This document shows, piece by piece, positions 1 to 64,000 of a DNA stretch of 64,000 bases. Origin of the DNA: a virus. The stretch spans positions 1-64,000 of the IMG/VR virus record IMGVR_UViG_3300024346_000044; one strand, written 5' to 3'. Numbering within the stretch: the first letter of the stretch is position 1; the number at the start of each line of letters is the position of its first letter. The position numbers and the translations under genes were made by a program. The notes below the pieces were generated by a model. The model saw nothing but the letters and a program-made list of their open reading frames with translations. It was not told the DNA's origin and did no database searches.

Positions 1-59
1 TATTAGAAGAAACAAAAGACCCATACCCAGAGTTTTTTGAAAATGCTTTGTTTGTTTAA
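1..59 (+). CDS. 3' end of an upstream gene (partial, ...LEETKDPYPEFFENALFV*)
   Basis: Open frame from position 3 to TAA at 57-59 with phage-like codon usage; truncated by the window edge. Confidence 0.4.
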   Translation, partial: LEETKDPYPEFFENALFV

Positions 60-78
60 AAAATCTTTCGTATATTAC
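47..78 (+). promoter_or_regulatory. Bacteroidota sigma-A-type early/middle promoter
   Basis: TTTG (47-50), 20 nt spacer, TATATTAC (71-78) preceded by TTCG; same geometry recurs elsewhere in the window. Confidence 0.6.
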
Positions 79-92
79 ATTAAAACATTATT

Positions 93-371
93 ATGGCAAG
101 ACAAAGAAAAGAAGGTTATTTTTGTGAGACAAAAACAATTACGGTTGAAGACCTTGAATATGATTTAATTAGATTTGAAGGAGAAGATTCTTGGAAAATT
201 CACAATTGGGAAGGCCCAGCAGTAAGATCAACAGATGGAGTTAGAAAAAAATCAAGATATTATTTATATGGATTTGAATATGATAAAGAATTATACAGTG
301 AGTCTATAAAAGAAAGAGAAGGTCTTCCTTGGTATAAAAACCCAGCCATGAAAGGGGTTGAAAGATTTTAA
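93..371 (+). CDS. hypothetical protein (92 aa)
   Basis: ORF directly downstream of promoter motif; A-rich leader. Confidence 0.75.
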   Translation: MARQRKEGYFCETKTITVEDLEYDLIRFEGEDSWKIHNWEGPAVRSTDGVRKKSRYYLYGFEYDKELYSESIKEREGLPWYKNPAMKGVERF

Positions 372-372
372 T

Positions 373-912
373 ATGAAAATAGGATTTTGTGGTACAATGA
401 GTGTAGGCAAAACTACACTTGTTAATGCCTTAAAAGAATTAGAAGAATTTAAAGATTATAACTTTAGAACAGAGCGTTCTAAACATTTAATGTCAATGGG
501 TATTCCATTAAATACAGATTCAACATTAAAAGGTCAAACAATATTCTTATCAGAACGAGCAGCTGAGTTAATGCAGGATAATATTATAACAGATAGAACT
601 ATTATAGATGTTATGGCATTTGCCCAATGTTCGGATTCAATGAACTATCTAGAAAAAGATAAATTTACACAATTATCAGCTAGTTTAATACATGAATATG
701 ATTATATATTCTATGTTTCACCTGAAGGGGTGGGAATAGAAGATAATGGTGTAAGGGAAACAGATTCAAAATATAGAGAATTAATAGATTTTACTATTAA
801 TATGTTTTTAGATAGATATCAATATAGAATTAAAAATTTAATTAAAATTAAGGGTACTACAAAAGAACGTATTAAGACTATACAAGAAACACTTTCTCTG
901 CAATATGTATAA
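373..912 (+). CDS. P-loop nucleotide/nucleoside kinase (AAA_28/NadR-like)
   Basis: N-terminal Walker A GTMSVGKTT, ITDRT motif, YDYIFY, DNGVR; ATG 373 preferred over 358. Confidence 0.7.
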   Translation: MKIGFCGTMSVGKTTLVNALKELEEFKDYNFRTERSKHLMSMGIPLNTDSTLKGQTIFLSERAAELMQDNIITDRTIIDVMAFAQCSDSMNYLEKDKFTQLSASLIHEYDYIFYVSPEGVGIEDNGVRETDSKYRELIDFTINMFLDRYQYRIKNLIKIKGTTKERIKTIQETLSLQYV

Positions 913-928
913 CAAAAATATACCCACA

Positions 929-1489
929 ATGAAAAAATTTGATCTTAAAGATGCAATAAAGTTAGAAATTAAAAGTATCCTTACAGAAGGTATAGGCGAC
1001 GATTTAGATGCAAATCAAGAAAAAGTTAATACTTTAAAAGCAGCTATAGATGCTGCAGGAGAAAATCTTGAAGAAGTCTACCAAACTAGATCCAAAATGG
1101 AACAAATAGTTGATCTATTCCAGGAGATGATGGATGATGAATACGATGGAGTACCATATCCAAAAGTATTAAATAGATTAGTTAAATTTATAGATGACGA
1201 CTATAAAGCTGCAGAAAGAGAAGGTGAAAAATTTTTAAATATAAGAGAAGAAGAAGAACCAACAGCAGCAGATTTAAAAAAAGAAAAATCAATAGCTAAA
1301 GAAAAGGCAGATGCTTTAAAAACAAAAGAAGCAATTGATAAAATTAAAAAAGATCTTAAAAAAAATAAGTCTGAACTTCTAAAAATATCAAAAATTGACA
1401 GAAAAGAAAGAACAAAATCTGAGCAGTCATTATTTGATAGTATGGTAGATAAGACTAAAGAATTAAAGAAACTTGAAAAATCTCTTTAG
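929..1489 (+). CDS. acidic/coiled-coil probable internal head protein
   Basis: Late motif ATATGTATAA at 903-912 favours ATG 929; KKFDLKDAIKLEIKSILTE N-terminus with an L-x-E site. Confidence 0.55.
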   Translation: MKKFDLKDAIKLEIKSILTEGIGDDLDANQEKVNTLKAAIDAAGENLEEVYQTRSKMEQIVDLFQEMMDDEYDGVPYPKVLNRLVKFIDDDYKAAEREGEKFLNIREEEEPTAADLKKEKSIAKEKADALKTKEAIDKIKKDLKKNKSELLKISKIDRKERTKSEQSLFDSMVDKTKELKKLEKSL

Positions 1490-2141
1490 AAATATACAAT
1501 CTATAACAATAGTTGTATTACTTATTATTATACTTTTTTTAAGAGAATGCCAAGGAACTAAAATTACATCTCCATCAGAAGAAGGTACAGTAGTAAAGAT
1601 AGAAACTAAGTACGATACTATTGTAAAAACTCTAAAAACTTATGTCCCAGAATACAGAACAGAAGTAAAATGGAGAATTAGAACTGTTCATGATACAATA
1701 GAAGTACATGATACTATCCCTATAGATACTTTATCTATATTAGAAGATTATTTTAAAGCATACGCGTATGCAGACACATTAGCAAAAGATAGTGTTACCT
1801 TTATAATAAATGATACTATAACGCAAAATAAAATAATATCAAGAGGAATAAAATATTCTTTAGTTTACCCTACTACAATAATTTCAAAAGAAAGTGCAGT
1901 AAACAAAAGAGAGTTATATATTGGGGCTGGATTAGGATTAGCAGGTGGTAATTTTAACAATATAGGAGGAGAATTAATACTAAAAACTAAAAAACAAACA
2001 TTGTATGGTATTGGTTTTGGTTTAACTGTAGTAGACATTAATTTAGTACCTACTATATCAGGTAAAATGTATTGGAAAATTAAAATGCCAAAAATTAAAA
2101 AACCTACTATTACTGATTTAATAGACCCAACAATTAAATGA
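1473..2141 (+). CDS. membrane-anchored/lipoprotein, possible spanin-like protein
   Basis: Hydrophobic N-terminus ending LRECQG; C-terminal Gly-rich amphipathic beta strands (YIGAGLG, YGIGFGL, GKMYWKI). Confidence 0.45.
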   Translation: MKNLFRNIQSITIVVLLIIILFLRECQGTKITSPSEEGTVVKIETKYDTIVKTLKTYVPEYRTEVKWRIRTVHDTIEVHDTIPIDTLSILEDYFKAYAYADTLAKDSVTFIINDTITQNKIISRGIKYSLVYPTTIISKESAVNKRELYIGAGLGLAGGNFNNIGGELILKTKKQTLYGIGFGLTVVDINLVPTISGKMYWKIKMPKIKKPTITDLIDPTIK

Positions 2142-3706
2142 GCGATATTAAAAAAATAATAAGACAAGAATATTTAAAATGTGCTTCAGATCCTGTACAT
2201 TTTATGAAAAAATATTGTTTTATACAACACCCTCAAAGAGGTAGAGTTATATTTAATTTATACCCATTTCAAGAAAGAGTATTAAACTTATTTAATGATA
2301 ACCCATATTCTGTTATTTTAAAATCTAGACAATTAGGTATATCTACTTTGTCTGCAGGTTATTCTTTATGGTTAATGTTATTTCATAAGGATAAAAACAT
2401 ACTTTGTATAGCAACGAAACAAGAAACTGCTCGTAACATGGTTACAAAGGTAAAATTCATGTTTGAAAATTTACCTTCATGGCTTAAAATTACAGCACCT
2501 GAAAATAACAAATTATCTTTACGGTTAGCAAATGGATCTCAAATAAAAGCAACCTCAGCGGCATCTGATGCAGGTAGATCAGAAGCAGTATCACTTCTAA
2601 TAATAGATGAGGCAGCCTTTATTGATAATATAGGTGAAATATGGGCTTCAGCTCAACAAACATTAGCTACTGGTGGTGGGGCAATAGTATTAAGTACTCC
2701 TTATGGTACTGGAAATTGGTTTCATAAAACATGGGTAGCTGCAGAAAATCAAGAAAATGATTTTTTACCTATTAAATTACCATGGTTTGTACATCCCGAA
2801 AGAGATCAAGAATGGAGAAACCGACAAGATGATTTATTAGGTGATCCTAGAATGGCAGCACAAGAATGTGACTGTGATTTTAGTACTTCTGGTGATGTAG
2901 TATTTTATGGAGAGTGGATGGAGTTTATTAAAGAAACCACTATATCAGAACCAACCGAAAGAAGAGGTGTTGATCAAAATTTATGGATTTGGGAACCAGC
3001 TGATTATTCAAGAGAATATATGATTACAGCTGATGTAGCTAGAGGTGATGGTAAAGATTTTTCGGCATGCCATGTAATGGATGTATTAACTAATACTCAA
3101 GTAGCAGAATATAAAGGACAGATGCCACCTAAGGAATTTGGATACTTTTTAACTGGTTTAGCTACAGAATATAATAATGCAATGTTAGTAGTTGAAAATG
3201 CTTCAATAGGGTGGGCAACACTAGATGCAATAATTGAGAGAGGGTATAGAAACTTATATCATTCTCCTAAATCAGAACAACTAACGGCACAATCTTATCT
3301 TAGAGTGTACGAGGGCAATAGTGAAATGACTCCGGGTTTTACAATGTCAATGAGAACAAGACCTCTTTGTATTAATAAAATGAGAGAATTTATTGGCGAT
3401 AAAAGTGTAACTATTCGCTCAAAACGTTTACTAGAAGAAATGAAAGTATTCATTTGGCGTAATGGAAGACCAGAAGCTCAAAGAGGTTACAATGATGACT
3501 TGGTTATGTCATTTGGGATTGGTATGTTCCTACGAGACACGTCGTTAAAATTTCAACAAGAAAGTGTAGACAGAGCTAGAGCCGCTTTAGGTGCAGTTAA
3601 GTCTAATAGCACAACTTGGAGTGGAGGATATTCAACTAATAGTGTTGAAAATCCATATAAAATGGACGTAGGTGGTAAAAATGAGAGTATAAAATGGCTC
3701 TTATGA
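2138..3706 (+). CDS. terL: terminase large subunit (T4 gp17-like)
   Basis: LYPFQ, KSRQLGIST Walker A, LLIIDEAAF Walker B, STPYG motif III, ADVARGDGKDFS and NDDLVMS nuclease motifs. Confidence 0.95.
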   Translation: MSDIKKIIRQEYLKCASDPVHFMKKYCFIQHPQRGRVIFNLYPFQERVLNLFNDNPYSVILKSRQLGISTLSAGYSLWLMLFHKDKNILCIATKQETARNMVTKVKFMFENLPSWLKITAPENNKLSLRLANGSQIKATSAASDAGRSEAVSLLIIDEAAFIDNIGEIWASAQQTLATGGGAIVLSTPYGTGNWFHKTWVAAENQENDFLPIKLPWFVHPERDQEWRNRQDDLLGDPRMAAQECDCDFSTSGDVVFYGEWMEFIKETTISEPTERRGVDQNLWIWEPADYSREYMITADVARGDGKDFSACHVMDVLTNTQVAEYKGQMPPKEFGYFLTGLATEYNNAMLVVENASIGWATLDAIIERGYRNLYHSPKSEQLTAQSYLRVYEGNSEMTPGFTMSMRTRPLCINKMREFIGDKSVTIRSKRLLEEMKVFIWRNGRPEAQRGYNDDLVMSFGIGMFLRDTSLKFQQESVDRARAALGAVKSNSTTWSGGYSTNSVENPYKMDVGGKNESIKWLL

Positions 3707-3715
3707 TATTTATAA
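3706..3715 (+). promoter_or_regulatory. late-promoter-like motif ATATTTATAA (portal)
   Basis: One of 19 copies upstream of mostly structural genes. Confidence 0.65.
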
Positions 3716-3727
3716 ATAAATAATAAA

Positions 3728-5605
3728 ATGGCAGATAAAGGACTATTTCCTAGACTTAAAAGATTATTCTCTACAGATGTAGTGATTCGTAATGTAGGTG
3801 GCAATCAACTTAAAGTATTTGATGTAAATTCTATACAAAAAACAGGGAATTTAGAAACAAATGCTCTTATAGATAGATTCAATAGAGTTTATACTAACTC
3901 ATCTACTTCGCTATATGGTGAACAAACTAACTTTAATTATCAATATTTAAGACCCTCGTTATATTCTGATTATGATGCAATGGATACAGATGCTATTATA
4001 GCTTCTGCTTTAGATATTGTAGCCGATGAGTCTACTCTTAAAAATGATATGGGTGAAGTAATAGCAATTAAATCATCTGACGAAGATATTCAAAAAATAT
4101 TATATAATTTATTTTATGATGTATTAAATGTAGAATTTAATCTATGGATGTGGATTAGAAATATGTGTAAATATGGTGATTTTTTCTTAAAATTAGAAAT
4201 AGCAGAAAAATTTGGTGTATATAATGTTATCCCTTACACTGCATTCCATATTGAAAGATTAGAAGGTCAAGATAAAGAAAATCCTGCTGAAATAAAATAC
4301 AGATTTGACCCACAAGGTGTAGCTGCATCTGATTATGGCTATTACAATGCACCTAATCAAGATAGTGGTAGAGGTATATTTTTTGATAATTATGAAATGG
4401 CTCATTTTAGATTATTAACAGATGTTAATTTCTTACCTTATGGTAGATCATATATAGAACCTGCTCGTAAATTATTTAAACAATATACTTTAATGGAAGA
4501 CGCTATGTTAATCCATAGAATAGTAAGAGCCCCAGAAAAAAGAATTTATTATATGAATGTAGGATCTATTCCTCCAAATGAAGTAGATGCATTCATGGAA
4601 AAAACAATTACTAAACTTAAACGTACTCCTTATTTAGATCAAAATACAGGTGAATATAACTTAAAGTACAACATGCAAAACCTATTAGAAGATTTTTATA
4701 TACCAGTAAGAGGTAATGATCAATCTACTAAAATTGAAAATGTAAATGGTTTACAATGGGATGGAATTCAAGATGTAGAATATTTAAGAGATAAATTATT
4801 TGCTGCTCTTAAAGTTCCTAAAGCATTTATGGGTTATGATGAAACAACAGATGGTAAAGCTACATTAGCAGCTCAAGACATTAGATTTGCTCGTACTATA
4901 GAACGTATACAAAGAATTATAACATCAGAATTATATAAAATAGCATTAGTACATTTATATACTCAAGGTTATAGAGATGAACAATTATCTAATTTTGAAT
5001 TATCATTAACTACACCATCTATTATTTACGATCAAGAAAGGGTAGCATTAATGAAAGAAAAGATGGATCTAGCTACTCAAATGACTGACACTAATCTTTT
5101 TCCAACAGACTTTATTTACGATCATTTATTCCATTTAAGTGAAGATAAATTTGATGAATATAGAGACTTAGTTAGAGAAGATGCTAAACGTAAATTTAGA
5201 ATAGCACAAATAGAGGCAGAAGGTAATGATCCATTAGAAACAGGTAAATCTTATGGCACACCACATGACTTAGCTTCATTATATGGAAAAGGTAGAATGT
5301 ATGACGAACCTGGAAATGTCCCAGAACCTGAAAAATATGATGAAAAATCTGTATTGGGTAGACCAAATGAAAAAGCATCTAAAAGAAATACACAAGATGA
5401 TAATTTTGGAAAAGACAGATTAGGAGTAAAAGGTACAAAGGATGATTATAATACTACTAAAAAATCACCATTAGCTTTAGAAAATAATGAATTTTTAAAA
5501 CAAAAAGATATGTTAAAAGCAATTCCTACTAACAAAAAAACCCTAGTATTTGAGGGGAAAAAAGATAAACCTTCATTTTTAGATGAATCTAATATTAAGG
5601 AATAG
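3728..5605 (+). CDS. portal protein (T4 gp20-like)
   Basis: MEDAMLIHRIVRAPEKRIYYMNVG, EDFYIPVRG, DVEYLRDKLFAALKVP, DIRFARTIERIQ; follows terminase. Confidence 0.95.
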   Translation: MADKGLFPRLKRLFSTDVVIRNVGGNQLKVFDVNSIQKTGNLETNALIDRFNRVYTNSSTSLYGEQTNFNYQYLRPSLYSDYDAMDTDAIIASALDIVADESTLKNDMGEVIAIKSSDEDIQKILYNLFYDVLNVEFNLWMWIRNMCKYGDFFLKLEIAEKFGVYNVIPYTAFHIERLEGQDKENPAEIKYRFDPQGVAASDYGYYNAPNQDSGRGIFFDNYEMAHFRLLTDVNFLPYGRSYIEPARKLFKQYTLMEDAMLIHRIVRAPEKRIYYMNVGSIPPNEVDAFMEKTITKLKRTPYLDQNTGEYNLKYNMQNLLEDFYIPVRGNDQSTKIENVNGLQWDGIQDVEYLRDKLFAALKVPKAFMGYDETTDGKATLAAQDIRFARTIERIQRIITSELYKIALVHLYTQGYRDEQLSNFELSLTTPSIIYDQERVALMKEKMDLATQMTDTNLFPTDFIYDHLFHLSEDKFDEYRDLVREDAKRKFRIAQIEAEGNDPLETGKSYGTPHDLASLYGKGRMYDEPGNVPEPEKYDEKSVLGRPNEKASKRNTQDDNFGKDRLGVKGTKDDYNTTKKSPLALENNEFLKQKDMLKAIPTNKKTLVFEGKKDKPSFLDESNIKE

Positions 5606-5639
5606 GAATTCTTATATATTTATAAAAAAATAATCATTG

Positions 5640-6503
5640 ATGTATATAAAACACTCAAAATTCAAAAATACAGGTATATTATTTGAAATACTAGTAAAAA
5701 GGATAACAGCTGACACTTTATCCAATGGTGACTCGCCAGCAATAAACACATTAAGAAAATATTTTGTTAATACCGAATTAGGTAAGGAATATAAACTATA
5801 TGAAATGGTGTTTAAGGGGAAAAATGTCAAAGAAAATAAAGCTAATGCTATATTAAATACTGTGATTGAATCTTCTAAAAAACTTAATAGAACAAGATTA
5901 AGAAAAGAAAAATATAATTTAATTAAAGAACTTAAGGAAAATTATAATACAGCAGATTTATTCAAAACAAAAATATCAGATTATAAAACATATGCTTCAC
6001 TTTATACTTTATTTGAAGTATACAATACTGAAAATCCAACAGATCCTAACCAAATAGTTGATAATAAAGTTATTATTTTAGAACATCTTACAAGCACACC
6101 CATAGAAAGAGATAATGTTAAGGGTGATATTATAGAAGAATTTAAATCATATGATAAGGATGTTCGTATTTTAACTTACAGAATACTATTAGAAAAGTTT
6201 AATGAAAAATATTCAGATTTATCTCCAACACAAAAAAGAATATTAAAAGAATTTATTAATTCTGTAGATAATACTTCATCATTAAAGGATTTTTATAATA
6301 CTGAAGTACAAAATATTAAAAAGACAATATCAGAACAGATTAAAGTTACTAAAGATAAAATCATTCAAATTAAATTAGAAGAAGTTTCTAAATTAATAAA
6401 TGAATTAAATAAAAAAGATAAAGTAAAAACCGACCATTTAGTAGACCTACTCCAATACCACAGTCTTTTAAATGAATTAAACAAAGTTCATGCATCATTA
6501 TAG
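5640..6503 (+). CDS. conserved head-region protein (possible prohead core protein)
   Basis: KHSKFKNTGILFE N-terminus; between portal and protease; late motif at 5616-5625. Confidence 0.6.
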   Translation: MYIKHSKFKNTGILFEILVKRITADTLSNGDSPAINTLRKYFVNTELGKEYKLYEMVFKGKNVKENKANAILNTVIESSKKLNRTRLRKEKYNLIKELKENYNTADLFKTKISDYKTYASLYTLFEVYNTENPTDPNQIVDNKVIILEHLTSTPIERDNVKGDIIEEFKSYDKDVRILTYRILLEKFNEKYSDLSPTQKRILKEFINSVDNTSSLKDFYNTEVQNIKKTISEQIKVTKDKIIQIKLEEVSKLINELNKKDKVKTDHLVDLLQYHSLLNELNKVHASL

Positions 6504-7878
6504 GCTTAAAGAAATAGAAGTAGGTGATACAGCGATTAGAATGGGTAAAAAATCTACGGTTTCTGCTATTGACGATAAAACAGGTAGAATCGAATGGGAT
6601 ATAGTAGATGCTGCTGATTTTTCATCTGTATATAAATCACTATCTAAGGCAAAAGATTTTTTAAGTACATTAGAAAAAGAAGGCAAAGCTAAAGGTGATA
6701 CTGTAATAGACGGATTCGCTAGAGACATAGCCAAATTATTTAATGCATTCAGAACACACGTTAGAAAGACATATCCAAAAGAATACGAACGTGTATCAAG
6801 ATTAAAAGAATCTATTACTGAAGCTAAAAACATGACTTTTGGAGATTTTTTAGATGATTTAGATAATAGATTTGTAGATATTTTAAAAGCTGCTAAAGGC
6901 TTAAATGCTGAAAACAGCAATACAATTGATATGAGAGCTACACTAAATCAAAATTTTACTTTATTTAGAAATTACATATCAGCATTAAAAAAACAATATA
7001 GTGATGAACTAGGGAAAGAATTAACATTTTCTGTAGAAGAAATGTCTACAACTGGTGGTGGTGCCGGAGCTGCTTCATTTAGTGGTGGTACAGGAATGCA
7101 ATACGCTACACCTTATGCTTTTAGATTAAAAGGTAAAAAACCAAACATTAAAGCATATAAAGAAATGGGTTATGAAGAAGTAAAAGAAGACATTTCATTA
7201 GAGGAAATGGAAGAATTTGCTGAAGGTAGAGGTGAAGGTGCAGATAAAATAGCAGAAAATGCTAAAGAAAAAGGTGGTAATTCGATGTTAACGTATCACC
7301 ATTTTAAGGTTAAATCCCCTTACTATAAAGAAGCATCAGATGGTAATTTTAATAAAGACAAATTTACTGAAGAATATAAAGGATTTTTAGAAGAACTAAG
7401 TGAATCTACCAAAGATGGTATGGACATTGACCCAATAGCATTTCAAGAAGTTATGGGTAAAATTGAAGTTTTAGGTGAATTATTAATTGAAAATAAAGAA
7501 CCATTAAACGAAATTAAAGAAGACATTGGGGCTACATTAGGACCAGGACCTAAAGCAAGTAGTGATGGGGTTAAAGATAGTGCATATGTAAAACAATTTA
7601 AATATTCATTAGTTCCTAAAAAAATTAAAAATTCAGGTATTGAAGTAAAACAATTATTTGAAGATGATACCCCACAAGTTAAATTCCAAAAACAAAGAAT
7701 AGAAGCATTTAGTGTAATTGAGAAAGAACTTAACGATATTTATAAGATGATAAGCAACGCAAAAGATGAAACTTTAGATTATTACAATGATAATCCTTCA
7801 TCATATGCAGTTGTTAAATCAACTGATTTAGTCATTGATTATTTAAGAGATATTAAATCTCTACTAAAACCAACATAA
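6490..7878 (+). CDS. probable internal head protein (462 aa)
   Basis: Acidic, modular, several [LI]-x-E sites (LKE, ITE, LNE, LFE); YATPYAF motif; head cluster. Confidence 0.55.
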   Translation: MHHYRLKEIEVGDTAIRMGKKSTVSAIDDKTGRIEWDIVDAADFSSVYKSLSKAKDFLSTLEKEGKAKGDTVIDGFARDIAKLFNAFRTHVRKTYPKEYERVSRLKESITEAKNMTFGDFLDDLDNRFVDILKAAKGLNAENSNTIDMRATLNQNFTLFRNYISALKKQYSDELGKELTFSVEEMSTTGGGAGAASFSGGTGMQYATPYAFRLKGKKPNIKAYKEMGYEEVKEDISLEEMEEFAEGRGEGADKIAENAKEKGGNSMLTYHHFKVKSPYYKEASDGNFNKDKFTEEYKGFLEELSESTKDGMDIDPIAFQEVMGKIEVLGELLIENKEPLNEIKEDIGATLGPGPKASSDGVKDSAYVKQFKYSLVPKKIKNSGIEVKQLFEDDTPQVKFQKQRIEAFSVIEKELNDIYKMISNAKDETLDYYNDNPSSYAVVKSTDLVIDYLRDIKSLLKPT

Positions 7879-8900
7879 TGAAGAGAAAAACATTACAAGA
7901 ACAATATAATTTAATTAAAGAAGGAAAAGGTCACGATAATTCATTTATAAAAGATGCTAAGAGACAATTCCCTAATTTTGTTCGTACATCAGCTAACATT
8001 AATGAAACTATTGATAGTTTAAAACGTAATCATATTATTAGTGAAAATTATGTAGATTTAAAACCTTTAAATAACCCACTTAGTGAAAGGAAAAAAGAAG
8101 GATATGAAACAGCATTTGCTAAATTTCTAGAAGAAGCTAAAGCAATAGAAAAGAAAACATCTAAAGAAGTTGAAGAATTACAAGCGCCTAAAAAAGGATA
8201 CGATTATAAAGATGATAAACTTCTTAATAATGTAGCAGGTGAGCAATTCCGTCAAGGGTACTACACAGAACTTACAGATGAAGCCAATGCAGATAAAACT
8301 AAACAAGAATTAATTGATTTAGTAATTAAAAACTTAGATAAAAATCCATCTTACTATGTAGAAGAAGCTCAATTTGGTGTTAAAGGAATTGGCTACACAG
8401 AAGACTACCCAGGATTAGGTAAAGGTAAAATGGTTAAAGACGCTGGTAAAGGTGGTGGATATGGAGAAGCTACTAAAAAAGACTTTCCTAAAGGAGAAGT
8501 AGGAACAGGGTACTTAGCTGAAGGTAAAAAACCAGGATACATAGCTAAACTTGCTGAAATAGATAAACAATCAAAAGTAGTTGCTTTAGAGGCAAAAATT
8601 GAAGCATTAGCAGAAATTATTTCAACAAAAGAAACAAGAATTTCAATGATATCAGAAGATGAAGATCTTGCTGAATTAATGGATAAAGGTAAAATTAAAG
8701 AAATCCAAAAAGAAATTAAAATTTTGATGAAAGAAAAAGCTAAAATGGAAAAGCTTTACGAAAAAATGCGTGGTAAGAAGAAAGAGGTAATGGAAGAGGA
8801 TACTGAAGTTCAAGAAGATCTAGGTTCAGACGATGTAGTTGATTTAAACGTAGATAATCCTGCAAGAGATGCAGAAATAGGAATGAATTTACCACAATAA
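7878..8900 (+). CDS. probable head/scaffold-associated protein (340 aa)
   Basis: TLQEQYNLIKEGKG N-terminus, C-terminal coiled coil, located before the protease. Confidence 0.55.
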   Translation: MKRKTLQEQYNLIKEGKGHDNSFIKDAKRQFPNFVRTSANINETIDSLKRNHIISENYVDLKPLNNPLSERKKEGYETAFAKFLEEAKAIEKKTSKEVEELQAPKKGYDYKDDKLLNNVAGEQFRQGYYTELTDEANADKTKQELIDLVIKNLDKNPSYYVEEAQFGVKGIGYTEDYPGLGKGKMVKDAGKGGGYGEATKKDFPKGEVGTGYLAEGKKPGYIAKLAEIDKQSKVVALEAKIEALAEIISTKETRISMISEDEDLAELMDKGKIKEIQKEIKILMKEKAKMEKLYEKMRGKKKEVMEEDTEVQEDLGSDDVVDLNVDNPARDAEIGMNLPQ

Positions 8901-8906
8901 GAAATT

Positions 8907-9509
8907 ATGAAGCAAGTACTTATAGAAACACAAATGTTTAAACCTGTTAAAGGAATGCTATCAGAAGGTAAAATGTCTGAAAGTGGTAATCCTTTAGTAG
9001 AAGGTATCTTAGCTACAGCTGAAATTAAAAATGGTAACGGTAGGTATTATTCTAAAGATCTATGGGACAGAGAAATAGACAAATACAGAGAACTAGTAGA
9101 CCAAAATAGAGCAATGGGAGAATTAGACCACCCAGAATCTCAAGTTGTAAATTTAAAAAATGTTTCACACAATATAAAAGATATGTGGTGGGATGGAGAT
9201 AATGTAATGGGTAAGATAGAAATTTTACCTACACCATCTGGAAATATATTAAAAGCTTTAATTGATAGTGGAGTTACTTGTGGTGTATCATCACGAGGAA
9301 TGGGTTCATTAGAACAAAGAGGAGAATTAATGGAAGTTCAAGATGATTTTGAACTATTATGTTGGGATTTTGTATCAACCCCTTCAAATCCGGGTTCATA
9401 CATGAAAACTATTAAAGAAGGAAAAGAAATTAATACTAACCCCTATAAAAAAATAAGTTCTATTATAACGGAAATATTATGCTCAAATGGCAGCTGCCCC
9501 ATTATATAG
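8907..9509 (+). CDS. prohead core protease (T4 gp21-like)
   Basis: KNGNGRYY, GELDHP, NVSH, GVSSRGMGS, WDFVSTPS motifs. Confidence 0.95.
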   Translation: MKQVLIETQMFKPVKGMLSEGKMSESGNPLVEGILATAEIKNGNGRYYSKDLWDREIDKYRELVDQNRAMGELDHPESQVVNLKNVSHNIKDMWWDGDNVMGKIEILPTPSGNILKALIDSGVTCGVSSRGMGSLEQRGELMEVQDDFELLCWDFVSTPSNPGSYMKTIKEGKEINTNPYKKISSIITEILCSNGSCPII

Positions 9510-9513
9510 AACT

Positions 9514-9786
9514 ATGGATGAACCAATATTAATTGCACTCATATCAGCCTTAGGGATTAAAGAAATTTGGAATATCATCAAAAAGAGGATGGACCAAAAA
9601 AATGATCAAATTAAGCGAGAAGATAACTTATCTCTAAAAGTTATAGAAGAACTAAGATCTAAACTAAAAAATCTAGAAGAAAAACAAAACATACTTATAG
9701 AGGAAAATACAGCGCTAAAAATCAAGGTAGCTAGAATGGAAGAACGTATAATTAAAAGTGCGGCCCATAGTAAAAAAAGAAAATAA
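9514..9786 (+). CDS. N-terminal membrane-anchored coiled-coil protein
   Basis: Hydrophobic N-terminus then heptad-rich tail; ATG 9514 avoids overlap with the protease gene. Confidence 0.6.
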   Translation: MDEPILIALISALGIKEIWNIIKKRMDQKNDQIKREDNLSLKVIEELRSKLKNLEEKQNILIEENTALKIKVARMEERIIKSAAHSKKRK

Positions 9787-9894
9787 AAAACTAATCAGTT
9801 TTATAGTTTTCCTCAAGCAATAACAACATACAAAAAAATTTAACTTGTTTCAACAATAGTTGCATTAACTCAATTATTAACTAAACTTTTAATC

Positions 9895-10122
9895 ATGGAA
9901 GAAATAATGAACAAAATAACAGGTTTTTTAGGCGGGATAACAACAATTCTATTATCCTTTGTATCACTAAGTATCTTAGCTGAAGTAATATTCGGGGTAG
10001 GAGTATTTGGTACCAGTGTAGTAGCCAATGTCATGGAGCTTATTAAAGCCCTAGGTGACGGAGGATTTGTTGGGGTCATAGCCCTAATTATTTTAATTCA
10101 ACTTTTTTCAAATAAAAAGTAG
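9895..10122 (+). CDS. small membrane protein (2 TM)
   Basis: Two hydrophobic segments in 75 aa; followed by a terminator. Confidence 0.65.
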   Translation: MEEIMNKITGFLGGITTILLSFVSLSILAEVIFGVGVFGTSVVANVMELIKALGDGGFVGVIALIILIQLFSNKK

Positions 10123-10146
10123 GAGTTAAGAGATAATTGCTAGCAC

Positions 10147-10179
10147 AAAAACCTAGGAAGAAATTTCTGGGTTTTTTTT
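10147..10179 (+). terminator. rho-independent terminator
   Basis: cctaggaa-gaaa-tttctggg hairpin (with G-U pairs) followed by T8, preceded by an A tract. Confidence 0.7.
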
Positions 10180-10310
10180 GACTTTAAATAATTTTCATAT
10201 ACGTATACTCGTAAATATGCCGTTTCTATACGGTATTAGACAAAATGTTTAATTACTATTACGTTTAACACAATAAACGTACTTTCCCAACAAAAATAAA
10301 TTTAGGAAGA

Positions 10311-11606
10311 ATGAACAGAGAATTTTTAAAAGAGGCTATCGCCGATGCAAAAGCTGTCAAAGAATCAGCAATTGCAAATGCTAAAGTTGCTCTAGAAGAA
10401 GCTTTCACTCCCCAACTTAAATCTATGCTTGCTGCTAAGCTCGAAGAAATGGATTCTGTAGATGAAGACGACGTAAAAGAAATGCGTGGTTCATCTTATG
10501 AAGAAGACGACACAATGAGAGAAGAAATGACTGATCCAGACATGAGACATGGAGAAGACGAAGATGGCAAACCTGAAGCTGGTGCTCTTAAAGCAACAGA
10601 GAAGGATAGAGAAATAAATGAGGACGAAGAAGTTAATCTAGATGAAATTTTAGCTGAAATTGATAACGAGGTTTCAGAAGACGCCAGAACAGATGCCGAA
10701 GAAGAAGGCTATGAAGATGGTATGGAAGATGAAAAAGAAGATATGGAAGATGATGAATTAAATCTTGACGATATGTCAGATGATGATTTAAAATCATTCA
10801 TTGAAGACGTTATCGCTGATATGGTTAGTGCTGGTGAATTAGAAGCTGGTACAGAATTTGAAGCAAAAGACGAAGAAGTCGAAGTAGAAGTTGAAGACGA
10901 AATAGAAATTTCGGAAGAAATGAAAGACGAAGATAAAATGGAAGAAGCAGTAGGTAACCCTATTAGCACTTCTGTCAAAATGGGATCTAAAAATAAGTAC
11001 GATGAAGATTTCATGAAAGCTATTAAAGGTGATATTAAAAATTTATCATCAGAATTAAAAGCTTCAATGAAAAAAGCTCTTGGACTTAGTGAAGATCTTG
11101 ACGAAATCAATACTAGTGCAGGTATGAATTTAAGCTATACTAAAGGAAATAAATACGATGAAGATTTCATGAAGGCTTTTAAAGGTGATATTTCAAAACT
11201 ATCACAAGGTTTAAAAGACAAATTGAAAGGTCTCTTCAAAGAGGAAATGGAATTAGATGAAGCTTATAATACTATCAACACTTTAAGGTCTGAATTACAC
11301 GAAGTAAATTTACTTAACGCAAAACTTCTATACACAAACAAGATTTTTAAATCAAAATCATTGACTGAGAAACAAAAAGGTAAAGTTTTAGAAGCGTTTG
11401 ACAAAGCAAATGACGTCAAAGGAGTAAAATTAGTATACGAAACTCTAGATAAAAACATGAAAGTGAAATATAAGAGTTCAGTTACTGAAGGAATCGTAGG
11501 TTCCGCTTCTAAGGGCATGAGTAATGTTAAAACTATGAAAAAACAACCTATAGTTGAATCAAATGAAATGGTTTCTAGATTTCAGAAACTTGCAGGTATA
11601 AAATAA
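10311..11606 (+). CDS. prohead scaffolding/core protein (gp22-like position)
   Basis: Very acidic; KEAIADAKAVKESAIANAKVALEEAF N-terminus, EVNLLNAKLLY, ends RFQKLAGIK; directly before the MCP. Confidence 0.8.
   Translation: MNREFLKEAIADAKAVKESAIANAKVALEEAFTPQLKSMLAAKLEEMDSVDEDDVKEMRGSSYEEDDTMREEMTDPDMRHGEDEDGKPEAGALKATEKDREINEDEEVNLDEILAEIDNEVSEDARTDAEEEGYEDGMEDEKEDMEDDELNLDDMSDDDLKSFIEDVIADMVSAGELEAGTEFEAKDEEVEVEVEDEIEISEEMKDEDKMEEAVGNPISTSVKMGSKNKYDEDFMKAIKGDIKNLSSELKASMKKALGLSEDLDEINTSAGMNLSYTKGNKYDEDFMKAFKGDISKLSQGLKDKLKGLFKEEMELDEAYNTINTLRSELHEVNLLNAKLLYTNKIFKSKSLTEKQKGKVLEAFDKANDVKGVKLVYETLDKNMKVKYKSSVTEGIVGSASKGMSNVKTMKKQPIVESNEMVSRFQKLAGIK
10991..11192 (+). repeat. internal 46 bp duplication in scaffold gene (period 156 nt)
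   Basis: NKYDEDFMKA(I/F)KGDI encoded at 10991-11036 and 11147-11192. Confidence 0.8.
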
Positions 11607-11634
11607 ATTATAAATTAAAATTAAAACTTAAAAA

Positions 11635-13284
11635 ATGAGTCAATTAAACTCCCTTTTAGAAAGTGCTAATCCTTATAAGTCGCTACAAAGTGATGCGGCT
11701 AGATTAGCAAACAAGTGGGATAAGACAGGATTGTTAGAAGGTATCGGAAATGAAACCAACAAAAACAATATGTCTATGATCCTAGAAAACCAAGCTAAGC
11801 AATTAGTTATGGAAGAAAGTAGCACAGGTGGTGGCGCTGGTGCTGGTACATTTACTCCTGGAACAGGAGCACAATGGGCTGGTGTAGCTTTACCATTGGT
11901 AAGAAAAGTATTTGGACAAATAGCAGCAAAGGAATTTGTTTCTGTTCAACCAATGAACTTACCTTCTGGTCTAGTATTTTTCCTAGATTTCCAATATGGT
12001 ACTACAAAAACTCCATTTGCTGATGGTTCATCTTTATACGGTGATCCAAGTCAAACTCCTCCAGGATTTGGTAACACAAATACAGGTGGTCTTTATGGTG
12101 CTGGTAGATTTGGTTATTCAATCAACAACACATCTTCAGTAATAGCAGCTGGAAACATGGCAACATCTTCCGCTAACTTTTACTCAGATTTAGATGCTGA
12201 TAGTGATTTTTTAACAAGAATCTCTGGTTCAGGTGCTACTCAAGTACAAGTATGTACAATACAAAAAGCAGCTTTAGGTGCAAATGCTGATTATGAAGCT
12301 ATTCAAGGATTTTACCTTTCAGGTTCAAATGGTCCAACAGTAGCTCAACAATTCCCACAGTTTACTAAACAAACTGCTACAACTATTGACTTTATCGTTA
12401 CTAGTGGATCTATTGATCCAGCAGGTGCTGCAGGTGTTGCTTCATTAATATATACATTACAACCAACTGATGCTGATAGAGGTGATTTTGAAGAAGGTAA
12501 TAACAACCTAAACAATAACAACAACCCAATCACTATCCCAGAAGTAAATGTACAAATGAGAAGTGAAGCTATCGTAGCTAAAACTAGAAAATTAAAAGCT
12601 GTTTGGACTCCTGAGTTTGCTCAAGATTTAAATGCTTACCATTCTCTAGATGCAGAAGCAGAATTAACATCAATTATGAGTGAATACATTTCATTAGAAA
12701 TTGATCTAGAAATTTTAGCAATGCTATTAGATGCTGCTCCAACTACAGAGTACTGGAGTGCTAATAATAACGAAGCTATTTCTGCAACAGGTGTAGTACA
12801 AGCTGATTTAGGATTCTATAACTCTCAAGGTCAGTGGTTCCAAACTTTAGGAACTAAAATGCAAAAACTATCTAACGAGATTCACCAGAAAACTTTAAGA
12901 GGTGGTGCTAACTTTATGGTAATTTCTCCAAAAGTAGCAACTATTCTTGAATCAATCCCAGGATTTGCTTCAAATTCTGATGGTGATGCTGCTAAGATGA
13001 AGTATGCGTTTGGTGTTCAGAAAGCTGGACAAATGAACAGTAGATATGATGTATACAAAAACCCTTATATGACAGAGAATACAATTCTTATGGGATATAG
13101 AGGTGGACAATTCTTGGAAGCTGGTGCAGTATTTGCTCCATACATTCCATTAATTATGACTCCAATGGTATACGATCCAGATACGTTTACACCAAGAAAA
13201 GGTCTATTAACTAGATATGCTAAGAAAGTAGTAAGACCAGAATTTTACGGAAAAATCCAAATAGGTGGATTAAACACTCTATAA
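11635..13284 (+). CDS. major capsid protein (T4 gp23-like)
   Basis: LPLVRKVF, VSVQPMNLPSGLVF, AKTRKLKAVWTPEFAQDLNAYH, APYIPL, FTPRKGLLTRY. Confidence 0.97.
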   Translation: MSQLNSLLESANPYKSLQSDAARLANKWDKTGLLEGIGNETNKNNMSMILENQAKQLVMEESSTGGGAGAGTFTPGTGAQWAGVALPLVRKVFGQIAAKEFVSVQPMNLPSGLVFFLDFQYGTTKTPFADGSSLYGDPSQTPPGFGNTNTGGLYGAGRFGYSINNTSSVIAAGNMATSSANFYSDLDADSDFLTRISGSGATQVQVCTIQKAALGANADYEAIQGFYLSGSNGPTVAQQFPQFTKQTATTIDFIVTSGSIDPAGAAGVASLIYTLQPTDADRGDFEEGNNNLNNNNNPITIPEVNVQMRSEAIVAKTRKLKAVWTPEFAQDLNAYHSLDAEAELTSIMSEYISLEIDLEILAMLLDAAPTTEYWSANNNEAISATGVVQADLGFYNSQGQWFQTLGTKMQKLSNEIHQKTLRGGANFMVISPKVATILESIPGFASNSDGDAAKMKYAFGVQKAGQMNSRYDVYKNPYMTENTILMGYRGGQFLEAGAVFAPYIPLIMTPMVYDPDTFTPRKGLLTRYAKKVVRPEFYGKIQIGGLNTL

Positions 13285-13310
13285 GAGTAACTGTATAATT
13301 TTTAATAAAG

Positions 13311-13338
13311 AGAGGCGCTATTTGCGCCTCTTTTTTTT
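13311..13338 (+). terminator. rho-independent terminator after MCP
   Basis: agaggcgc-tattt-gcgcctct hairpin followed by a T run. Confidence 0.85.
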
Positions 13339-13378
13339 CCTTAAATATTTATAATCAATAAACAGTTTTTACAAATAT

Positions 13379-14107
13379 ATGGCATCAAAACCCCACACAG
13401 ATGAGATTTATAAGGAAAAAAGAATTCCTAAAAATCCAATTAAGTTTAAACTTCAACTAAATGAAGAACAAAAACTAGCAAAAGAAAAAATATTAAATAA
13501 TACTATTACTTTACTTGCTGGATCAGCGGGTTCAGGTAAAACGTTATTATCATGTCAAATAGCGTTAGATGGTCTATTTAGGAGAATTTATGATAAGGTA
13601 ATAATAACACGTCCAACAGTATCAAAAGAAGAAATTGGTTTTTTACCTGGTGATTTAAGAGAAAAAATGGATCCTTGGGTTCAACCTATCTACCAAAATA
13701 TGTTTTTACTTTATGATAAAGTTAAAGTAGAAAAATTCATTGAAGAAAGAAAAATATAAATTATACCTGTATCATTTATGAGAGGTAGAACATTTGTAGA
13801 TTCATGCATTATAGTAGATGAAGCACAAAACGTTACTCATGAACAAATGGAAATGATTATAACTAGAATAGGTAAAAGAAGTAAAATGATTATATGTGGA
13901 GATGACCACCAAGTTGATTTAAAAAATAAAGCAGATTCTGGATTTAGATTTATATATAAAGCAGCTTGCAAAATAAAAAAACTAGAATCTATTAAATTAC
14001 TTGAAAATCATAGAGATCCTATTGTAGAAGATTTAATTGAATATTATGAAGAAAAAATATTAGGTGGAATAAAATTAAAAACTTCCGGCTCTAAGGGAAG
14101 GAAGTAA
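13379..14107 (+). pseudogene. phoH: PhoH-family ATPase interrupted by an in-frame TAA at 13757-13759
   Basis: GSAGSGKT, ITRP, IGFLPGDLREKM, then KI*IIPVSFMRGRT, IVDEAQN, TRIG, GDDHQVD, HRDPIV; both ORF halves are in the same frame. Confidence 0.85.
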
Positions 14108-14138
14108 TAATTTCCGCATATTTATAATAAAAATAAGT

Positions 14139-14588
14139 ATGGCATCAACACTTACACCAACTACATTCAAAGTTAAAATTAAAGAAGAGCACGTAGTTCG
14201 AAATATCAGCACACTATATGAAAATATAGTTGAAATTAAAAATGTTACTAACGTTGATAGAAGAATAGTTACTATTCCACATACATCATCAGTTGATTTA
14301 ATTAACATAAATGGTGTAGTACCAGGAGCAGGTACTTTTCCATCAAGTAGTATTCAATATGCAAGAATTACTAATTTAGATAATTCAAGTTCTCTAGCAG
14401 TTACATTTAGTAGCTCAAGAGATGAATATTGGTCACAAAAATTAAACCCAACCACATCTTTAGTGTGGTCAGGAGCAGAAGTAAGTGGTAGTTCATTTAA
14501 TGGTACACTTTCTTCAGATTTAACATCAATAAAAGTCTATCCAATGAGTAGCAGTATAGATGTTGAATACGTAATTGTAAACGCTTAA
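14139..14588 (+). CDS. Ser/Thr-rich virion protein (149 aa)
   Basis: Own late motif at 14118-14127; beta-rich; precedes neck genes. Confidence 0.6.
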   Translation: MASTLTPTTFKVKIKEEHVVRNISTLYENIVEIKNVTNVDRRIVTIPHTSSVDLININGVVPGAGTFPSSSIQYARITNLDNSSSLAVTFSSSRDEYWSQKLNPTTSLVWSGAEVSGSSFNGTLSSDLTSIKVYPMSSSIDVEYVIVNA

Positions 14589-14599
14589 CAAAAAAAACA

Positions 14600-15760
14600 A
14601 TGGCAAACATTCCAATATGGCCCGGATCTAGTTCATTTCACCCAGGAGATACACCTTTTGGTTTTTATGATACAGACATAGAATTTCAAACAGATGCAAA
14701 TAAAGTATCAGTTTTCTCAGCAAGAAGGCTAGGATATCCTATTGTAGATGTTGAATTACAAGATTTAAACTTTTTTGCTGCTTTTGAAGAAGCAGTTACA
14801 GTATACGGTAATGAAGTATATGCATATAAAATTAGAGAAAACTATTTATCCCTAGATGGGGCGGATGATACAATAGATATTAATAATTCAATAGTAACTC
14901 CTAGTTTAGCTAGAGTAATAGAATTATCAGAACAATATGGTACTGAAGCAGGAACAGGTGGTAATGTAGATTGGAAACAAGGAGCAATTCGTTTAGAAAC
15001 AGGTAAACAAGAATATGATTTAGATGCTTGGGCTGTAGAAAATGGATATTTAAAGGGTGATTTAGAAATTAAAAAAGTATTTTTTGAAGGTGATCCTGCT
15101 ATTATAAAATTTTTTGATCCATATGTAGGATCAGGAGCAGGCATTATGAATGTAATGGATAGTTTTGGGTGGGGTAATTATTCTCCTGCTATTAACTTTG
15201 TATTAATGCCTATAAATTACGATTTACAAGTAATACAACAGATAGAATTAAATGATATGATTAGAAGATCTAATTTTTCATTTGAAATTCACAATAATAA
15301 ATTAAGAATATTCCCTATACCAACAGCAAACAGCACAGTATACGCTCCTAATTTATATTTTGATTTTTTACTTAAATCAGAAAGAATAGCAAATTCTATT
15401 AAAGATCTTCCTGGCAAGATAAATGATATAAGTAGAGTCCCTTATGTTAACCCAACATATACTAAGATAAATTCAGTAGGTAGAAGTTGGATATTTGAGT
15501 ATACATTAGCATTATGTAAAGAAATGTTAGGTTATATTAGAGGTAAATACGATACAGTACCAATACCAGGTTCTGAAGTTCAATTAAATGAAGCTGATTT
15601 AATAACAGCTGCTACAACAGAAAAACAAGCATTAATAGATAGATTAAGAGCATACTTAGATGAAACTTCAAGAGAAAAATTACTCGAAAGAAGATCACTA
15701 GAAACAAATTTTAGGAAAATAGAACTTGAAGAAGTTCCTAATGTAATTTACATAGGTTAA
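14600..15760 (+). CDS. neck/head-tail adaptor (T4 gp13-like)
   Basis: RRLGYPIVDVEL, WIFEYTLALCKEMLGYIRGKY, ends IYIG. Confidence 0.85.
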   Translation: MANIPIWPGSSSFHPGDTPFGFYDTDIEFQTDANKVSVFSARRLGYPIVDVELQDLNFFAAFEEAVTVYGNEVYAYKIRENYLSLDGADDTIDINNSIVTPSLARVIELSEQYGTEAGTGGNVDWKQGAIRLETGKQEYDLDAWAVENGYLKGDLEIKKVFFEGDPAIIKFFDPYVGSGAGIMNVMDSFGWGNYSPAINFVLMPINYDLQVIQQIELNDMIRRSNFSFEIHNNKLRIFPIPTANSTVYAPNLYFDFLLKSERIANSIKDLPGKINDISRVPYVNPTYTKINSVGRSWIFEYTLALCKEMLGYIRGKYDTVPIPGSEVQLNEADLITAATTEKQALIDRLRAYLDETSREKLLERRSLETNFRKIELEEVPNVIYIG

Positions 15761-15761
15761 T

Positions 15762-16325
15762 ATGGCATTATACGGTGGACAAAGAGATATAAGCCTATTT
15801 AGGCATATAAATAGGGAATTAATGGGTAATATCATTACTCAACAATGTGCATTCTACAAATATAAAGTAGAAGAAACAAATGTTAACATTTATGGTGAAT
15901 CCGCACAAGAAAAATACTATATGGGTCCTGTTTTATTAAATTGTATAATAGAAAGACGAGACCAACAATACCCAGAAACTGATTTAGGTACTGATTTTAG
16001 TTGGGGAGCTACGTTTAAATTTTTAAGAGATGATTTATTAGAAGCATCAAAAGATTTTAATAAAAACTTTGATAAAGGTGACCATAATTATGGAGCTAAT
16101 TTAGTCCCTGAAGTAGGTGATATTATTTTATACCAAGAAGGATATTATGAAGTAGATACAATAGTATCAAACCAATATTTTACAGGTAAAAACCCAGATT
16201 ACCCTAATGAACCTGGAAATTTTAATCCAGGATTAGAAAATTTTGGAAGTAGTATTTCAATTATTTGTGAAACTCATTATGTACCCGCTGATAAAGTAGG
16301 TATTACTAGAGAAAGATATATATAA
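15762..16325 (+). CDS. head closure/neck protein (gp14-like)
   Basis: NIYGES and PEVGDII motifs; synteny after gp13. Confidence 0.7.
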   Translation: MALYGGQRDISLFRHINRELMGNIITQQCAFYKYKVEETNVNIYGESAQEKYYMGPVLLNCIIERRDQQYPETDLGTDFSWGATFKFLRDDLLEASKDFNKNFDKGDHNYGANLVPEVGDIILYQEGYYEVDTIVSNQYFTGKNPDYPNEPGNFNPGLENFGSSISIICETHYVPADKVGITRERYI

Positions 16326-17251
16326 TGACAGAAAAAGGAAGAAAACCAATACCAAAAACTCAAAGACAATTAAGTCTTTCACAACAAACTCCATATGTTC
16401 CTCCTTTAGGCGCACCTGGTTTTTCCCCTACTGGTAACCCTAATAGTGAAGTTCCTTTTAATGAAAATAGAGGTGCTCAAATATCATATAAAGGAGATAA
16501 TACAAAACCCTTAACATTAGGTTTTAAAGAAATTGATGAAGCTATATTTTATTATTTTGATAATGTTATTAAACCTTCAGTACTACAGAATGGGTCAAGG
16601 TTAAATGTCCCTGTTATATATGGTAATCCTGAAAGATGGAAACAAATCCAAAAAGATGGATTTTATAGAGATCTAAAAGGTAAAATTATGATGCCTATTA
16701 TTGTCTTTAAAAGAAATAATTTTGAAAAATTAAGGAATTTATCAATTAAATTAGATTCTAATAACCCAAACAACATTCATGTTTTTGAAAAACCATATAG
16801 TGTTAAAGATGCTTACAGTAATTTTAATCTATTAAATAATAGAACACCACTCAAAGAATATTATGCGGTTATTATGCCAGATTACGTGAAAATAACGTAT
16901 GACTTTGTAGTTTCAACGTACTACGTGGAACAACTAAACACGTTGATTGAAAATATTCAATACGCGTCTGATTCATATTGGGGAAACCCAGAAAGGTTTA
17001 AATTTAAAGCAATAATTAATAGCTTTGCTACACCTGTAGAAATAGTCCAAGGTGGAGAAAGAACAGTAAAAGCTACATTTCAATTAGATTTATATGGGTA
17101 TTTAATTCCACAAAATATACAAAAAAGTATGACATCTATTTCAAAATACAGTAGTAAATCAGTAGTAAATATTAATAATGAAGTAGTTACTAGTCTATCA
17201 ACAACCCCTCCTATTCCTAGAAATACAATAGAGCCAAATAATAATGATTGA
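16325..17251 (+). CDS. tail terminator/sheath stabiliser (gp15-like)
   Basis: VPVIYGNPERW, MPIIVFKR, PDYVKITYDF, QLNTLIE. Confidence 0.75.
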   Translation: MTEKGRKPIPKTQRQLSLSQQTPYVPPLGAPGFSPTGNPNSEVPFNENRGAQISYKGDNTKPLTLGFKEIDEAIFYYFDNVIKPSVLQNGSRLNVPVIYGNPERWKQIQKDGFYRDLKGKIMMPIIVFKRNNFEKLRNLSIKLDSNNPNNIHVFEKPYSVKDAYSNFNLLNNRTPLKEYYAVIMPDYVKITYDFVVSTYYVEQLNTLIENIQYASDSYWGNPERFKFKAIINSFATPVEIVQGGERTVKATFQLDLYGYLIPQNIQKSMTSISKYSSKSVVNINNEVVTSLSTTPPIPRNTIEPNNND

Positions 17252-17294
17252 ATACATACGAAAACTAACTAAATAATATTTATAATAAAAGCGT

Positions 17295-18848
17295 ATGTCT
17301 ATTATTCTTAGAAATATAAAGGGATCTGAATTAACATTTACTGAAGTTGATGGGAATTTTTCTTCATTATTTTACTCTAGTTCATTAGATGGTAATACTT
17401 TAAAATTACATTATTACCCTAATACTTCTCAATCAATAGACTTATCAGCATTATCCCCTAATGCATTCTCAGGTTCTTTATTAATAACTGCATCTGCGGC
17501 TGATAACACAGTAACCTTTACTAAAGGAGATGGTTCTACATTTCCTGTTATAGTACAAACTGGATCAATAGCAAACACACTAACAACAGCATCAATATCA
17601 TCAAATGTAATAACATTTACAAAAGCAGATGGTGATCAATTTGCAATAACAGTAAATACAGGTTCGGTAAGTGGTGATATATTTGCCCAAACAGGTTCAT
17701 TTTATGCTACAACAAACGATTTACAAATATCAGGTTCACTTACAGTAACAGGTTCGTCTATAACATTTGATACTAAAAATGCATCTTATGGTTCTACTAG
17801 ATTTTCAGGTAGTGTACGTTTTCGTGATGATGTAATAGTTGGAGATGATTTAGATGTAAAAGACGAAACAACCTTAGATAAACAAGTAGCAATTGGATAT
17901 CGAGGAAATGAAAACTTATTTAACGGGTATACTTTATCGGTATCCCAATCCACAGATAAAGGTGCAGTCTTAGTTGAAGGTGCAGCATTCATATCAGGTT
18001 CACTTACAATTACTGGTAGTAATACAATAGTAGGTAATATAACAGCATCTAACAATATAAGTTCAAGTGGGTATATTTCAGCATCATCCTTTAATGCTGC
18101 CCCAAATACAATAAATGAATTAACAGCTTCATATGCGATAACCTCATCCCATGCTTTAAATACATCTACTTATGATTATTTAGCAATTGGAACTATTCCT
18201 AGTGCTACAGTAAATGCTCCACCTATGGGTGAAAATTACATCTCAGCTTTAGGTGTAGCAACTACAGGTGGATCTGGAACAGGTATGACAGTTGACACAG
18301 TAGTGGAAGGAGGAGGAGTTCTAACAGTTACAATAAATAACCCAGGTACTGGATATGTAATAGGTGATAACAATATAGTAATAAGTGGTGGTAATGGTGC
18401 TGCTGTAATAACATTAAGTGGAACTATTAGTGAAACAAATCCTAGTCTAAGACTTATTGACAACACTTTTACTTTTGACGATGTAAAACTAACTGGAGGT
18501 ACAAATGTTACTATAACAAGAACAAGTGATACTGGTATAACATTTGATGCTGCATCAACAGCAACCCCCGGGGGTTTAACAACACAAATACAATTTAACG
18601 ATGCTGGAAGTTTTAATGGAGACCCAAGACTAATATTTAAAAAATCAACAGGGTTAATTCAATTAAGTGGAAGTTTAGAAATAACTGGTTCTTCTGATTC
18701 AAATTCTTTTTTAATAAAAAGTGCTAGCTTAGAAACATTTAAAATAAATGATAAAGGAGTAGCAGTATTTGGTGATTTACCTTATACCCCATCTGCAATA
18801 GAAGGAGGACTAATATTTTCAGGCTCAAACTTTTGGGTAGGATTATAA
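17295..18848 (+). CDS. tail fibre/appendage protein (517 aa)
   Basis: LRNIKGSELTFTEVDGNF fibre-type N-terminus, GGLTTQIQFND repeat, TGGSGTG/INNPGTGY motif; late motif 17276. Confidence 0.7.
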   Translation: MSIILRNIKGSELTFTEVDGNFSSLFYSSSLDGNTLKLHYYPNTSQSIDLSALSPNAFSGSLLITASAADNTVTFTKGDGSTFPVIVQTGSIANTLTTASISSNVITFTKADGDQFAITVNTGSVSGDIFAQTGSFYATTNDLQISGSLTVTGSSITFDTKNASYGSTRFSGSVRFRDDVIVGDDLDVKDETTLDKQVAIGYRGNENLFNGYTLSVSQSTDKGAVLVEGAAFISGSLTITGSNTIVGNITASNNISSSGYISASSFNAAPNTINELTASYAITSSHALNTSTYDYLAIGTIPSATVNAPPMGENYISALGVATTGGSGTGMTVDTVVEGGGVLTVTINNPGTGYVIGDNNIVISGGNGAAVITLSGTISETNPSLRLIDNTFTFDDVKLTGGTNVTITRTSDTGITFDAASTATPGGLTTQIQFNDAGSFNGDPRLIFKKSTGLIQLSGSLEITGSSDSNSFLIKSASLETFKINDKGVAVFGDLPYTPSAIEGGLIFSGSNFWVGL

Positions 18849-18888
18849 AAAAACATATATGTATAACAAAAATATTAAATAAAATAAA

Positions 18889-19995
18889 ATGGCAAATTGG
18901 AAAAAAGTCTTAGTCTCAGGAAGTAGTATTGAGGTCGCAAGCATAACAGCATCCGTTGTTCCTACAAATAGTAGCACATCATTAAGAACTTTAATGGTTG
19001 ATCCTGCAACAGGTCACATCTTTAGAACAGGTTCTTATGGTGGTGGTGGAGGTGGAGGTTCATTAGAACCTTTAACTGACGGAAATGGTATTGTTGATTT
19101 TAGCTATGATGGTGGAACTGCAAGAACTGTTGCTGTTGAAGCAGATGGTGCTACATTAACAGTAGGATCAGGAGGAGTTAAAGTAACAGATTTAGGTATT
19201 GGTACAGGCCAGTTAGCCACAGATGCAGTAACAACAGTAAAAATAACTGATTTAAATGTAACAACAGGTAAACTTGCAGATGATGCAGTTACAACAGCTA
19301 AAATTGCTCCAAATTTAGGTACGTTTACAGGACATTCTTTTACAGGTTCATTCACAGGTTCATTTGCAGGTGATGGGTCAGGTTTAACAGGTATAACAGG
19401 TGCTACAACAACAGCAGCATTAACACAAGGAACAGGTGTTACCTCATTTAGTTTCAATGGTTCTTCAGCAGCTACAGTTTCAGTAGCAGGAGCAAGTGCT
19501 TTAACAGATGCAACATTAGTTAAATGGAATGACAGTGCAGGTACATTTGTAGATTCTAAAATCATAGAAGGTACTAATCTTATTACTATTGGAGCAGGTA
19601 CAGATGAAGTAAAAATACCAGGTGATTTAAGAGTACAAGGTACAGCTTCATTTCAAAATTCAACAACATTATTAGTTGAAGATAGATATATTTTAGTCAA
19701 CTCAGGTTCAACTTCAGGTAATCAAGGTGGTATTGTAATTCAAACAGAAAATACACAAAATGTAGGTCAATTATTTGGTTACAATGGTTCTACTAGTAGA
19801 TGGGCTATTAAATCAGCATTTGATGCAGAATCAACTACAGACTTTAATCCTCAAGCTTATATGGGATTAACTTCGGGTTCAGCAATAACAAATCCTAATG
19901 CTGCAGGTGCAAGTGGTGTAAATGAAACTATAATAAAACAATCAGGTAATATCTATGTTAATAATACTTTAGAAGAAATTTGGATTTACTCATAA
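18889..19995 (+). CDS. tail fibre-like protein (368 aa)
   Basis: MANWKKVLVSGS N-terminus shared with the 2020 aa fibre; AVTTxKI repeats; LLVEDRYI; late motif 18857. Confidence 0.7.
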   Translation: MANWKKVLVSGSSIEVASITASVVPTNSSTSLRTLMVDPATGHIFRTGSYGGGGGGGSLEPLTDGNGIVDFSYDGGTARTVAVEADGATLTVGSGGVKVTDLGIGTGQLATDAVTTVKITDLNVTTGKLADDAVTTAKIAPNLGTFTGHSFTGSFTGSFAGDGSGLTGITGATTTAALTQGTGVTSFSFNGSSAATVSVAGASALTDATLVKWNDSAGTFVDSKIIEGTNLITIGAGTDEVKIPGDLRVQGTASFQNSTTLLVEDRYILVNSGSTSGNQGGIVIQTENTQNVGQLFGYNGSTSRWAIKSAFDAESTTDFNPQAYMGLTSGSAITNPNAAGASGVNETIIKQSGNIYVNNTLEEIWIYS

Positions 19996-20046
19996 TTTTT
20001 ATTATATTCATTGTCAATAGTATCAAAAATTAAAAAAGTTATAAAA

Positions 20047-20220
20047 ATGGGATTGAAAGATAGGATTAGTCTCCAAAAACCAAAACAGGAATCAAATAAA
20101 CTTACTAAAAAAGAATTAGAAGTATTATTAAATATGGTAAAAAACAGCACCTTTAAAGGAGCTGATATAGAACCTATTTATAATTTAGTAATAAAACTCC
20201 AAGATCAATATACTAATTAA
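20047..20220 (+). CDS. small protein, possible fibre assembly chaperone
   Basis: LTKKELEVLL..FKGADIE..YNLVIKLQ; ATG 20047 preferred to TTG 20011. Confidence 0.55.
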   Translation: MGLKDRISLQKPKQESNKLTKKELEVLLNMVKNSTFKGADIEPIYNLVIKLQDQYTN

Positions 20221-20234
20221 AATTAATAATAGTT

Positions 20235-20417
20235 ATGTTTAATTTAACAGAATTATCTGTCCTAAGATCAGGATTAGAAACAGTAACCATATTAGGTAAA
20301 GAAGCTAGATTATTAGTTGCACTACAGGATAAAGTAGAAATGCATATAAATAAACTTCAACAAGGACCTCCCCAAGAAAACACTAAACTTTCTAAAGGAC
20401 GTAAAATCTCTAAGTAG
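20235..20417 (+). CDS. small protein, possible paralog of the preceding ORF
   Basis: FNLTELSVLRSGLETVTILGKEARLLVALQ resembles the preceding ORF's pattern. Confidence 0.55.
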   Translation: MFNLTELSVLRSGLETVTILGKEARLLVALQDKVEMHINKLQQGPPQENTKLSKGRKISK

Positions 20418-20436
20418 AGGTTGATATTTATCATAA

Positions 20437-20484
20437 ATTGTTGGCCCCCGGGAAGTGGACTCATATTGAGTAACCAACCACAAT
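20437..20484 (+). promoter_or_regulatory. GC-rich structured 5'-UTR element (candidate three-way junction RNA)
   Basis: attgt.gg/cc.acaat closing stem, short cc/gg hairpin, tgg-actca-tat-tgagt-aa-cca stem; lies between late motif 20424 and ATG 20496. Confidence 0.4.
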
Positions 20485-20495
20485 AAAATAATATT

Positions 20496-23400
20496 ATGCC
20501 AAATTGGAAAAAAGTAATTGTATCTGGCAGTGATGCAATATTATCTAATATAACTGCCTCAGGTAATATAAGTGCAAGTGGCGATGTTACTGCAAGTGGA
20601 TTTTTAGGAGAATTTATTGGTAATTTAACTGGAAATGCAGATACCGCAACAATATTAGCAACATCTAGAAATATTAATGGAGTTCCATTTAATGGCTCTT
20701 CAGCTATTACTGTCCCAGCTGCAGGTTCAACCTTAACTGATACTGTACCAATAAGTAAAGGTGGTACCAATTTAACTTCATTAGGTAGTGCTTTACAAGT
20801 ATTAAGAGTAAATGCTGCAGGAAATGGATTAGAATATTCTACATCTACTGTTGGAGATATAACTTCTGTATTAGGTGGAACTGGTATTACTGTTACAGAC
20901 AGCTCAGGACCTTCCCCTTCAGTAGCAATTGATTCTACTGTAGTAACTTTAACTGGTGCTCAAGAATTAACTAATAAGGATTTAACAGGTGCAAGTAATA
21001 CTTTCCCTACTTTTAACCAATCTACTACAGGAAATGCTGCAACCGCTACAATTTTACAAACATCCAGAACAATTGGTGGAGTATCATTTAATGGTTCTGC
21101 AAATATTAGCTTACCTGGTGTAAACTCAACAGGTAATCAAGATACATCAGGAACAGCTGCTTCTTTATCTGCTACCTTAATAACTGGAAGAGGAGGAACA
21201 GGTCTATCTTCTATAGGAACTTCAGGTCAAATATTATCAGTGAATGGAGCAGGAAATGCCCTAGAATATATTACACCAACCGTAGGAGATATAACAGCAA
21301 TTCAAACTACTACGGGTGATCAGATGGTAATTACAAATGGTAATGGTCCAATACCGTCTTTAGCTATAACAACGGCAACAATAGCAGATGCAGGAACAGG
21401 CTTAGCAACAGCTGATCAAATTCATACATTTGTAACTACACAAACAGATGAAACAGCAGCAGATACATCGGGTAATGCCTCAACTTCTACAAAAATTGCT
21501 TCTATTACTAATGCTAATATTGTCCAACTAGCGGCAACTCAAGAACTAACTAATAAAGATTTAACAGGTGCAGGAAATACTTTTCCAACGTTTAATCAAT
21601 CCACCACAGGCAATGCAGCAACTGCAACAACCTTACAAACAGCTAGAAATATTAATGGTGTAAGTTTTAATGGTAGTGCTGCTATAACAATAACTGCAGC
21701 GGGTTCTACACTATCAGACACAGTCCCAATAAGTAAGGGTGGTACAAATTTAACTTCAGTAGGTACAGCGGGTCAAATATTATCAGTGAATGGAGCAGGA
21801 AATGCCCTAGAATATATTACACCAACTGTTGGGGATATTACTGCTATAGAAACTACTACAGGAGATCAAATAGCAATTACAAATGGTAATGGTCCAATAC
21901 CATCTTTAGCAATAACAACAGCAGCGATTGCAAATGGAGGTACTGGATTAGCTACAGCAGACCAAATTCACACCTTTGTAACTACTCAAACAGACGAAAC
22001 AGCAGCAAATACTTCAGGTAATGCGGCTACATCAACTAAAATATCAAGCATTACAAATAGTAATATTGTTCAATTATCATCAACTCAAGCACTGACTAAT
22101 AAGGATTTAACAGGTGCAGGAAATACTTTTCCAACGTTTAATCAAAATACTACGGGTAATGCAGCTACAGCAACTACATTAGAAACCTCTAGAAATATTA
22201 ATGGGGTAGCATTTAATGGTAGTGCTGCTATAACTGTTCCTGCTGCAGGTTCAACCTTAACTGATACAGTTACAGTTGCAAAAGGTGGTACAAATTTAAC
22301 ATCCTTAGGTTCTGCGGGTCAAGTACTATCAGTAAACGGAGCAGGAAATGCTTTAGAATATACCACACCAACAACAGGAGATGTAACAGAAGTAACTTCT
22401 GCAACAACAGACCAAATAACAGTAGCAAATAGTACAGGTCCAAACCCTGCTATTTCAGCAGTAACAGGAGTTATAGCTAATGGGGAAACTTCTTTAGCAA
22501 CAGCTGACCAAATTCATACTTTTGTAACTACACAAACAGATGCTACAGCAGCAGATACAAGTGGAAACGCTGCTACAGCTACAAATGTAGCATATACAGG
22601 TTTAACAGGAACAGTTCCTACTTGGAATCAAAATACATCTGGAACTGCTGCTTCTTTATCTTCTGTCTTAATAACTGGAAGAGGTGGAACAGGTTTAAAT
22701 TCTATAGGAACTGCAGGTCAAGTATTAACAGTAAATGCCGCGGGGAATGGATTAGAATATGCTACTTCTACAACAGGTGATATTACTGGGGTAACTGCAG
22801 GAACAGGATTAACTGGAGGGGGTACGTCAGGTAATGTTACTTTAAATATTGATTCAACCGTAGCTACATTAACAGGTACTCAAACATTAACAAATAAAAC
22901 ATTAACATCTCCTACAATTGGAGATACTAGTAATATTACATTTCCAACATTTAACCAAAACACAACTGGAAACGCTGCTACTGCTACTTTAGCTGATAGT
23001 GCTACTGTATTAGCAACTCCTCGAGCAATTAATGGTGTTAATTTTGATGGTAGTGCTGCTATAACAATAACAGCTGCAGGTTCAACTTTATCAGACACAG
23101 TCCCAATAAGTAAGGGTGGTACAAATTTAACTTCAGTAGGCACAGCAGGTCAAATTCTATCAGTAAACGGAGCAGGAAATGCTTTGGAGTATATTACACC
23201 AACAGTAGGAGATATTACAGCAATTCAAACAACTACAGGAGATCAAATAGCAATTACAAATGGTAATGGTCCTATACCCTCATTAGCAATAACAACGGCA
23301 ACAATAGCAGATGCAGGAACAGGTCTAGCTACTGCAGATCAAATTCACACCTTTGTAACTACTCAAACAGATGCTACAGCAGCAGATACAAGTGGTAACG

Positions 23401-26400
23401 CAGCTACGGCTACAATATTAGAAACAGCTAGAAATATTAATGGTGTAAGTTTTAATGGTTCTGCAAATATTACAATAACAGCAGCAGGTTCTACACTATC
23501 AGACACAGTCCCAATATCAAAAGGAGGTACTGGAGCTACTAGTGCAGGTGCTGCAAGAACATCTTTAGGAGTAGATGCAGCAGGAACAGTTAATTATACA
23601 TTACCAACAGCAGCCGCAAATACATTAGGTGGTGTAAAAATTGGAAGTGGAATTTCAATATCAAGTGGTGTAATATCAGCAGATAATAATGGCACTATAA
23701 CAAGTGTTACAGGAACCGCACCTGTTGCTTCATCAGGAGGGACTACACCTGTTATTTCAATGGCAGCAGCGGATGATAGTACTAATGGATATTTAACTTC
23801 AACAGATTGGTCAACTTTTAATTCAAAAGGTAGTGGTGATGTAACAGAAGTAACTTCTGCAACAACAGACCAAATAACAGTAGCAAATAGCACGGGTCCA
23901 AACCCTGCTATTTCAGCAGTAACGGCAGCAATAGCAAATGCGGGAACAGGATTAGCAACAGCTGACCAAATTCATACCTTTGTAACTACTCAAACAGATG
24001 CAATAGCAGCAAATACATCAGGAACCGCTGCTTCTTTATCCTCTACTTTAATAACTGGAAGAGGGGGAACAGGATTAACTTCTATAGGAAGTGCATTACA
24101 AGTACTAAGAGTAAATGCCGCAGGAAATGCTTTAGAATATGCTACTTCAACAGTTGGTGATATTACTGAAGTTCAATCATCTACTACAAACCAACTTGTA
24201 GTAACAAACGGAGCAGGTCCAATACCATCATTAGCAATAACAACAGCAGCGATTGCAGACGCGGGAACAGGATTAGCAACAGCAGACCAAATTCATACTT
24301 TTGTAACTACTCAAACAGATGAAACAGCAGCCGATACATCTGGTAACGCGGCAACCTCAACAAAAATAGCAAGTATTACAAATTCTAACATTGTTCAATT
24401 AACTTCTACTCAAACATTAACAAATAAAACATTAACATCTCCAACAATTGGAGATACTAGTAATATTACATTCCCAACTTTTAATCAAAATACAACGGGT
24501 AATGCTGCAACAGCTACAACATTAGCAACCGCAAGAACTATTGCAGGTGTATCATTTGATGGATCCGCTAATATATCATTAAATAATAATTCAATTACAA
24601 ATGGTGCAGGATATACTACTAATACAGGTACATTAACTGGTAATGGCGCAACAAATAGAGTTCCGATCTATAATGGGACTACATCATTCACAACAGACTC
24701 AGGATTTACATATTCATCTGATATATTAAGTACAGAAAAATTAAATATAACAGCTATAGCAGCAACTGTATCCGAGAATACTACAATCATGATAGATGGC
24801 GATGGCCAAACATTGACCAGAGAATTAGGTTCAAATGCTTACAATTCAACGACAATCGGTACAAATACAAATGCATTAACAGTTGATAATGCAACAGTTC
24901 AATTAAATTCCGGAACTACATTTAATGGTAGTGCAGCAAGAACATTATCTGCAAAAACAGCAGCAATTGCAAATGGTGGGGCAGCATTAGCAACAGCAGA
25001 CCAGATTCATACATTTGTTACTACACAGACCGATGCTATAGATGCCGATACCTCAGGTAATGCGGCTACAGCTACTATATTAGCAACTGCAAGAACTATT
25101 GCAGGTGTATCATTCAACGGTTCAGCTAATATATCATTAAATAACAACGCAATAACTAATGGAGCAGGTTACACAACAAATGCTGGAACATTAACTGGTA
25201 ATGGTACAACAAATAGAGTTCCAATTTATAATGGAACAACTTCATTTACTACAGATAGTGGATTTACATATTCATCTAATATATTAAGTACAGAAAAATT
25301 AAATATAACAGCTATAGCAGCAACTGTATCCGAGAATACTACAATCATGATAGATGGCGATGGCCAAACATTGACCAGAGAATTAGGTTCAAACGCATTT
25401 AATAGTACAACAATCCCAACTAACAATAACCAATTAACAAACGGAGCTGGGTTTACAACAAATGCTGGAACATTAACTGGAAACGGTACATCAAATAGAG
25501 TTCCAATCTACAATGGAACAACTTCATTTACTACAGATAGTGGATTTACCTATACCGGTAACAAATTAACTGCAGAAGGATTAAATGTAACCGGCCCAAT
25601 ATCAGCATCCATAGGAGCTGCTCCTTACATGAAATTAGATCTGGAAAGACAACTTTTTGGTGACACTGACGGAAATTCTAATGGTGCAACATTTATGTTA
25701 GATCAGACCTTAGGTTTTATTGTAGGATCGCCGATTATATCTTTAGATGGTGCAGTGACAATTAATGACTCAAGCAACGATGTAGACTTTAGAGTTGAAT
25801 CTAACGGCAACGCTAATATGTTGTTTGTAGATGCTGGAAATAATAGAGTTGGTATAGGAACTAATAGTCCAACTGAAGCACTAGATGTCAATGGTGCTTT
25901 TACAGCTACAAGTGTTAGATCTACAAGCGGAGGAACGGATGGTGGTTTTATTTTAAAACAATGGGCAGGTAGTACTAGCTACGCTTTTTTAGGTACTAAT
26001 GGTATGTCAGGAGTAGAGTACTGCATGATATCAGATGGTACTAATACTTTCTTAGGCGCTGGGACAGGTGGAGCTTTAAAATTAAGAGGACCTGCTAATG
26101 ATTCTTCTCCAGAAGTAATTATTAATGGAACTATAGTAGAAGTTAATACTGGTGATCTAAAAGTAACTGATGGATCTATAGCTGTAGGTAATATAACTAA
26201 TTCTACTACAGATGGTAGAATAGACGCTTCAAATGACGTTGTAGCTTTTTCATCATCAGATAAAAAATTAAAAGAAAATATTAAACCAATTAAAAATGCA
26301 TTAGATAAAGTATCTCAAATTTCAGGTGTTGAATTTGATTGGAAAGAATTAACTGAAGAAGAAAAATTATCTATACACGGGAATGAAGGGCATGATGTAG

Positions 26401-26558
26401 GAGTAATAGCACAAGAAATTGAAAAAGTATTACCTGAAGTAGTTCAAACTAGAGATAACGGTTATAAAGCAGTTAAATATGAAAAAATAGTTCCATTATT
26501 AATAGAATCAATAAAAGAATTAAAAGCCGAAATAGAAGAACTTAAAAAATCTAAATAA
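20496..26558 (+). CDS. long tail fibre with repeat modules and C-terminal intramolecular chaperone (peptidase S74)
   Basis: Thr/Ala/Gly-rich repeats; VGIGTNSP; C-terminal SSDKKLKENI..GVIAQEIEKVLPEVV..YEKIVPLLIESIKEL. Confidence 0.9.
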   Translation: MPNWKKVIVSGSDAILSNITASGNISASGDVTASGFLGEFIGNLTGNADTATILATSRNINGVPFNGSSAITVPAAGSTLTDTVPISKGGTNLTSLGSALQVLRVNAAGNGLEYSTSTVGDITSVLGGTGITVTDSSGPSPSVAIDSTVVTLTGAQELTNKDLTGASNTFPTFNQSTTGNAATATILQTSRTIGGVSFNGSANISLPGVNSTGNQDTSGTAASLSATLITGRGGTGLSSIGTSGQILSVNGAGNALEYITPTVGDITAIQTTTGDQMVITNGNGPIPSLAITTATIADAGTGLATADQIHTFVTTQTDETAADTSGNASTSTKIASITNANIVQLAATQELTNKDLTGAGNTFPTFNQSTTGNAATATTLQTARNINGVSFNGSAAITITAAGSTLSDTVPISKGGTNLTSVGTAGQILSVNGAGNALEYITPTVGDITAIETTTGDQIAITNGNGPIPSLAITTAAIANGGTGLATADQIHTFVTTQTDETAANTSGNAATSTKISSITNSNIVQLSSTQALTNKDLTGAGNTFPTFNQNTTGNAATATTLETSRNINGVAFNGSAAITVPAAGSTLTDTVTVAKGGTNLTSLGSAGQVLSVNGAGNALEYTTPTTGDVTEVTSATTDQITVANSTGPNPAISAVTGVIANGETSLATADQIHTFVTTQTDATAADTSGNAATATNVAYTGLTGTVPTWNQNTSGTAASLSSVLITGRGGTGLNSIGTAGQVLTVNAAGNGLEYATSTTGDITGVTAGTGLTGGGTSGNVTLNIDSTVATLTGTQTLTNKTLTSPTIGDTSNITFPTFNQNTTGNAATATLADSATVLATPRAINGVNFDGSAAITITAAGSTLSDTVPISKGGTNLTSVGTAGQILSVNGAGNALEYITPTVGDITAIQTTTGDQIAITNGNGPIPSLAITTATIADAGTGLATADQIHTFVTTQTDATAADTSGNAATATILETARNINGVSFNGSANITITAAGSTLSDTVPISKGGTGATSAGAARTSLGVDAAGTVNYTLPTAAANTLGGVKIGSGISISSGVISADNNGTITSVTGTAPVASSGGTTPVISMAAADDSTNGYLTSTDWSTFNSKGSGDVTEVTSATTDQITVANSTGPNPAISAVTAAIANAGTGLATADQIHTFVTTQTDAIAANTSGTAASLSSTLITGRGGTGLTSIGSALQVLRVNAAGNALEYATSTVGDITEVQSSTTNQLVVTNGAGPIPSLAITTAAIADAGTGLATADQIHTFVTTQTDETAADTSGNAATSTKIASITNSNIVQLTSTQTLTNKTLTSPTIGDTSNITFPTFNQNTTGNAATATTLATARTIAGVSFDGSANISLNNNSITNGAGYTTNTGTLTGNGATNRVPIYNGTTSFTTDSGFTYSSDILSTEKLNITAIAATVSENTTIMIDGDGQTLTRELGSNAYNSTTIGTNTNALTVDNATVQLNSGTTFNGSAARTLSAKTAAIANGGAALATADQIHTFVTTQTDAIDADTSGNAATATILATARTIAGVSFNGSANISLNNNAITNGAGYTTNAGTLTGNGTTNRVPIYNGTTSFTTDSGFTYSSNILSTEKLNITAIAATVSENTTIMIDGDGQTLTRELGSNAFNSTTIPTNNNQLTNGAGFTTNAGTLTGNGTSNRVPIYNGTTSFTTDSGFTYTGNKLTAEGLNVTGPISASIGAAPYMKLDLERQLFGDTDGNSNGATFMLDQTLGFIVGSPIISLDGAVTINDSSNDVDFRVESNGNANMLFVDAGNNRVGIGTNSPTEALDVNGAFTATSVRSTSGGTDGGFILKQWAGSTSYAFLGTNGMSGVEYCMISDGTNTFLGAGTGGALKLRGPANDSSPEVIINGTIVEVNTGDLKVTDGSIAVGNITNSTTDGRIDASNDVVAFSSSDKKLKENIKPIKNALDKVSQISGVEFDWKELTEEEKLSIHGNEGHDVGVIAQEIEKVLPEVVQTRDNGYKAVKYEKIVPLLIESIKELKAEIEELKKSK
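20990..25100 (+). repeat. shuffled internal repeat modules of the long fibre
   Basis: ATADQIHTFVTTQTD x7, TFPTFNQxTTGNAATAT x5, plus AAGSTLxDTVP and VNxAGNALEY modules; boundaries approximate. Confidence 0.85.
24721..25393 (+). repeat. identical ~115 bp direct repeat in the fibre gene
   Basis: atatattaagtacagaaaaa...gaattaggttcaaa at 24721-24835 and 25279-25393. Confidence 0.85.
25565..25882 (+). repeat. 318 bp segment duplicated at 29411-29728 (copy 1)
   Basis: Manual alignment, ungapped, about 17 mismatches. Confidence 0.9.
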
Positions 26559-26992
26559 TGGCATTACCAGCATCAGGACCTATATCTTCAAGTCAAGTAG
26601 CCACTGAATTTAGTGTATCTCAAACTAATATTTCTTTATCAAATTTAGGTACCCAATTATCAACACCTATTACAGCAGGCCAACCAGTTAATTTAGCTAC
26701 TAGTTTCTATGGTCAAAGTAGTGGAGTTTCTGTTACAGCTTGGACTTTTGCTTCAAACAATCAAGAAACATGGGAATCAGTAGAAGATTTTTGTGAAAAC
26801 CTTCCATCTTTTGGCCCTACTCTTTATCATGATGGTTCTGGAACATACCCATCCACAAATGATGTTATATATAGTGACGATCCAGGAACTACTACAGTTC
26901 CGGGGGGGATTTATGGATACCAAGCAGGAAGAACTAAAACTCCATTAACAGTTGATAATAATGGAAAAGTTACTAGTGTAGGAGAATGTTAA
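26558..26992 (+). CDS. fibre-tip/adhesin-like protein (144 aa)
   Basis: MALPASGPISSSQVATEF N-terminus typical of proteins following S74 fibres; start overlaps the fibre stop codon. Confidence 0.55.
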   Translation: MALPASGPISSSQVATEFSVSQTNISLSNLGTQLSTPITAGQPVNLATSFYGQSSGVSVTAWTFASNNQETWESVEDFCENLPSFGPTLYHDGSGTYPSTNDVIYSDDPGTTTVPGGIYGYQAGRTKTPLTVDNNGKVTSVGEC

Positions 26993-27624
26993 TGAATAAC
27001 TTAAATAAACATACAGAATATTTAAATAGTAAAGATAAACATATAGAGTACTTAAATAACAAAGTTTATTTTACAAAAGATAACAGACTATTAACTCCTA
27101 ATGCTCAACCAGTTATGATGGGATGGGAAGATCCCATAATGAAAGATGCAGCATCCTTAATATGTCATAACAAAGGAAAAATACTTAATGTAGGATTTGG
27201 ATTAGGGCTTATAGACACTTACATTCAATCTCATCAAGTACAAGAACATTGGATTATAGAAGCACATCCAGATGTACAAAATAAAATGAAAAATGATGGA
27301 TGGGGTAAAAAATCTAATGTTACCTGTTTGTTTGATAAATGGCAAAATGTTTATGATGAATTGCCTAAATTTGATGGTATTTATTTTGATACTTGGAAAG
27401 AGTCGTTAGATCTATTTCATAAAATAGTACCTAATTTATTAAAACCTGGAGGCAAATACACGTATTGGTCACCTAATGATTTGGAAGTCCATTCTGTATT
27501 TAAAACAAATGAATATAAAGTAGAAAATGGTATTACAAAATTAGATCATATATCATCAAACCAAAAATATTACAATACTTCAAAAGATTTATTTAATTAT
27601 AAACTAATAACTAAAAAATTATAA
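26992..27624 (+). CDS. class I SAM methyltransferase, RMT2/GAMT family (guanidino-N methyltransferase-like)
   Basis: PVMMGWE, ILNVGFGLG, HWIIEAHPDV, FDGIYFDTW, LLKPGG; taATG coupling to the upstream gene. Confidence 0.85.
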   Translation: MNNLNKHTEYLNSKDKHIEYLNNKVYFTKDNRLLTPNAQPVMMGWEDPIMKDAASLICHNKGKILNVGFGLGLIDTYIQSHQVQEHWIIEAHPDVQNKMKNDGWGKKSNVTCLFDKWQNVYDELPKFDGIYFDTWKESLDLFHKIVPNLLKPGGKYTYWSPNDLEVHSVFKTNEYKVENGITKLDHISSNQKYYNTSKDLFNYKLITKKL

Positions 27625-27671
27625 AACTTTTATTCTTTATCTATAATTTACATATTTATAACAAAATTTAA

Positions 27672-30356
27672 ATGGCTAAAAAACTCTCAAAAGTAGGAAT
27701 AGTAACTAATCAATTAGTTCTTCCACATCAAGTCACCCAGTCAATAGATGCATTTACTGGAGAAGAAGATTATGATATTAACTTATCTGGATCTTTAGCA
27801 ATTACTGGTTCTACTACAATTAAATTAGGAGGATTAACAATTTCAGATTCTGTCCTAGGTCCTGGTAGCTTAAATGTAACTAATATTACAGCAAGTAATT
27901 TACAAGTTGTTAATATATCTTCATCATTTGTTACTTCATCAACAATCTATACTTCAGGATCAAATATATTTGGAGATGAACCTTCTGATACACATACTTT
28001 TATAGGAGGTATTACAGCATCAGGTGTTATGAGTGCAAGTGGAGTTGTATTTGGAAGTCAAGTTCGAACCCCTGCAGTTTTTACAAATACAATAACTGAA
28101 AAAACATCTACCTCTGGTGTAACCATAGAGGGTACATTACTTAAAGATAATAATATAAGTACAGCAGGTACTATTACAGCTGGTGGGAATACATCAATAC
28201 CTAGAAACTCTAAATTTATTTTAGATGGAGATGATGGTAGTAATAGTTATATAACTCAAACCACCTCAAACATTTTACAAATAGTAAATCAGGGTAATAC
28301 CTTAATATCAGCAGGATCTGCTAATTTAACATTTACATCTATTCCAGTTATAATTTCTAATCAAAATTTCACAGTAACTGGAGGTGTAATTACAGGTGAT
28401 GGGGCAGGATTAACTAATATACCCGCAGCAGGAATAACTGGATTAAATCTATCTAGGATTGAAAGTGGTAGTGTTACGGCATCTATTTCACCTGATAAAG
28501 GCTTTGAGGTAAATACAAACATAACCTCTTCAGGAAATATAAGTGCTAATGGAAATATACAAAACTTAGATGGTTATGCATTATTCCAAAGAACATCAAC
28601 AGGTGTTGATTCTGTATTAAATGTAAGACAATTATCAACAGGAAATATTGCAGAATTTGGAACTAATACTAACAATGAATTAGTAATAATTAAATCGGAT
28701 GGAAAAGTTGGAATTGGGACTAATTCACCAACTGAAGCACTACATACTAAGACCACAGGCAATACAGTTGCAAAATTTGAAACTTCACTATCTTCAGATT
28801 TAGCAATACAACTAACTAATTCTCAAGGTAGTATGTTCTTTGGACTTGGGGGTGGAGAGGAATTTGCAGTAGGAACAACTTCTGATTTAAATGGAACTGA
28901 TAACTTATTTATAATAGAACAAAATGGCAACGTTGGTATAGGGAATACTAGTCCATCTCAAAAACTTGACGTAACTGGAAATATTAAAGTAAGTGGAGAC
29001 ATAGAGACTGCAACATTTACAAACCCTACACTAGATATAGCAGCTGGATCAGCTAACATGACAGCAAATATACCTTTAACTTTTGGTGCTTTACTAGCAG
29101 CGAATTTAGGTAGATTAGATATAAAACATGATAATTCCAACGGTAGTATTACTAATCGTTCAGGAGATTTAACAATTGGAAACACAGCAGCAAATAGTGA
29201 GATAATATTAGATAGTACAAATGGTGTAAAAATATCTAATATTGCGGATAATAGCAACACTGGATACAAAACAGTAGTAGTTGACACCTCTACTGGACAG
29301 TTATATAGAACTGGATCCTATGGTGGTGGAGGTGGTGGCGGCGGTGCTGGAATATTTATTCAAACAGGTTCATATTATGCTACAACAAATGATTTACAAG
29401 TAACAGGCTCATTAACTGCAGAAGGATTAAATGTAACCAGCGCAATATCAGCATCCATGGGAGCTGCTCCTTACATGAAATTAAATCTAGAAAGACAACT
29501 TTTTGGTGACACTGACGGAAATTCTAATGGTGCAACATTTGTGTTAGATCAGAACTCAGGTTTTGCTGTAGGATCGCCGATTATATCTTTAGATGGTGCA
29601 GTGACAATTAATGACTCAAGCAACAACTACGACTTTAGAGTTGAATCTAACGGCAACGCTAATATGTTGTTTGTAGATGCCGGAACTAATAGAGTTGGTA
29701 TAGGAACTAATAGTCCAACTGAAGCACTTGACGTAACTGGAAATATTGTTGCAAGTGGTGAAATGGAATGTACTAAGTTTGTAGCTAATGCAGCAGGAGG
29801 TTTTGAGTTTGAAATAGACGGAGACAATCAATTCAACATGATACACAATTTTGCTAACAGGTCAATGTTTTTTACAACTGCAGCTGGTACTGGTACTATA
29901 AATTTTGGAACTAATGCTCAAAACTCACAGGTTAGTATAACATCTGCTGGAAATTTAAATGTTGTTAATGATCTAACTGTTGGTGGAAGCGTAACTACAG
30001 GTGCTATAACAGCATCAGGCGATATAAGTTGTAGTTTCCAAGAATCAACAATAACTGCAACAACAGGATCATTTAATCACATTATTACAGATGGTGAAAC
30101 ATTAGAATTTAGAGATGCCACTACAAGAGCAAAAGTAGGAGCTTTAAAATTTGATGCAACTAATGGATTAGAAGTAAAAGATAGTGCGGGTAATGAAGGA
30201 AAATTAAAAACCAAAGAATTAAACATTCCATCTGGAGGTAGTATGATAATAGATGCAAGTCAAATTAATTTTAATAGTTTACCAACTTCAGACCCAGGAG
30301 TAGCAGGACGATTATGGAGAGATTCAAGAGATGGTAAAATCGTTGTATCTGGTTAA
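27672..30356 (+). CDS. mosaic tail fibre protein (894 aa)
   Basis: SGSNIFGD, three VGIG(T/N) repeats, LPTSDPGVAGRLW C-terminus; shares modules with three neighbouring fibres; late motif 27652. Confidence 0.75.
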   Translation: MAKKLSKVGIVTNQLVLPHQVTQSIDAFTGEEDYDINLSGSLAITGSTTIKLGGLTISDSVLGPGSLNVTNITASNLQVVNISSSFVTSSTIYTSGSNIFGDEPSDTHTFIGGITASGVMSASGVVFGSQVRTPAVFTNTITEKTSTSGVTIEGTLLKDNNISTAGTITAGGNTSIPRNSKFILDGDDGSNSYITQTTSNILQIVNQGNTLISAGSANLTFTSIPVIISNQNFTVTGGVITGDGAGLTNIPAAGITGLNLSRIESGSVTASISPDKGFEVNTNITSSGNISANGNIQNLDGYALFQRTSTGVDSVLNVRQLSTGNIAEFGTNTNNELVIIKSDGKVGIGTNSPTEALHTKTTGNTVAKFETSLSSDLAIQLTNSQGSMFFGLGGGEEFAVGTTSDLNGTDNLFIIEQNGNVGIGNTSPSQKLDVTGNIKVSGDIETATFTNPTLDIAAGSANMTANIPLTFGALLAANLGRLDIKHDNSNGSITNRSGDLTIGNTAANSEIILDSTNGVKISNIADNSNTGYKTVVVDTSTGQLYRTGSYGGGGGGGGAGIFIQTGSYYATTNDLQVTGSLTAEGLNVTSAISASMGAAPYMKLNLERQLFGDTDGNSNGATFVLDQNSGFAVGSPIISLDGAVTINDSSNNYDFRVESNGNANMLFVDAGTNRVGIGTNSPTEALDVTGNIVASGEMECTKFVANAAGGFEFEIDGDNQFNMIHNFANRSMFFTTAAGTGTINFGTNAQNSQVSITSAGNLNVVNDLTVGGSVTTGAITASGDISCSFQESTITATTGSFNHIITDGETLEFRDATTRAKVGALKFDATNGLEVKDSAGNEGKLKTKELNIPSGGSMIIDASQINFNSLPTSDPGVAGRLWRDSRDGKIVVSG
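29411..29728 (+). repeat. 318 bp segment duplicated at 25565-25882 (copy 2)
   Basis: Manual alignment with copy 1. Confidence 0.9.
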
Positions 30357-30445
30357 TAATATTATAATTTGGATACCTAAAAAAAACATTTTACATTTAT
30401 CAACAATAAATTACATTTTTAACAAATTAACCGATATTTATAACC

Positions 30446-30700
30446 ATGGAAAAAAAAATAGTTTTAGACAAAAAAGAAATTAGTAAATTAAAAGAATTAA
30501 GACAAAATTTCACCAATTTAACAAATACTTTAGGAAATTTAGAAATTCAAATAATGAATTTAAACATACAAAAAGAATCTCTAAAAGAAACACTTTTAAA
30601 TTTACAAAAAGAAGAAATAGTTTTAGCAAAAGAATTAGAAACTAAGTATGGAGAAGGATCCATTTCTTTAGATTCTGGTGAATTTTTACCCATAAAATAG
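30446..30700 (+). CDS. small coiled-coil protein (84 aa)
   Basis: Coiled coil ending LETKYGEGSISLDSGEF; late motif 30434 and a host-type promoter at 30368-30399. Confidence 0.7.
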   Translation: MEKKIVLDKKEISKLKELRQNFTNLTNTLGNLEIQIMNLNIQKESLKETLLNLQKEEIVLAKELETKYGEGSISLDSGEFLPIK

Positions 30701-30744
30701 ATTTTTAAAAAATTTTGACATATTTATCATAAAAATAACACACA

Positions 30745-32466
30745 ATGGCAGAAACATTAATTTCCCCTGGGGTATTAGCAAGAGAGCAAGATCAATCCCA
30801 AATCACCTCACAACCTGTACAAGCGGGAGCAGCAATTATAGGTCCAACAGTATTAGGCCCAGTAGAAAGACCAACTTTGGTTACTACTTTTTCCGAATAT
30901 TTAGCTACTTTTGGTGGTGCTTTGCAGAGTGGTTCAGATGAATACTCATACTTTACAAGTATTTCAGCATTTAATTATTTCCAAGGTGGAGGTACTTCAT
31001 TAATAGTAACTAGAGTAGTATCAGGTTCATATTCTGCTGCTACATCATCATTTATTTCAGGTTCAAATGCACCAGCACTTGCTGCGGGTACTGCTTTTAC
31101 ATTAGAAACAATTGGTTCTGGAACTATAATGAATAGTACTAGTACATTAACTTCAAAAGGAGCTTTACCAAGTGGTAGTTCTAATAATGTTAGATGGGAA
31201 ATAACAACACCAGATACATCATCAGGAACATTTACACTTTTAGTTAGAAGAGGAGATGATAATACAAAATCAAAAAGAGTATTAGAATCTTACACAAACT
31301 TATCATTGGATCCAAAATCTTCAGGATACATAGCTAGAGTAATTGGCGATCAAACGACTACATTACTAGGTAGTGGAACAGCAGAACCTTACTTACAACA
31401 ATCAGGTAATTTTCCTAACGCTTCAAGGTATATAAGAGTAAAATCAGTAGATAAAAAAACACCAGATTATTTAGATAATGATGGAAATGCAAAATCTCAA
31501 TATACAGCTTCAATTCCAATCGCTTCTGCAGGTACATTTGGAGATGCTGAAGGTGGTATTAAAGCCGGAGCTAATTTTTATGATACTATAAACTCTACAA
31601 ACACACAAGGATTAGTAGAAGCAAATTATACAGATGCAATTAATTTATTAGCAAATAAAGATGAATTTAAATACAATATTATCACAGTACCAGGTTTAGT
31701 TTATGTTGATTATCCAACACCTTTAAACTCATTAATTGATAATACAGCAACTAGAGGAGATGCTATAGTAATAGCAGATACTGTAAATTATGGAGCTTCA
31801 ATTACAAATGTAATTTCAACAGCAGCAAGTATAGATTCATCATATACAGCAACATATTGGCCATGGTGTCAAATTACTGACCCAAGCACAGGACAATTAG
31901 CATGGGTTCCAGCTTCAACATTAATACCAGGAGTATATGCAGCTAATGATGCTTCAGCAGAAACTTGGTTTGCACCCGCAGGTATTAATAGAGGTGGATT
32001 AGGAGTAGTAAGACAAGCAGAAAGAAAATTAACACAAACAAATAGAGATAGTCTATATGTAGGAAAAGTTAATCCAATAGCTACATTCCCTGGAAGAGGA
32101 GTAGTAGTATTTGGCCAAAAAACACTACAAACAAGAGCAAGTGCTTTAGATAGAGTAAATGTTAGAAGATTATTAATTAGTCTAAAATCATTTATTTCAC
32201 AAGTAGCAGATAATTTAGTATTTGAACAAAATACAGCAGCTACTAGAAATAATTTCTTAGGACAAGTAAATCCATTTTTAGAAAGTGTACAACAAAGACA
32301 AGGATTATTTGCTTTTAAAGTAGTAATGGATGATAGTAACAACACACCAGATGTTATTGATAGGAATCAATTAGTGGGTCAAATATTTGTTCAACCTACA
32401 AAAACAGCAGAATTTATATACCTAGATTTCAACATTTTACCAACAGGAGCTACTTTCCCGGCATAA
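30745..32466 (+). CDS. tail sheath protein (gp18-like)
   Basis: ISPGVLARE, WFAPAGINRG, VNPIATFPG, FGQKT, DRVNVRRLL, VFEQN, PTKTAEFI. Confidence 0.95.
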   Translation: MAETLISPGVLAREQDQSQITSQPVQAGAAIIGPTVLGPVERPTLVTTFSEYLATFGGALQSGSDEYSYFTSISAFNYFQGGGTSLIVTRVVSGSYSAATSSFISGSNAPALAAGTAFTLETIGSGTIMNSTSTLTSKGALPSGSSNNVRWEITTPDTSSGTFTLLVRRGDDNTKSKRVLESYTNLSLDPKSSGYIARVIGDQTTTLLGSGTAEPYLQQSGNFPNASRYIRVKSVDKKTPDYLDNDGNAKSQYTASIPIASAGTFGDAEGGIKAGANFYDTINSTNTQGLVEANYTDAINLLANKDEFKYNIITVPGLVYVDYPTPLNSLIDNTATRGDAIVIADTVNYGASITNVISTAASIDSSYTATYWPWCQITDPSTGQLAWVPASTLIPGVYAANDASAETWFAPAGINRGGLGVVRQAERKLTQTNRDSLYVGKVNPIATFPGRGVVVFGQKTLQTRASALDRVNVRRLLISLKSFISQVADNLVFEQNTAATRNNFLGQVNPFLESVQQRQGLFAFKVVMDDSNNTPDVIDRNQLVGQIFVQPTKTAEFIYLDFNILPTGATFPA

Positions 32467-32513
32467 AAACATAGAAATTAGATATTTATAATAGAATTAA
32501 AAGATAAAACAAA

Positions 32514-33002
32514 ATGGCAGTATTAAATCCCAACGAAATATTTTTCACAGCATTTGAACCAAAACAAGCTAATAGGTTTATTATGTATGTAGATGGAATT
32601 CCATCATATATGATAAAAGAAGTAGGTGAAGTGAAAATATCACAAGAAATAGTAACTTTAAATCACATCAATGTTGAGAGAAAAGTTAAAGGTAAATCAA
32701 AATGGGAAAATTTAAGTATGACTCTTTATGATCCAATCACACCATCAGGTGCTCAAGCGGTAATGGAGTGGGTAAGACTACATCATGAATCTGTAACAGG
32801 TAGAGATGGTTATTCTGATTTTTATAAGAAAGATTTAACAATCAACGTTCTAGGTCCAGTAGGTGACGTAGTATCAGAATGGGTAATTAAAGGCGCATTT
32901 ATAGTAGATGCAGGATTTAAAGGATTTAACTGGGATACAGGTGCTGAAGCTCAAACTATTGCTTTAACAATATCAATGGATTATGCAGTACTAAACTTTT
33001 AA
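32514..33002 (+). CDS. tail tube protein (gp19-like)
   Basis: FEPKQANRF, KGKSKW, LYDPI, YKKDL; follows the sheath gene. Confidence 0.9.
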   Translation: MAVLNPNEIFFTAFEPKQANRFIMYVDGIPSYMIKEVGEVKISQEIVTLNHINVERKVKGKSKWENLSMTLYDPITPSGAQAVMEWVRLHHESVTGRDGYSDFYKKDLTINVLGPVGDVVSEWVIKGAFIVDAGFKGFNWDTGAEAQTIALTISMDYAVLNF

Positions 33003-33029
33003 AAAAAAATATCAAATATTACAAAAAAT

Positions 33030-33054
33030 AGCTTGGCTCATGTCAAGCTTTTTT
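33030..33054 (+). terminator. rho-independent terminator after tube gene
   Basis: agcttggc-tcat-gtcaagct hairpin followed by a T run. Confidence 0.7.
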
Positions 33055-33104
33055 GTATTTTTAATATGTATTACTAGAATTAAAGTTATTAATAAATAAA
33101 AGAT

Positions 33105-33851
33105 ATGGAAGAAAAAAAACTGAAGTTTCCTACCGAAACGATAGACCTACCTTCAAAGGGTCTAATTTACCCTAAAGATAACAATTTATCAAGTGGAAAA
33201 GTAGAAATGAAATACATGACTGCTAAGGAAGAAGATATACTAACTAATCAATCATACATCGAAGCTGGCACGGTATTAGACAAGTTACTGCAATCACTCA
33301 TAGTCTCCGACATAGTGTATAATGATTTAATTACTGGCGATAAAAACGCATTGCTTATAGCTGCTAGAGTTTTAGGATATGGTAAAGATTACAAATTTGA
33401 ATATAAAGGAGAAGAAGTAGAAGTTGACTTAAGTGAAATTGATAATAAAGAATTTGATGAAGATTCAATTAAAAAAGGTGAAAATAGATTTCCATTTACT
33501 TTACCAAATTCCAAAACTGAAATTGAATATAAAATTCTAACAGCAAATGATGAGAAAAAAATTGCTGCCGAAATTAAAGGTTTAAAGAAAATTAACAAAA
33601 ACGCAAACCCAGAACTATCTACAAGATTAAAATACATGATTGTATCTGTAGATAAAGATGAAGAAAAAAAATCAATAAGAGAGTTTGTTGATAATTATTT
33701 TCTAGCTATGGATTCAAGAGCGCTTAGAAAACATATAGCAAATACACAACCAGATGTTGAATTAACAATACCAGTAGAGACTAGTGGTGGCACGGAGGAC
33801 ATCACTATTCCTATTAATCTTAACTTTTTTTGGCCTGACGCAGAGGTATAG
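33105..33851 (+). CDS. tail assembly chaperone / gp26-like baseplate hub assembly protein
   Basis: IDLPSKG, MTAKEEDIL, GDKNALLIAAR, ends NFFWP; located between tube and tape measure. Confidence 0.75.
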   Translation: MEEKKLKFPTETIDLPSKGLIYPKDNNLSSGKVEMKYMTAKEEDILTNQSYIEAGTVLDKLLQSLIVSDIVYNDLITGDKNALLIAARVLGYGKDYKFEYKGEEVEVDLSEIDNKEFDEDSIKKGENRFPFTLPNSKTEIEYKILTANDEKKIAAEIKGLKKINKNANPELSTRLKYMIVSVDKDEEKKSIREFVDNYFLAMDSRALRKHIANTQPDVELTIPVETSGGTEDITIPINLNFFWPDAEV

Positions 33852-34131
33852 ATTCGAATTATTTAATCAAATCCATGAGATAGTATTCCATGGAAAAGGA
33901 GGTTATGACTTCCACACTATATACACTATGCCTATATGGTTGCGCAACTTTACATTTTCTAAAATGAAAGAATTTTTTGAAAAAGAAGCAGCTGATTATA
34001 AAAAGGCACAATCTAATGGTAAAGGTACATCTACTGTTATTGACACAGATGGTATGGTTCAAACCCCATCTTTTATGGAAAAAGGTAATGCTTCTAAACC
34101 GGCCTATTCAACAAAACGGGCTAAAAACTAG
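33823..34131 (+). CDS. probable frameshift-accessed extension of the chaperone (gp51-like)
   Basis: +1 frame across T7 at 33825-33831; FFGLTQRYRFELFNQIHEIVFHGKGGY..MPIWLR; no ATG before the conserved-looking part. Confidence 0.55.
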   Translation, partial: TFFGLTQRYRFELFNQIHEIVFHGKGGYDFHTIYTMPIWLRNFTFSKMKEFFEKEAADYKKAQSNGKGTSTVIDTDGMVQTPSFMEKGNASKPAYSTKRAKN

Positions 34132-34164
34132 ATTTTTTAATATTTATAATCAAATATTCCAAAA

Positions 34165-37100
34165 ATGGCCGATGGACTAAATAAAAATCTAAATAATGCT
34201 AATAAATCTGCTAAAGATTTAAAAGGCAATATGGATGGAGCTTCCGACTCTGCTAAATCTGCAGCTGATAATATGGGTAGGTTTAACGATTCAGTTAATG
34301 ACTCAGCTGAATCTTTCAATGATTATAGAGACACTCTTCGTTCTATATCTGCTGAATTAGGCAATCAAATTAATAACGTAAAAGATGTAAAAAAAGAGTA
34401 TAATAAACTCGATTCTATAGCAAGAAAACTTTCTGATCAAGAAGTTGGCATAAACAGGTTAAAAGATAGTCAATTAGACAAATTAAAACAAAATGCTGCT
34501 TCATCAGTTGAAGAACTTAAAAATAGAACTAATGCTCTACAAGTAGAAAAACTTACAGCAAGTACAGGTAAAGAATTAATGAGTTTAAGTGGTGCGGCAT
34601 TTGAAACCACCCTTAAATCTATAGCAGCTAAAAAGAAACTTTCAAAAGAAGAAGTTACTTTAATTAGAGCAGCTAAACAGAATTTCCAAATAGAGCAAGA
34701 GTTATTAGATAAAATAGAAGAAGAAGTAGATATTCGTAAAGAATCTAATAGGTTGATGGGTATAGGGGGAGGATTGATGAAAGGTTTAAATCAATTAGGA
34801 GGAAAATTTGCATCATCTTTAGGACTAGAGAAAGTAACATCTGACATGCAAGAAATGGCAGATGCCATTGCACGAGGGACAAAATCCTCAGGTGCTCTGG
34901 GAGGTAAAATGAAAGTTTTAGGTGTTGGTGTAAAATCAGCATTTACAAATATTGGAGGTTCATTAATGGATCCCACAGTAATATTTGGAGCTTTAATTAA
35001 AGGATTTAATGATGTAGACAAAGCAGCAACTGATTTTGCAAGACAAACGGGACAAGACCTTAATGGTGTCGAAGCTTCTCTTGCAACTGCTAATATGGGT
35101 TATGTTAATATGGCTGATTACATTAAAGCAGCTACAGCATTAACCTCAGAATTAAAAATGAGTGCTACTGATATATTTTCTTCAGAAGATATTTTAGAAG
35201 TAGCTCAAATGACAGATGAAATGGGCATGGCAGGTAAAGCAGCTGCTAACTTGGCCAAATTATCTAAATTAAATGGAACATCTGTTAGAGAAAATAATGA
35301 ATCTATAATACAGGGAGTTAATAGTTTTAATAAACAAAATGGTGCTGCTATAAATAGTAGAAAAGTACTAGATGACATTGCTAATACATCACAAGGTGTA
35401 TTAACTAAATTTGCGGGCATGCCTGGAAAATTAACAGAAGCTGCATCAGCCGCTGCTGGTATAGGAATGAGCCTAGAGCAAGTAGATAAAATAGCAGGAA
35501 GTTTACTTAATTTTGAACAGTCAATATCAGCAGAAATGGAAGCTGAGTTATTAACTGGAAAGAGTCTTAACTTAGAAAAAGCAAGAGAAGCTGCTTTAAC
35601 TAATGATTTAGCTACAGTAGCTAAAGAAATGAGTAAACAAATAGGAACATCAGCAGATTTTGCTAAAATGAATCGCATTCAACAAGAAGCTACAGCAAAA
35701 GCTATGGGCATGACTAGTGATGAATTAGCTGGAATGTTGTTACAAGAAGACTTAAAAGCTGGTTTAAATGAAGATTCTTTAAATGCTGCTCAAAAACAAA
35801 CTCTTGAATCCCAAAAGAACAGAATGGCACAAGAGCAAATAGCACAATCTATAGCTAAAATAGGCCAAGCATTTGCTCCTATAATTGGATTTATTGCTAA
35901 AATAGTATCAAATTCTAAGGTAATTTATGCCTTAATGGGTGTTGCTTTAGTAACTAAACTAGGTGGTCTTACAAGCATATTTGGTAAAATGGGCAAAGCA
36001 TTTAGTGGTATTCAAGGTGCAGGTAAATCTATGATGGGGTTTTTTAATAAAAGTGAAGGTGGATTTAAAGGATTAATCTCCTCCGCTAAAAAATATGGAA
36101 ATTCATTAACAGGTGCATTTAAAGGTACTGATGGGGAAGCTTCAGGTGCAAAAGATAAAATTTCAGGTTTAAAAGATAAAATTACAGATAAATTTAAAGA
36201 TAAAGTAGATGATATTTCGGATTCTGCAGATAAGTCAAAAGGAATAGATGGAGATGCAGGTAAAGGAGTTAAGGAGTTTTTAAAGGGACTATCAGAAGGA
36301 TTAAAATCTATGGCAAGTATGGAAGTTGTTGGAGGTGCTCTTGCTCTTATACCAGCAGCAATTGGTCTTACTGCTATGATCCCCGGATCAGTAGGTGCTT
36401 ATTTAATATCAAAAGTAGATGGTGAAGGATTTAAAGAAGGACTAGTAGGAATCGCAGATGGTTTAAAAGAAATAGATGGTCAAGCAATGTTAGGTGGTTT
36501 AGCTTTAATACCAATAGCTTTAGGGCTTGCTGCTATGCTTCCTGGAGTAGTAGCAATTTTAGCAATTTCTGCAGTTGGGCCTCTAGCTGAAGCTGGATTT
36601 AAAGGATTAGGAAAAGGTTTAATGTTTTTTGGGGATAATTTTGGTAAAATTATTCAGGGATCGCTTGCATTAGGGATTGCTGGTTTGGCAGTTGCAGGTT
36701 CTTTTGCATTAGCTTTAATGATGATTAAAGATGTAGATCCTACACAAATGATAGCATTTGCGGGTTCATTAGCAATTTTTGGAACTACTGCAGCCTTATT
36801 AGGTAGTTTTAGTAGTCTAATAATTCAAGGAGCACTAGCATTAGGAATATTAGGTTTAGCATTAATCCCAGCAGCATTTGCATTTAATTTAATATCTGGT
36901 GTAGATGTAAACAGTATGATTGCATTTTCTATAGCATTACCTTTATTAGCGTTAGCGGCAGCAGGTTTAGGATTTATAGCACCTTTTATTTTAGCAGGGT
37001 CATTAGCAATAGCAGCATTAGGTTTAGCCATAATACCAGCTGCAATGGCATTTGGGATGTTAGCAGGTTCTGGATTCACAGACCAAATAGATTCTCTTTC

Positions 37101-37440
37101 ACAATTAGCTGTATTAGGTTCTGGACTATTTGGAGTAGGAGCAGGTTTAATAAGTATTGCAGCTGGATTAGGAGCAATGTCATTAGCTGGATTATTAGCT
37201 ATGCCTACTTTATTAGCATTAACCGCTTTAGGAGCAGTTTCAGGAGGGTTAGGTTCAATATTTGGAGGAGCTGAAGAAACAGATAATGGAAACCAGGATT
37301 CTGCACTATCTGAAAAATTAGACCAAGTAAATAATAACATTCTTAAATTAATATCAGTTGTAGAAGCTGGTGGAGATGTTATCATGGATGGGGCAGTCGT
37401 AGGAAAAACAGTATCTATGGCGAGTTCTAAAATTGGTTAA
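34165..37440 (+). CDS. tape measure protein
   Basis: 1091 aa, helical, Ala/Gly-rich; LLNFEQSISAEMEAELLTG; hydrophobic C-terminal repeats; synteny. Confidence 0.85.
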   Translation: MADGLNKNLNNANKSAKDLKGNMDGASDSAKSAADNMGRFNDSVNDSAESFNDYRDTLRSISAELGNQINNVKDVKKEYNKLDSIARKLSDQEVGINRLKDSQLDKLKQNAASSVEELKNRTNALQVEKLTASTGKELMSLSGAAFETTLKSIAAKKKLSKEEVTLIRAAKQNFQIEQELLDKIEEEVDIRKESNRLMGIGGGLMKGLNQLGGKFASSLGLEKVTSDMQEMADAIARGTKSSGALGGKMKVLGVGVKSAFTNIGGSLMDPTVIFGALIKGFNDVDKAATDFARQTGQDLNGVEASLATANMGYVNMADYIKAATALTSELKMSATDIFSSEDILEVAQMTDEMGMAGKAAANLAKLSKLNGTSVRENNESIIQGVNSFNKQNGAAINSRKVLDDIANTSQGVLTKFAGMPGKLTEAASAAAGIGMSLEQVDKIAGSLLNFEQSISAEMEAELLTGKSLNLEKAREAALTNDLATVAKEMSKQIGTSADFAKMNRIQQEATAKAMGMTSDELAGMLLQEDLKAGLNEDSLNAAQKQTLESQKNRMAQEQIAQSIAKIGQAFAPIIGFIAKIVSNSKVIYALMGVALVTKLGGLTSIFGKMGKAFSGIQGAGKSMMGFFNKSEGGFKGLISSAKKYGNSLTGAFKGTDGEASGAKDKISGLKDKITDKFKDKVDDISDSADKSKGIDGDAGKGVKEFLKGLSEGLKSMASMEVVGGALALIPAAIGLTAMIPGSVGAYLISKVDGEGFKEGLVGIADGLKEIDGQAMLGGLALIPIALGLAAMLPGVVAILAISAVGPLAEAGFKGLGKGLMFFGDNFGKIIQGSLALGIAGLAVAGSFALALMMIKDVDPTQMIAFAGSLAIFGTTAALLGSFSSLIIQGALALGILGLALIPAAFAFNLISGVDVNSMIAFSIALPLLALAAAGLGFIAPFILAGSLAIAALGLAIIPAAMAFGMLAGSGFTDQIDSLSQLAVLGSGLFGVGAGLISIAAGLGAMSLAGLLAMPTLLALTALGAVSGGLGSIFGGAEETDNGNQDSALSEKLDQVNNNILKLISVVEAGGDVIMDGAVVGKTVSMASSKIG

Positions 37441-37469
37441 TATTTATAATAAACATTAAAACAAATATT

Positions 37470-37811
37470 ATGTCTGGATTATTAAATAAATTAACAAGTG
37501 AAGGATCAGGTTTTACCAAATTATCAGGTGGAGATGGTCAAATTAATGTGGGTGCAACCCAACAATCAAAATTACATGCTTTTGGAAACCAAGCAGGTTA
37601 TTCTGTAGATGGAGCTTTTACAGGTGAAGTAAATGATGCTTTTAACGCCTATGATGATGGTGTAATTAACCAATTACCTCAACCATCAGGATTAGATTTA
37701 AATGGTGTACCACCTGCATCTTCAAACTCAGATGGAGGAGTACCTGCTATTAATTCAACTTTTTCTAAAGGAGCATATAAAAACAATCTCCCAGAAGGAA
37801 GAAGTTTTTAG
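37470..37811 (+). CDS. small virion protein (113 aa)
   Basis: Own late motif at 37440; Gly-rich. Confidence 0.6.
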   Translation: MSGLLNKLTSEGSGFTKLSGGDGQINVGATQQSKLHAFGNQAGYSVDGAFTGEVNDAFNAYDDGVINQLPQPSGLDLNGVPPASSNSDGGVPAINSTFSKGAYKNNLPEGRSF

Positions 37812-37814
37812 TGA

Positions 37815-40574
37815 ATGCCATTACTAGACTTTAAAACTGATCTAAAGTCCTTAAAATTTGGAAATGATAGACCTGATGGTGGTTCAAGTAACCAACCATT
37901 TGTAAAAAAAGAAATTCCAGATGATAGGAAACCCGCTGTTATTTCAGACGGAGGGCCAGATTTTATTTTAAGAGGTGGTGTTTTAGCCCCTATTAGAGCA
38001 GTAGATGATGCTATAAGGACTACTAAATTATTTTTAGATACTCCCCAAGGTCTTCTATTTACTGCAAAAATGAACCTCCTATCTAGGATGGCTCCAAAAA
38101 CAATAGCTGCTCAAGGAGCAGGATATGCAGGAGGTAATATTAACCAAGGTGCATATTTACCTACATCTACTATAGCTCAAACAGGATTAGGATATAGTGG
38201 TACTCATACTAATACATTTGGTTTAAATCCTTTTTCACCCGGAGATCAAAACCCATCTTTAGCAAAACAGTTAGCATCTGGTGGATTAGTTAGATATGAA
38301 AGTGCAATTTTAGGTATTAGTGGTAATGGAGAAAGATTATTAGGAGGTCTTACATCTCCTTTATCTGAGCTTTACGATGATAAAATACTATTAAAATCAC
38401 CAGACCCTAATATACTATCATATTCAGGAGGACCTGGGGCACATTTAGGAATAGGTAATACTAATATTAAATTTTCTACTATAAGTCTAGGTCAGAATAG
38501 GACAGGTATTAATAATCCCCTATATGTAGATAATTATACTTTCTTTATTGAGGGTACTAAAAAAAGTGTTTTAACATCAGATGATATAATTTTAAGCACT
38601 TTTTCAAATAAAGAACCACTTGGAAAAACAGACTATAAACAACTATTAAATGCTGGTGATGATTTTGATGCTAATATTACTAATGATGGAGGAATAACCT
38701 GGGATAATCTATCAGGACAAAGGGTGTACAAGGCAAAAACATTAGAACCTAATTTACCTTTTATAACTGCATCTAAATCAAAAAAATTAAGTGATACTGA
38801 AGCCTCTGATTTTACAAACCCTCAAGGTACTAATTATGTAGACATTGCTGGATTTGGGGGTAATAATGGTAACTATACCGATGATCTTAGTAGTGATGGT
38901 GATAAAACCTGGGTAAATACCTCAATAAATCAGATATATGAATCCGGGTCATTAGAACCTAATACATCCCCTGATTTTTTATTAGCAAATTCTAAAAGTT
39001 TAAGTGACACTGAAGCCTCTGATTTTAAAAACCCTCAAGGTACTAACTATACAAATATTGTTGGGTTTGGAGGTAATAATGGTGCTTATGCTGATGACCT
39101 TAGCAGTGATAGTGATAAAACCTGGGTAAATACCTCAATAAACCAAGTATACAAATCAGGGTCATTAGAATTTTTTAGTGGTGGGGTAACTACATCATCT
39201 AAAAATCAAACTACTGAAGATTGGATTAACCCATCAGTACAATTAAAAACCCCTACGGGCCCCACTAATTACGCTGAGTTATTAGGTGAAAGTGGAAATA
39301 CATTAGATCCTGATGTAACTAGTGATAGTGGGATTGCATGGAATGAACCTAGTCATAACTCTACAACAGTAGGAGCAGGATCAACAGCTTTAAAATTTAA
39401 CAGTAATGCTGTAGAAGTTACTAATCGATATAAAAATATTCAATTCACCAGCACACAAGATGCATCATCCCCATTAACAGATTTTAGAGATTTACCTATA
39501 CCTCTATTAGCTCCTATTTCTAATGGTTTTAATCAGTTAAATAATGTAGTAGGCACAATGCAAGTTAATTTTTCAATAAATGCTGGAGTTGGGCAAAGTG
39601 TTTATAATAATGGCATTGCATTTGGTCAAGACGCATCAGATGCTATTGAAACTAATGTAGAATTTATAAAGGAAACAGGAAATGGAGTTGCTACATGGAC
39701 TCAAGGTGATTTTGAATCATTAACCGAGAGTGACTTACACCCCCAAACTCAAGCAATAAGAGATTTTAGAGAAGATATATTAGAATTAGATCTTCCCGCT
39801 GACTCAACTAAAAAAGTATTATCTAGGTTTAATGGAGATTATAGTGCAAAAAGAATAGATATAAGAACTAATGTTGGTGACCCAGGTGCTAGAAGAAATA
39901 TTCAGAATTATTCTGTAGGAGGTCAACAAGCATTAGATAAAATAACAGCTTCCCCAATTTATAGTGGAGCCCAAGCTACTCATGCTGGAGAAAAAAACGA
40001 TTTAGTAAAATTTAGTATTGGTTATATTAATAATAATAATAGTGGAACTTCTAATTTTATGAATTTTAGAGCTTATATTGATTCTTTTGAAGATGCCTAC
40101 ACTGCAGATTGGGGTGAAACTCAATATGCGGGAAGAGCTGATAAATTTTACAATTATAAAGGATTTGGTAGAAGTATTAGTATGGGATTTAAAGTGTATG
40201 CTACTTCAAAACCAGAATTAATTCCAATGTATAAAAAACTAAACTTTTTAGCCTCAGGTTTGGCCCCAACCTATTCAGGTGGTGGGTTTATGCAAGGTAA
40301 TTTATCAAGAATAACAGTTGGTGGTTATTTATTCAATCAGCTTGGATTCATTAAATCTCTTACGTATACTATACCTCAATCAAGTACATGGGAAATAGGG
40401 TTAGATAGTAATGGAGGATTAGATAGTAGTGTTAAAGAATTACCACATATGATAGAAGTAACAGGATTTACATTCCAACCAATACAAGAATTTGTACCTC
40501 GAATTGGAAACCCAAATGATTTAGGGAATACTCCTTATATAGCACTTAGTAATGGAGGAAATACAAACTATTAA
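37815..40574 (+). CDS. baseplate/tail-tube initiator-like protein with internal repeats
   Basis: C-terminal FRAYIDSFEDAYTADW, YAGRAD, YKGFGRSI, ITVGGY, GFIKSL, ELPHMIEV tube-like domain. Confidence 0.65.
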   Translation: MPLLDFKTDLKSLKFGNDRPDGGSSNQPFVKKEIPDDRKPAVISDGGPDFILRGGVLAPIRAVDDAIRTTKLFLDTPQGLLFTAKMNLLSRMAPKTIAAQGAGYAGGNINQGAYLPTSTIAQTGLGYSGTHTNTFGLNPFSPGDQNPSLAKQLASGGLVRYESAILGISGNGERLLGGLTSPLSELYDDKILLKSPDPNILSYSGGPGAHLGIGNTNIKFSTISLGQNRTGINNPLYVDNYTFFIEGTKKSVLTSDDIILSTFSNKEPLGKTDYKQLLNAGDDFDANITNDGGITWDNLSGQRVYKAKTLEPNLPFITASKSKKLSDTEASDFTNPQGTNYVDIAGFGGNNGNYTDDLSSDGDKTWVNTSINQIYESGSLEPNTSPDFLLANSKSLSDTEASDFKNPQGTNYTNIVGFGGNNGAYADDLSSDSDKTWVNTSINQVYKSGSLEFFSGGVTTSSKNQTTEDWINPSVQLKTPTGPTNYAELLGESGNTLDPDVTSDSGIAWNEPSHNSTTVGAGSTALKFNSNAVEVTNRYKNIQFTSTQDASSPLTDFRDLPIPLLAPISNGFNQLNNVVGTMQVNFSINAGVGQSVYNNGIAFGQDASDAIETNVEFIKETGNGVATWTQGDFESLTESDLHPQTQAIRDFREDILELDLPADSTKKVLSRFNGDYSAKRIDIRTNVGDPGARRNIQNYSVGGQQALDKITASPIYSGAQATHAGEKNDLVKFSIGYINNNNSGTSNFMNFRAYIDSFEDAYTADWGETQYAGRADKFYNYKGFGRSISMGFKVYATSKPELIPMYKKLNFLASGLAPTYSGGGFMQGNLSRITVGGYLFNQLGFIKSLTYTIPQSSTWEIGLDSNGGLDSSVKELPHMIEVTGFTFQPIQEFVPRIGNPNDLGNTPYIALSNGGNTNY
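38787..39170 (+). repeat. 171 bp duplication (period 213 nt) in the baseplate gene
   Basis: LSDTEASDFxNPQGTNY...KTWVNTSINQxYxSGSLE at 38787-38957 and 39000-39170. Confidence 0.85.
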
Positions 40575-40576
40575 AA

Positions 40577-40903
40577 ATGGATAGATATTCAAATATAGAA
40601 ATTTTAAAAAATATTAGTTATGGGGCAGATGTTACTGTAGGTACTCAATATTATGCTACCACAAAATACCCAGAAATTCCATTAAGTGAAAATGATATTT
40701 ATGTTATAACAGATTTTGGTGATAGGTTAGATCTATTATCAAATCAATTTTACCAGGATATTACTTTATATTGGATAATAGCTATTGCAAATCCTAATAA
40801 ACTTAATTTAGGTTCTATTAATATACCCCCAGGTACTCAATTAAGAATCCCAACTGACATAGTTGGTGTATTACAAAGTTATAATTTATTAAATGCACAG
40901 TAA
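40577..40903 (+). CDS. baseplate wedge LysM-like protein (gp53/gpX-like)
   Basis: GDRLDLLSNQFYQDITLYWIIAIAN..PGTQLRIP. Confidence 0.8.
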   Translation: MDRYSNIEILKNISYGADVTVGTQYYATTKYPEIPLSENDIYVITDFGDRLDLLSNQFYQDITLYWIIAIANPNKLNLGSINIPPGTQLRIPTDIVGVLQSYNLLNAQ

Positions 40904-43900
40904 TGAGTATAATAGGCGAAGGATTTTCCGATTGGATGAAAAAACAAGTAGAAGTTCGACAAAGAACTTTAGGATCAGGTTTAGTAGATAATAAAAGAAA
41001 TATATCATCAGCAAATACGGATTCTATTTCCCCTTTTTTAAACTCATCACCTTGGATTAGAATGGCTAGTTCTGTTGACTTAGTTCAATATAACGAAACA
41101 GAGAAAAAAGAATCCTCAGTACCTAAAAGTACTAAAACAGTATTAGATCTTTTTAAGTCCCAAGATGAATTTTCTAGTTATATTAATTCTTTTGAGGGTA
41201 GTGGATTAGCTAAAAATTTTGTGCTACATAATGGAGTAATGGCTGTGCCCAACCCATCAGCAACAATACCTGTAGCAGGAAATCAATATTCAGGTTTAAA
41301 TGATAAAGCATTTAACTCTAATAGTACAGTAAATACTGGTAATATTTTTGGAGGTACTTATGGATTTGGTTCTTCTGTAACATTGCAAGATGGACAAGGT
41401 CCAGTTCCTATGCCTGGAATAACATCAGTTTCTTTTAGTTACCAAAATGATGGTGCCCTATCTAAGGCATCAGTACAAATAAAGGCATATAGTCAATTCC
41501 AATTCCAACTAATAGATGTATTATTTCAAAGACCTGGGTATACTGTATTATTAGAATTTGGACATACTACTTTTTTAGATAATTTTGGAAATACTCAATA
41601 TGCAGGTCAAGGTGAATATGCAACAACATCTCCTTTTAATAAAATGTGGGAAGGTTCTTTACCACAATATAAAATAGCATCTGAAATTGCAAAAGAAAAA
41701 CAAAAATGGTGTGGAAATTATGAAGGTAATTTTATGAAAATTTCTAAATTTAATTGGAAATTTAATCCTGATGGAACCTATGATATAACTTGTAATTTAG
41801 TAGGATGTGGTGATGTAATTAATTCGTTAAAACTGAATACAGCTCCCAACAATCAATTACAATTAAAAGCAGAATCCGGTCAAGCCGCTAACGAAGAACA
41901 AAGAGAAGCTGCAGGTGAAGATGGAGTAGTAATAGTATCAGAAGCTATAGCTTCAAGTTTAAATTATGCTTTATATAGAGTATATATGACACAACAAATA
42001 GCTCAAGGAATTAATACTGGTTATGGAGCTTGGGCTAATTTTGTAAATTTTTTCTCAAGTCCTTTTGCTAATATAAAAATAGCAGAGGCTATTATCCCAG
42101 ATTTTCCAACCCCTAATTTTTCAATTATAAATAATGATGGTTCAATAGGAACATATAACCCTAAAAAAGATCAAAATAACCCACAAAGGATATTCACAAG
42201 TTTTAAATATAATAAAAAGGGAATTACAATAAAGGGTGGTACTATGTCTGTTAAAAATGCAACAGGTTCAACTTCAAGTACATATACCCCCCAAACATAT
42301 ATTACTTTTGGACATTTAATGGCTTTATTATTAACTAATTGTAATCTTGTAGATTCTAATAATATCCCATTAACTTACCTAAATATGAATTTTCAAAATT
42401 TAGATGAAGATAGTATTTTAGTAAAAACCTTTCCTGGTCATTTTTCTGCAGATCCTAATATATGTGTTATCCCTCCAACAGTGATTAATAAAGATGTATC
42501 AGATGGTGCATTTCAAAGACAAGAAAAAATAGGTAATTATGATTTTGTTAAAGCAATGGCAGTTCCTGAAATTGCAAAATTTGCAGTAGAAGGTGAACCT
42601 GAAAAAGGTAGATTAGCATGTGTATATTTAGACATTAATTTTATAGCGAGTATATTAAAAAATAATAAAGATAAAGAAGACCAAAGTATATCAGTCCTTT
42701 CATTCCTCCAGGGAATATTATCAGGAATAAATGAGGCTTTAGGAGGTATAAATAATTTTAGAGTATTATTTAATGAAAATACTCATATGATTGATATTGT
42801 AAATCAAGTTCCTTTTAATGACAAAGAAACTGACAAAACCCAACCTAATTTAACTACTATAAATACTTTTGGGTTAACCCCAGGACAAGGATGTTTTATT
42901 ACTGATTTAAGTTTAAAAGCAGAATTAACTGATAAATTTGCAGCTCAAATATCAATAGGAGCTCAAAATAATGGGAATACAAATGGAACTAATGCAGGTT
43001 CGTTTTCATCATATAATTATGGTTTAATTGACAGAATAACTCCAATTAAAAAACAAGTTAAAGAAGGAGATGCAGTTAAAGATCCCCCAGAGAAAAAAAA
43101 TACATTTACCCCAGACCCAGACCCAATTGGTACTATTTTTAGTGATAAAGTTTCAGAAGTTTTATATGAAGTATATGAAGATTTTGAATTTACATCTGAG
43201 TATGTTAGCACTTTAAAAAATATACAAAGTGATTACTGTAATGCAGTTATGGGACATAAGGCATCTGGAAAAACAACACCTGATGGTAAAGCAACAGCAG
43301 CAGCACCATTTTTTTTACCATTTAATTTAGGTTTAACCATGCATGGAATATCAGGTATGAGAATTTTTCAATCTTTTAAAACAGATGGAAAAGTTTTACC
43401 TTATACCTACAAAAGTGATAATGTTCAATTAATCATTAAAAGTTATAGCCATAAAGTAGATGTTGGTGGGTGGGAAACTAGCATTGAAACTATGACAAAA
43501 CCTATAATGGGACCTATAGGTAAAAACCAATCAAATCCTCCACAAAATACTAGTACAACAGGAACTGCAGGTTCAAGTAATTCATCAACATCAACTTCAG
43601 CCCCAGTAACAGATGAAGGAACATACACACCAGACCCAAATGGTACTATAACTAGTGGTTACCCATTAAATAAAATTTATTATGATGGGCCTACAAATAA
43701 AACACAAATTTATCTCCACCACACAGCAGGAAGACAGAATATTAAAAATACAGTTCATGGTTGGAATAATAGAACTGATCATGTTGCTACTCATTATATA
43801 ACAAACAATGCAGGAGAAAAAGAACAATTATTTGTAGATGAAGCATGGGCTAACCATTTAGGATTACCTGGATCTACATTTAAAAAATTCGGGGTTTCTT

Positions 43901-44304
43901 ACCAAAATTTAAATAAAGTAAGTTTAGGTATTGAATTACAAGCAGCTGGAGGATTAAAGAAACAATCAAATGGTACATACCAAACATGGTTTAAACAAAA
44001 TCTCCCATTATCTAAGGTAGCAAGACCAGTAGATAAAAATGGTCGTTTTACAGAATATAAAGGATACCAATATTATGAAAAATATTCAAATGCTCAAATT
44101 AATAATATAAGACAAATAGTAACAGGATGGATGAGTAAATATGGTATTCCTTATACATTTAATTATGATGAATTATTTACATTAAATAAAGTACCATTAA
44201 CTGGTAAGCCTGGTATTTATACACATAATAGTGTCCGTACAGATAAATTTGATGTATTTCCTCAAAAAGAATTAATTGACATGCTAAAAAGTATACAAAC
44301 GTAA
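40903..44304 (+). CDS. baseplate hub protein with C-terminal N-acetylmuramoyl-L-alanine amidase
   Basis: PMPGITS, RPGYTVLLEFG, GISGMRIF, HKV..GWETSIE hub motifs; C-terminal IYLHHTAG, THY, GIEL, YTHNSVRTDKFD. Confidence 0.75.
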   Translation: MSIIGEGFSDWMKKQVEVRQRTLGSGLVDNKRNISSANTDSISPFLNSSPWIRMASSVDLVQYNETEKKESSVPKSTKTVLDLFKSQDEFSSYINSFEGSGLAKNFVLHNGVMAVPNPSATIPVAGNQYSGLNDKAFNSNSTVNTGNIFGGTYGFGSSVTLQDGQGPVPMPGITSVSFSYQNDGALSKASVQIKAYSQFQFQLIDVLFQRPGYTVLLEFGHTTFLDNFGNTQYAGQGEYATTSPFNKMWEGSLPQYKIASEIAKEKQKWCGNYEGNFMKISKFNWKFNPDGTYDITCNLVGCGDVINSLKLNTAPNNQLQLKAESGQAANEEQREAAGEDGVVIVSEAIASSLNYALYRVYMTQQIAQGINTGYGAWANFVNFFSSPFANIKIAEAIIPDFPTPNFSIINNDGSIGTYNPKKDQNNPQRIFTSFKYNKKGITIKGGTMSVKNATGSTSSTYTPQTYITFGHLMALLLTNCNLVDSNNIPLTYLNMNFQNLDEDSILVKTFPGHFSADPNICVIPPTVINKDVSDGAFQRQEKIGNYDFVKAMAVPEIAKFAVEGEPEKGRLACVYLDINFIASILKNNKDKEDQSISVLSFLQGILSGINEALGGINNFRVLFNENTHMIDIVNQVPFNDKETDKTQPNLTTINTFGLTPGQGCFITDLSLKAELTDKFAAQISIGAQNNGNTNGTNAGSFSSYNYGLIDRITPIKKQVKEGDAVKDPPEKKNTFTPDPDPIGTIFSDKVSEVLYEVYEDFEFTSEYVSTLKNIQSDYCNAVMGHKASGKTTPDGKATAAAPFFLPFNLGLTMHGISGMRIFQSFKTDGKVLPYTYKSDNVQLIIKSYSHKVDVGGWETSIETMTKPIMGPIGKNQSNPPQNTSTTGTAGSSNSSTSTSAPVTDEGTYTPDPNGTITSGYPLNKIYYDGPTNKTQIYLHHTAGRQNIKNTVHGWNNRTDHVATHYITNNAGEKEQLFVDEAWANHLGLPGSTFKKFGVSYQNLNKVSLGIELQAAGGLKKQSNGTYQTWFKQNLPLSKVARPVDKNGRFTEYKGYQYYEKYSNAQINNIRQIVTGWMSKYGIPYTFNYDELFTLNKVPLTGKPGIYTHNSVRTDKFDVFPQKELIDMLKSIQT

Positions 44305-45299
44305 TGTATTATCCTAAAAGTAGAATAATAGAGGGTCTTTACACTAATGGTGGAGAATTTAAATATAAAATTAATAATGAAATCTACATTGGTTATTATC
44401 ATAAATTTTATAATGGGAAAACATTTTCAGGAAAAACACAAAATTCCCTCCCAAAACAAGAAATTATCCCAATAATAGGGAATTTAAATTCTGATGTAGA
44501 TAAATTATATATTTTAAATACTGATACTAAGATAGCTTTATTTTTAAATGACCCTGATCCAATAGTAGACATTAGTAAATGGAACCAATCAGAAATTATT
44601 AAATATTTAAAACTTAAAGGTTTACCAACGAATGAAGATAATCCTAGAAATGTTCCACAAATCTATTATCCAAACCCAACAGATAAAGATTATGAAAATA
44701 GGACAATAAAGAGATATTTTGCTATGAAAATAAATGAACGAGATGTTTTTGTAGAGATATCAAAAGATACATATAAAAAGTTAAAGGATCAAGATAAAAA
44801 GTGGATGTGGGAAAGGTACCAAATATTTACTTTAGTTTGGACTATAGTGGGTGAAACCAAGTCACAAGTAGAAGAAACTAACAGAAATATATTATATCTT
44901 AAGCAAAGAGAAATAAGAAGAAATGGATTAATAGCATATTTAAGGGGCAACTATTCTAAGTTTTTTAAATCACTATCCCAATTAAAATTAGAAATGGCAC
45001 CCCCTCAATCTAAAAAGATAAATAAAACTCCTCCTAATGCTAATCCTATCCCACCTTCACCATCTGAAGTAAGATCTAAAAAGTTTTTCGATAAAAAGGA
45101 AAAATTAGAAGTAGCAGAAATATTAGCATTAAACCGAGAAATTGAAATGAAAGAAGGTCAACAAAAATCAAATAAACCCCTATTTGGTAACCCTGATGTT
45201 AAAGAAAATATTTCTGAAATTCCTGAAATCCCAAATGAAATAAATGATCCAATCCCACCTACTAACTCCTCTCCTTCAACTACAACTGGGGGATATTAA
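44304..45299 (+). CDS. conserved baseplate-region hypothetical protein
   Basis: LYTNGGEF, YIGYYH, PTDKDY..RYF; Pro-rich tail. Confidence 0.6.
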   Translation: MYYPKSRIIEGLYTNGGEFKYKINNEIYIGYYHKFYNGKTFSGKTQNSLPKQEIIPIIGNLNSDVDKLYILNTDTKIALFLNDPDPIVDISKWNQSEIIKYLKLKGLPTNEDNPRNVPQIYYPNPTDKDYENRTIKRYFAMKINERDVFVEISKDTYKKLKDQDKKWMWERYQIFTLVWTIVGETKSQVEETNRNILYLKQREIRRNGLIAYLRGNYSKFFKSLSQLKLEMAPPQSKKINKTPPNANPIPPSPSEVRSKKFFDKKEKLEVAEILALNREIEMKEGQQKSNKPLFGNPDVKENISEIPEIPNEINDPIPPTNSSPSTTTGGY

Positions 45300-45317
45300 A
45301 TCTAGTTCGTATATTTA
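45286..45317 (+). promoter_or_regulatory. host-type promoter for the replication block
   Basis: CTGG-N20-TATATTTA with TTCG extension. Confidence 0.55.
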
Positions 45318-45333
45318 AGTCAAAATTAAAGTT

Positions 45334-46593
45334 ATGTTTTGGTTAGTTGAGACAGAGGATCAATTAGATAGGTTATACGAAAGCAATTTTAAGGAGGCAT
45401 TTATTGAAATAATCCCTTATGATTATAGAGAACACCCATGTCAAAGCCAAATTTGTGCGGTTTATATTAGACCTTTAGAATCAACAAAAGGATTTATTAT
45501 ACCTTACAACCATAGCGAAACATTTAAAATAGACATAAATAAAGCAGAAAAAATAATAGAGAAATTTGATAAGATATACGTTAGAGATAAGAAAGAATTT
45601 TTACATTACTACCCAATTCAAACTCTTTTCGACATTACTTTACATTGTCCTACATATATACCAGAACAAACACCGACTCATTATCATTTTCACAAAAATA
45701 ATCAAAACGCCTATAACGCGAGTATATTAATTCCAATCGTTAAGCACTATGAGTATTGTGAAAAAATTTTTAATAACATTAAATCGCATATAAATGACCA
45801 AATCAATGAATTTTACAACAACGACGCCACAATGGTGTTCAACGCTATCGAAAGAAATGGAATACGAATTAATAGAAGAGAATTTGAAAAGAACTTTCAC
45901 GTACCAAATTCCGATTTCGTATTTACACAATTTAACTTCAAAACCCTCACAAGAAGACCCTCAAATAAATTTAAAAAAGTAAATTATGCCGCGCTCAAAA
46001 AAGATAATGGTGAAAGAAAATCTTTCATTCCCAATAATGACCTTTTTGTGGAATTGGATATTAGTGCTTATCATCCTACCCTTTTGGCTCATTTGGTACA
46101 TTACAAGTTTAATACTGATGACATTCATGAAGCTTTTAGTAAGATGTATGGTGTTGACTACAAAACAGCAAAAGAAATTACTTTTAAACAGCTTTACGGA
46201 GGAATTTTTAAAGAATACAAAGAACTAGAGTTTTTTAAAAAGGTTCAAAAATATATAGATGAACTGTGGCAAAAGTTCCAAAGCGATGGTTACATTGAAG
46301 TACCGATATCAAAATGGAAATTTAAAAAAGATGAACTGGAAAATATGAATCCGCAAAAACTGTTAAATTACTTACTTCAAGGCTTGGAGACCGCAATGAA
46401 TGTTCGTATATTGTGGGAAATAATGAAGGTGTTAAAAGGTAAGAATACAAAAGTTGTATTATATACTTATGATAGTTTCTTATTTGACCTCGATAAGAGT
46501 GAAAAAGATACGTTTAATTTAATTTTAAAAATATTTGAAAAATACAAACTAACAACAAAAATGAACTATGGAACAGACTATGATTTTAGATAA
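45334..46593 (+). CDS. divergent, compact family-A nucleotide polymerase
   Basis: TLTRRPS, motif A ELDISAYHP, motif B AKEITFKQLYGG, NYLLQG, motif C LYTYDSFLFD. Confidence 0.75.
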   Translation: MFWLVETEDQLDRLYESNFKEAFIEIIPYDYREHPCQSQICAVYIRPLESTKGFIIPYNHSETFKIDINKAEKIIEKFDKIYVRDKKEFLHYYPIQTLFDITLHCPTYIPEQTPTHYHFHKNNQNAYNASILIPIVKHYEYCEKIFNNIKSHINDQINEFYNNDATMVFNAIERNGIRINRREFEKNFHVPNSDFVFTQFNFKTLTRRPSNKFKKVNYAALKKDNGERKSFIPNNDLFVELDISAYHPTLLAHLVHYKFNTDDIHEAFSKMYGVDYKTAKEITFKQLYGGIFKEYKELEFFKKVQKYIDELWQKFQSDGYIEVPISKWKFKKDELENMNPQKLLNYLLQGLETAMNVRILWEIMKVLKGKNTKVVLYTYDSFLFDLDKSEKDTFNLILKIFEKYKLTTKMNYGTDYDFR

Positions 46594-47041
46594 AGAGGTC
46601 AATACGTATAAGGTGGACGATTTCCAAGATTTCTCCACATTAAATTTACACGATTTGAACAATAAGCTATTTTGCACCTTTACTACCCTAGAAGAACTCG
46701 ATGGGTTAATTAAAAGCATAACATCCAGCTATGATATCATGTACAACAAATTATTTGTTCTTCATGTAAAAAGCAATGATGAATATGTTTGCACTTACAA
46801 TATTGATCAAGGTAACGTATCTGATCTTCCTAAAAATACAATCCTAGTACATAGAAAAAAAGATTCCAATACATTATATACTATTAATGCTCTTAATGAG
46901 TTAATTAAAAAGTTAAATAATGGTATTGTTGATACAAAATTTCCAATAGATTGGAAACATTACCGAAATACCATCTTGTTAACACAACATGATGAGTTAA
47001 GACAATTAAAGACAAAAATCCACAAGATTATTGAACTTTAA
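46568..47041 (+). CDS. conserved hypothetical protein (true start may be GTG 46613 or TTG 46655)
   Basis: NKLFCTF, TILVHRKKDSNTLYTINALN; late-type motif ATACGTATAA at 46602-46611. Confidence 0.65.
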   Translation: MEQTMILDKEVNTYKVDDFQDFSTLNLHDLNNKLFCTFTTLEELDGLIKSITSSYDIMYNKLFVLHVKSNDEYVCTYNIDQGNVSDLPKNTILVHRKKDSNTLYTINALNELIKKLNNGIVDTKFPIDWKHYRNTILLTQHDELRQLKTKIHKIIEL

Positions 47042-47073
47042 TTTGGATTATTGAAATCAAGTTATTATATTAA
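47042..47073 (+). promoter_or_regulatory. host-type promoter upstream of SSB
   Basis: TTTG-N20-TATATTAA. Confidence 0.55.
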
Positions 47074-47090
47074 AACAAAAGTTATAAATT

Positions 47091-47927
47091 ATGAATTTAG
47101 ATATCATCAAACAAAAATTAGACTCTTTAAATAAGCAGTCAACAAACTCCCAAAACGGAGAAAGAAAACAATTATTTTGGAAACCTACAGTAGGTAAACA
47201 AATAATTAGAGTAGTTCCTTCAAAATTTAATAAGGAATTCCCATTTACAGAAATGAAATTTTACTATGGAATTGGTAAAAAAGTAATGGCATCACCCTCA
47301 AATTGGGGTGAAAAAGATCCAATTATCGAATTTTGTAAGAAATTACGTGATTCATCAGATAGAGAAAATTGGAGATTAGCTAAAAAATTAGAGCCAAAAA
47401 CCAGAACATTTGCCCCTGTTATTATAAGAGGTGAAGAAGCTGAAGGTGTTAAACTATGGCAATTTGGAAAAGAAGTATACGATGCTTTCTTAAACATGGC
47501 TTACGATGAAGAGATAGGTGACTACACTAACATTGCAAATGGTAGAGATATCAAATTGACAACAGTAGGACCAGAATCTACAGGTACTCCTTACAATAAG
47601 ACAACAATTGGACCATCATTAAAATTAACTCCATTATCAGATAACCAAGAAACAGTTACTGAATTGTTAGATAATCAAGTTGATCCAATGAAAATCTTTA
47701 AGCCACTTTCTTATGATGAAATGAAAAATGCATTACAAGAATGGTTATCACCTGAAGAAAGTGAAGGTTCTATATCATCTGAACCTGCAGTAGCATTTGA
47801 TAGTGATAAAAAAGAGACTCCAAAATCTAATTATTCATTAAAATCACCATCAAAATCAGACCAATTTGATAATATGTTTAATGACAATAAGTCTTCAAAA
47901 ACTGAAGATGATGGTTTACCATTTTAA
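47091..47927 (+). CDS. single-stranded DNA-binding protein (gp32-like)
   Basis: FWKP, IRVVP, KLWQFGK, GRDIKL; acidic tail ending DDGLPF. Confidence 0.85.
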   Translation: MNLDIIKQKLDSLNKQSTNSQNGERKQLFWKPTVGKQIIRVVPSKFNKEFPFTEMKFYYGIGKKVMASPSNWGEKDPIIEFCKKLRDSSDRENWRLAKKLEPKTRTFAPVIIRGEEAEGVKLWQFGKEVYDAFLNMAYDEEIGDYTNIANGRDIKLTTVGPESTGTPYNKTTIGPSLKLTPLSDNQETVTELLDNQVDPMKIFKPLSYDEMKNALQEWLSPEESEGSISSEPAVAFDSDKKETPKSNYSLKSPSKSDQFDNMFNDNKSSKTEDDGLPF

Positions 47928-47936
47928 TAAAAATAC

Positions 47937-49010
47937 ATGCCAAGAAAAAAATCAATATCAGCGGCTGTGTCCTCTGAAATAAGATCTAATTTTAATTTAG
48001 ATAATTTTAAAAATAAAAAAGGTCTATCATCAAAAGCCAAATTTAAAGACCAGGAATGGATCCCTCTTTCTGATGCTTATCAAGAAATAACATCTGTTCC
48101 TGGAATACCTATGGGGCATATTGTTTTGTTAAGAGGACATTCAGATACAGGTAAAACAACCGCTTTACTAGAAGCTGCAGTATCCGCACAAAAAACAAAG
48201 ATACTGCCTGTTTTTATTATTACTGAAATGAAGTGGAATTGGGAACATGCTAAGCAAATGGGATTGCAAATTGATGAAGTAATAGATAAAGAAACCGGAG
48301 AAATTATAGACTATACAGGTAATTTTATTTATGTAGATAGAGAAACTATAAATACAATTGAAGATGTTTCTAGCTTTATTTTAGATTTAATAGATGAACA
48401 GAAAAAAGGTGATTTACCTTATGATTTACTATTCTTATGGGATTCAATTGGATCAGTACCTTGTGAAATGTCTGTAAAATCAAATAAAAATAATAATGAA
48501 TGGAATGCTGGTGCAATGTCTACTCAATTTGGTAATAACGTAAACCAAAGAATTACATTATCAAGAAAAGAATCATCACCGTTTACTAATACATTAGTTT
48601 GTATCAATAAAGTATGGACAGCAAAAGCTGAATCACCAATGGGTAAACCTAAGTTAATGAATAAAGGTGGATTTGCTATGTGGTTTGATTCTACATTTGT
48701 AGTAACATTTGGCAATATAATGTCTGCTGGAACTTCCAAAATTAAAGCAATTAAAGATGGTAAGCAAGTAGAATTTGCTAAACGTGTTAATGTTCAGATT
48801 GATAAAAACCATATTAATGGAGTTACAACAAGAGGTAGAATTGTAATGACACCTCATGGATTTATTTTAGATAATGATAAAGCATTAAAAACTTATAAAG
48901 AACAAAATGCTAAAGCCTGGAAAGAAATTCTAGGAGGTGGTGATTTTAAAATAGTAGAGGAAGACCAAAACTATGAAGATATTACCTCATATATAGGAGA
49001 ACCCGAATAA
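47937..49010 (+). CDS. RecA/UvsX-like recombinase
   Basis: GIPMGHI, Walker A GHSDTGKT, LWDSIGS, KGG, KNH. Confidence 0.85.
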   Translation: MPRKKSISAAVSSEIRSNFNLDNFKNKKGLSSKAKFKDQEWIPLSDAYQEITSVPGIPMGHIVLLRGHSDTGKTTALLEAAVSAQKTKILPVFIITEMKWNWEHAKQMGLQIDEVIDKETGEIIDYTGNFIYVDRETINTIEDVSSFILDLIDEQKKGDLPYDLLFLWDSIGSVPCEMSVKSNKNNNEWNAGAMSTQFGNNVNQRITLSRKESSPFTNTLVCINKVWTAKAESPMGKPKLMNKGGFAMWFDSTFVVTFGNIMSAGTSKIKAIKDGKQVEFAKRVNVQIDKNHINGVTTRGRIVMTPHGFILDNDKALKTYKEQNAKAWKEILGGGDFKIVEEDQNYEDITSYIGEPE

Positions 49011-49013
49011 ATT

Positions 49014-50039
49014 ATGAAACAAAAAGAATTATTAAAACTCCTGGACGATGTTCAGGAGAACGGAAAAGAGACTGCTTCTGGTGAAAGATTTTTATTAATA
49101 GATGGATTAAATTTATTTTTTAGAAACTTTGCTGTAATGAATATGGTAAATCCTGATGGGGTACATATTGGAGGTTTAGGTGGATTTTTTAGGTCACTAG
49201 GTGCTGAAATCAGAAGAATCGAACCTACCCAAGTATATGTAATATTTGATGGAGTTGGTTCTTCTAATAACAGAAAAAATATAATACCCGAATATAAATC
49301 AGGTAGAGATCTACAGCGTATTACAAATTGGGAGGTATTCGATAATCATGATGAAGAAGATGATTCAAAGGTAGACCAAATTGTTAGAATTATTCATTAT
49401 TTAAAAACTTTACCAGTTAAAACTATATCTATTGATAAAGTTGAAGCTGATGATATTATTGCCCATTTAAGTAGAATTTTACCTAAAAATGATAAAGACA
49501 AAGCATTTATAGTATCTAGTGATAAAGATTTCATCCAGTTAGTAAGTGAAAATGTATTTTTATATAGACCAATGGAAAAGGAATATTATACTAGGCAAAC
49601 TGTTTATGACAAATATAATATGTCCCCTGAAAATTTTATATTACATAAAACACTTTTAGGAGATAATTCTGATAAAATTAAAGGAGTTAAAGGACTAGGA
49701 GAAAAAGGATTATATAAAAAATTTCCTGAATTACAAGAACGTGATTTAACTTTAAAAGATATAATCCAAATATCAGAATCAAAATTTAAAGAGCATGTAG
49801 TATATGCTCGTATAGTTCAAATGGTTAATGAGTTAGAAAAAAATTATAAAGTAATGGATTTATCCAACCCAATGATCGATGAAAGAGATAAAGAATATTT
49901 AAAAGAGATTGTCGATTCAAAAGAGCTTTCGTATATTCCCGAACAGTTCGTAGCAATGTATCACCAAGATAAATTGGGAGGAATGATCAGAAATGTAGAT
50001 TTCTGGGTAAAAGATGTTTTCGCAAAATTAGTTATATGA
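49014..50039 (+). CDS. 5'-3' exonuclease/flap endonuclease (T4 RNase H-like)
   Basis: LIDGLN, FDG, YKSGR, EADDII, SSDKDF, GDNSDKIKGVKGLGEK. Confidence 0.92.
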   Translation: MKQKELLKLLDDVQENGKETASGERFLLIDGLNLFFRNFAVMNMVNPDGVHIGGLGGFFRSLGAEIRRIEPTQVYVIFDGVGSSNNRKNIIPEYKSGRDLQRITNWEVFDNHDEEDDSKVDQIVRIIHYLKTLPVKTISIDKVEADDIIAHLSRILPKNDKDKAFIVSSDKDFIQLVSENVFLYRPMEKEYYTRQTVYDKYNMSPENFILHKTLLGDNSDKIKGVKGLGEKGLYKKFPELQERDLTLKDIIQISESKFKEHVVYARIVQMVNELEKNYKVMDLSNPMIDERDKEYLKEIVDSKELSYIPEQFVAMYHQDKLGGMIRNVDFWVKDVFAKLVI

Positions 50040-51400
50040 CATTAAAAACTTTAAACCAATACGGTCCTCACTTTCAAGTAAGAGTACTGTCTTCATTATT
50101 AAATCATAAGGATTTTTTAACAAATATCCATGATATTTTAAGTGAGGATTATTTTGATAACCAATCCCATAAATGGATAATATCAGAAATCTTAAAATAT
50201 TACGATAAGTATCACACTACTCCCTCAATGGATGTTCTTAAAATAGAACTACAAAAGATAGAAAATGAAGTATTAGGTTTAGGTATTAAAACTGAATTAG
50301 GTTTAGCATATAGGGTAGATGAAGATGATTCTAATTACATTCAAGAAGAATTCTCATCATTTTGTAAAAACCAACAACTTAAAAAGGCATTATTAGGTAG
50401 TGTAGATTTGCTAAAAATGGGGGATTATGACTCCATCAAAAACTTAATTGGCAACGCATTAAAAGCAGGCCAGGATAAAAACATAGGACATGAATATAAA
50501 AAAGACATTGAATCTAGATATAGGGAAGACCATAGAACAACAATTGCAACCCCTTGGGAAAAAATTAATGATATACTCCAAGGTGGACTTGGAAATGGTG
50601 ATTTTGGCCTTATATTTGGTAATCCAGGAGGTGGTAAATCTTGGACATTAGTAGCATTAGGTGGATCTGCAGTAAGAGCAGGTTATAATGTTTTACACTA
50701 TACCTTAGAATTAGGTGAAAAGTATGTAGGAAGACGTTATGATGCTTTCTTTAGCAATATACCAGTTGACAATATTACTAAAAATAGAGAAAAAATAGAA
50801 GGAATAGTAGATAAAATCCCAGGTAATTTAATTATAAAAGAATTTCCAACAGGAAAGGCAACAGTTTCTACACTAGAATCACATATCAAAAAAGTTACAG
50901 ACACAGGAGTTAAACCTGATTTAATTATAATAGATTATGTTGACTTACTTGGCACAAAAAAGCGAACAGTTGATCGTAAGAGTGAAATTGATGATATTTA
51001 TACTAGCACAAAAGGTCTCGCTCGAGAATTAGATATTCCAATTTGGAGTGTTTCTCAAGTTAACAGAGCTGGAGCTAATGATGCTATTGTAGAAGGAGAT
51101 AAAGCAGCTGGATCTTATGATAAACTTATGATCACAGATGTTTGTGTATCCCTTTCTAGAAGAAAAGAAGATAAAGTTAATGGAACCGGTAGATTCCATA
51201 TAATGAAAAATAGATACGGAATGGATGGAATAACTTTTAGTGTTAAAGCTGATACCTCAACAGGTCATTTTAAAGTTTATGATTATGACCCTCATGATGT
51301 AGTAGAAGAACCACAAAATAATGGATCTAGTCTTAAAAAAGATTTTTCTGATATGGATAAACAATTACTAAGAAGCAAATTACTAAATTTAAACTCATAA
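50036..51400 (+). CDS. DnaB/gp41-like replicative helicase
   Basis: GNPGGGKS, YTLEL, IIIDYVDL, SQVNR, MKNRYG. Confidence 0.92.
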   Translation: MTLKTLNQYGPHFQVRVLSSLLNHKDFLTNIHDILSEDYFDNQSHKWIISEILKYYDKYHTTPSMDVLKIELQKIENEVLGLGIKTELGLAYRVDEDDSNYIQEEFSSFCKNQQLKKALLGSVDLLKMGDYDSIKNLIGNALKAGQDKNIGHEYKKDIESRYREDHRTTIATPWEKINDILQGGLGNGDFGLIFGNPGGGKSWTLVALGGSAVRAGYNVLHYTLELGEKYVGRRYDAFFSNIPVDNITKNREKIEGIVDKIPGNLIIKEFPTGKATVSTLESHIKKVTDTGVKPDLIIIDYVDLLGTKKRTVDRKSEIDDIYTSTKGLARELDIPIWSVSQVNRAGANDAIVEGDKAAGSYDKLMITDVCVSLSRRKEDKVNGTGRFHIMKNRYGMDGITFSVKADTSTGHFKVYDYDPHDVVEEPQNNGSSLKKDFSDMDKQLLRSKLLNLNS

Positions 51401-51408
51401 ACTACAAA

Positions 51409-52395
51409 ATGACAAAAAGAAACCTAACCCAAGAGAGAGTAGTATACAAACCCTTTGAATACCCTCAAGCAGCAGATTATTGGTTAAAACAACACCAAGC
51501 ACATTGGATTCACACAGAAGTGCCAATGATGTCTGATATAAATGATTGGAAGCAGAATTTAAATAAAACCGAAAAAAATATTATTGGTTCTATTTTAAAA
51601 GGATTTGCTCAAACTGAAACAGTTGTTAATGATTATTGGACAGGATTAGTTACAAAATGGTTTCGAAAACCTGAAATAATTGCAATGGCTACTACTTTTG
51701 GAGCTATGGAGACTATACATGCTGAAGCTTATTCTTTACTTAATGAAGAATTAGGTTTAGATGATTTTAGTGAATTTTTAGAAGATAAAACTACAATGGC
51801 TAAAATTGAAACATTAATGAATGTTAGAGATAGTTTTAATGGTGAAGTAAATTGGCATGAAAGAGCCAAATCATTAGCTATATTTTCAGCATTTACAGAA
51901 GGAGTAAATTTATTTTCATCATTTGCTATTTTGCTCTCATTTAAAATGAGAAATAAACTTAAAGGAGTAGGTCAAATAGTAGAATGGAGTATAAGAGATG
52001 AATCTATGCACTCCGAAGCTGGATGTTGGTTATTTAAAACACTAATAGAGGAAAACCCCCATTTAAACACCCCAGAATTAGAAGCAGCAATAAATGAAGC
52101 AGCTTTATTATCATTACAATTAGAGATTGATTTTATAGAAAAAGTATACGAGTTAGGTGATTTAGAGGGATGTTCTAAATATGATTTAATTAATTTTATT
52201 AAAAATAGAGTTAATACAAAATTAGGAGATTTAGGGTATAATCCTATAGTAGGAGATGTAGATCTAACAGCAGTAAGTAATATGAAGTGGTTTGATGCTT
52301 TAAGTGCAGGAAAACAACATACAGATTTCTTTGCAAACAGAGTAACAAATTATAGTAAAGGACATTTAGAGTGGGATGCCTCGTCAATTTTTTAA
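51409..52395 (+). CDS. nrdB: ribonucleotide reductase class I beta subunit
   Basis: ETIHAEAYS, EGVNLFSSF, RDESMH, DFFANRVTNYSK. Confidence 0.95.
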   Translation: MTKRNLTQERVVYKPFEYPQAADYWLKQHQAHWIHTEVPMMSDINDWKQNLNKTEKNIIGSILKGFAQTETVVNDYWTGLVTKWFRKPEIIAMATTFGAMETIHAEAYSLLNEELGLDDFSEFLEDKTTMAKIETLMNVRDSFNGEVNWHERAKSLAIFSAFTEGVNLFSSFAILLSFKMRNKLKGVGQIVEWSIRDESMHSEAGCWLFKTLIEENPHLNTPELEAAINEAALLSLQLEIDFIEKVYELGDLEGCSKYDLINFIKNRVNTKLGDLGYNPIVGDVDLTAVSNMKWFDALSAGKQHTDFFANRVTNYSKGHLEWDASSIF

Positions 52396-52398
52396 ATT

Positions 52399-54108
52399 AT
52401 GGATAATAACTTAGTAGCAGATACAACAAAATGGGAAAAGGGTAAAGATTACCCTGAATGGATGAATGACGTAGCCTTATCTACAATCTCAAAAGGTTAT
52501 TTATTGCCAAATGAAACACCTAAAAAGGCATATCGTAGAGTAGCAAACTCTGTAGCAACAAGATTAGGTAGACCTGATTTAGAAAGTAAGTTTTTTAAAT
52601 ACATCTGGAATGGTTGGATTGGTTTAGCTTCTCCTGTTTTATCAAACACAGGCACAGATAGAGGATTACCAATTTCATGTTTTGGTGTTGATACCCCGGA
52701 TTCAATTAGAGGAATTGGACTAACTAATGCAGAATTAATGAAACTTACTTCACAAGGTGGTGGAGTAGGTATTTCATTATCAAGAATTAGAGAAAGAGGT
52801 TCAACTATTAAAGGAAATGGAAAATCAGAAGGAGTAGTTCCATGGGCTAAAATATATGATTCAACTATAATAGCTACAAACCAAGGAAGTGTACGAAGAG
52901 GAGCGGCTAGTGTTAATTTAGATATTAACCACCCTGATATTGGTGAATATCTTCAAATTAGAAGACCAAAAGGTGATCCCAATAGACAATGTTTAAACTT
53001 ACACCAATGTGTGGTAGTAGATGATGCCTTTATGAGAAGGTTAAATGATAGAGACCCAGAATCAATGAATCTTTGGATGCAAATTTTAAAATCAAGAGTT
53101 GAAACTGGAGAACCTTACATAATGTTTAAAGATAATGTTAATAAGGATAATCCAATGGCTTATTTAATGAATAATCTAGATGTGTCAATGACCAATATTT
53201 GTTCAGAAATTACATTACATACAGATGAAGAACATAGTTTTATATGTTGTTTATCAAGTTTAAATTTAGCTAAATACGATGAATGGAAAGATACAGATGT
53301 AGTTGAAACCGCTATTTATTTTCTTGATGGTATAATGGAAGAATTTATTCAAAAAACTAATGGTAAAGAATCAATGATTAGAACCCACAGACATGCTAAA
53401 AAAGGTAGAGCATTAGGTTTAGGTGTAATGGGGTGGCATACGTTTTTACAAAAGAAAAATCTACCATTTAATTCTATTGCATCAACTGCCTGGACTCATA
53501 CGGTATTTTCACAAATAAAATTAAAAGCAGAAACTGCATCTCGTGAATTAGCAGAAGAATATGGAGAACCTTTATGGTGTAAAGGAACAGGTATGAGAAA
53601 TACTCATTTATTGGCGGTAGCACCAACAGTATCTAATTCTAGAATATCGGGATGCTCAGCAGGAATAGAACCACAACCCGCAAATGTTTATACATTTAAT
53701 GGAGCTAAAGGTACATTTATAGTTAAAAACCCAGAATTAGTAAAAAAACTAAAAGAAAATGATCATGATACTGAAAAGGTATGGGATTCAATTTTAGTTG
53801 ATAATGGTTCAGTACAGAATCTATCAAATAATATACTAAGCGAATCTGATAAAGAAGTATTTTTAACATTTTCAGAAGTAAATCAATTAGGTTTAATTCA
53901 ACAAGCAGCTATTAGACAAAAATATATAGATCAAACCCAATCATTAAATTTATGTTTTGATCCAACAGATTCTCCAAAGTGGATAAATCAAGTACACTTA
54001 GAGGCATGGAAATTAGGCATCAAAACACTATACTATTTACGAACTGACTCAGTTATTAAAGGAGATTTAGGATCCCGTGTAGCAGATTGTATTTCTTGTG
54101 AAGGGTAG
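52399..54108 (+). CDS. nrdA: ribonucleotide reductase class I alpha subunit (no ATP cone)
   Basis: PISCF, GGGVG, RRGA, TNICSE, CCLSS, APTVS, KTLYYLR, CISCEG. Confidence 0.95.
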   Translation: MDNNLVADTTKWEKGKDYPEWMNDVALSTISKGYLLPNETPKKAYRRVANSVATRLGRPDLESKFFKYIWNGWIGLASPVLSNTGTDRGLPISCFGVDTPDSIRGIGLTNAELMKLTSQGGGVGISLSRIRERGSTIKGNGKSEGVVPWAKIYDSTIIATNQGSVRRGAASVNLDINHPDIGEYLQIRRPKGDPNRQCLNLHQCVVVDDAFMRRLNDRDPESMNLWMQILKSRVETGEPYIMFKDNVNKDNPMAYLMNNLDVSMTNICSEITLHTDEEHSFICCLSSLNLAKYDEWKDTDVVETAIYFLDGIMEEFIQKTNGKESMIRTHRHAKKGRALGLGVMGWHTFLQKKNLPFNSIASTAWTHTVFSQIKLKAETASRELAEEYGEPLWCKGTGMRNTHLLAVAPTVSNSRISGCSAGIEPQPANVYTFNGAKGTFIVKNPELVKKLKENDHDTEKVWDSILVDNGSVQNLSNNILSESDKEVFLTFSEVNQLGLIQQAAIRQKYIDQTQSLNLCFDPTDSPKWINQVHLEAWKLGIKTLYYLRTDSVIKGDLGSRVADCISCEG

Positions 54109-54141
54109 TAAAGTTACACATATGTATACCAAAATACATTA

Positions 54142-54339
54142 ATGAAGTACTTAAAAAGATTTTGGAACTGGTTACTAGGAAAAACTACTCTTGATGAAAA
54201 AATAAAAGAAAGAGTATATAGAATAAAAGAAGAATTTCAAGACGTTAAAGATTCTGTATCTGAACTTGTTGATCAAGCTGAAGATGTTATAGATGCTGCT
54301 AAAGGTAAAAAACGAAGAGGCAGACCTAAGAAAAAATAA
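54142..54339 (+). CDS. small protein with basic RGRPKK tail
   Basis: Late motif at 54120; 65 aa. Confidence 0.6.
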   Translation: MKYLKRFWNWLLGKTTLDEKIKERVYRIKEEFQDVKDSVSELVDQAEDVIDAAKGKKRRGRPKKK

Positions 54340-54380
54340 TTAATTTTTAAGTTAATAGTTATTAAAAAAAATAAAGTTTT

Positions 54381-54644
54381 ATGAAGATTATAAATTATAT
54401 AAAACAAAAACTTATGGCTTTTAGAGATATGTTTAAAGATGACAACGATATTAATGAAAAAAATGTTGTTGGGTTTGCTGCATTCGCTATGATGGTAATA
54501 TTTGCTTTAGTAGATATTATAACAGGAATATATGGAAAGGAACTTCACGTACAAGAATATATCTATAACTCTTTTGTTATAATAACATTAGGTAGTTTTG
54601 GTATAGCAGAAGCAGGAAAAATTTTCGGTAAAAAAGACAATTAA
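54381..54644 (+). CDS. holin-like membrane protein (2 TM)
   Basis: Two hydrophobic segments; stop overlaps the endolysin start. Confidence 0.55.
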   Translation: MKIINYIKQKLMAFRDMFKDDNDINEKNVVGFAAFAMMVIFALVDIITGIYGKELHVQEYIYNSFVIITLGSFGIAEAGKIFGKKDN

Positions 54645-55591
54645 TGTTATTAAAAAAAGGATCAAAAGGCCCAGATGTTAAAGACTTGCAAGAGGCCTTA
54701 GGACTAGCAACTGATGGTATATTTGGCTCTGGTACAGAAGCAGCAGTAAAAGAATTCCAAAAAGAAAATGACTTAACCGTTGATGGTATAGTAGGTAGAG
54801 GAACTTGGGAAATGCTAGGTTTAGATACTGATGAATCAAGATGGGATGCTGCAATTGATAAAGATGATAAACTAGAACGTTTAGGTAAATATACAACTAA
54901 AGGTGGTTTAGAAATAGATAGAGCTTATTTAGATGGAGATGAATTTGTAAGAGACTATGGTAAAATAGAACCATTAGGATTTTTTATTCATCATACAGCT
55001 GGTTGGGATAATCCCTATAACACTATTAATAGTTGGAACCGAGATACAAGAGGTAGAGTAGCTACACAATATTGTATTGGTGGTACTAATGTAAAAGGAA
55101 AAGATGCACCTAATAATGGTGTAGTAGTTGAATGTTTTCCAAATAATTATTTAGGATGGCATTTAGGTAAAGTAGGTGGATTTGCTATTTCAAAATTTTC
55201 GGGAGGTGTAGAATTAAACAATTTTGGATATTTAACTAAAAAAGGAGATAAATACTATACTTATGTCAATACCGAAGTCCAACCAGAATATGTTTGTGAT
55301 TTAGGATATAAATTTAGAGGTCACCAATACTGGCATGCTTACTCAGATAAGCAAATAGAAAGTTTAAGATTGCTTATTTTACATTTAAAAGACATTTACC
55401 CAAAGATGGACCTAGAAAATGGTATTCCTAAAATGTTAAAAGAAGGAGTTCACCCAAAAGAAGCATTTGAGTTTAATGAAGACGCATATAATGCAAAACA
55501 ATTTGGGTTATGGTCACATACATCAGTAAGAAAAGATAAATTTGATTGCTTTCCTCAAGAAGAACTTGTTAATATGTTAAAAAATTTTTAA
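54644..55591 (+). CDS. endolysin: PG-binding domain + Amidase_2
   Basis: LKKGSKG..DGIFG..T..AVKEFQ..DGIVG; FIHHTAG, GVEL, WSHTSVRKDKFD. Confidence 0.9.
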   Translation: MLLKKGSKGPDVKDLQEALGLATDGIFGSGTEAAVKEFQKENDLTVDGIVGRGTWEMLGLDTDESRWDAAIDKDDKLERLGKYTTKGGLEIDRAYLDGDEFVRDYGKIEPLGFFIHHTAGWDNPYNTINSWNRDTRGRVATQYCIGGTNVKGKDAPNNGVVVECFPNNYLGWHLGKVGGFAISKFSGGVELNNFGYLTKKGDKYYTYVNTEVQPEYVCDLGYKFRGHQYWHAYSDKQIESLRLLILHLKDIYPKMDLENGIPKMLKEGVHPKEAFEFNEDAYNAKQFGLWSHTSVRKDKFDCFPQEELVNMLKNF

Positions 55592-55596
55592 TAAAT

Positions 55597-56010
55597 ATGA
55601 AAACCTCTACGATAATTCTATCAACATCTGCATTACTTTCTTTTATAGGTTCTTATTTTTTAGATTTAACTTTAGATAATGCCGATCAGTTTTTATCAAT
55701 TGCCTGTGTAGTTCTACTAGATGGTGTTTTTGGTATAATGGCGGGAATTAAAAGAGAAGGATTTAAAACATATAAGGCTTTAAGCGTTTTAAGAACTGTA
55801 GTAATATGGTGGGTTCTTTTAGGAGTAATATTAACCGTAGAAAAGTCATTTGCAGGGACAGCTTGGCTTAGTGAAACTGTGGTTGTACCTTTCCTGTTGT
55901 TTCAAATTATTAGCGCCCTTAAAAATGCTTCTATGGCTGGATTTATAAAAATAGATCTTTTAAATAAAATATTAGACAAAATAGATAAGCATAAGGGTTT
56001 AAGAAATTAA
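55597..56010 (+). CDS. phage holin family protein
   Basis: 3-4 TM; LDGVFGIMAG, QIISALKNA; after the endolysin. Confidence 0.7.
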   Translation: MKTSTIILSTSALLSFIGSYFLDLTLDNADQFLSIACVVLLDGVFGIMAGIKREGFKTYKALSVLRTVVIWWVLLGVILTVEKSFAGTAWLSETVVVPFLLFQIISALKNASMAGFIKIDLLNKILDKIDKHKGLRN

Positions 56011-56020
56011 ATTTTATATT

Positions 56021-57190
56021 ATGTTTAAAAAAATACAAGAAAGAGCATTCCCGTTCTTAATAGCTCTATCGGCTTTATCAGTATCAGCTTCAGCTGCTTT
56101 TTATTCAATTAGTGGATTATCAAAATTATTTGCTGGGGCAGCTTTTGCAGTTATAGTAATGTCTGCTTCATTAGAAGTTGCTAAATTAGTAATAGCATCT
56201 TTACTTTATCAATACCGTAAAACCTTACCATTTTTACTAAAATCCTATTTATCAGTGGCGTGTGTTGTGCTGATACTAATAACTTCAATGGGTATTTACG
56301 GCTTCCTATCGGCAGCATACCAAACGACGGCAAATAAAGAGGGTAATGCAGAATCTCGCATAGTATTAATAGAAACTAAAAGAGATAATATCAAGGACCA
56401 ATTAGAGGTTTATACTGGAGAAAAGTCATCTATAAATGAAGCAGTATCAGAACTTAGGAAAGGACTATCTAATAATAAAATACAGTGGAGAGATAAAGAA
56501 ACAGGTCAAATTATTACTTCAACATCGAGTAGAACTAGAAAAGCATTAGAAAAGCAACTAGACCAAGCTATAATCAGACAAACAGAAATAAATGCTAAAG
56601 TAGATGTTTTAAATGAAAAAATATTTAAATATGAAACTGAAATAGTAGAAACTAGAATAGGAGATGGTTCTACAAGTGAACTGGGGCCGCTTAAATATCT
56701 ATCAGGGTTAACAGGTTTACCCATGGATAAAATTATAAATTATCTTTTATTAACAATAATATTTGTATTTGATCCTTTAGCTATAGCATTAGTAATAGCT
56801 GCTAATTTTGCATTTGCAAGATTAAATAATAATAAAAAACAAAATATATATGGTGAGATTGTAAAAATAAGACAAAAACCCACAGACACAAAATCAGATT
56901 TAATATTTAAAGATGCTATAGCTTCCCCTATATCTGATACTGAAGATTTTCTTGAAGAGGAAGTAGAAGAAAAACAGGAAGAGAGAAAAGCCGAGAGGGT
57001 TAAAGCCCCAACACCTCCTTCTTCTACTGAATCTTCTATTAATCAAAAATTAAAAGAATTAAAACAACGTTTATCAAATACACCAAAAACAAAAAGGGTA
57101 GGTCCTAACTCAATAAAATCTTTAAAATCCCAAATTGAATCTCTTAAAAAAGACAACGATAAAGATGATGATTTAACAATTCTTTATTAA
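56021..57190 (+). CDS. multi-TM coiled-coil membrane protein
   Basis: N-terminal TMs (SLEVAKL, TSMGIYGFLS), coiled coil, ELGPLKY, IFVFDPLAI. Confidence 0.7.
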   Translation: MFKKIQERAFPFLIALSALSVSASAAFYSISGLSKLFAGAAFAVIVMSASLEVAKLVIASLLYQYRKTLPFLLKSYLSVACVVLILITSMGIYGFLSAAYQTTANKEGNAESRIVLIETKRDNIKDQLEVYTGEKSSINEAVSELRKGLSNNKIQWRDKETGQIITSTSSRTRKALEKQLDQAIIRQTEINAKVDVLNEKIFKYETEIVETRIGDGSTSELGPLKYLSGLTGLPMDKIINYLLLTIIFVFDPLAIALVIAANFAFARLNNNKKQNIYGEIVKIRQKPTDTKSDLIFKDAIASPISDTEDFLEEEVEEKQEERKAERVKAPTPPSSTESSINQKLKELKQRLSNTPKTKRVGPNSIKSLKSQIESLKKDNDKDDDLTILY

Positions 57191-57195
57191 AAATA

Positions 57196-57227
57196 TTTGG
57201 CTTCCTAAATAAGGGTTCGTATATTTA
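57196..57227 (+). promoter_or_regulatory. host-type promoter of the deazaguanine operon
   Basis: TTTG-N20-TATATTTA with TTCG extension, 4 nt before ATG 57232. Confidence 0.65.
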
Positions 57228-57231
57228 CTAC

Positions 57232-57753
57232 ATGGATAAATTGAGAACCCAATACATTTTCAACATAGACAAAGAACACGTTACACAAGAGATATCAAAA
57301 TTACAACCACTTAATTATAACCAATTTAGATGGTGGAGACGATTTGATTCACCAAATAAACCCCTTCATAAAAATTCAGATTTATTAGATAAAATTCAAA
57401 ATGGGGACTTTGATTTTTCACATTATTTTTGGCAGGCAAAATATACAGAAATGGAAATGGATGAAATTCATAATGAGGTCTGGCCTGACTCAGTTAAATA
57501 TAAGGAAAAAACTTCAATCCATGGTGCCCGAAGACAACGTTTATGGGCTGACTTTGAAAAAGACGAACAAGAAAAACTCAATAGCATATATAAAGAATTT
57601 CCTCTTTCTATTAGAATGACTCGTAAACAAGTAAGAGAAGGAATAGAAGAATTTGGAGGTACGCTAGAGGATTATTATCATTACTGTAAAGATAAGTTTG
57701 GAGCAAGACACAAACGATTAGAAACAAGAGGAAGACCAAGAAAAGTTATATGA
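57232..57753 (+). CDS. hypothetical protein, first gene of the que operon
   Basis: YNQFRWWRRF, KIQNGDF; overlaps the next gene (ATGA). Confidence 0.7.
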   Translation: MDKLRTQYIFNIDKEHVTQEISKLQPLNYNQFRWWRRFDSPNKPLHKNSDLLDKIQNGDFDFSHYFWQAKYTEMEMDEIHNEVWPDSVKYKEKTSIHGARRQRLWADFEKDEQEKLNSIYKEFPLSIRMTRKQVREGIEEFGGTLEDYYHYCKDKFGARHKRLETRGRPRKVI

Positions 57754-58544
57754 AAGTATCACACGAAGCACCAATACCCTATATGAAACAAGTTAGGGGA
57801 TTAATTGATTATGATTATTGTCTCCCCCATATGTTAGATGAAAATGAAGATTATGTAAAATATTTTCAAGAATCTAAAGAAATGGGGCGGTATATTATTA
57901 TGGATAACTCCTTACATGAGTTAGGACATCCATATGATAAAGAACGTTTGGCACATTGGCTATATTATTTCAAACCAGATGAGTTTATAGTACCTGATTA
58001 TTGGCAAGATAAAACAGCAACGTTAGTATCAGCTAAAGAATGGATTAATAAAATATATCCTGAAAATACTACTCCTATGGCTGTAGTACAAGGTAAAAAT
58101 AAAAATGAATCCAGAGAATGTTATGATATATTAAAACATCAAGGATATCAAAAAATAGCATTTAGTTATGGAGCTGATTGGTATTATGAAAATGGAAAAT
58201 CTACTTCTAAAACCACAGAAAATATAACAGTAACTAAAGCCCATGGCCGGTATAATTTTATAAAAGAATTATATGAGGATAATACAATATCAAAATCAGA
58301 CAGAATACATTTATTAGGTTGCAATATACCCCAGGAATTTAAATGGTATAAAAATATGCCATTTATAAAAACAATAGATACATCAAACCCAGTTATACAT
58401 GGTTTATCAGGAATAAAATATGAACCCTGGGGGTTAAATAACAAAATATCTACTAAGGTAGATAAATTTAAAGGAGAAGCTGAGCATTGGGAAACAGCAA
58501 TTTACAATATACAATTATTTAAAACATTTATACCAAAAACATGA
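57750..58544 (+). CDS. TGT-fold protein, DpdA-like deazaguanine transglycosylase candidate
   Basis: IIMDNS, IVPD, AVVQG, IHLLG, IDTS motifs in TGT order; coupled to queC. Confidence 0.65.
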   Translation: MKVSHEAPIPYMKQVRGLIDYDYCLPHMLDENEDYVKYFQESKEMGRYIIMDNSLHELGHPYDKERLAHWLYYFKPDEFIVPDYWQDKTATLVSAKEWINKIYPENTTPMAVVQGKNKNESRECYDILKHQGYQKIAFSYGADWYYENGKSTSKTTENITVTKAHGRYNFIKELYEDNTISKSDRIHLLGCNIPQEFKWYKNMPFIKTIDTSNPVIHGLSGIKYEPWGLNNKISTKVDKFKGEAEHWETAIYNIQLFKTFIPKT

Positions 58545-59407
58545 AACAAGCAGTATTAAGTTTAAGTGGTGGGATGGATAGTAGTACACTATTACTTCAC
58601 TTATTAGCAAACGATTATAAAGTAACAGCTCTAAGTTTTGATTATGGTCAAAAACATAGAGTTGAATTAGAAAGAGCACAACAATTAGTAGATTATTTAA
58701 ATGATAATGGTCAAGATATCACATATCAATCTATTAAATTAGATGGTTTAACATCATTATTAGATTCAGCTTTAGTAGAAGGTGGGGATGATGTGCCCGA
58801 AGGACATTATGAAGAAGATAATATGAAAGCAACAGTAGTGCCTAATAGAAATAAAATATTCTCATCACTAATACAATCTGTAGCGTTATCAATCGCTAAT
58901 AAAACAGAATCATCGGTAAAAATAGCAATGGGTATACATGCTGGGGATCATGCAATTTACCCTGATTGTAGACAAGAATTTAGAGATGCGGATTATAAAG
59001 CATTTGCTGAAGGTAATTGGGATGCTCAAAGAGTAGGATTATACACACCTTATTTAGATGGAGATAAATTTGATATTTTAAAAGATGGAGAAGTATGTTG
59101 TAAAGAATTAGGAATTGATTTTGATGAAGTTTATAAAAGAACAAATACATCATACAAACCTGTTTTTATACCTCACCCTTGGTCTGATACTGGAGGAGGA
59201 AATTGGTATTCAGATTACAAATCGGCATCATCAGTAGAAAGAATAGAAGCATTTTTAAAATTAGGAAGACCTGACCCTGTGGTATATGCTGATGAAACAG
59301 GAGTTGTAGGTTATGAAATTGCAAAATCTCATGTTCAAAAATTATTGGATGAGTATGCAAATAATCCTAATATGAATGATACCATTGATATGGTAAATAA
59401 TATGTAA
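58541..59407 (+). CDS. queC: 7-cyano-7-deazaguanine synthase
   Basis: SLSGGMDS, FDYGQKH, VPNRN, HAGD, YPDCR. Confidence 0.93.
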   Translation: MKQAVLSLSGGMDSSTLLLHLLANDYKVTALSFDYGQKHRVELERAQQLVDYLNDNGQDITYQSIKLDGLTSLLDSALVEGGDDVPEGHYEEDNMKATVVPNRNKIFSSLIQSVALSIANKTESSVKIAMGIHAGDHAIYPDCRQEFRDADYKAFAEGNWDAQRVGLYTPYLDGDKFDILKDGEVCCKELGIDFDEVYKRTNTSYKPVFIPHPWSDTGGGNWYSDYKSASSVERIEAFLKLGRPDPVVYADETGVVGYEIAKSHVQKLLDEYANNPNMNDTIDMVNNM

Positions 59408-59408
59408 T

Positions 59409-59564
59409 ATGAAACAACCAGACGCAAAAAAACATCAATTAGTAAGTTTTATTAAATCAAGTATAAGAATATTAGGTTATTGTTTTATACCATTTAGTTT
59501 AGTAACTGCTATGCTTATTTTAGTAGCTAGTGAAGCAATAGGTATAGTAGAAGAATTAGTTTAA
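59409..59564 (+). CDS. small membrane protein (51 aa), not in the ORF track
   Basis: MKQPDAKKHQLVSFIKSSIRILGYCFIPFSLVTAMLILVASEAIGIVEELV; fills the gap between queC and thioredoxin. Confidence 0.65.
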   Translation: MKQPDAKKHQLVSFIKSSIRILGYCFIPFSLVTAMLILVASEAIGIVEELV

Positions 59565-59580
59565 AATAAAATAAGTAAAA

Positions 59581-59850
59581 ATGAAAGTACAAGTTAAAAA
59601 AGGAATATTATATTTTACAGCTCCATGGTGTGGACCTTGTAAACAATTAGGACCTAAAATGGAACAATTAGAAAATAGTGGGGTTCCTATTAAAAAAATA
59701 AATACAGATTATGAAGCTACTTTAGTTACACAATATGCTATAAAATCTGTTCCAACTTTAGTCATAACTGATTTAGATGGAAATGAAATAAAAAGAATAC
59801 AAGGTGGTGGAAAATCACTTCAACAATTAAAAGACTGGTATAATGGGTAA
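59581..59850 (+). CDS. thioredoxin
   Basis: FTAPWCGPCK, IKSVPT. Confidence 0.9.
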   Translation: MKVQVKKGILYFTAPWCGPCKQLGPKMEQLENSGVPIKKINTDYEATLVTQYAIKSVPTLVITDLDGNEIKRIQGGGKSLQQLKDWYNG

Positions 59851-60307
59851 ATTTCAATCAAGTAAAGTTTTTGACGGATTTAGTACAGTATTCCGTCAAT
59901 GGAAGGCAGAAGATACACACTGTAAATTTTTACATGGGTATGGTATTTCATTTAAAGTATATTTTGAAGGTGAATTAGATGAAAAAAATTGGGTATGGGA
60001 TTTTGGTGGTATGAAAAGAGCTAAAACACTTATAGAAGGTAAACAACCTAAAGAATGGATGGATTATATGTTTGACCATACTGTTATAATAGCAGAAGAT
60101 GATCCTGGAATGGGTGGTTGGAAAACAATGGATGGGATAGGAGTAATTCAATTAAGAGTAATACCAGCTACAGGAGCAGAAAAATTTTCAGAGTTTATAT
60201 TTAATAAGTTAAATGACTTTGTCCATACAGAAACTGAAGGTAGAGTAAGAGTTACTAAAGTTAAGTTTATGGAACACGGTAAAAACGCAGCTTATTATTG
60301 TGAATAA
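59843..60307 (+). CDS. queD: 6-carboxy-5,6,7,8-tetrahydropterin synthase
   Basis: HCKFLHGY, WVWDFG, FDH, GAE, FMEH; que context. Confidence 0.88.
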   Translation: MGKFQSSKVFDGFSTVFRQWKAEDTHCKFLHGYGISFKVYFEGELDEKNWVWDFGGMKRAKTLIEGKQPKEWMDYMFDHTVIIAEDDPGMGGWKTMDGIGVIQLRVIPATGAEKFSEFIFNKLNDFVHTETEGRVRVTKVKFMEHGKNAAYYCE

Positions 60308-60313
60308 TTTTAT

Positions 60314-60384
60314 TATCGGGTCGTCTAGAGGCAGGACAATGGTTTTTGGTACCATGAACGGAGGTTCGAATCCTTCCCCGATAA
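60314..60384 (+). tRNA. tRNA-Gln(TTG)
   Basis: Acceptor tatcggg/cccgata, anticodon arm atggt-ttTTGgt-accat, T loop ttcgaat; no CCA encoded. Confidence 0.88.
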
Positions 60385-60397
60385 CGATAAAACCAAA

Positions 60398-60471
<74 letters not shown>

Positions 60472-60476
60472 TTAAT

Positions 60477-60548
60477 GCTCCGTTCGTCTAGGGGTTAGGA
60501 CATATGGTTTTCATCCATAAAACAGGGGTTCGATTCCCCTACGGAGTA
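60477..60548 (+). tRNA. tRNA-Glu(TTC)
   Basis: Acceptor gctccgt/acggagt, anticodon arm tatgg-ttTTCat-ccata, T arm agggg-ttcgatt-cccct. Confidence 0.9.
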
Positions 60549-60572
60549 CAGTAAATAATAAATGAAAAATAA

Positions 60573-61343
60573 ATGAAAAGAATAGAAGATTATAACAAAG
60601 TGTTACCAGTATTAGAATTATACAGATGTGTTCAAAGTGAAGGTAGCAGATTTGGTAGACCAACTATTGCGGTTAGAACTACAGGATGTACTCATAGATG
60701 TTATTTTGGAGATGGGGGTTGGTGTGATTCTTGGTATACAAGTATACACCCAGAAAAAGGTACATTTACCTTTAATGATATTATTAAAATATATGATGAC
60801 AACCCCCATGTAAAAGAAATGATGCTTACTGGTGGTTCGCCTACAATGCATCCTGCTTTAGTAAATGAAATAACACATTTTGCAAATGAAAGAAACATTT
60901 TGGTTACAATTGAGACAGAAGGTTCTCATTTTCTTGAAACAGACCATCCTTTGGATCTTATTAGCCTTAGTCCTAAATTTAGTAATAGTGTGCCTGTACT
61001 TGGCGCTGTTACACCTAATGGGGCTGTCGCCGATGAACGAATGATTAAAGTGCATAATAGACTTAGATTAAATAAAGAAGCTATTAGTAAAACAATTGCA
61101 TACCATAAAGATTATCACTTCAAACCCGTATGGGATGGTACAGATGAAAATCTAAAAGAAATTGAGGCATTTAGGGTAGATATGGAAATACCCAAAGATA
61201 AAACTTATATAATGCCTGCTGGGGATACAAGAGAAACATTAGTAAAAATGTATCCTTTAGTATTTGAATTGTGTGCTGAAAAGGGATATAATATGACAGG
61301 CAGAGACCACATCATTGCATTTGATACAGAAAGAGGTGTCTAA
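60573..61343 (+). CDS. queE: 7-carboxy-7-deazaguanine synthase (radical SAM)
   Basis: VQSEG, GCTHRC(x7)CDS, LTGGSP, IETEG, SLSPK. Confidence 0.9.
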   Translation: MKRIEDYNKVLPVLELYRCVQSEGSRFGRPTIAVRTTGCTHRCYFGDGGWCDSWYTSIHPEKGTFTFNDIIKIYDDNPHVKEMMLTGGSPTMHPALVNEITHFANERNILVTIETEGSHFLETDHPLDLISLSPKFSNSVPVLGAVTPNGAVADERMIKVHNRLRLNKEAISKTIAYHKDYHFKPVWDGTDENLKEIEAFRVDMEIPKDKTYIMPAGDTRETLVKMYPLVFELCAEKGYNMTGRDHIIAFDTERGV

Positions 61344-61470
61344 AGAAGAAGCATTAGAAATATTAGAAGAAGTAAAAGAAAATGTTAATACATGCTGTGC
61401 TATAACTATGGAACCAGATGAAGTATTAGATTTAATAGAAAAATTAGAAGAATACATACAAAATGCGTAA
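61336..61470 (+). CDS. small acidic protein (44 aa), not in the ORF track
   Basis: GTG start; SKEEALEILEEVKENVNTCCAITMEPDEVLDLIEKLEEYIQNA; overlaps both neighbours. Confidence 0.55.
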   Translation: MSKEEALEILEEVKENVNTCCAITMEPDEVLDLIEKLEEYIQNA

Positions 61471-62038
61471 AATAAAAATAACATTAGTTTTAATCCTTAG
61501 TAGTATTATAACTTATAGTCAAATTATAAAAACAGATATTTTTACAGTTAATTATTCTGAAAAATATGAACAACCCCTATGGTTAGAATATACAATACAA
61601 TGTCCAAATGGACATGCTGAAAGAACAGGTATGAATTTTTGGACCCCTAAAGGAATAAAAACATCAGATGATGCAGATTATAAAGATAACATCTATGATA
61701 AAGGTCATTTAGCACCTGCGGCAGCATTTAACTGTGATAAAGAAACATTACTTAAAACGTTTTCATATTTAAATTCAGCTTTACAACATGAAGGATTAAA
61801 TAGAGGACAATGGGCAAGATTAGAATCATTTGAAAGAAGTTTAGCTAACTTTTTTGAACAAGAAGTTAAGGTAAGGGTAGATGTTTTATTTGAAGGTAAC
61901 TTAAAGAAAGTAAAAGGTGGAGCTACTATACCTAGTGGTTTTAAAAAAACAATAATAATGGGAGATATAACCAAAGTATTTGAATTTCCTAATAAAAATA
62001 CAACAGGTACAAACTGGATAGAATATTTAATAAAATGA
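61463..62038 (+). CDS. secreted DNA/RNA non-specific endonuclease (NucA/EndA family)
   Basis: Signal peptide ending YSQ; YDKGHLAPAA, TFSYLN, LNRGQWARLE, IPSGFKK. Confidence 0.88.
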   Translation: MRKIKITLVLILSSIITYSQIIKTDIFTVNYSEKYEQPLWLEYTIQCPNGHAERTGMNFWTPKGIKTSDDADYKDNIYDKGHLAPAAAFNCDKETLLKTFSYLNSALQHEGLNRGQWARLESFERSLANFFEQEVKVRVDVLFEGNLKKVKGGATIPSGFKKTIIMGDITKVFEFPNKNTTGTNWIEYLIK

Positions 62039-62460
62039 AAAAAATAATAATAGATTGGGACCAAATAGATAAGCTAATATCCAGACTATCATATCGGATT
62101 GAAGTTAGTGATGATAAATTTGAAAATATATATGGTTTACAAAGAGGTGGTTTAATACCAGCTGTAATGTTATCTCATAAATTAGGAATGCCTATGACTA
62201 AAGGAGATATTGGCCCCAATACTTTAATAGTTGATGATATTTGTGATAGCGGAGAAACCTTAGACAAATTAGTAAATAAATATCAAACATTATATTCTTA
62301 TCCTTTTAACCTTAAAACAGCAGTTTTACATTATAAACCCCATACTTCATGTTTTAAACCTACTTTATATGCTAAAAAATGGGATAATTCAAACTGGATA
62401 GAATACCCCTGGGAGAGAGAAGATTCAAAAGCTATACAAGATTACAAGGTAAATATTTAA
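62035..62460 (+). CDS. type I phosphoribosyltransferase (Gpt/Hpt-like)
   Basis: GLQRGGLIPA, LIVDDICDSGETL PRPP loop, WIEYPWE. Confidence 0.88.
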   Translation: MKKIIIDWDQIDKLISRLSYRIEVSDDKFENIYGLQRGGLIPAVMLSHKLGMPMTKGDIGPNTLIVDDICDSGETLDKLVNKYQTLYSYPFNLKTAVLHYKPHTSCFKPTLYAKKWDNSNWIEYPWEREDSKAIQDYKVNI

Positions 62461-62538
62461 ATTTATGATCTAAAATTTTCATTTATATATTTATCATCGA
62501 ATAAGAGTTATGTTACACGTTTAACATAAAAAGAGAAG

Positions 62539-62931
62539 ATGAAAATAGGAGAAAACACAGAAATCAAAGTAGATTTAAAAACAATAATAGCAATAGTAAT
62601 GATTACATCTACATTTGTAGGAATGTATTATACATTACAAGCTGATATAGAAATTGCTAAATCAGAACCTAAAGCCGCAATTGAAAGGTTAGAGTATGAC
62701 CTTAGAGAAGAGTGGAATGAGAAGATGATTATAAATTTAGAAGAAAGAGTAGAAATTTTAGAAGAATCTCAGGATTTATTAAGAGAAGAAGTTAAAATAA
62801 CATCTACAATGCTTAAAGATGGTACTGAAAAAGATGATAAATTTGCAGAATTAAATAGGCAAATGGAATTATTAAAAAAACGAAAGCCAACTGTAATTAT
62901 TAAAGAAGTTCCGAAAAAACGTAAATGGTAA
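62539..62931 (+). CDS. single-TM coiled-coil protein
   Basis: One N-terminal TM then coiled coil; late motif at 62487. Confidence 0.65.
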   Translation: MKIGENTEIKVDLKTIIAIVMITSTFVGMYYTLQADIEIAKSEPKAAIERLEYDLREEWNEKMIINLEERVEILEESQDLLREEVKITSTMLKDGTEKDDKFAELNRQMELLKKRKPTVIIKEVPKKRKW

Positions 62932-63167
62932 TGGAAGAAGTATTAGATCTTATTAGAGAGTTTGGACTATCTTTAGTCATAGCAGTAGGAGCTTTATATG
63001 CTTTATATAAATTTTTCTTTTTTAGTATTAGGGAAGTTAAAAATGAATTTGGAAGAAGACATGAAGTAATGGCTAAAAACATGGAGGATGTTAAAGTTAG
63101 TTTAGCTGAAGTTAAATCTGATTTAAAAATTTTAGTTGAATTATTAAAAGATTCTAAGGGTAAATGA
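62925..63167 (+). CDS. single-TM coiled-coil protein (holin/BhlA-like?)
   Basis: EFGLSLVIAVGALYALY TM followed by a coiled coil. Confidence 0.6.
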   Translation: MVMEEVLDLIREFGLSLVIAVGALYALYKFFFFSIREVKNEFGRRHEVMAKNMEDVKVSLAEVKSDLKILVELLKDSKGK

Positions 63168-63364
63168 GATTAAGTTTAAAACAAGAAAAATATCTTTGTA
63201 TGCTAAATCGTTTAGATGCATTTAAACTAATCAAACTCGAACAATCTAAACAAGTCCAAATGGGGTTATCAAATATAAATTATGATTTCCTTAAATTAAT
63301 AGAATGTGAAGATCAGTTAGAAATGATTGACACAGTACTTCAGGTGAGAGCGTTAAGTAATTAA
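63164..63364 (+). CDS. hypothetical protein (66 aa)
   Basis: Overlap-coupled to the previous ORF. Confidence 0.5.
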   Translation: MRLSLKQEKYLCMLNRLDAFKLIKLEQSKQVQMGLSNINYDFLKLIECEDQLEMIDTVLQVRALSN

Positions 63365-63371
63365 AAAATAA

Positions 63372-63403
63372 CGTGTATTATTCACTTATTTTTCGTATAT
63401 TTC
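63372..63403 (+). promoter_or_regulatory. host-type promoter
   Basis: CGTG-N20-TATATTTC with TTCG extension. Confidence 0.5.
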
Positions 63404-63416
63404 CACCAAAACGGTT

Positions 63417-63587
63417 ATGAAAACTAAATACAAAATTTCAATTACAAATTATAATAATTATGGAATACCCATCAGTGGTATCTCAAGGATTATTTCTGAT
63501 TTAACCTTTGGTAAAATTAGAAGATTTCAAAACAAATACCCAGGTAGGGTAGATTTAATTAGAAAGTTAGATATAAAAGAAATATAG
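63417..63587 (+). CDS. hypothetical protein (56 aa), not in the ORF track
   Basis: ATG 63417 to TAG 63587, directly after the promoter motif. Confidence 0.55.
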   Translation: MKTKYKISITNYNNYGIPISGISRIISDLTFGKIRRFQNKYPGRVDLIRKLDIKEI

Positions 63588-63589
63588 TT

Positions 63590-63784
63590 ATGGCAAAATT
63601 AACAAGAACAGTAAATTACGCAAACTTCAGATGGGAAGAATATGTGTTAACAGAAGAAGAATTAGCAAAATGGAAAACAGGTGATGAAGATCTCCAACAA
63701 GAAGTCATAGATGATGCAGATTGGGACCTAGTAAGAGATAAACCAATTGATGATTATGGAGACGTAGAATTCGTAGAAGATTAA
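63590..63784 (+). CDS. acidic hypothetical protein (64 aa)
   Basis: Tightly packed ORF in an operon. Confidence 0.65.
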   Translation: MAKLTRTVNYANFRWEEYVLTEEELAKWKTGDEDLQQEVIDDADWDLVRDKPIDDYGDVEFVED

Positions 63785-64000
63785 TGGTTATATCATTAGC
63801 TTACGGTTTAGCAGGATCAACGTTTTTGGTTGTGTTAACAAACCTATTAATGAAACTATTCAAAAAGTTTAATAATATAGGTTATTCAATAGTATATGCT
63901 AGTTTATTTTTAAAACTAATATTTTTAAGTGGTTTTGTACTAGCAACAAGAGGTGAAATACCAAATCAAATAATATTTGCTGTTGCAATACTTGGAGGTA
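63784..64000 (+). CDS. membrane protein (partial, runs off the window)
   Basis: MVISLAYGLAGSTFLVVLTNLLMKLFKKFNNIGYSIVYASLFLKLIFLSGFVLAT...; taATG coupling. Confidence 0.6.
   Translation, partial: MVISLAYGLAGSTFLVVLTNLLMKLFKKFNNIGYSIVYASLFLKLIFLSGFVLATRGEIPNQIIFAVAILGG

Follow-up and report, generated by a model that had tools for sequence, protein, structure and literature searches.

A putative RMT2-domain methyltransferase, coupled to a fibre-tip gene in a myovirus lineage, may methylate protein arginine in phages

Introduction

What would a phage methylate with an enzyme that resembles the arginine methyltransferases of eukaryotes? The question is raised by a 64,000-nt stretch of viral DNA (IMG/VR record IMGVR_UViG_3300024346_000044, positions 1 to 64,000; hereafter, the window), in which an open reading frame (ORF) had been singled out as encoding an RMT2/GAMT-type guanidino methyltransferase joined to the genes for the long tail fibre and its tip. 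Protein arginine methylation is regarded as an essentially eukaryotic modification, with few examples known from bacteria or phages. The yeast representative, Rmt2, methylates arginine at the delta-nitrogen; a literature search returned nothing on phage RMT2. Here, we ask to which family the window protein belongs, how its gene is linked to the fibre module, and which substrate is best compatible with its sequence, predicted structure and genomic surroundings.

Results

The window encodes a bare RMT2-domain protein with a predicted GAMT fold

The methyltransferase ORF encodes 212 aa, or 210 when counted from the ATG at 26992 (Table 1), and its translation contains the complete motif set from which the original prediction was made, namely QPVMMGWE, ILNVGFGLG, HWIIEAHPDV, GWGKKSNV, FDGIYFDTW and LLKPGG. 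A phmmer search of the PDB with this protein found four distinct sequences, all of them GAMT (best E = 6.1e-17), and GAMT was again the sole match when the family profile was searched against the PDB (E = 1.2e-23). The AF2 model (pLDDT 88.9) alternates strands and helices in a Rossmann-like manner, and its top Foldseek matches were the GAMT structures 3orh and 1xcj (E = 4e-15 to 2e-13, TM 0.70-0.73). Clustering with spermidine synthases, which would have spoken for a different family, was not observed: this fold appeared in Foldseek as the next one, from rank 6 and at E = 7e-8 as compared to 4e-15 for GAMT, and spermidine synthase never matched in the sequence or profile searches against the PDB.

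Domain annotation pointed the same way. The precomputed PF27704.1 tag was carried by 120 of 120 relatives among the matches listed, the window's own protein included, and proteins with PF27704 bear the source name 'RMT2 domain-containing protein'. A local Pfam collection lacking the PF27704 model gave just a sub-threshold match to Methyltransf_3, and neither PHROGs nor NCBIfam gave a match to the methyltransferase. Judged by these comparisons, the resemblance of the ORF to GAMT and RMT2 is far beyond chance, and the protein is, by sequence and model, a stand-alone RMT2-domain enzyme with a GAMT fold.

The catalytic residues are intact. Glu48 and Asp135 align with Glu45 and Asp134 of GAMT, a guanidino ligand and the proposed catalytic base, respectively. 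Glutamate occupies the position of Glu48 in 223 of 225 aligned rows from phages, metagenomes and prokaryote loci (the exceptions being one gap and one Ser), as well as in 13/13 ankyrin-bearing and 34/34 TPR-bearing forms; Asp135 is invariant in every group aligned. Within the glycine loop, G70 and G72 are invariant across all groups of the family alignment, and N68 is so apart from three 'struct' rows, where it is replaced by E. Sequence, profile, fold and conserved residues hence agree with the guanidino-methyltransferase identity originally proposed.

Table 1 Features of the methyltransferase locus (window coordinates)
Feature	Position	Strand	Basis
Long tail fibre, 2020 aa, repetitive, C-terminal intramolecular-chaperone domain	20496..26558	+	ORF; Peptidase_S74
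Fibre-tip ('adhesin-like') protein, 144 aa	26558..26992	+	ORF, phrog_21885 match, AF2 model
Arg125 of tip protein, codon AGA, candidate methyl acceptor	26930..26932	+	allele alignment
Methyltransferase ORF, RMT2-domain SAM-dependent guanidino N-methyltransferase, stand-alone (predicted)	26986..27624	+	ORF list, sequence and profile searches, AF2/Foldseek
Glu48, aligns with GAMT Glu45	27127..27129	+	sequence alignment to GAMT
SAM-binding glycine loop ILNVGFGLG, residues 66-74	27181..27207	+	family alignment
Asp135, aligns with GAMT Asp134	27388..27390	+	sequence alignment to GAMT
Second fibre protein, 894 aa	27672..30356	+	ORF; 217-aa segment, 58% identity, in common with long fibre
Tail sheath and tail tube genes	30745..33002	+	Pfam Phage_sheath_1, Phage_T4_gp19; phrog_23, E 3e-73

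Cellular relatives carry targeting repeats that the phage form lacks

The window protein and the eukaryotic RMT2 proteins (yeast Rmt2 as well as plant, algal and fungal members) have the PF27704 domain in common, with 39-53% identity, and share the motifs VMMxWE, ILNVGFGxG, HxIIEAHP and FDGIYFDT along with the C-terminal region. However, the eukaryotic proteins span 350-430 aa and include N-terminal ankyrin repeats, whereas the phage protein is a bare domain. A comparable difference separates it from alphaproteobacterial proteins of 390-470 aa, found in Rhodospirillaceae metagenome-assembled genomes, which are 36-46% identical over the domain and begin with TPR repeats; no other cellular prokaryotic proteins could be assigned clearly to the family. 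Among the matches listed, TPR repeats were present in 39 of 39 bacterial-type forms and ankyrin repeats in 13 eukaryotic ones. GAMT (PDB 1xcj, 3orh) has the same fold as the phage protein, a similar size, a single domain and the same guanidino-holding Glu and Asp, yet is just 25% identical by structural alignment and acts on a small molecule in the animal creatine pathway, for which no partner was seen in the phage records.

The RMT2-domain family is mainly phage-borne, with 192 IMG/VR stretches, whereas 185,579 prokaryote species yielded 24 loci. No isolated phage in INPHARED carries the gene: a DNA search with positions 24000-34000 of the window gave no match, and a protein search returned one record, a 634-kb uncultured phage with 37% identity. 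In family trees, which contained no GAMT sequence, eukaryotic RMT2 sequences were separated from the phage clade with a support of 87-92, and the alphaproteobacterial TPR-RMT2 proteins formed a long-branched clade of their own (support 100).

The gene sits in a structural module and is coupled to the tip gene

Both overlaps that had been proposed to join fibre, adhesin-like gene and methyltransferase are real, as a TAATG at 26556-26560 is common to the stop of the long fibre and the start of the 144-aa gene, and another at 26990-26994 to the stop of the latter and the ATG of the methyltransferase. Upstream, the last 400 aa of the long fibre match Pfam Peptidase_S74 (E = 2e-18); downstream, a gap of 47 nt without overlap precedes the second fibre gene. 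Since sheath and tube genes follow, the fibre/methyltransferase cassette sits in the structural module. A scan of positions 19500-33200 found no terminator between fibre and sheath, and a sigma-70 scan of the same interval, which does not cover the likely Bacteroidota-type promoters, returned 46 promoter-like sites as compared to 62.5 expected. A contig from a metatranscriptome library contains a tip-gene allele and continues into the start of the methyltransferase. This is a weak hint that both genes are expressed, DNA carry-over being possible; in the comparison with RNA data, which was made on contigs, 5% of the words occurred in the sole true metatranscriptome run.

Beyond the window, the gene is found in several contexts. 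Among 81 IMG/VR contigs, it lies with clamp-loader genes in 43 (in 41 of these between the genes for the large and the small subunit), near a DNA methyltransferase one or two small genes away in 18, behind a fibre-tip gene in 12 and elsewhere in 3. Adjacency to the tip gene is kept in three genome arrangements, in which the methyltransferase is followed by a second fibre and the sheath, by an adaptor, or by unknown genes and the terminase. Thus, the proposed coupling to fibre and tip genes stands for the window's myovirus lineage, with 12 IMG/VR contigs and 23 tip alleles, but does not extend to the RMT2-domain family, given the clamp-loader and DNA-methyltransferase contexts. Indeed, the window-type enzyme is nested among clamp-context sequences (96-99 SH-aLRT), and its placing in the fibre module therefore looks secondary. 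Furthermore, two carrier genomes rated 100% complete contain no tip-family homologue in a search with a positive control, which argues that the tip protein cannot be the general substrate of the family.

Seven contigs from a further methyltransferase clade, which is highly divergent (34-43% identical), likewise have the enzyme gene directly behind a tip-family gene. The two tip-adjacent clades are separate in free trees, yet an AU test does not reject a single clade (p = 0.553), and hence no convergence is claimed.

The methyltransferase gene is dispensable but conserved where present

A close relative (95% identity in the tube, 75% in the sheath) keeps the gene order of the window but lacks the methyltransferase, and the methyltransferase of another relative has suffered a 526-bp internal deletion; the gene is dispensable. 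Where it is present, the enzyme is 74-92% identical, as compared to 31-57% for the tip protein on the same contigs, and this conservation amid variable neighbours argues for purifying selection. The enzyme phylogeny disagrees with the phage backbone, since in one locus (L003) the enzyme is 91% and the sheath 50% identical, while in another (L122) the sheath is 70% but the enzyme just 38% identical. In metagenome contigs from three runs, a break coincides exactly with the start of the methyltransferase: the sequence before it is divergent, and the sequence that follows is conserved.

Arg125 of the tip protein co-varies with the methyltransferase

The protein encoded upstream matches phrog_21885 (unknown function; E = 5.9e-6). 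Its AF2 model (pLDDT 71.8 overall) combines 54 low-confidence N-terminal residues with a compact domain predicted at residues 55-144 (pLDDT 82-95 in the C-domain), and Foldseek found no PDB match for it at E <= 0.001. Other phages have the tip domain embedded in ORFs of 407-1533 aa or placed ahead of a Peptidase_S74 domain. Like the methyltransferase, the tip protein is small and soluble-looking.

One residue of this protein, Arg125, which the model places between predicted strands 117-123 and 126-132, is invariant in the 23 unique tip alleles that precede a window-type methyltransferase, even though these alleles range from 27 to 99% in pairwise identity. Loci with a window-type methyltransferase have it without exception, 10 of 10 in IMG/VR and 19 of 19 in metagenomes, and in nearly all alleles the stop of the tip gene and the start of the methyltransferase overlap (d = -6). 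In the lineage with a methyltransferase deletion, one of 17 invariant tip columns is altered, and this column is Arg125, changed from R to K; the change is a single event, for which p is about 1/17 if one invariant site is assumed to have changed. From sequence comparison, this co-variation would be one lead favouring methylation of the tip. However, all R-bearing alleles form one clade, so that arginine and methyltransferase may simply be co-inherited. In the second tip-adjacent clade, the column aligned to Arg125 has Q or a gap. A complex prediction for methyltransferase and tip protein scored 0.28, the mark being 0.32, and speaks neither for nor against their contact.

Discussion

As the best explanation, which we put forward tentatively and consider possible rather than probable, the window protein would be an RMT2-domain enzyme that N-methylates arginine in a protein, with Arg125 of the tip as the most likely substrate in this lineage. 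It would be an active seven-beta-strand SAM enzyme of the GAMT fold, placing a methyl group onto a guanidino nitrogen, and it belongs to a large phage-carried clade in which the targeting repeats of cellular relatives, ankyrin or TPR, are missing. Its gene is an accessory one in a T4-related marine myovirus lineage, where it lies at the conserved right-hand border of a hypervariable fibre cassette in translational coupling with the small gene for the tip, and the candidate acceptor would lie in an exposed beta-hairpin of the tip protein, whose gene overlaps upstream. Family, fold, intact catalytic residues, linkage and dispensability follow directly from the data presented; we infer the substrate to be a protein rather than a small molecule, and the tip to be that protein. 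The lean toward a protein comes from the repeats of the relatives, ankyrin and TPR being protein-binding modules, and from yeast Rmt2, which monomethylates Arg67 of Rpl12 (PMC10265986). Against the tip as substrate speak the stronger conservation of the enzyme as compared to the tip protein, and the close relative that retains the gene order but not the enzyme. That the mark on an invariant tip arginine would amount to a virion modification by a coupled gene, tuning host recognition or protecting the tip, strikes us as improbable on the present data.

Alternatively, the arginine could belong to a protein of the host, or to a non-structural one of the phage, methylated in the course of takeover or counter-defence, with the position behind the tip gene being incidental. 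The site would then be a hot spot for accessory genes as well as a conserved flank for fibre-cassette swaps. T4 Alt, ModA and ModB, arginine ADP-ribosyltransferases that modify protein arginine side chains during infection, would offer a functional analogy, albeit with an unrelated fold and with NAD-dependent ADP-ribosylation in place of SAM-dependent methylation. We regard such a target as unlikely, though far from fanciful: the non-fibre contexts of 64 of the 81 IMG/VR contigs, the two complete carriers devoid of a tip-family gene, the discord between enzyme and backbone in L003 and L122, the contig breaks in three runs and the dispensability of the gene all accord with it, but it leaves unexplained why two divergent clades both lie behind tip-family genes, why an R-to-K change accompanies the deletion, and why the stop/start overlap is kept over 23 alleles.

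A small-molecule guanidino methyltransferase, i.e. a GAMT-like auxiliary gene making creatine from guanidinoacetate or acting on free arginine, agmatine or a related compound, appears less likely still. The bare catalytic domain of about GAMT's size, GAMT as the only solved relative, and a patchy, accessory-like distribution typical of auxiliary metabolic genes are in line with it. Yet the enzyme is closer in identity to the RMT2-domain proteins listed, eukaryotic and bacterial alike (39-53%), than to GAMT (25%), and the amidinotransferase-superfamily domain PF02274 was not found in five carrier phage records (two of them complete; control matched in 3/14 genomes). Nor are the likely bacterial hosts known to have a creatine/phosphocreatine system. 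Support for a metabolic role comes from Tian et al. 2024, who reported virus-encoded GAMT (K00542) in the ocean to be 85.4-fold enriched over microbial homologues, proposed creatine synthesis, and assigned this pathway step in nine Arctic virus populations by KEGG orthology; orthology alone underlies the assignment (PMC11360552). Their gene, likewise from marine prokaryotic virus contigs and virus-enriched, accords with the 192 viral versus 24 prokaryotic occurrences found here and may belong to the same family; that work gives no RMT2 domain-level assignment, genomic context or fibre link (PMC11360552). The view that such enzymes are not typical of phages needs qualifying nonetheless, as 'GAMT' is already listed there as an ocean-virus auxiliary gene (PMC11360552). 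In PMC8226683 and PMC7466765, the term 'GAMT' is absent from the main text.

Another substrate, such as a nucleic-acid base or modified nucleotide, or no adaptive role in the window phage at all, is very unlikely: the 18 of 81 contigs near a DNA methyltransferase and the gene's dispensability would fit, but the guanidino-binding acidic pair is conserved in every clade, no relative with a nucleic-acid substrate surfaced in any search, and the 74-92% identity persists where neighbours vary.

The substrate is open to direct testing, because both proteins are small and nature already supplies a deletion as well as an R-to-K change. Phage contigs contain the RMT2/GAMT catalytic domain far more often than prokaryotic genomes do, and phages carry it as a bare domain with guanidino-binding residues intact in every clade. 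With a small-molecule substrate, the 'creatine' interpretation published for viral GAMT genes would become testable. Were the substrate a protein, a class of viral arginine methyltransferases would be opened, and were it the fibre tip, this would be a virion modification with consequences for host range. The window enzyme may provide a rare example of protein-arginine methylation by a phage, and, should the tip prove to be its target, the wider phage RMT2 clade would represent unrecognised viral protein-arginine methyltransferases with lineage-specific targets.

Enzyme family, fold and catalytic residues

phmmer against PDB sequences returned four distinct matches, all of them guanidinoacetate N-methyltransferase (GAMT; best E 6.1e-17), and a 17-sequence family profile likewise matched GAMT alone (1.2e-23). 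When an AlphaFold2 model of the enzyme (pLDDT 88.9) was compared with solved structures, GAMT came first (E 4e-15 to 2e-13, TM 0.70-0.73) and spermidine synthase was the next fold, at 7e-8. Given this ranking, the enzyme does not cluster with spermidine synthases, the outcome named as adverse by the original prediction: GAMT is far ahead by fold and stands alone by sequence.

A large protein collection contained 196 relatives of similar length; PF27704.1, the RMT2 domain by source names (seen among longer forms), was present on 120 of 120 among the matches listed. Also among the matches listed, 13 eukaryotic forms carry ankyrin repeats ahead of the RMT2 domain and 39 bacterial-type proteins of ~400 aa carry TPR repeats there, whereas the phage enzyme is the bare domain. 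Yeast Rmt2 is reported to monomethylate Rpl12 at Arg67 (PMC10265986).

Glu48 and Asp135 of the phage enzyme were kept in every group compared, including the most divergent phage clades. They align with GAMT Glu45 and Asp134, the guanidino ligands of that enzyme. Together, the GAMT-only matches, the GAMT fold, the RMT2 tag and the conserved Glu/Asp pair indicate that the gene encodes an intact RMT2-type SAM methyltransferase, predicted to act on guanidino groups and cut down to its catalytic domain.

Gene neighborhood and source phage

All six motifs quoted by the original prediction occur in the translation of the methyltransferase ORF, and both taATG overlaps that it claimed are real. The second fibre gene starts 47 nt past the methyltransferase.

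Features of the fibre-tip region, in window coordinates
Feature	Position	Strand	Remarks
Long fibre	20496..26558	+	2020 aa; long internal repeats; C-terminal end is a Peptidase_S74 chaperone domain
TAATG overlap	26556-26560		joins long fibre to tip gene
Tip gene ('adhesin-like')	26558..26992	+	144 aa
TAATG overlap	26990-26994		joins tip gene to methyltransferase
Methyltransferase ORF	26986..27624	+	212 aa; 210 aa from ATG at 26992 (stored protein P0001)
Second fibre	27672-30356		894 aa

The two fibres have a 217-aa segment in common (58% identity), and terminator-like matches within the long fibre gene are copies of its internal repeats.

The window covers the initial 64 kb of an IMG/VR record of 72 kb (completeness rating 43%) and comes from a T4-related myovirus. 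It encodes a Gp23-type major capsid protein, terminase, portal, adaptor and baseplate hub, sheath and gp19-type tube, and a replication module from ~47 kb onward; the closest isolates by sheath are Flavobacterium phages (51% identity).

Distribution of the enzyme

In IMG/VR, a profile-guided scan turned up 192 stretches that encode a relative, the best 80 of which were kept. When one genome per species (185,579 prokaryote species) was scanned in this way, 24 loci emerged, mostly from Alphaproteobacteria/Rhodospirillaceae assemblies, where the long TPR form occurs. Three loci in Methanosarcinales, Woesearchaeota and Hanamia assemblies (L085, L086, L087) have the short form and group with the phage sequences, inside their clade; probably these are phage contigs or prophages that were binned there. 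Searched exhaustively with HMMER, 1.84 billion cluster representatives gave 1498 proteins at E <= 1e-3 (636 at <= 1e-10). Isolated or deposited phage records had one match, in a 634-kb uncultured phage. DNA near-identical to the window's stretch was present in at least 20 metagenome runs with the label marine, seawater or brine, which come from 14 studies.

The ~400-aa TPR-RMT2 fusions of the Alphaproteobacteria/Rhodospirillaceae assemblies (L088-L100; P0125-P0169) could possibly form a bacterial protein arginine methyltransferase family, of which we found no description in the literature and databases searched.

Fibre coupling is specific to the window's lineage

For a survey of genomic context, ORFs were called in all loci and neighbors labelled by BLAST against PHROG-annotated references, and the 81 distinct IMG/VR contigs were sorted by context. 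The co-occurrence with fibre genes in other phages that the original prediction proposed to check holds for 12 of these, where a fibre C-terminus and/or tip gene lies directly upstream, but not for the 43 in which the enzyme adjoins clamp-loader genes of a T4-like replication module (in 41 of them flanked by the genes for the large and the small subunit), the 18 with a DNA methyltransferase (phrog_67) one or two small genes away, or three others (sugar epimerase, sulfotransferases, unknown). In four more, a window-type enzyme (a close relative of the window's own) stands at the contig start with its upstream sequence beyond the contig, and in one it is deleted. Two of the carrier genomes, of 164 and 166 kb and with a completeness rating of 100%, showed no tip-protein homologue in a search that recovered the window's own copy at 4e-58. 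Because of these two genomes and the split in context, fibre linkage is not a property of the whole enzyme family.

The 43 clamp-loader loci (L018-L079; e.g. L019:3978-9282) have Hsp20, GroES and GroEL genes just upstream of the clamp-loader genes and belong to widespread T4-like aquatic phage contigs. In the DNA methyltransferase context (L074:9019-12241, L040:6141-6998), the enzyme shares a cluster with one or two such genes, of phrog_67 and other families; the cluster could be an island for methylation or anti-restriction.

On contigs with the window's structural genes, fibre C-terminus, tip gene and methyltransferase always come in this order, and what follows them varies: second fibre and sheath, a head-tail adaptor, or ~4 kb of unknown genes and then terminase and portal. 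Across them, identity to the window's proteins is 74-92% for the enzyme, as against 31-57% for the tip protein, 42-60% for the sheath and ~54% for the terminase. Metagenome contigs from three runs (X1, X8, X20) start or lose similarity exactly at 26986/26987, where divergent sequence gives way to conserved sequence with the start of the methyltransferase; this break marks the gene as the conserved right border of a hypervariable cassette and points to a recombination boundary between variable tip gene and conserved enzyme gene. In trees, the window-type enzyme is nested within one clamp-context clade (95-99 FastTree support, 96-99 SH-aLRT). This placement suggests that the gene moved between T4-like phages that occur together.

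In further phages of this myovirus lineage (sheath 59-70%, tube 74% identity), the structural module encodes RMT2 enzymes that have diverged strongly. One clade, 34-43% identical to the window's enzyme, lies directly behind a tip-family gene with a Peptidase_S74-type tail (7 contigs); another, 32-40% identical, follows the capsid gene or a fibre gene or precedes the adaptor. Unconstrained trees separate the two tip-adjacent enzyme clades, and an AU test did not reject a single origin for them (p 0.553). In L194:97-741 and L246:1983-2666, a tip-protein domain and an SxRRLK-type tail share one ORF, the tail passing Pfam Peptidase_S74 in L194 and being recognized by sequence alone in L246; the window's tip protein stops where this tail would start and resembles a pre-cleaved form.

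The methyltransferase gene is dispensable

Of 27 loci with a related sheath and no less than 5 kb of sequence ahead of it, only four encode an enzyme relative in that stretch. The window's order of fibre, tip-like gene, second fibre, 85-aa gene and sheath recurs, without the methyltransferase, in L155, which is closely related (tube 95%, hub 87%, sheath 75% identity). In L023:1442-1576 (also L271 and L272), only the first 23 codons and a short out-of-frame tail are left, after a clean internal deletion of ~526 bp between short repeated words, sized against the intact relative L269 (98.9% identical downstream/in flanks). The L023 tip-protein sequence without downstream methyltransferase recurs in a second assembly. 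The gene is thus dispensable.

Candidate substrates

A tip or other virion protein is the leading, though tentative, candidate for the substrate. In the tip-protein alignment, Arg125 (window numbering) falls in a turn between two modelled strands. It is present wherever a window-type enzyme is next downstream (10/10 IMG/VR and 19/19 metagenome loci) and in 0/49 and 0/57 loci without one, several of which are short of downstream sequence and most of which are distant homologues. The 23 unique tip alleles with the enzyme next (pairwise identity 27-99%, median 46%) share 17 columns without any variation. In the deletion lineage, which has 88% identity to the nearest such allele, exactly one of these is changed: Arg125 is lysine. 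The serine of L155 at this column says little, since L155 differs at 8 of the 17. Against the tip-arginine idea, tip proteins of the second tip-adjacent enzyme clade show Q or a gap in place of the arginine, the Arg125-bearing alleles all belong to a single clade, and enzyme loss with R to K is a single event. The co-variation, with chance odds of roughly 1 in 17, is a lead and not a result.

Methylation of a host or non-structural phage protein is slightly less likely. A small guanidino compound is less probable still. Tian et al. 2024 (PMC11360552) described a virus-encoded GAMT (K00542), possibly of this family, from nine Arctic virus populations; they found an 85.4-fold enrichment relative to microbial homologues and proposed a role in creatine synthesis. 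An amidinotransferase-superfamily gene was absent from five carrier records, two of them complete, which weighs against a phage-borne creatine pathway. A paper on P2-like viruses also mentions a transcribed GAMT gene (PMC13100340), again possibly of this family. Any other substrate is improbable.

In the literature searched on RMT2/arginine N-methyltransferase 2 in phages and on pelagimyophage methyltransferases, there was no report of phage RMT2 enzymes. The RMT2/GAMT assignment originally proposed is borne out by sequence, profile, fold and residues, and the proposed fibre coupling survives for the window's lineage but not as a family property. The protein represents a phage form of the RMT2 guanidino methyltransferase, and its coupling to fibre genes is real but lineage-specific.

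Follow-up and report, generated by a model that had tools for sequence, protein, structure and literature searches.

What does a 419-residue family-A polymerase with an altered active site do in a phage whose structural genes are of the T4 type, and is it the enzyme that replicates the genome? The question arises from IMG/VR record IMGVR_UViG_3300024346_000044 (72,293 bases), the first 64,000 bases of which form the stretch analyzed here (the window). CheckV estimates the record to be 43% complete, and the replication gene set described below is read from that fragment. The T4-type structural genes comprise portal gp20, capsid gp23, protease, sheath and tube gp19, and a scan for sigma-70 promoters was uninformative (57 against an expectation of 48.0 ± 6.7). 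The 419-aa open reading frame noticed in an initial interpretation made from the nucleotide letters (the sequence-only reading) was recovered as follows:

45334..46593, + strand, open reading frame of a 419-aa thumb-truncated, exonuclease-dead family-A polymerase (the divPolA1 gene)

The sequence-only reading took this gene to be anomalous because T4-like phages normally use a family-B polymerase (PolB) and neither a primase nor a PolB is encoded in the window. The latter statement is literally true, but the premise fails just outside the window. A check of the rest of the record for another replicative polymerase found a split PolB (65636-67402 and 67688-68626), starting 1.6 kb past the window end, with a match of 99.9 bits at 66689-67390 of the record. 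Its Exo I-III and polymerase motifs A, B and C are all readable and intact, which indicates selection for activity, and its neighbors are chaperonin and nucleotide-metabolism genes. Since an ordinary family-B polymerase is also present in the record, the family-A enzyme is a second, specialized polymerase of the phage and not its sole replicase.

The window polymerase belongs to a published family, divPolA1, and is not a new kind. The family was described by Yutin et al. (Virol J 2024; PMC11348598; preprint 10.1101/2024.04.26.591309) from Flavobacterium phage immuto and its relatives. Its hallmarks, as given in the main text of that paper, are a truncated thumb, an inactive 3'-5' exonuclease, an intact palm and the constant company of a regular polymerase of family A, B or C, in genomes of ~155-190 kb. 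The window protein matches the type member, gp001 of vB_FspM_immuto, a cultured phage of Flavobacterium sp. LMO8, with 35.5% identity over 99% coverage (tblastn, E 1e-63) in all four immuto records, and resembles it in the thumb, the dead exonuclease domain, the palm and the downstream replication genes. In both phages a regular polymerase is co-resident and adjoins GroES/GroEL and nucleotide-metabolism genes. The two differ in that the window protein comes from another, more abundant marine lineage, and in that its phage carries the split PolB whereas immuto carries a PolA (gp199, 192 bits). Two further complete relatives carry a PolB (Mel-JY01, 121.6 bits) and a PolB together with a PolC-like polymerase (LR756508). 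A DnaG-type primase was found in 3/3 complete relatives tested, namely these two and immuto. Across this phage group divPolA1 is the one polymerase that stays the same, the regular polymerase having been exchanged among families A, B and C.

The family is also very common in marine viromes. Metagenome relatives at E<=1e-3 amounted to 4912 clusters at 90% identity, and to 1110 representatives at 50% identity, with 430 of the latter at E<=1e-30. Identities of 62-67% to the window protein are frequent among the metagenome proteins, and values of 84% or more are confined to its few closest matches. A single-protein query of genome contigs gave 71 pattern matches with no relative among them. Both the family and its chief structural peculiarities have already been published, and a literature search found biochemical data for no divPolA1 member.

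To establish the fold, we modeled the polymerase alone with AlphaFold2 (AF2), as the sequence-only reading had proposed, and obtained a confident Klenow-like family-A fold (pLDDT 96.3, pTM 0.93). The model matches the Klenow fragment in Foldseek (E 2.9e-16, TMq 0.73) and in VIA (Z 23.0, 406 residues aligned, rmsd 3.1). Family-A DNA polymerases fill VIA ranks 1-11 (Z 19.4-23.4, 365-406 of the 419 residues), and single-subunit RNA polymerases match more weakly, over palm and fingers only (Z 7.1-13.4, 190-246 residues). At the sequence level the protein is divergent: Pfam DNA_pol_A (PF00476) scores 21.2 bits, under its gathering score of 34.3, and phmmer with the window protein as a single query found 0 matches in the PDB, a profile being needed to reach Klenow. 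We built that profile from 135 diverse family representatives (402-471 aa, 29-51% identical to the window protein), and it aligns to the Klenow fragment with E 4.4e-10. Given this profile match and the fold match of Z 23, family-A homology is not in doubt.

Two regions of the model lie upstream of the polymerase motifs:

45334..45807, + strand, DEDD-exonuclease-like N-terminal domain (residues ~1-158), without an Exo I DxE
45808..45942, + strand, thumb stump (residues ~159-203), with two short helices (159-175 and 181-187) in the model

Residues 1-177 align in VIA to the phage exonuclease ExnV1 (Z 11.6) and to RNase D (Z 9.9-10.9). The DxE noted as missing in the sequence-only reading is indeed absent, since a Pfam search of the window protein gave no exonuclease match and the strand-1 positions are not conserved as acidic (position 25 is Glu in 39/135 and position 27 is Ile in 108/135). 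The exonuclease fold is kept without its catalytic Asp, a conclusion that for Exo II and Exo III comes from comparing the motifs by eye. The domain has near-invariant residues of its own, at H34, H60, E/D62, K87 and D100. Downstream of it, ~89 Klenow thumb residues have no counterpart: fragment residues 234-322 are skipped while the query profile advances 5 positions. The fingers are shorter than in Klenow as well, with 38 residues here against 53 from D705 to K758, and 100 against 124 from K758 to D882. Deletion of the tip of the Klenow thumb lowers DNA affinity and processivity.

The palm and fingers contain the motifs of a family-A active site:

45943..45966, + strand, TLTRRPSN, counterpart of the Pol I TGRLSS motif, with R208 equivalent to R668 in the Klenow profile alignment
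46057..46077, + strand, motif A DISAYHP (residues 242-248), with the catalytic D242 and with H247 at the position of the steric-gate E710
46159..46200, + strand, motif B YKTAKEITFKQLYG (residues 276-289), with Y276 at the R754 position, K280, F284 and Y288
46468..46479, + strand, motif C YDSF (residues 379-382), with the catalytic D380 and with S381 replacing E883

The catalytic Asp pair and the three motifs had been read correctly from the sequence, and the residue equivalences agree with the profile alignment, which pairs D242 with D705, H247 with E710, Y276 with R754, K280 with K758, F284 with F762, Y288 with Y766, Y379 with H881, D380 with D882 and S381 with E883. The window protein thus shares with Klenow the two-domain exonuclease-like and polymerase fold, the TGR motif and motifs A, B and C, and differs in the lost thumb, the shorter fingers, the missing Exo I and the changes E710 to His, R754 to Tyr, H881 to Tyr and E883 to Ser. 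Judged by the features that define family A, the motif A Asp, the motif B Lys and Tyr and the motif C Asp are all present, and the steric-gate Glu and the third carboxylate are absent.

The sequence-only reading had allowed that these residues might prove unconserved among orthologs; across the 135 representatives they are conserved. D242, K280, D380 and R208 are each found in 135/135, Q349 in 134/135, Y288 in 132/135 and F284 in 124/135. The unusual residues are as stable: H247 is His in 133/135 and Gln in 2/135, with Glu in none, and position 381 is Ser in 98, Ala in 34 and Gly in 3 of the 135, acidic in none. Y276 is more variable (Tyr 87, Arg 14, Ile 12, gap 6, Leu 4, Val 3, others 9; n=135). 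The motif oddities of divPolA1 are thus not due to chance. The main text of PMC11348598 does not discuss the steric-gate His, the motif C Ser/Ala or the small downstream reading frame considered below ('steric' and 'processivity' have 0 occurrences each); the family-wide His and the absence of the third carboxylate in 135/135 go beyond it. We searched the literature, including the available text of PMC10201439, for a family-A enzyme with a steric-gate His and found none described. The family-wide replacement of E710 by His, of E883 by Ser, Ala or Gly and of R754 mostly by Tyr means that the choice of substrate, or the chemistry, may not be that of an ordinary DNA polymerase. The enzyme could also discriminate between sugars or primers in an unusual and practically useful way.

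The losses could also be taken to mean that the protein is a catalytically inactive pseudo-polymerase serving only as a scaffold or DNA-binding factor, given that most members lack R754 and that the family has lost its third carboxylate, its thumb and its exonuclease site. We find this barely credible, because the equivalents of the metal-binding Asp pair, K758, Y766, R668 and Q849 are invariant or nearly so in sequences as divergent as those of the representative set, which is the pattern expected for a working active site.

The gene context places the polymerase at the head of a replication block, as the sequence-only reading had proposed; Pfam and PHROG matches bear this out:

46568..47041, + strand, orf157, a 157-aa conserved protein directly downstream of the polymerase gene and a candidate partner
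47091..47927, + strand, gp32-like ssDNA-binding protein (SSB; Pfam gp32 E 9.5e-14; PHROG 224)
47937..49010, + strand, RecA/UvsX-like recombinase (Pfam RecA E 9.3e-7; PHROG 8337 and UvsX-like PHROG 97)
49014..50039, + strand, 5'-3' exonuclease / flap endonuclease (FEN; Pfam 5_3_exonuc_N E 1.4e-33)
50036..51400, + strand, DnaB-like replicative helicase (PHROG 19 E 4.6e-82; Pfam DnaB_C E 1.5e-18)

The order polymerase, orf157 homolog, SSB, RecA, FEN, DnaB and RNR is common to the window and immuto, the latter having one extra gene before SSB. Such a conserved context fits a central role of divPolA1 as well as an auxiliary one.

More likely than not, divPolA1 is an auxiliary DNA polymerase of low processivity within the replication and recombination machinery. 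It is a compact Klenow-like protein whose palm and fingers retain what two-metal nucleotidyl transfer needs, the exonuclease domain being a catalytically dead shell and the thumb reduced to a stump. It may carry out short-patch synthesis with the SSB, RecA-like recombinase, flap endonuclease and DnaB encoded right behind it. Candidate tasks would be to extend primers or D-loops before the regular polymerase takes over, and to fill gaps jointly with the flap endonuclease. The 157-aa protein, strictly inherited along with divPolA1, is likely to work together with it.

The conserved reading frame that the sequence-only reading saw overlapping the polymerase gene is orf157; the overlap is 26 nt, with orf157 in the +1 frame. 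It is 56% identical to immuto gp002, matches the same 6/6 phage records as the polymerase and lies downstream of the polymerase gene in 16/18 IMG/VR loci, the remaining two being cut short (one stops 381 nt beyond the polymerase match and the other inside the polymerase gene). In 16/16 loci it is better conserved than the polymerase, and its alignment contains 47 invariant columns (17 sequences). This pairing, in which orf157 comes next in every locus that extends past the polymerase gene and is invariably the better conserved of the two, likewise goes beyond the main text of PMC11348598. The proposed partnership is borne out as tight gene linkage, and the two proteins may be in contact. A complex prediction of polymerase with orf157 (alignments A1 and A2) gave a score of 0.00 and a mark of 0.32 without controls, and speaks neither for nor against contact.

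orf157 belongs to no known family. It has no Pfam or NCBIfam match, matches PHROG 1029 (unknown function) only at E 0.009, gave no Foldseek hit against the PDB at E<=0.001, and in the protein atlas has a viral hypothetical-protein cluster as its sole match (0.78). The model is alpha/beta and ferredoxin-like (pLDDT 78.7, 1/5 models confident). Its best VIA-align match, the SV40 T-antigen origin-binding domain (Z 6.0, 88 residues, rmsd 4.1), and its matches to ACT/RRM-like domains (Z 5.8) are within the noise range of the tool. A search for longer proteins found 8, all of them singletons in the clustering and each carried by one or two contigs, and 3 of these join a C-terminal piece of the polymerase to orf157. 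We rejected these as real fusions, since both genes overlap out of frame and the joined forms look like frameshift or assembly errors. Fusion by programmed frameshifting was also set aside, because the genes overlap in 6/8 loci and are separated by gaps of 13 and 63 nt in the other two; the gap is 19 nt in immuto and 50 nt in Mel-JY01.

It is unlikely, in our view, that divPolA1 is instead the core replicative polymerase, with orf157 and/or the SSB and helicase replacing the thumb's grip on DNA and with the regular polymerase kept for a side role. The place of divPolA1 at the head of the conserved SSB-RecA-FEN-DnaB block, the varying family of the regular polymerase and the strict linkage of the well-conserved orf157 would all suit such a role. 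The regular polymerase, moreover, sits among chaperonin and nucleotide-metabolism genes, and the main text of PMC11348598 makes a like point in assigning the conserved replication-gene context to divPolA1 and not to the regular polymerase. An enzyme with no proofreading and a truncated thumb would, however, have to copy a genome of ~160 kb, while the regular PolB keeps every exonuclease and polymerase motif, and no clamp-like partner was identified. A related and quite unlikely arrangement is that divPolA1 and orf157 form an invariant two-protein core of the replisome, which starts chains or extends RNA primers or RNA:DNA hybrids and passes the 3' end to the regular polymerase. If so, the His gate and the missing third carboxylate would be adaptations to a ribose where the nucleotide is inserted or at the primer terminus, orf157 would stand in for the absent thumb in gripping template or primer, and the pair would be a phage analog of the Pol alpha or DnaE hand-off on a family-A scaffold. 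The free swapping of the regular polymerase would then be explained. Working out what divPolA1 does would explain how the phages tolerate polymerase swaps and why it is constantly paired with orf157.

A small protein encoded next to a reduced family-A polymerase has a precedent in the CCPol-MP system of SCCmec. According to the available text of Bebel et al. (eLife 2020; PMC7581432) and Rice (Front Mol Biosci 2023; PMC10061031), CCPol is a family-A catalytic domain that gains de novo priming when bound to the small adjacent MP, and the two are encoded in a helicase-containing replication operon. By this analogy, or by analogy with T7-type RNA polymerases, divPolA1 and orf157 could constitute a primase or an RNA-synthesizing enzyme, a reading that we hold to be distinctly improbable. 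The available text of PMC7581432 indicates that CCPol keeps E710 and has no exonuclease domain, whereas divPolA1 has His at this position and a complete exonuclease-like domain (residues 1-158). MP has an OB fold according to PMC10061031, unlike the ferredoxin-like model of orf157; the two small proteins are likened by gene position, size and lack of a recognizable sequence family. Priming is also accounted for by the DnaG-type primase of the complete relatives, and a primase-like function is not supported. As for RNA synthesis, the steric-gate Glu is absent from all representatives and the motif C Asp is followed by Ser, Ala or Gly, as in T7-type RNA polymerases. Motif C of T7 RNA polymerase reads HDS, which the YDS/A of divPolA1 resembles. 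In T7 RNA polymerase the residue five after the motif A Asp is Gly; in divPolA1 it is the bulky His. With F284 and Y288 kept and a fold far closer to DNA than to RNA polymerases, RNA synthesis is not supported either.

A further parallel to the window phage is found in the barbaviruses, in which, according to the main text of PMC11348598, a second divergent family-A polymerase, divPolA2, also occurs beside a regular PolB and has also lost its thumb. [quoted passage not shown]

One further substrate had been suggested for the enzyme, namely modified dGTP. The window encodes the 7-deazaguanine genes QueC, QueD and QueE, FolE lies just past its end, and immuto has the same pathway, so that the altered nucleotide-binding residues might be thought to tune the polymerase to 7-deazaguanine or other modified dNTPs during replication. 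This seems highly improbable. DpdA swaps guanine for 7-deazaguanine in finished DNA, after replication, and no special polymerase is therefore required. The PolB of the record, the DnaG of the relatives and the presence of DpdA together leave the primase, RNA-polymerase and modified-dGTP functions without positive support. The broader idea of a specialized enzyme stands, in that divPolA1 is an extra polymerase beside a PolB, its odd residues are conserved and orf157 is linked to it; the specific functions offered with that idea are not supported. The DpdA homolog of the window phage lies at 57750-58541 (37% identity, E 1.9e-50), and that of immuto is gp206.

The window polymerase is a new member of divPolA1, a family-A polymerase family described by Yutin et al. 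("Jumping DNA polymerases in bacteriophages", a preprint and then Virol J 2024; PMC11348598). [quoted passage not shown] A conserved replication gene set lies downstream of divPolA1, and a "regular" family A, B or C polymerase is encoded elsewhere in these genomes, near GroEL/GroES and nucleotide-metabolism genes (PMC11348598). The window protein shows every testable feature of this definition. It aligns with immuto gp001, the divPolA1 of that phage, over its full length at 35.5% identity, and the surrounding gene order is the same as in immuto.

divPolA1 and the adjacent gene
45334..46593, + strand: divPolA1 gene, ORF of 419 aa
residues 242-248 of divPolA1: motif A, DISAYHP
residues 276-289 of divPolA1: motif B, YKTAKEITFKQLYG
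residues 379-382 of divPolA1: motif C, YDSF
46568..47041, + strand: orf157, ORF of 157 aa overlapping the divPolA1 gene by 26 nt in the +1 frame

The window protein matched Pfam DNA_pol_A weakly (21.2 bits, cut-off 34.3), and a search of PDB sequences with this single sequence gave no match. A profile of the window protein plus 134 near-full-length representatives (alignment A1; 135 sequences, 402-471 aa) matched the Klenow fragment with an E-value of 4.4e-10. The printed alignment carries the same Pol I equivalences that the sequence-only reading had proposed: D242 with D705 and H247 with E710 in motif A; Y276 with R754, K280 with K758, F284 with F762 and Y288 with Y766 in motif B; and Y379 with H881, D380 with D882 and S381 with E883 in motif C. 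R208 corresponds to R668 of the Klenow TGRLSS motif.

The family is very large: clustering at 90% identity gives 4912 clusters (E<=1e-3), and clustering at 50% gives 1110 representatives, of which 430 match at E<=1e-30. Across the 135 sequences of A1, D242, D380, K280 and R208 are invariant, and Y288 (132/135), Q349 (134/135) and F284 (124/135) are nearly so. The steric-gate position, 247, is His in 133 sequences, Gln in 2 and Glu in 0. The residue after the motif C Asp is Ser in 98, Ala in 34, Gly in 3 and acidic in 0, and the residue before it is Tyr in 132 and Phe in 3. At the R754 position conservation is looser, with Tyr in 87 sequences, Arg in 14, Ile in 12, a gap in 6, Leu in 4, Val in 3 and other residues in 9. 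The same pattern is present in immuto and two other complete relatives, Mel-JY01 and LR756508; therefore, the odd residues are a family signature under selection, not the decay of a single gene. The motifs first noticed in the window are thus correctly described and non-random, being kept family-wide in A1.

The AlphaFold2 model built from A1 is very confident (pLDDT 96.3, pTM 0.93). Foldseek matched the chain over its whole length to enzymes of the Klenow type (1kfd, E 2.9e-16, TMq 0.73), and family-A DNA polymerases took the top ranks in VIA-align: M. smegmatis Pol1 (Z 23.4, 394 residues), phage G20c Pol I (Z 23.2, 404 residues) and Klenow (Z 23.0, 406 residues, rmsd 3.1). Single-subunit RNA polymerases reached only Z 7.1-13.4 over 190-246 residues. 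In the A1-profile alignment, ~89 Klenow residues (fragment 234-322), which form the thumb body, are skipped between the IERNGIRIN helix and the TGR-like motif. The fingers are also shorter than in Klenow, with 38 rather than 53 residues from the motif A Asp to the motif B Lys, and 100 rather than 124 from there to the motif C Asp.

Residues ~1-158 adopt a DEDD exonuclease fold (VIA-align: ExnV1, Z 11.6; RNase D, Z 9.9-10.9). This domain (45334-45807, residues 1-158) is without the classical catalytic acids and keeps a near-invariant polar set of its own. Strand 1 does not end in DxE; at position 27 there, 108/135 sequences of A1 have Ile. The near-invariant positions in A1 are H34 (128/135), H60 (133/135), E/D62 (135/135), K87 (128/135) and D100 (122/135), together with N at position 130 and P134. 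Such conservation hints that the domain may retain a different function, for example binding of the 3' end or of a partner protein.

The viral record that contains the window is 72,293 bases long and estimated to be 43% complete; the window covers its first 64,000 bases. A search of the whole record revealed a family-B polymerase beyond the window (Pfam DNA_pol_B at 66689-67390, 99.9 bits), bearing out the suggestion that divPolA1 is a specialized second polymerase. The split in the PolB falls between motifs B and C, and every exonuclease and polymerase motif can be read.

The regular PolB locus (record coordinates)
65636-68626 (3637-6627 of the tail stretch L035): whole split locus
65636-67402: piece 1, 588 aa, with Exo I (FDIETE), Exo II, Exo III, motif A (DLDFTSLYP) and motif B (KILLNSLYG)
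between the two pieces: 86-aa ORF, no clear family
67688-68626: piece 2, 312 aa, with motif C (YIDTDS)

Functional splits of PolB are known in some T4-like phages; the present one may be functional or may be the trace of a mobile insert. Upstream lie FolE and a MazG-like gene, and Hsp20, GroES and GroEL homologues directly follow (L035 7413-9911; record 69412-71910). The locus is syntenic with the immuto regular PolA, gp199, which precedes GroES/GroEL, and its neighborhood is that given for the regular polymerase in PMC11348598. Every other divPolA1 genome searched also has a regular polymerase: PolA in immuto (192 bits), PolB in Mel-JY01 (121.6 bits), PolB plus a PolC-like gene in LR756508, and PolB in the two fragments G001 and G002.

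A primase-like role had been proposed for the window enzyme. Immuto has an annotated DnaG-type primase, gp091, with weak but collinear Pfam matches to zinc-ribbon, DNAG_N and Toprim; it is clearly orthologous to a gene in Mel-JY01 (39% identity, E 9e-61) and to one in LR756508 (34%, E 2.5e-55). These phages thus have no primase deficit, which speaks against that role; our fragment stops short of the region where the gene would lie. The proposal of an RNA polymerase keeps a low probability, in that the motif C Ser and the loss of Glu are genuinely RNA polymerase-like. However, the fold and the N-terminal domain resemble DNA polymerases, and the steric gate holds a bulky His, whereas T7 RNA polymerase has a small residue there.

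Adaptation to modified dGTP was a further proposal. A 7-deazaguanine DNA-modification cluster occupies 57750-61343 (+) of the window and L035 2223-3644.

The 7-deazaguanine cluster
57750-58541, + strand: DpdA homologue, 37% identity to immuto gp206, E 1.9e-50
58541-59407, + strand: QueC
59843-60307, + strand: QueD-like PTPS
60573-61343, + strand: radical-SAM QueE-like gene
just past the window end (L035 2223-3644): GTP cyclohydrolase I (FolE) and MazG-like pyrophosphohydrolase

Since DpdA inserts the 7-deazaguanine base into DNA that has already been replicated, no special polymerase is needed, and this proposal is improbable. We consider it reasonably probable that divPolA1 acts as an auxiliary DNA polymerase of low processivity and without proofreading, beside the regular PolB and together with the products of the neighboring genes for SSB, recombinase, FEN and helicase. 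Less probably, divPolA1 rather than the regular polymerase is the true replicase.

orf157 lies directly downstream of the divPolA1 gene in 16/18 IMG/VR loci; the other two are without usable downstream sequence, one ending 381 nt past the polymerase match and the other inside the gene. In 16/16 loci orf157 is closer to the window copy than divPolA1 is (e.g. 76.4% vs 61.9%; 61.7% vs 40.5%), as it is in immuto (56% vs 35.5%). Among 50,697 phage records, searches with the two proteins matched the identical 6; the genes lie side by side in immuto and Mel-JY01, and in LR756508 1.5 kb separates them. This linkage argues strongly for a shared function. No family was found for orf157 in Pfam or NCBIfam, yet the protein is remarkably constrained: 47 columns are invariant in a 17-sequence alignment, and the conserved core spans ~128 aa. 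The first 28 residues are variable in sequence and disordered in the model, which is alpha/beta (pLDDT 78.7, 1/5 models confident) and gave no convincing structural relatives.

A precedent for such a pair is staphylococcal CCPol, whose family-A catalytic domain becomes a DNA primase once the small adjacent protein MP is bound (PMC7581432); related polymerase/OB-fold pairs are described as widespread on Bacillota mobile elements (PMC10061031, PMC10201439). The likeness is in architecture only. CCPol is reported to lack an exonuclease domain and to keep E710 (PMC7581432), whereas divPolA1 has an exonuclease-like domain and His; MP is an OB fold (PMC10061031), whereas the orf157 model is alpha/beta; and the phages considered here have DnaG as well.

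Just upstream of the divPolA1 gene, a 331-aa ORF (44304-45299, +) is the last of the tail-gene block; it gave no match in Pfam, PHROG or NCBIfam, and its position is kept in 13/18 related IMG/VR loci at 27-99% identity. A 2020-aa protein (20496-26558, +) with a C-terminal endosialidase-chaperone (Peptidase_S74) domain is probably a self-cleaving tail fibre. PhoH spans two consecutive ORFs, 13379-13759 and 13778-14107 (+), covering Pfam profile positions 6-105 and 113-205, which could be explained by a genuine split, by a frameshift or by an error in sequencing.

Follow-up and report, generated by a model that had tools for sequence, protein, structure and literature searches.

A DpdA3-type 7-deazaguanine gene cluster with a linked Gpt-like phosphoribosyltransferase in an uncultured marine phage

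The closest described systems are those of the cultured phages in which Cui et al. (2023, PMC10516641) defined the DpdA3 subfamily. They reported no dG peak in the DNA of phages phiST and immuto and cited the same for Campylobacter phage CP220; immuto carries fdPreQ1. Their assays of DpdA3 in E. coli failed, and no demonstration that it acts on DNA is known. Bacterial DpdA, described with its partner DpdB (PMC10164549), is a DNA preQ0 insertase. Another use of a 7-deazaguanine is found in nucleoside antibiotics: TubE, a phosphoribosyltransferase (PRTase) of PF00156, couples 7-carboxy-7-deazaguanine (CDG) to PRPP and is CDG-specific in vitro (PMC6112128). Here we describe a related locus in a window of 64,000 nucleotides (positions 1 to 64,000 of IMG/VR record IMGVR_UViG_3300024346_000044). 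The source contig has 72,293 bases and appears incomplete. The phage is an uncultured marine T4-like myovirus, and its host is probably a flavobacterium.

Gene content and order of the cluster

In the ORF list of the window, positions 57232-62460 form a single densely packed block of + strand genes. The features of the block, with the site preceding it and FolE, are as follows.

57196-57226, + strand: promoter-like site in the 41-base gap preceding hyp173 (consensus match only)
57232-57753, + strand: hyp173, unknown fold; basic (pI 9.0), helical, with a C-terminal RGRPRK (AT-hook-like) tail
57750-58544, + strand: DpdA3-subfamily guanine transglycosylase (TGT) homologue, 264 aa (tblastn, profile, fold)
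58541-59407, + strand: QueC homologue (PP-loop ATPase, preQ0 synthase type; Pfam QueC E 2e-37)
59409-59564, + strand: TM51, a 51-aa hydrophobic membrane ORF from the ORF list, between QueC and thioredoxin
59581-59850, + strand: thioredoxin (WCGPC; Pfam E 7e-16), overlapping the QueD start
59843-60307, + strand: QueD (6-carboxytetrahydropterin synthase type; Pfam PTPS E 1e-13; phrog_2389, QueD-like, E 3e-38)
60314-60549, + strand: tRNA-Gln(ttg), tRNA-Ala(tgc) and tRNA-Glu(ttc) between queD and queE (ARAGORN; Rfam tRNA 57-64 bits)
60573-61343, + strand: QueE (7-carboxy-7-deazaguanine synthase type, radical SAM; phrog_2076 E 7e-49)
61315-61470, + strand: orf51, a small acidic ORF from the ORF list, following queE
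61463-62038, + strand: Endonuclease_NS-family non-specific nuclease with a hydrophobic N-terminus (Pfam E 3e-25)
62035-62460, + strand: small Gpt-like (6-oxopurine type) PRTase (Pfam Pribosyltran E 2e-8)
64222-64989, outside the window on the same contig: FolE (PF01227 E 1.6e-42)

The end of hyp173 and the start of the TGT-like gene overlap by 4 bases. A preliminary description of this DNA had read the block as a 7-deazaguanine operon whose TGT/DpdA is divergent, and this gene content and order were borne out by the ORFs, Pfam, PHROGs and the subfamily placement given below. The small ORF after queE exists, but its length in the list is 51 aa, counted from a TTG start, rather than the 44 aa given there. 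That folE and queF are absent from the window also held, but FolE lies just beyond the window end, 1.8 kb past the PRTase. Pfam scans covering 68 selected + strand ORFs revealed no queF; these were 61 window ORFs (most, not all, of those of at least 80 aa) and, among 10 contig-tail ORFs scanned, the 7 of at least 80 aa. Pfam gave zero matches for hyp173, the TGT-like protein, TM51 and orf51.

One host-type promoter had been proposed ahead of the block. The site at 57196-57226 fits both a Bacteroidetes-type pattern (TTTG, 20 bases, TATATTT) and a 9-of-12 sigma-70-like pattern. The Bacteroidetes-type pattern, which we took to be TTTG, 19-21 bases and TAnnTTT, occurred at 23 sites against 15.8 +/- 3.8 in shuffles; for sigma-70, 37 sites were found, with 33.6 +/- 6.1 in shuffles. 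The promoter is a consensus match only, and the overall match counts do not clearly exceed those of shuffles; only 4 Bacteroidetes-type matches lie on the + strand in 64 kb, this site among them.

QueE fell below the cut-offs of Pfam Radical_SAM (28.7 bits vs 29.5) and TIGR03365 (E 1e-14), and the queD-queE stretch showed 72% nucleotide identity to immuto. QueC scored 127.9 bits against TIGR00364, under the cut-off of 150.3. It lacks all four zinc-binding cysteines and has a C-terminal extension; in the alignment it reads TSY...SDYKSASSVER, whereas CP220, Brevundimonas and other QueCs read SCY..C..C..C..R. Since immuto shares this zinc-less variant and carries fdPreQ1, which needs preQ0, the form is probably active.

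FolE, QueD and QueE are common to this phage and the cultured DpdA3 phages. With immuto it further shares the zinc-less QueC, the short PRTase (51% identity), a PRA-PH/MazG-like gene (73%) and an AAA_28 kinase (27%). The cluster differs from those of the cultured phages in having hyp173 in place of their gene preceding DpdA3 and in the inserted tRNAs and nuclease, and this phage has a split family-B polymerase instead of PolA or DnaE. The 72-kb contig showed neither QueF nor a formyltransferase (DpdN), so that preQ0 or ADG, rather than fdPreQ1, is predicted as the end product.

The three tRNAs within the block might suggest that its genes serve to raise queuosine levels in the tRNA of host or phage instead of modifying DNA. 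Q-family tRNAs are those for Asn, Asp, His and Tyr; the Gln, Ala and Glu tRNAs found here are outside this family. Q-boosting was raised by Hutinet et al. (2019) for phages without DpdA, whereas DpdA3 is present here, and relatives sharing the core are reported to have fully modified DNA (PMC10516641). We consider this explanation very improbable.

The DpdA3 homologue and its neighbours

In tblastn, the TGT-like protein was 37% identical to immuto's "DNA guanine transglycosylase" (E 6e-46) and likewise to CP220 gp056 (E 5e-40), and it gave a profile match to phiST DpdA3 (E 2.4e-36). Its AF2 model (pLDDT 93.9) had DpdA (7ui4) as the best Foldseek match (E 4e-7); fold comparison gave Z 18.1 (1iq8) and 17.9 (7ui4), with 233-234 of 264 residues aligned (233 in the comparison with DpdA). 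According to the predicted model, the protein is a minimal TGT barrel without the zinc subdomain, 264 aa long against 413 in 7ui4. It is only 15-17% identical to bacterial DpdA and tRNA-guanine transglycosylases and has no Pfam TGT match, but the conserved acidic, HLLG and [ST]ID[ST] motifs align with theirs, and HLLG and IDTSNP align with 7ui4. D52, D83, Q114, H187, L189, G190 (HLLG stretch) and D210 are invariant, and L188 is nearly so. These comparisons assign the protein to the DpdA3 subfamily, which answers the placement among DpdA subfamilies that the preliminary description had suggested.

Among 80 DpdA3-anchored viral loci, 31 are well covered, with at least 6 kb downstream. In this clade DpdA3 has hyp173 as its conserved neighbour on the upstream side (67/80 loci). 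Thioredoxin was found in 50 of the 80 and 28 of the 31, and TM51 in 36 and 25, respectively; these three genes are near-core in clusters of this clade. The nuclease (10/80) is an optional passenger, and orf51 occurred in 11/80 of these loci and 15/80 PRTase-anchored ones. hyp173 relatives have pI values of 8.2-9.6, whereas 23 of 24 DpdA3s fall between 4.8 and 7.7; the DpdA3s are mostly acidic. The AF2 model of hyp173 (pLDDT 87) had no PDB fold match, and no PHROG or NCBIfam match was found. hyp173 is missing from all 5 cultured phage records searched.

Three further genes in the window bear on how a modified base might reach DNA.

358-912, + strand: AAA_28 P-loop kinase-like protein (Pfam AAA_28 E 1e-12; phrog_2107 "thymidylate kinase" E 3e-23)
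51409-52395, + strand: class I ribonucleotide reductase (RNR) small subunit (Pfam Ribonuc_red_sm E 3e-64)
52399-54108, + strand: class I RNR large subunit, 569 aa (Pfam Ribonuc_red_lgC E 9e-107)

The RNR and the kinase near the window start, both named in the preliminary description, are therefore real; the RNR also scored above the cut-off of NF006577 (655.7 bits), and the kinase is homologous in BLASTP to those near DpdA3 in immuto (gp203, E 2e-15) and CP220 (gp057, E 3e-17). Across lineages, DpdA3 repeatedly has MazG-like/HD hydrolases and P-loop kinase-like genes as neighbours, and these neighbours are non-orthologous. The order is FolE, MazG (PF03819), x, AAA_18, DpdA3, x, DNA polymerase in phiST; HD+AAA_33 fusion, DpdA3, AAA_28 in CP220; and PRA-PH/MazG-like, x, DpdA3, x, formyltransferase, AAA_28 in immuto. 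In Chryseobacterium phage MA9V-3, AAA_18 lies immediately 5' of the DpdA3-like gene; in Brevundimonas and Bacillus phages, that gene adjoins DNA polymerase. Of the 31 well-covered clusters, 24 contain a MazG-like gene.

These arrangements are consistent with a pre-replicative route, in which DpdA3 would swap the base on free deoxynucleotides. The MazG-like/HD hydrolase would convert dGTP to dGMP, draining dGTP, the P-loop kinase would re-phosphorylate the swapped nucleotide, the phage polymerase would make G-free DNA, and the PRTase would recycle the released guanine. The bare, mostly acidic DpdA3 barrel fits this route, as do the complete replacement reported for DpdA3 phages (PMC10516641) and literature accounts of the ADG nucleoside form in infected cells and of a modified-dGTP route once proposed. 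However, all characterised TGT/DpdA relatives act on a polynucleotide, the closest solved fold is a DNA insertase, and the tail of hyp173 is of DNA-binding type. Bacterial DpdA depends on an ATPase partner, DpdB, so the adjacent P-loop proteins would equally fit a DNA-level enzyme. No DpdB-like partner was recognised for the DpdA3 homologue described here. MazG-like genes and kinases are also common in large phages (the AAA_28 family occurs in 89 Streptomyces phage records, with no que genes nearby in the one region viewed), and the kinase of the window is 57 kb from DpdA3. We regard the pre-replicative route as possible but rather unlikely.

Type and linkage of the PRTase

The best PDB matches of the PRTase were the purine PRTase 1vdm (E 9e-14), Sulfolobus GpT-1/2 and E. 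coli XGPRT; it scored 49 bits against NF006613 (NCBIfam xanthine PRTase), under the cut-off of 138. With E. coli XGPRT, P. horikoshii 1vdm and S. solfataricus GpT-1/2 it shares the RGG loop, the C-terminal W...PWE and the PRPP motif VDDxxD[ST]G, third Asp included. The phage form differs in its conserved tail EREDSKxIQDYK and in lacking the hairpin/flexible-loop segment (about 22 residues vs 1vdm, about 29 vs the phiST form). Because this loop closes over the active site in type I PRTases, ordinary PRTase catalysis is not assured.

The family has 1559 metagenomic relatives. FolE was found within 10 kb in 55 of 80 viral contigs with a PRTase relative, and these PRTase-anchored loci contained QueE (38), QueD (35), QueC (30) and DpdA3 (26). 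Relatives occurred in only 13 of 50,697 phage records: 9 belong to DpdA3 phages (immuto and phiST groups), 2 to Brevundimonas phages that have FolE next to the PRTase as well as a DpdA3-like gene, and 1 to cyanophage BUCT-ZZ01 (QueE-PRTase-x-QueD-FolE), in which no DpdA or QueC was detected. Viral contigs and cultured phages from three host phyla alike thus show a true linkage of the PRTase to FolE and que genes, as the co-occurrence check proposed earlier had looked for; the absence of such linkage, which the preliminary description had named as refuting its idea, was not observed. It is also an optional accessory of DpdA3 clusters, present in 13 of the 31 well-covered ones and missing from 18; none was found in CP220.

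The preliminary description suggested that the PRTase could convert preQ0 to its nucleotide. On such a route, the PRTase would couple preQ0 (or CDG/ADG) to PRPP like TubE/ToyH, and the nucleotide would reach DNA by way of kinases, an RNR that depends on thioredoxin, and the polymerase. TubE provides a precedent (PMC6112128), and a 2026 preprint places PF00156 beside preQ0/CDG genes in toyocamycin and tubercidin clusters. FolE-PRTase adjacency is common to phage clusters and two Streptomyces clusters, BUCT-ZZ01 has a tubercidin-like core (FolE, QueD, QueE, PRTase), and thioredoxin is near-core. Comparison with the TubE/ToyH type was made via two Streptomyces PRTases only, which adjoin FolE and a QueE-like gene and whose clusters are placed in deazapurine chemistry by gene content alone. 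Asp71 (VDDICDSG), at a position which presumably has the role at purine N7 known from the HGPRT literature, is conserved in at least 90% of the 42 family members aligned. Every phage protein seen has Asp there, whereas both Streptomyces proteins have Gly, with a long loop. The phage proteins are no nearer to them (27% identity in the scan, 32-33% in the alignment) than to PRTases of other genomes in the same scan (28-44%). Moreover, CP220 has no PRTase, yet its DNA is reported as fully modified (PMC10516641), and the DpdA3 that is present would be redundant. We therefore judge this role improbable.

The "unusual PolA" of the proposed chain, 45334-46593, was rejected: its Pfam match is sub-threshold (E 1.6e-4, 21.2 bits vs 34.3), it has no PHROG, and the replicative polymerase is encoded outside the window. 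With the PRTase optional and Asp71 kept, the chain from PRTase through RNR and kinase to PolA is not supported, and pre-replicative substitution is retained only as DpdA3 acting on the nucleotide pool. We read the PRTase instead as a guanine salvage enzyme that would supply GTP to FolE. TubE shows that a PRTase of the same superfamily can take a 7-deazaguanine, and salvage of excised guanine cannot account for BUCT-ZZ01.

Proposed function of the module

Our preferred account, to which we give about an even chance, is a DpdA3-type 7-deazaguanine DNA-modification module. The analysis establishes which genes are present, the fold, the family placement and the co-occurrence; preQ0 as product, the degree of replacement, DNA as DpdA3 substrate, hyp173 as helper and a purine-specific PRTase are inferred. 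FolE, QueD, QueE and the zinc-less QueC would convert GTP to preQ0, and DpdA3, with its minimal TGT fold, would swap guanine in DNA for preQ0. Most or all dG of virion DNA would then be replaced by dPreQ0 (or dADG), conferring restriction resistance. hyp173, basic and AT-hook-tailed, is a likely DNA-level helper of DpdA3 in this clade; its absence from the cultured records speaks against such a role, as do the small size, acidity and missing zinc subdomain of DpdA3 against DNA-level action. The PRTase may re-capture free guanine, from base exchange or degraded host nucleic acid, as GMP, which would be re-phosphorylated to GTP and returned to the adjacent FolE.

The core of this cluster is a further member of the known DpdA3-type modification kind. 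Beside that known gene set stand a recurrent purine-salvage-type PRTase and several conserved unknown genes, which have not been discussed in print.

Gene content of the cluster and its surroundings

The contig is 72,293 bases long with 31% G+C, of which the window represents the first 64,000 bases, and it looks incomplete. T4-type structural genes (terminase, portal, prohead protease, Gp23 capsid, sheath, and tube) and replication genes (gp32-like, UvsX/RecA-like, helicase, and class I RNR) were found in the window. Parts of this phage's stretch were detected in 20 runs of 16 studies, all of them labeled as marine, seawater, or brine metagenome. Ten ORFs and three tRNAs are arranged head to tail on the + strand at 57232-62460, with overlapping stop and start codons in several cases. 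The principal features are as follows.

57232-57753, + strand: hyp173
57750-58544, + strand: 264-aa TGT-like protein (DpdA3)
58541-59407, + strand: QueC
59409-59564, + strand: TM51, a membrane ORF
61463-62038, + strand: Endonuclease_NS nuclease
62035-62460, + strand: small Gpt-like phosphoribosyltransferase (PRTase)
64222-64989, contig downstream of the window: FolE (PF01227, E 1.6e-42), 1.8 kb downstream of the cluster
64993-65643, contig downstream of the window: PRA-PH/MazG-like nucleotide pyrophosphohydrolase
downstream of the window: family-B DNA polymerase split between ORFs of 588 and 312 aa, which match the initial and final portions of phrog_262

QueC, thioredoxin, QueD, QueE, the nuclease, and the PRTase were named by Pfam, PHROGs, and NCBIfam, and the same databases gave no match for hyp173, the 264-aa ORF, and the two 51-aa ORFs. 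Because these assignments and the downstream genes agree with it, the gene list of the preliminary description was right. Its "unusual PolA" at 45334-46593 was not borne out, being a sub-threshold Pfam match alone without a PHROG, and the promoter that it placed before hyp173 matched at consensus level only. An RNA search upstream of the cluster for a riboswitch or other RNA gave nothing beyond the three tRNAs.

Several other genes were observed. An 86-aa ORF without a family lies between the polymerase halves; the three ORFs together occupy contig 65636-68626 (3636-5402, 5396-5656, and 5688-6626 in the contig part L182). PhoH appears as two neighboring + strand ORFs at 13379-13759 and 13778-14107, which cover PF02562 positions 6-105 and 113-205; the arrangement may reflect a frameshift, a divided gene, or a short inserted segment. 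The 2020-aa ORF at 20496-26558 has an intramolecular chaperone domain of the Peptidase_S74 family (E 9e-18) at its C-terminus and is presumed to be a giant tail fiber. The N-terminus of the Endonuclease_NS nuclease is hydrophobic and signal-peptide-like (MRKIKITLVLILSSIITYSQ), an odd start for a nuclease meant for intracellular breakdown of host DNA.

The transglycosylase, the pathway, and the accessory ORFs

The 264-aa protein was compared with 50,697 phage records by tblastn, and 26 records were matched (Campylobacter 14, Bacillus 6, Flavobacterium 4, Chryseobacterium 1, and Weizmannia 1). The top match (37% identity, E 6e-46) was the protein annotated in Flavobacterium phage immuto as "DNA guanine transglycosylase"; gp056 of Campylobacter phage CP220 was matched with E 5e-40, and both matches spanned 98% of the length. 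Furthermore, a profile of 24 relatives (A2) recovered the DpdA3 of phage phiST (CGPG_00065) with E 2.4e-36 and the bacterial DpdA 7ui4 with E 0.004. The AlphaFold (AF2) model had a pLDDT of 93.9 and 7ui4 as its top Foldseek match; 233-234 of its 264 residues were aligned with archaeosine TGT (Z 18.1) and with DpdA (Z 17.9). The predicted structure and the alignment thus combine a TGT/DpdA barrel with conserved active-site acidic residues. D52, E57, D83, Q114, R167, H187, L189, G190 (in the HLLG stretch), E196, and D210 were invariant in the 24 sequences, among which D52, D83, Q114, G190, and D210 are taken as TGT active-site positions. The sequence is thereby tied to the founders of DpdA3 (phiST CGPG_00065, the Campylobacter phage proteins, and the immuto DpdA), and the subfamily of this protein, which the preliminary description had left as TGT/DpdA, is DpdA3. 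The 7-deazaguanine synthesis genes are co-encoded, with QueC, QueD, and QueE in the block and FolE downstream. The three Que proteins were also found in all 31 well-covered loci, namely the DpdA3-anchored viral loci that continue for 6 kb or more on the downstream side of DpdA3.

Cui et al. 2023 (PMC10516641) defined DpdA3 from the phages matched here, so the core of the locus belongs to a published kind of cluster and adds no new chemistry of its own. In that paper, the DNA of phiST and immuto is described as having no dG peak, full dADG replacement in CP220 is cited, and the authors' tests of DpdA3 in E. coli are described as unsuccessful. That the cluster instead serves a tRNA-directed role is, in our judgment, very improbable.

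DpdA3 relatives are abundant: at least 581 of 598 pattern-matched IMG/VR stretches encode one. In Brevundimonas phage vB_BpoS-StAshley (ON529865.1), the 266-aa "hypothetical protein" between QueE and DNA polymerase (6975-7775 of locus L095) is DpdA3-like (hhalign 96.9%, E 1.6e-10; DpdA3 profile E 7.7e-10), and a 7-deazaguanine is therefore predicted in the DNA of that phage. This gene was missed by the Pfam TGT model and recovered by the DpdA3 profile; the Pfam model likewise gave no match in the records of Synechococcus phage BUCT-ZZ01 and a fecal phage. DpdA3-like genes of 23-25% identity were also found in Bacillus phage BSTP12 (L183 4896-5684) and Chryseobacterium phage MA9V-3 (L184 8947-9741). 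Their annotation is "NadR trifunctional protein" or hypothetical. Each has que genes in its neighborhood, and that of BSTP12 immediately precedes DNA polymerase I.

FolE, QueD, QueE, and QueC would together produce preQ0. QueF, formyltransferase, methyltransferase, and amidotransferase were not seen by Pfam among the 68 + strand ORFs selected, of which 61 lie in the window and 7, each at least 80 aa long, in the contig tail, where 10 ORFs were scanned. On this basis, we predict that the modified base of this phage DNA is dPreQ0 or dADG. The QueC has the PP-loop motif (N-terminal SLSGGMDSS) and scored 129 bits against the Pfam cut-off of 22, and its score with the NCBIfam equivalog TIGR00364 was 127.9 bits, under the cut-off of 150.3. 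The four-cysteine zinc site of the C-terminal part is absent: in the window clade, Y, Y, S, and S take the positions of the C, C, C, and C found in six other QueCs (alignment A3). In the QueCs of the window clade and immuto, TSY...SDYKSASSVER replaces SCY..C..C..C..R and a C-terminal extension follows; alignments to solved QueCs end at residue 157. Since immuto DNA carries a preQ1 derivative (PMC10516641), the QueC without zinc cysteines presumably still makes preQ0.

With regard to the accessory ORFs, 67 of the 80 closest DpdA3-anchored loci have hyp173 upstream of DpdA3. The protein is basic, with a pI of 8.2-9.6 in 12 sequences compared with 4.8-7.7 in 23 of 24 DpdA3s. Most copies end in RGRP[KR]K, and the motifs LNYNQFRWWR and ARRKRLxxDFEKDE are conserved. 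The predicted model is helical and confident (pLDDT 87). Fold searches against the PDB gave no counterpart (best Foldseek E 1.7; best Z in the wide VIA search 6.7, with generic helices), and a search of a protein atlas gave no lead (scores 0.75-0.77). The prediction of a complex of DpdA3 and hyp173 (score 0.00, mark 0.32) speaks neither for nor against their association. hyp173 was not found in five records (immuto, CP220, phiST, the Brevundimonas phage, and BUCT-ZZ01). The simplest reading of these features is that hyp173 may be a DNA-tethering helper of DpdA3. As a candidate counterpart, immuto gp208 was rejected, as it showed no similarity and is a MazG-like gene. Among the 31 well-covered loci, thioredoxin was present in 28, TM51 in 25, the MazG-like gene in 24, orf51 (the ORF after queE) in 9, and the nuclease in 4.

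Linkage and expected substrate of the phosphoribosyltransferase

Relatives of the PRTase were found in only 13 of the 50,697 phage records.

Phage records with PRTase relatives
immuto, four records: QueE, two ORFs, PRTase, FolE
phiST group, five records: PRTase 20 kb away from the que genes
Brevundimonas phages, two records: dNMP kinase, FolE, PRTase
Cyanophage BUCT-ZZ01: QueE, PRTase, x, QueD, FolE
Fecal phage, one record: unannotated, with a PRTase relative

We then consider 80 PRTase-anchored IMG/VR loci, the best 80 of 433 confirmed, which were searched by tblastn with the window's proteins and many of which end close to the PRTase. FolE was found within 10 kb of the PRTase in 55 of them, an adjacency of the FolE/QueE (TubE/ToyH) type; QueE was found in 38, QueD in 35, the MazG-like gene in 31, QueC in 30, and DpdA3 in 26. 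The linkage between the PRTase and the que genes is thus real, both in phage records and in these viral loci, and this part of the preliminary interpretation stands together with the 7-deazaguanine cluster containing a DpdA; the part that invoked the PolA is unsupported. The PRTase is optional in DpdA3 clusters: it was present in 18 of the 80 closest DpdA3-anchored loci and in 13 of the 31 well-covered ones, and CP220 gave no PF00156 match whatsoever. Titles and opening lines of abstracts on 7-deazaguanine, phosphoribosyltransferase, and phage contained no treatment of a PRTase in phage clusters. The words "phosphoribosyl" and "kinase" are absent from the main text of Cui et al. 2023 (PMC10516641), whose supplementary tables may name such genes.

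In BUCT-ZZ01 (L004, ON615601.1), positions 5081-12015 encode QueE, the PRTase, x, QueD, and FolE, followed by two glycosyltransferase-like genes. A search of the full record gave no QueC, TGT, or DpdA3. The two large hypothetical genes that follow FolE were considered as DpdA3 and rejected, one being glycosyltransferase-like and the other no DpdA3. A nucleotide- or sugar-linked product is a conceivable fate of CDG in this phage.

The best solved relatives of the PRTase were the purine PRTase of P. horikoshii (E 9e-14), Sulfolobus GpT-1/2, and E. coli XGPRT; the alignments to them break at a gap of about 22 missing residues. The motifs of 6-oxopurine PRTases are present, namely the PRPP motif with its third Asp, the RGG loop, and the aromatic stacking residue. 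R37-G38-G39, D67, and W121 are invariant in the PRTase alignments A5 and A6; D68 is fully conserved in A5, and both D68 and D71 are nearly invariant in A6. These residues presumably form the RGG loop (R37-G38-G39), the PRPP motif (D67, D68, and D71), and the aromatic base-stacking residue (W121). The window and immuto proteins do not have the hairpin bearing the flexible catalytic loop, about 29 residues that are present in the phiST, Brevundimonas, and cyanophage homologues, and the NF006613 score was 49.2 bits against a cut-off of 138. This short form is not unique: 1559 of 1567 candidate proteins in a large metagenomic library were matched at E <= 0.001, and the 120 matches listed were 130-179 aa long with 59-100% identity. 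Hairpin-less short PRTases (37-44% identity in A5) also occur on L188, L190, and L207, contigs whose assignments are to bins of Patescibacteria and Methanosarcinales and to a single-cell genome of Prochlorococcus.

When the phage PRTase alignment was scanned against 185,579 species genomes, 130 relatives were obtained, including three close ones on Bacteroidetes or Flavobacteriales bin contigs and two in Streptomyces. Among 80 cellular PRTase loci, linkage to FolE was looked at in the two Streptomyces loci (L230 and L253, about 2900-14000). Both encode a LuxR regulator, a QueE-like radical-SAM protein, FolE, the PRTase, thymidylate-kinase-like proteins, an aminotransferase, and a HAD hydrolase; the PRTase is adjacent to FolE here as in the viral loci, and by gene content they look like uncharacterized clusters for 7-deazapurine nucleosides. 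Their QueE-like gene has a long N-terminal extension, there are two thymidylate-kinase-like genes, and the aminotransferase is of the DegT type; one locus has a SAICAR-synthetase-like gene, and the other has a methyltransferase and a second radical-SAM gene.

Both Streptomyces PRTases read VDDI[VA]GSG at the PRPP motif, compared with VDDxxD[ST]G in all five cultured-phage proteins and in the cellular ones shown in A5 (E in Prochlorococcus). The motif Asp is at least 90% conserved in the 42 rows of A6, and each of the 20 rows shown from phages or metagenomes has it. The phage PRTases thus do not carry the Gly in place of the third Asp that marks the cluster-linked Streptomyces enzymes, a signature that is our own observation on two sequences. 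In HGPRT and XGPRT, this Asp makes contact with the purine N7, which is absent from 7-deazaguanines. Given the retained Asp, we read the phage enzyme as probably a guanine (or xanthine/hypoxanthine) PRTase; the missing loop, the Gly signature from two sequences, and BUCT-ZZ01, in which the PRTase and the CDG genes occur and no DpdA or QueC was detected, argue for caution. The route proposed in the preliminary description, in which the PRTase acts first, on preQ0, has good precedents: TubE was reported to join 7-carboxy-7-deazaguanine to PRPP in vitro (PMC6112128), and toyocamycin/tubercidin clusters are described as having a PF00156 gene (2026 preprint). On balance, that route seems improbable to us.

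If the PRTase is of the guanine type, it would use PRPP to salvage the guanine released by base exchange and return it to the GTP-consuming FolE, its constant partner. As FolE uses GTP and each exchange frees one guanine, such salvage would close the loop at the cost of one PRPP.

Timing of the substitution and significance

To our knowledge, DpdA3 phages are the only ones with all guanine replaced by a 7-deazaguanine, and the sole reported assays of the enzyme were unsuccessful. A route through modified dGTP was once proposed (Hutinet et al. 2019, citing Crippen et al. 2019); the later view, as worded in PMC10516641, is "post-replication" because every such phage had a DpdA. In unrelated phages, DpdA3 has recurrent neighbors of two kinds, nucleotide hydrolases and small P-loop kinase-like proteins, which are not orthologous among the phages.

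Neighbors of DpdA3 and DpdA3-like genes
phiST: MazG (PF03819), then AAA_18 immediately upstream
MA9V-3: AAA_18 immediately upstream
CP220: HD+AAA_33 fusion upstream, AAA_28 downstream
immuto: PRA-PH-like gene two genes upstream, AAA_28 downstream

The DpdA3-like gene also adjoins DNA polymerase in the Brevundimonas and Bacillus phages. The window has an AAA_28 protein (358-912) that is a homologue of the kinases in immuto and CP220; this family was also found in 89 Streptomyces phage records, and que genes were not seen near the kinase in the one Streptomyces phage region viewed.

These neighbors fit a T4-like or Z-genome-like logic, in which the normal dNTP is drained and a modified one is made. 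Exchange would then occur at the nucleotide level: DpdA3 would be the first TGT-fold enzyme acting on free deoxyguanine nucleotides rather than a DNA insertase. Together with a dGTP-directed MazG-like or HD hydrolase, the adjacent P-loop kinase, and the guanine-salvaging PRTase, it would form a closed pre-replicative cycle that empties the dGTP pool and fills it with 7-deaza-dGTP. We hold this only tentatively, and doubt it on balance; if true, it would explain why DpdA3 phages alone replace every guanine. The neighbors also fit an ATPase-dependent enzyme acting on DNA, just as bacterial DpdA depends on DpdB. Exchange by DpdA3 at the DNA level, with salvage by the PRTase, is the reading to which we give an even chance; whatever probability remains falls to some other explanation.

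The locus is ordinary for DpdA3-type clusters, and its value is the comparative pattern around it. Comparison with some 160 related viral loci gave a parts list around DpdA3: a FolE-paired Gpt-like PRTase, a MazG-like hydrolase, P-loop kinase-like neighbors, thioredoxin, a small membrane ORF, an AT-hook protein, and a zinc-less QueC. These conserved accessory genes are undiscussed in the literature surveyed, and some may appear in the supplementary tables of Cui et al. The parts list makes the choice between pre- and post-replicative substitution accessible to a few direct enzyme assays. Furthermore, the abundance of DpdA3 relatives among viral stretches and the occurrence of this phage in runs of 16 studies suggest that G-free DNA may be common among marine flavobacterial phages, which would bear on restriction evasion, CRISPR evasion, and sequencing bias.
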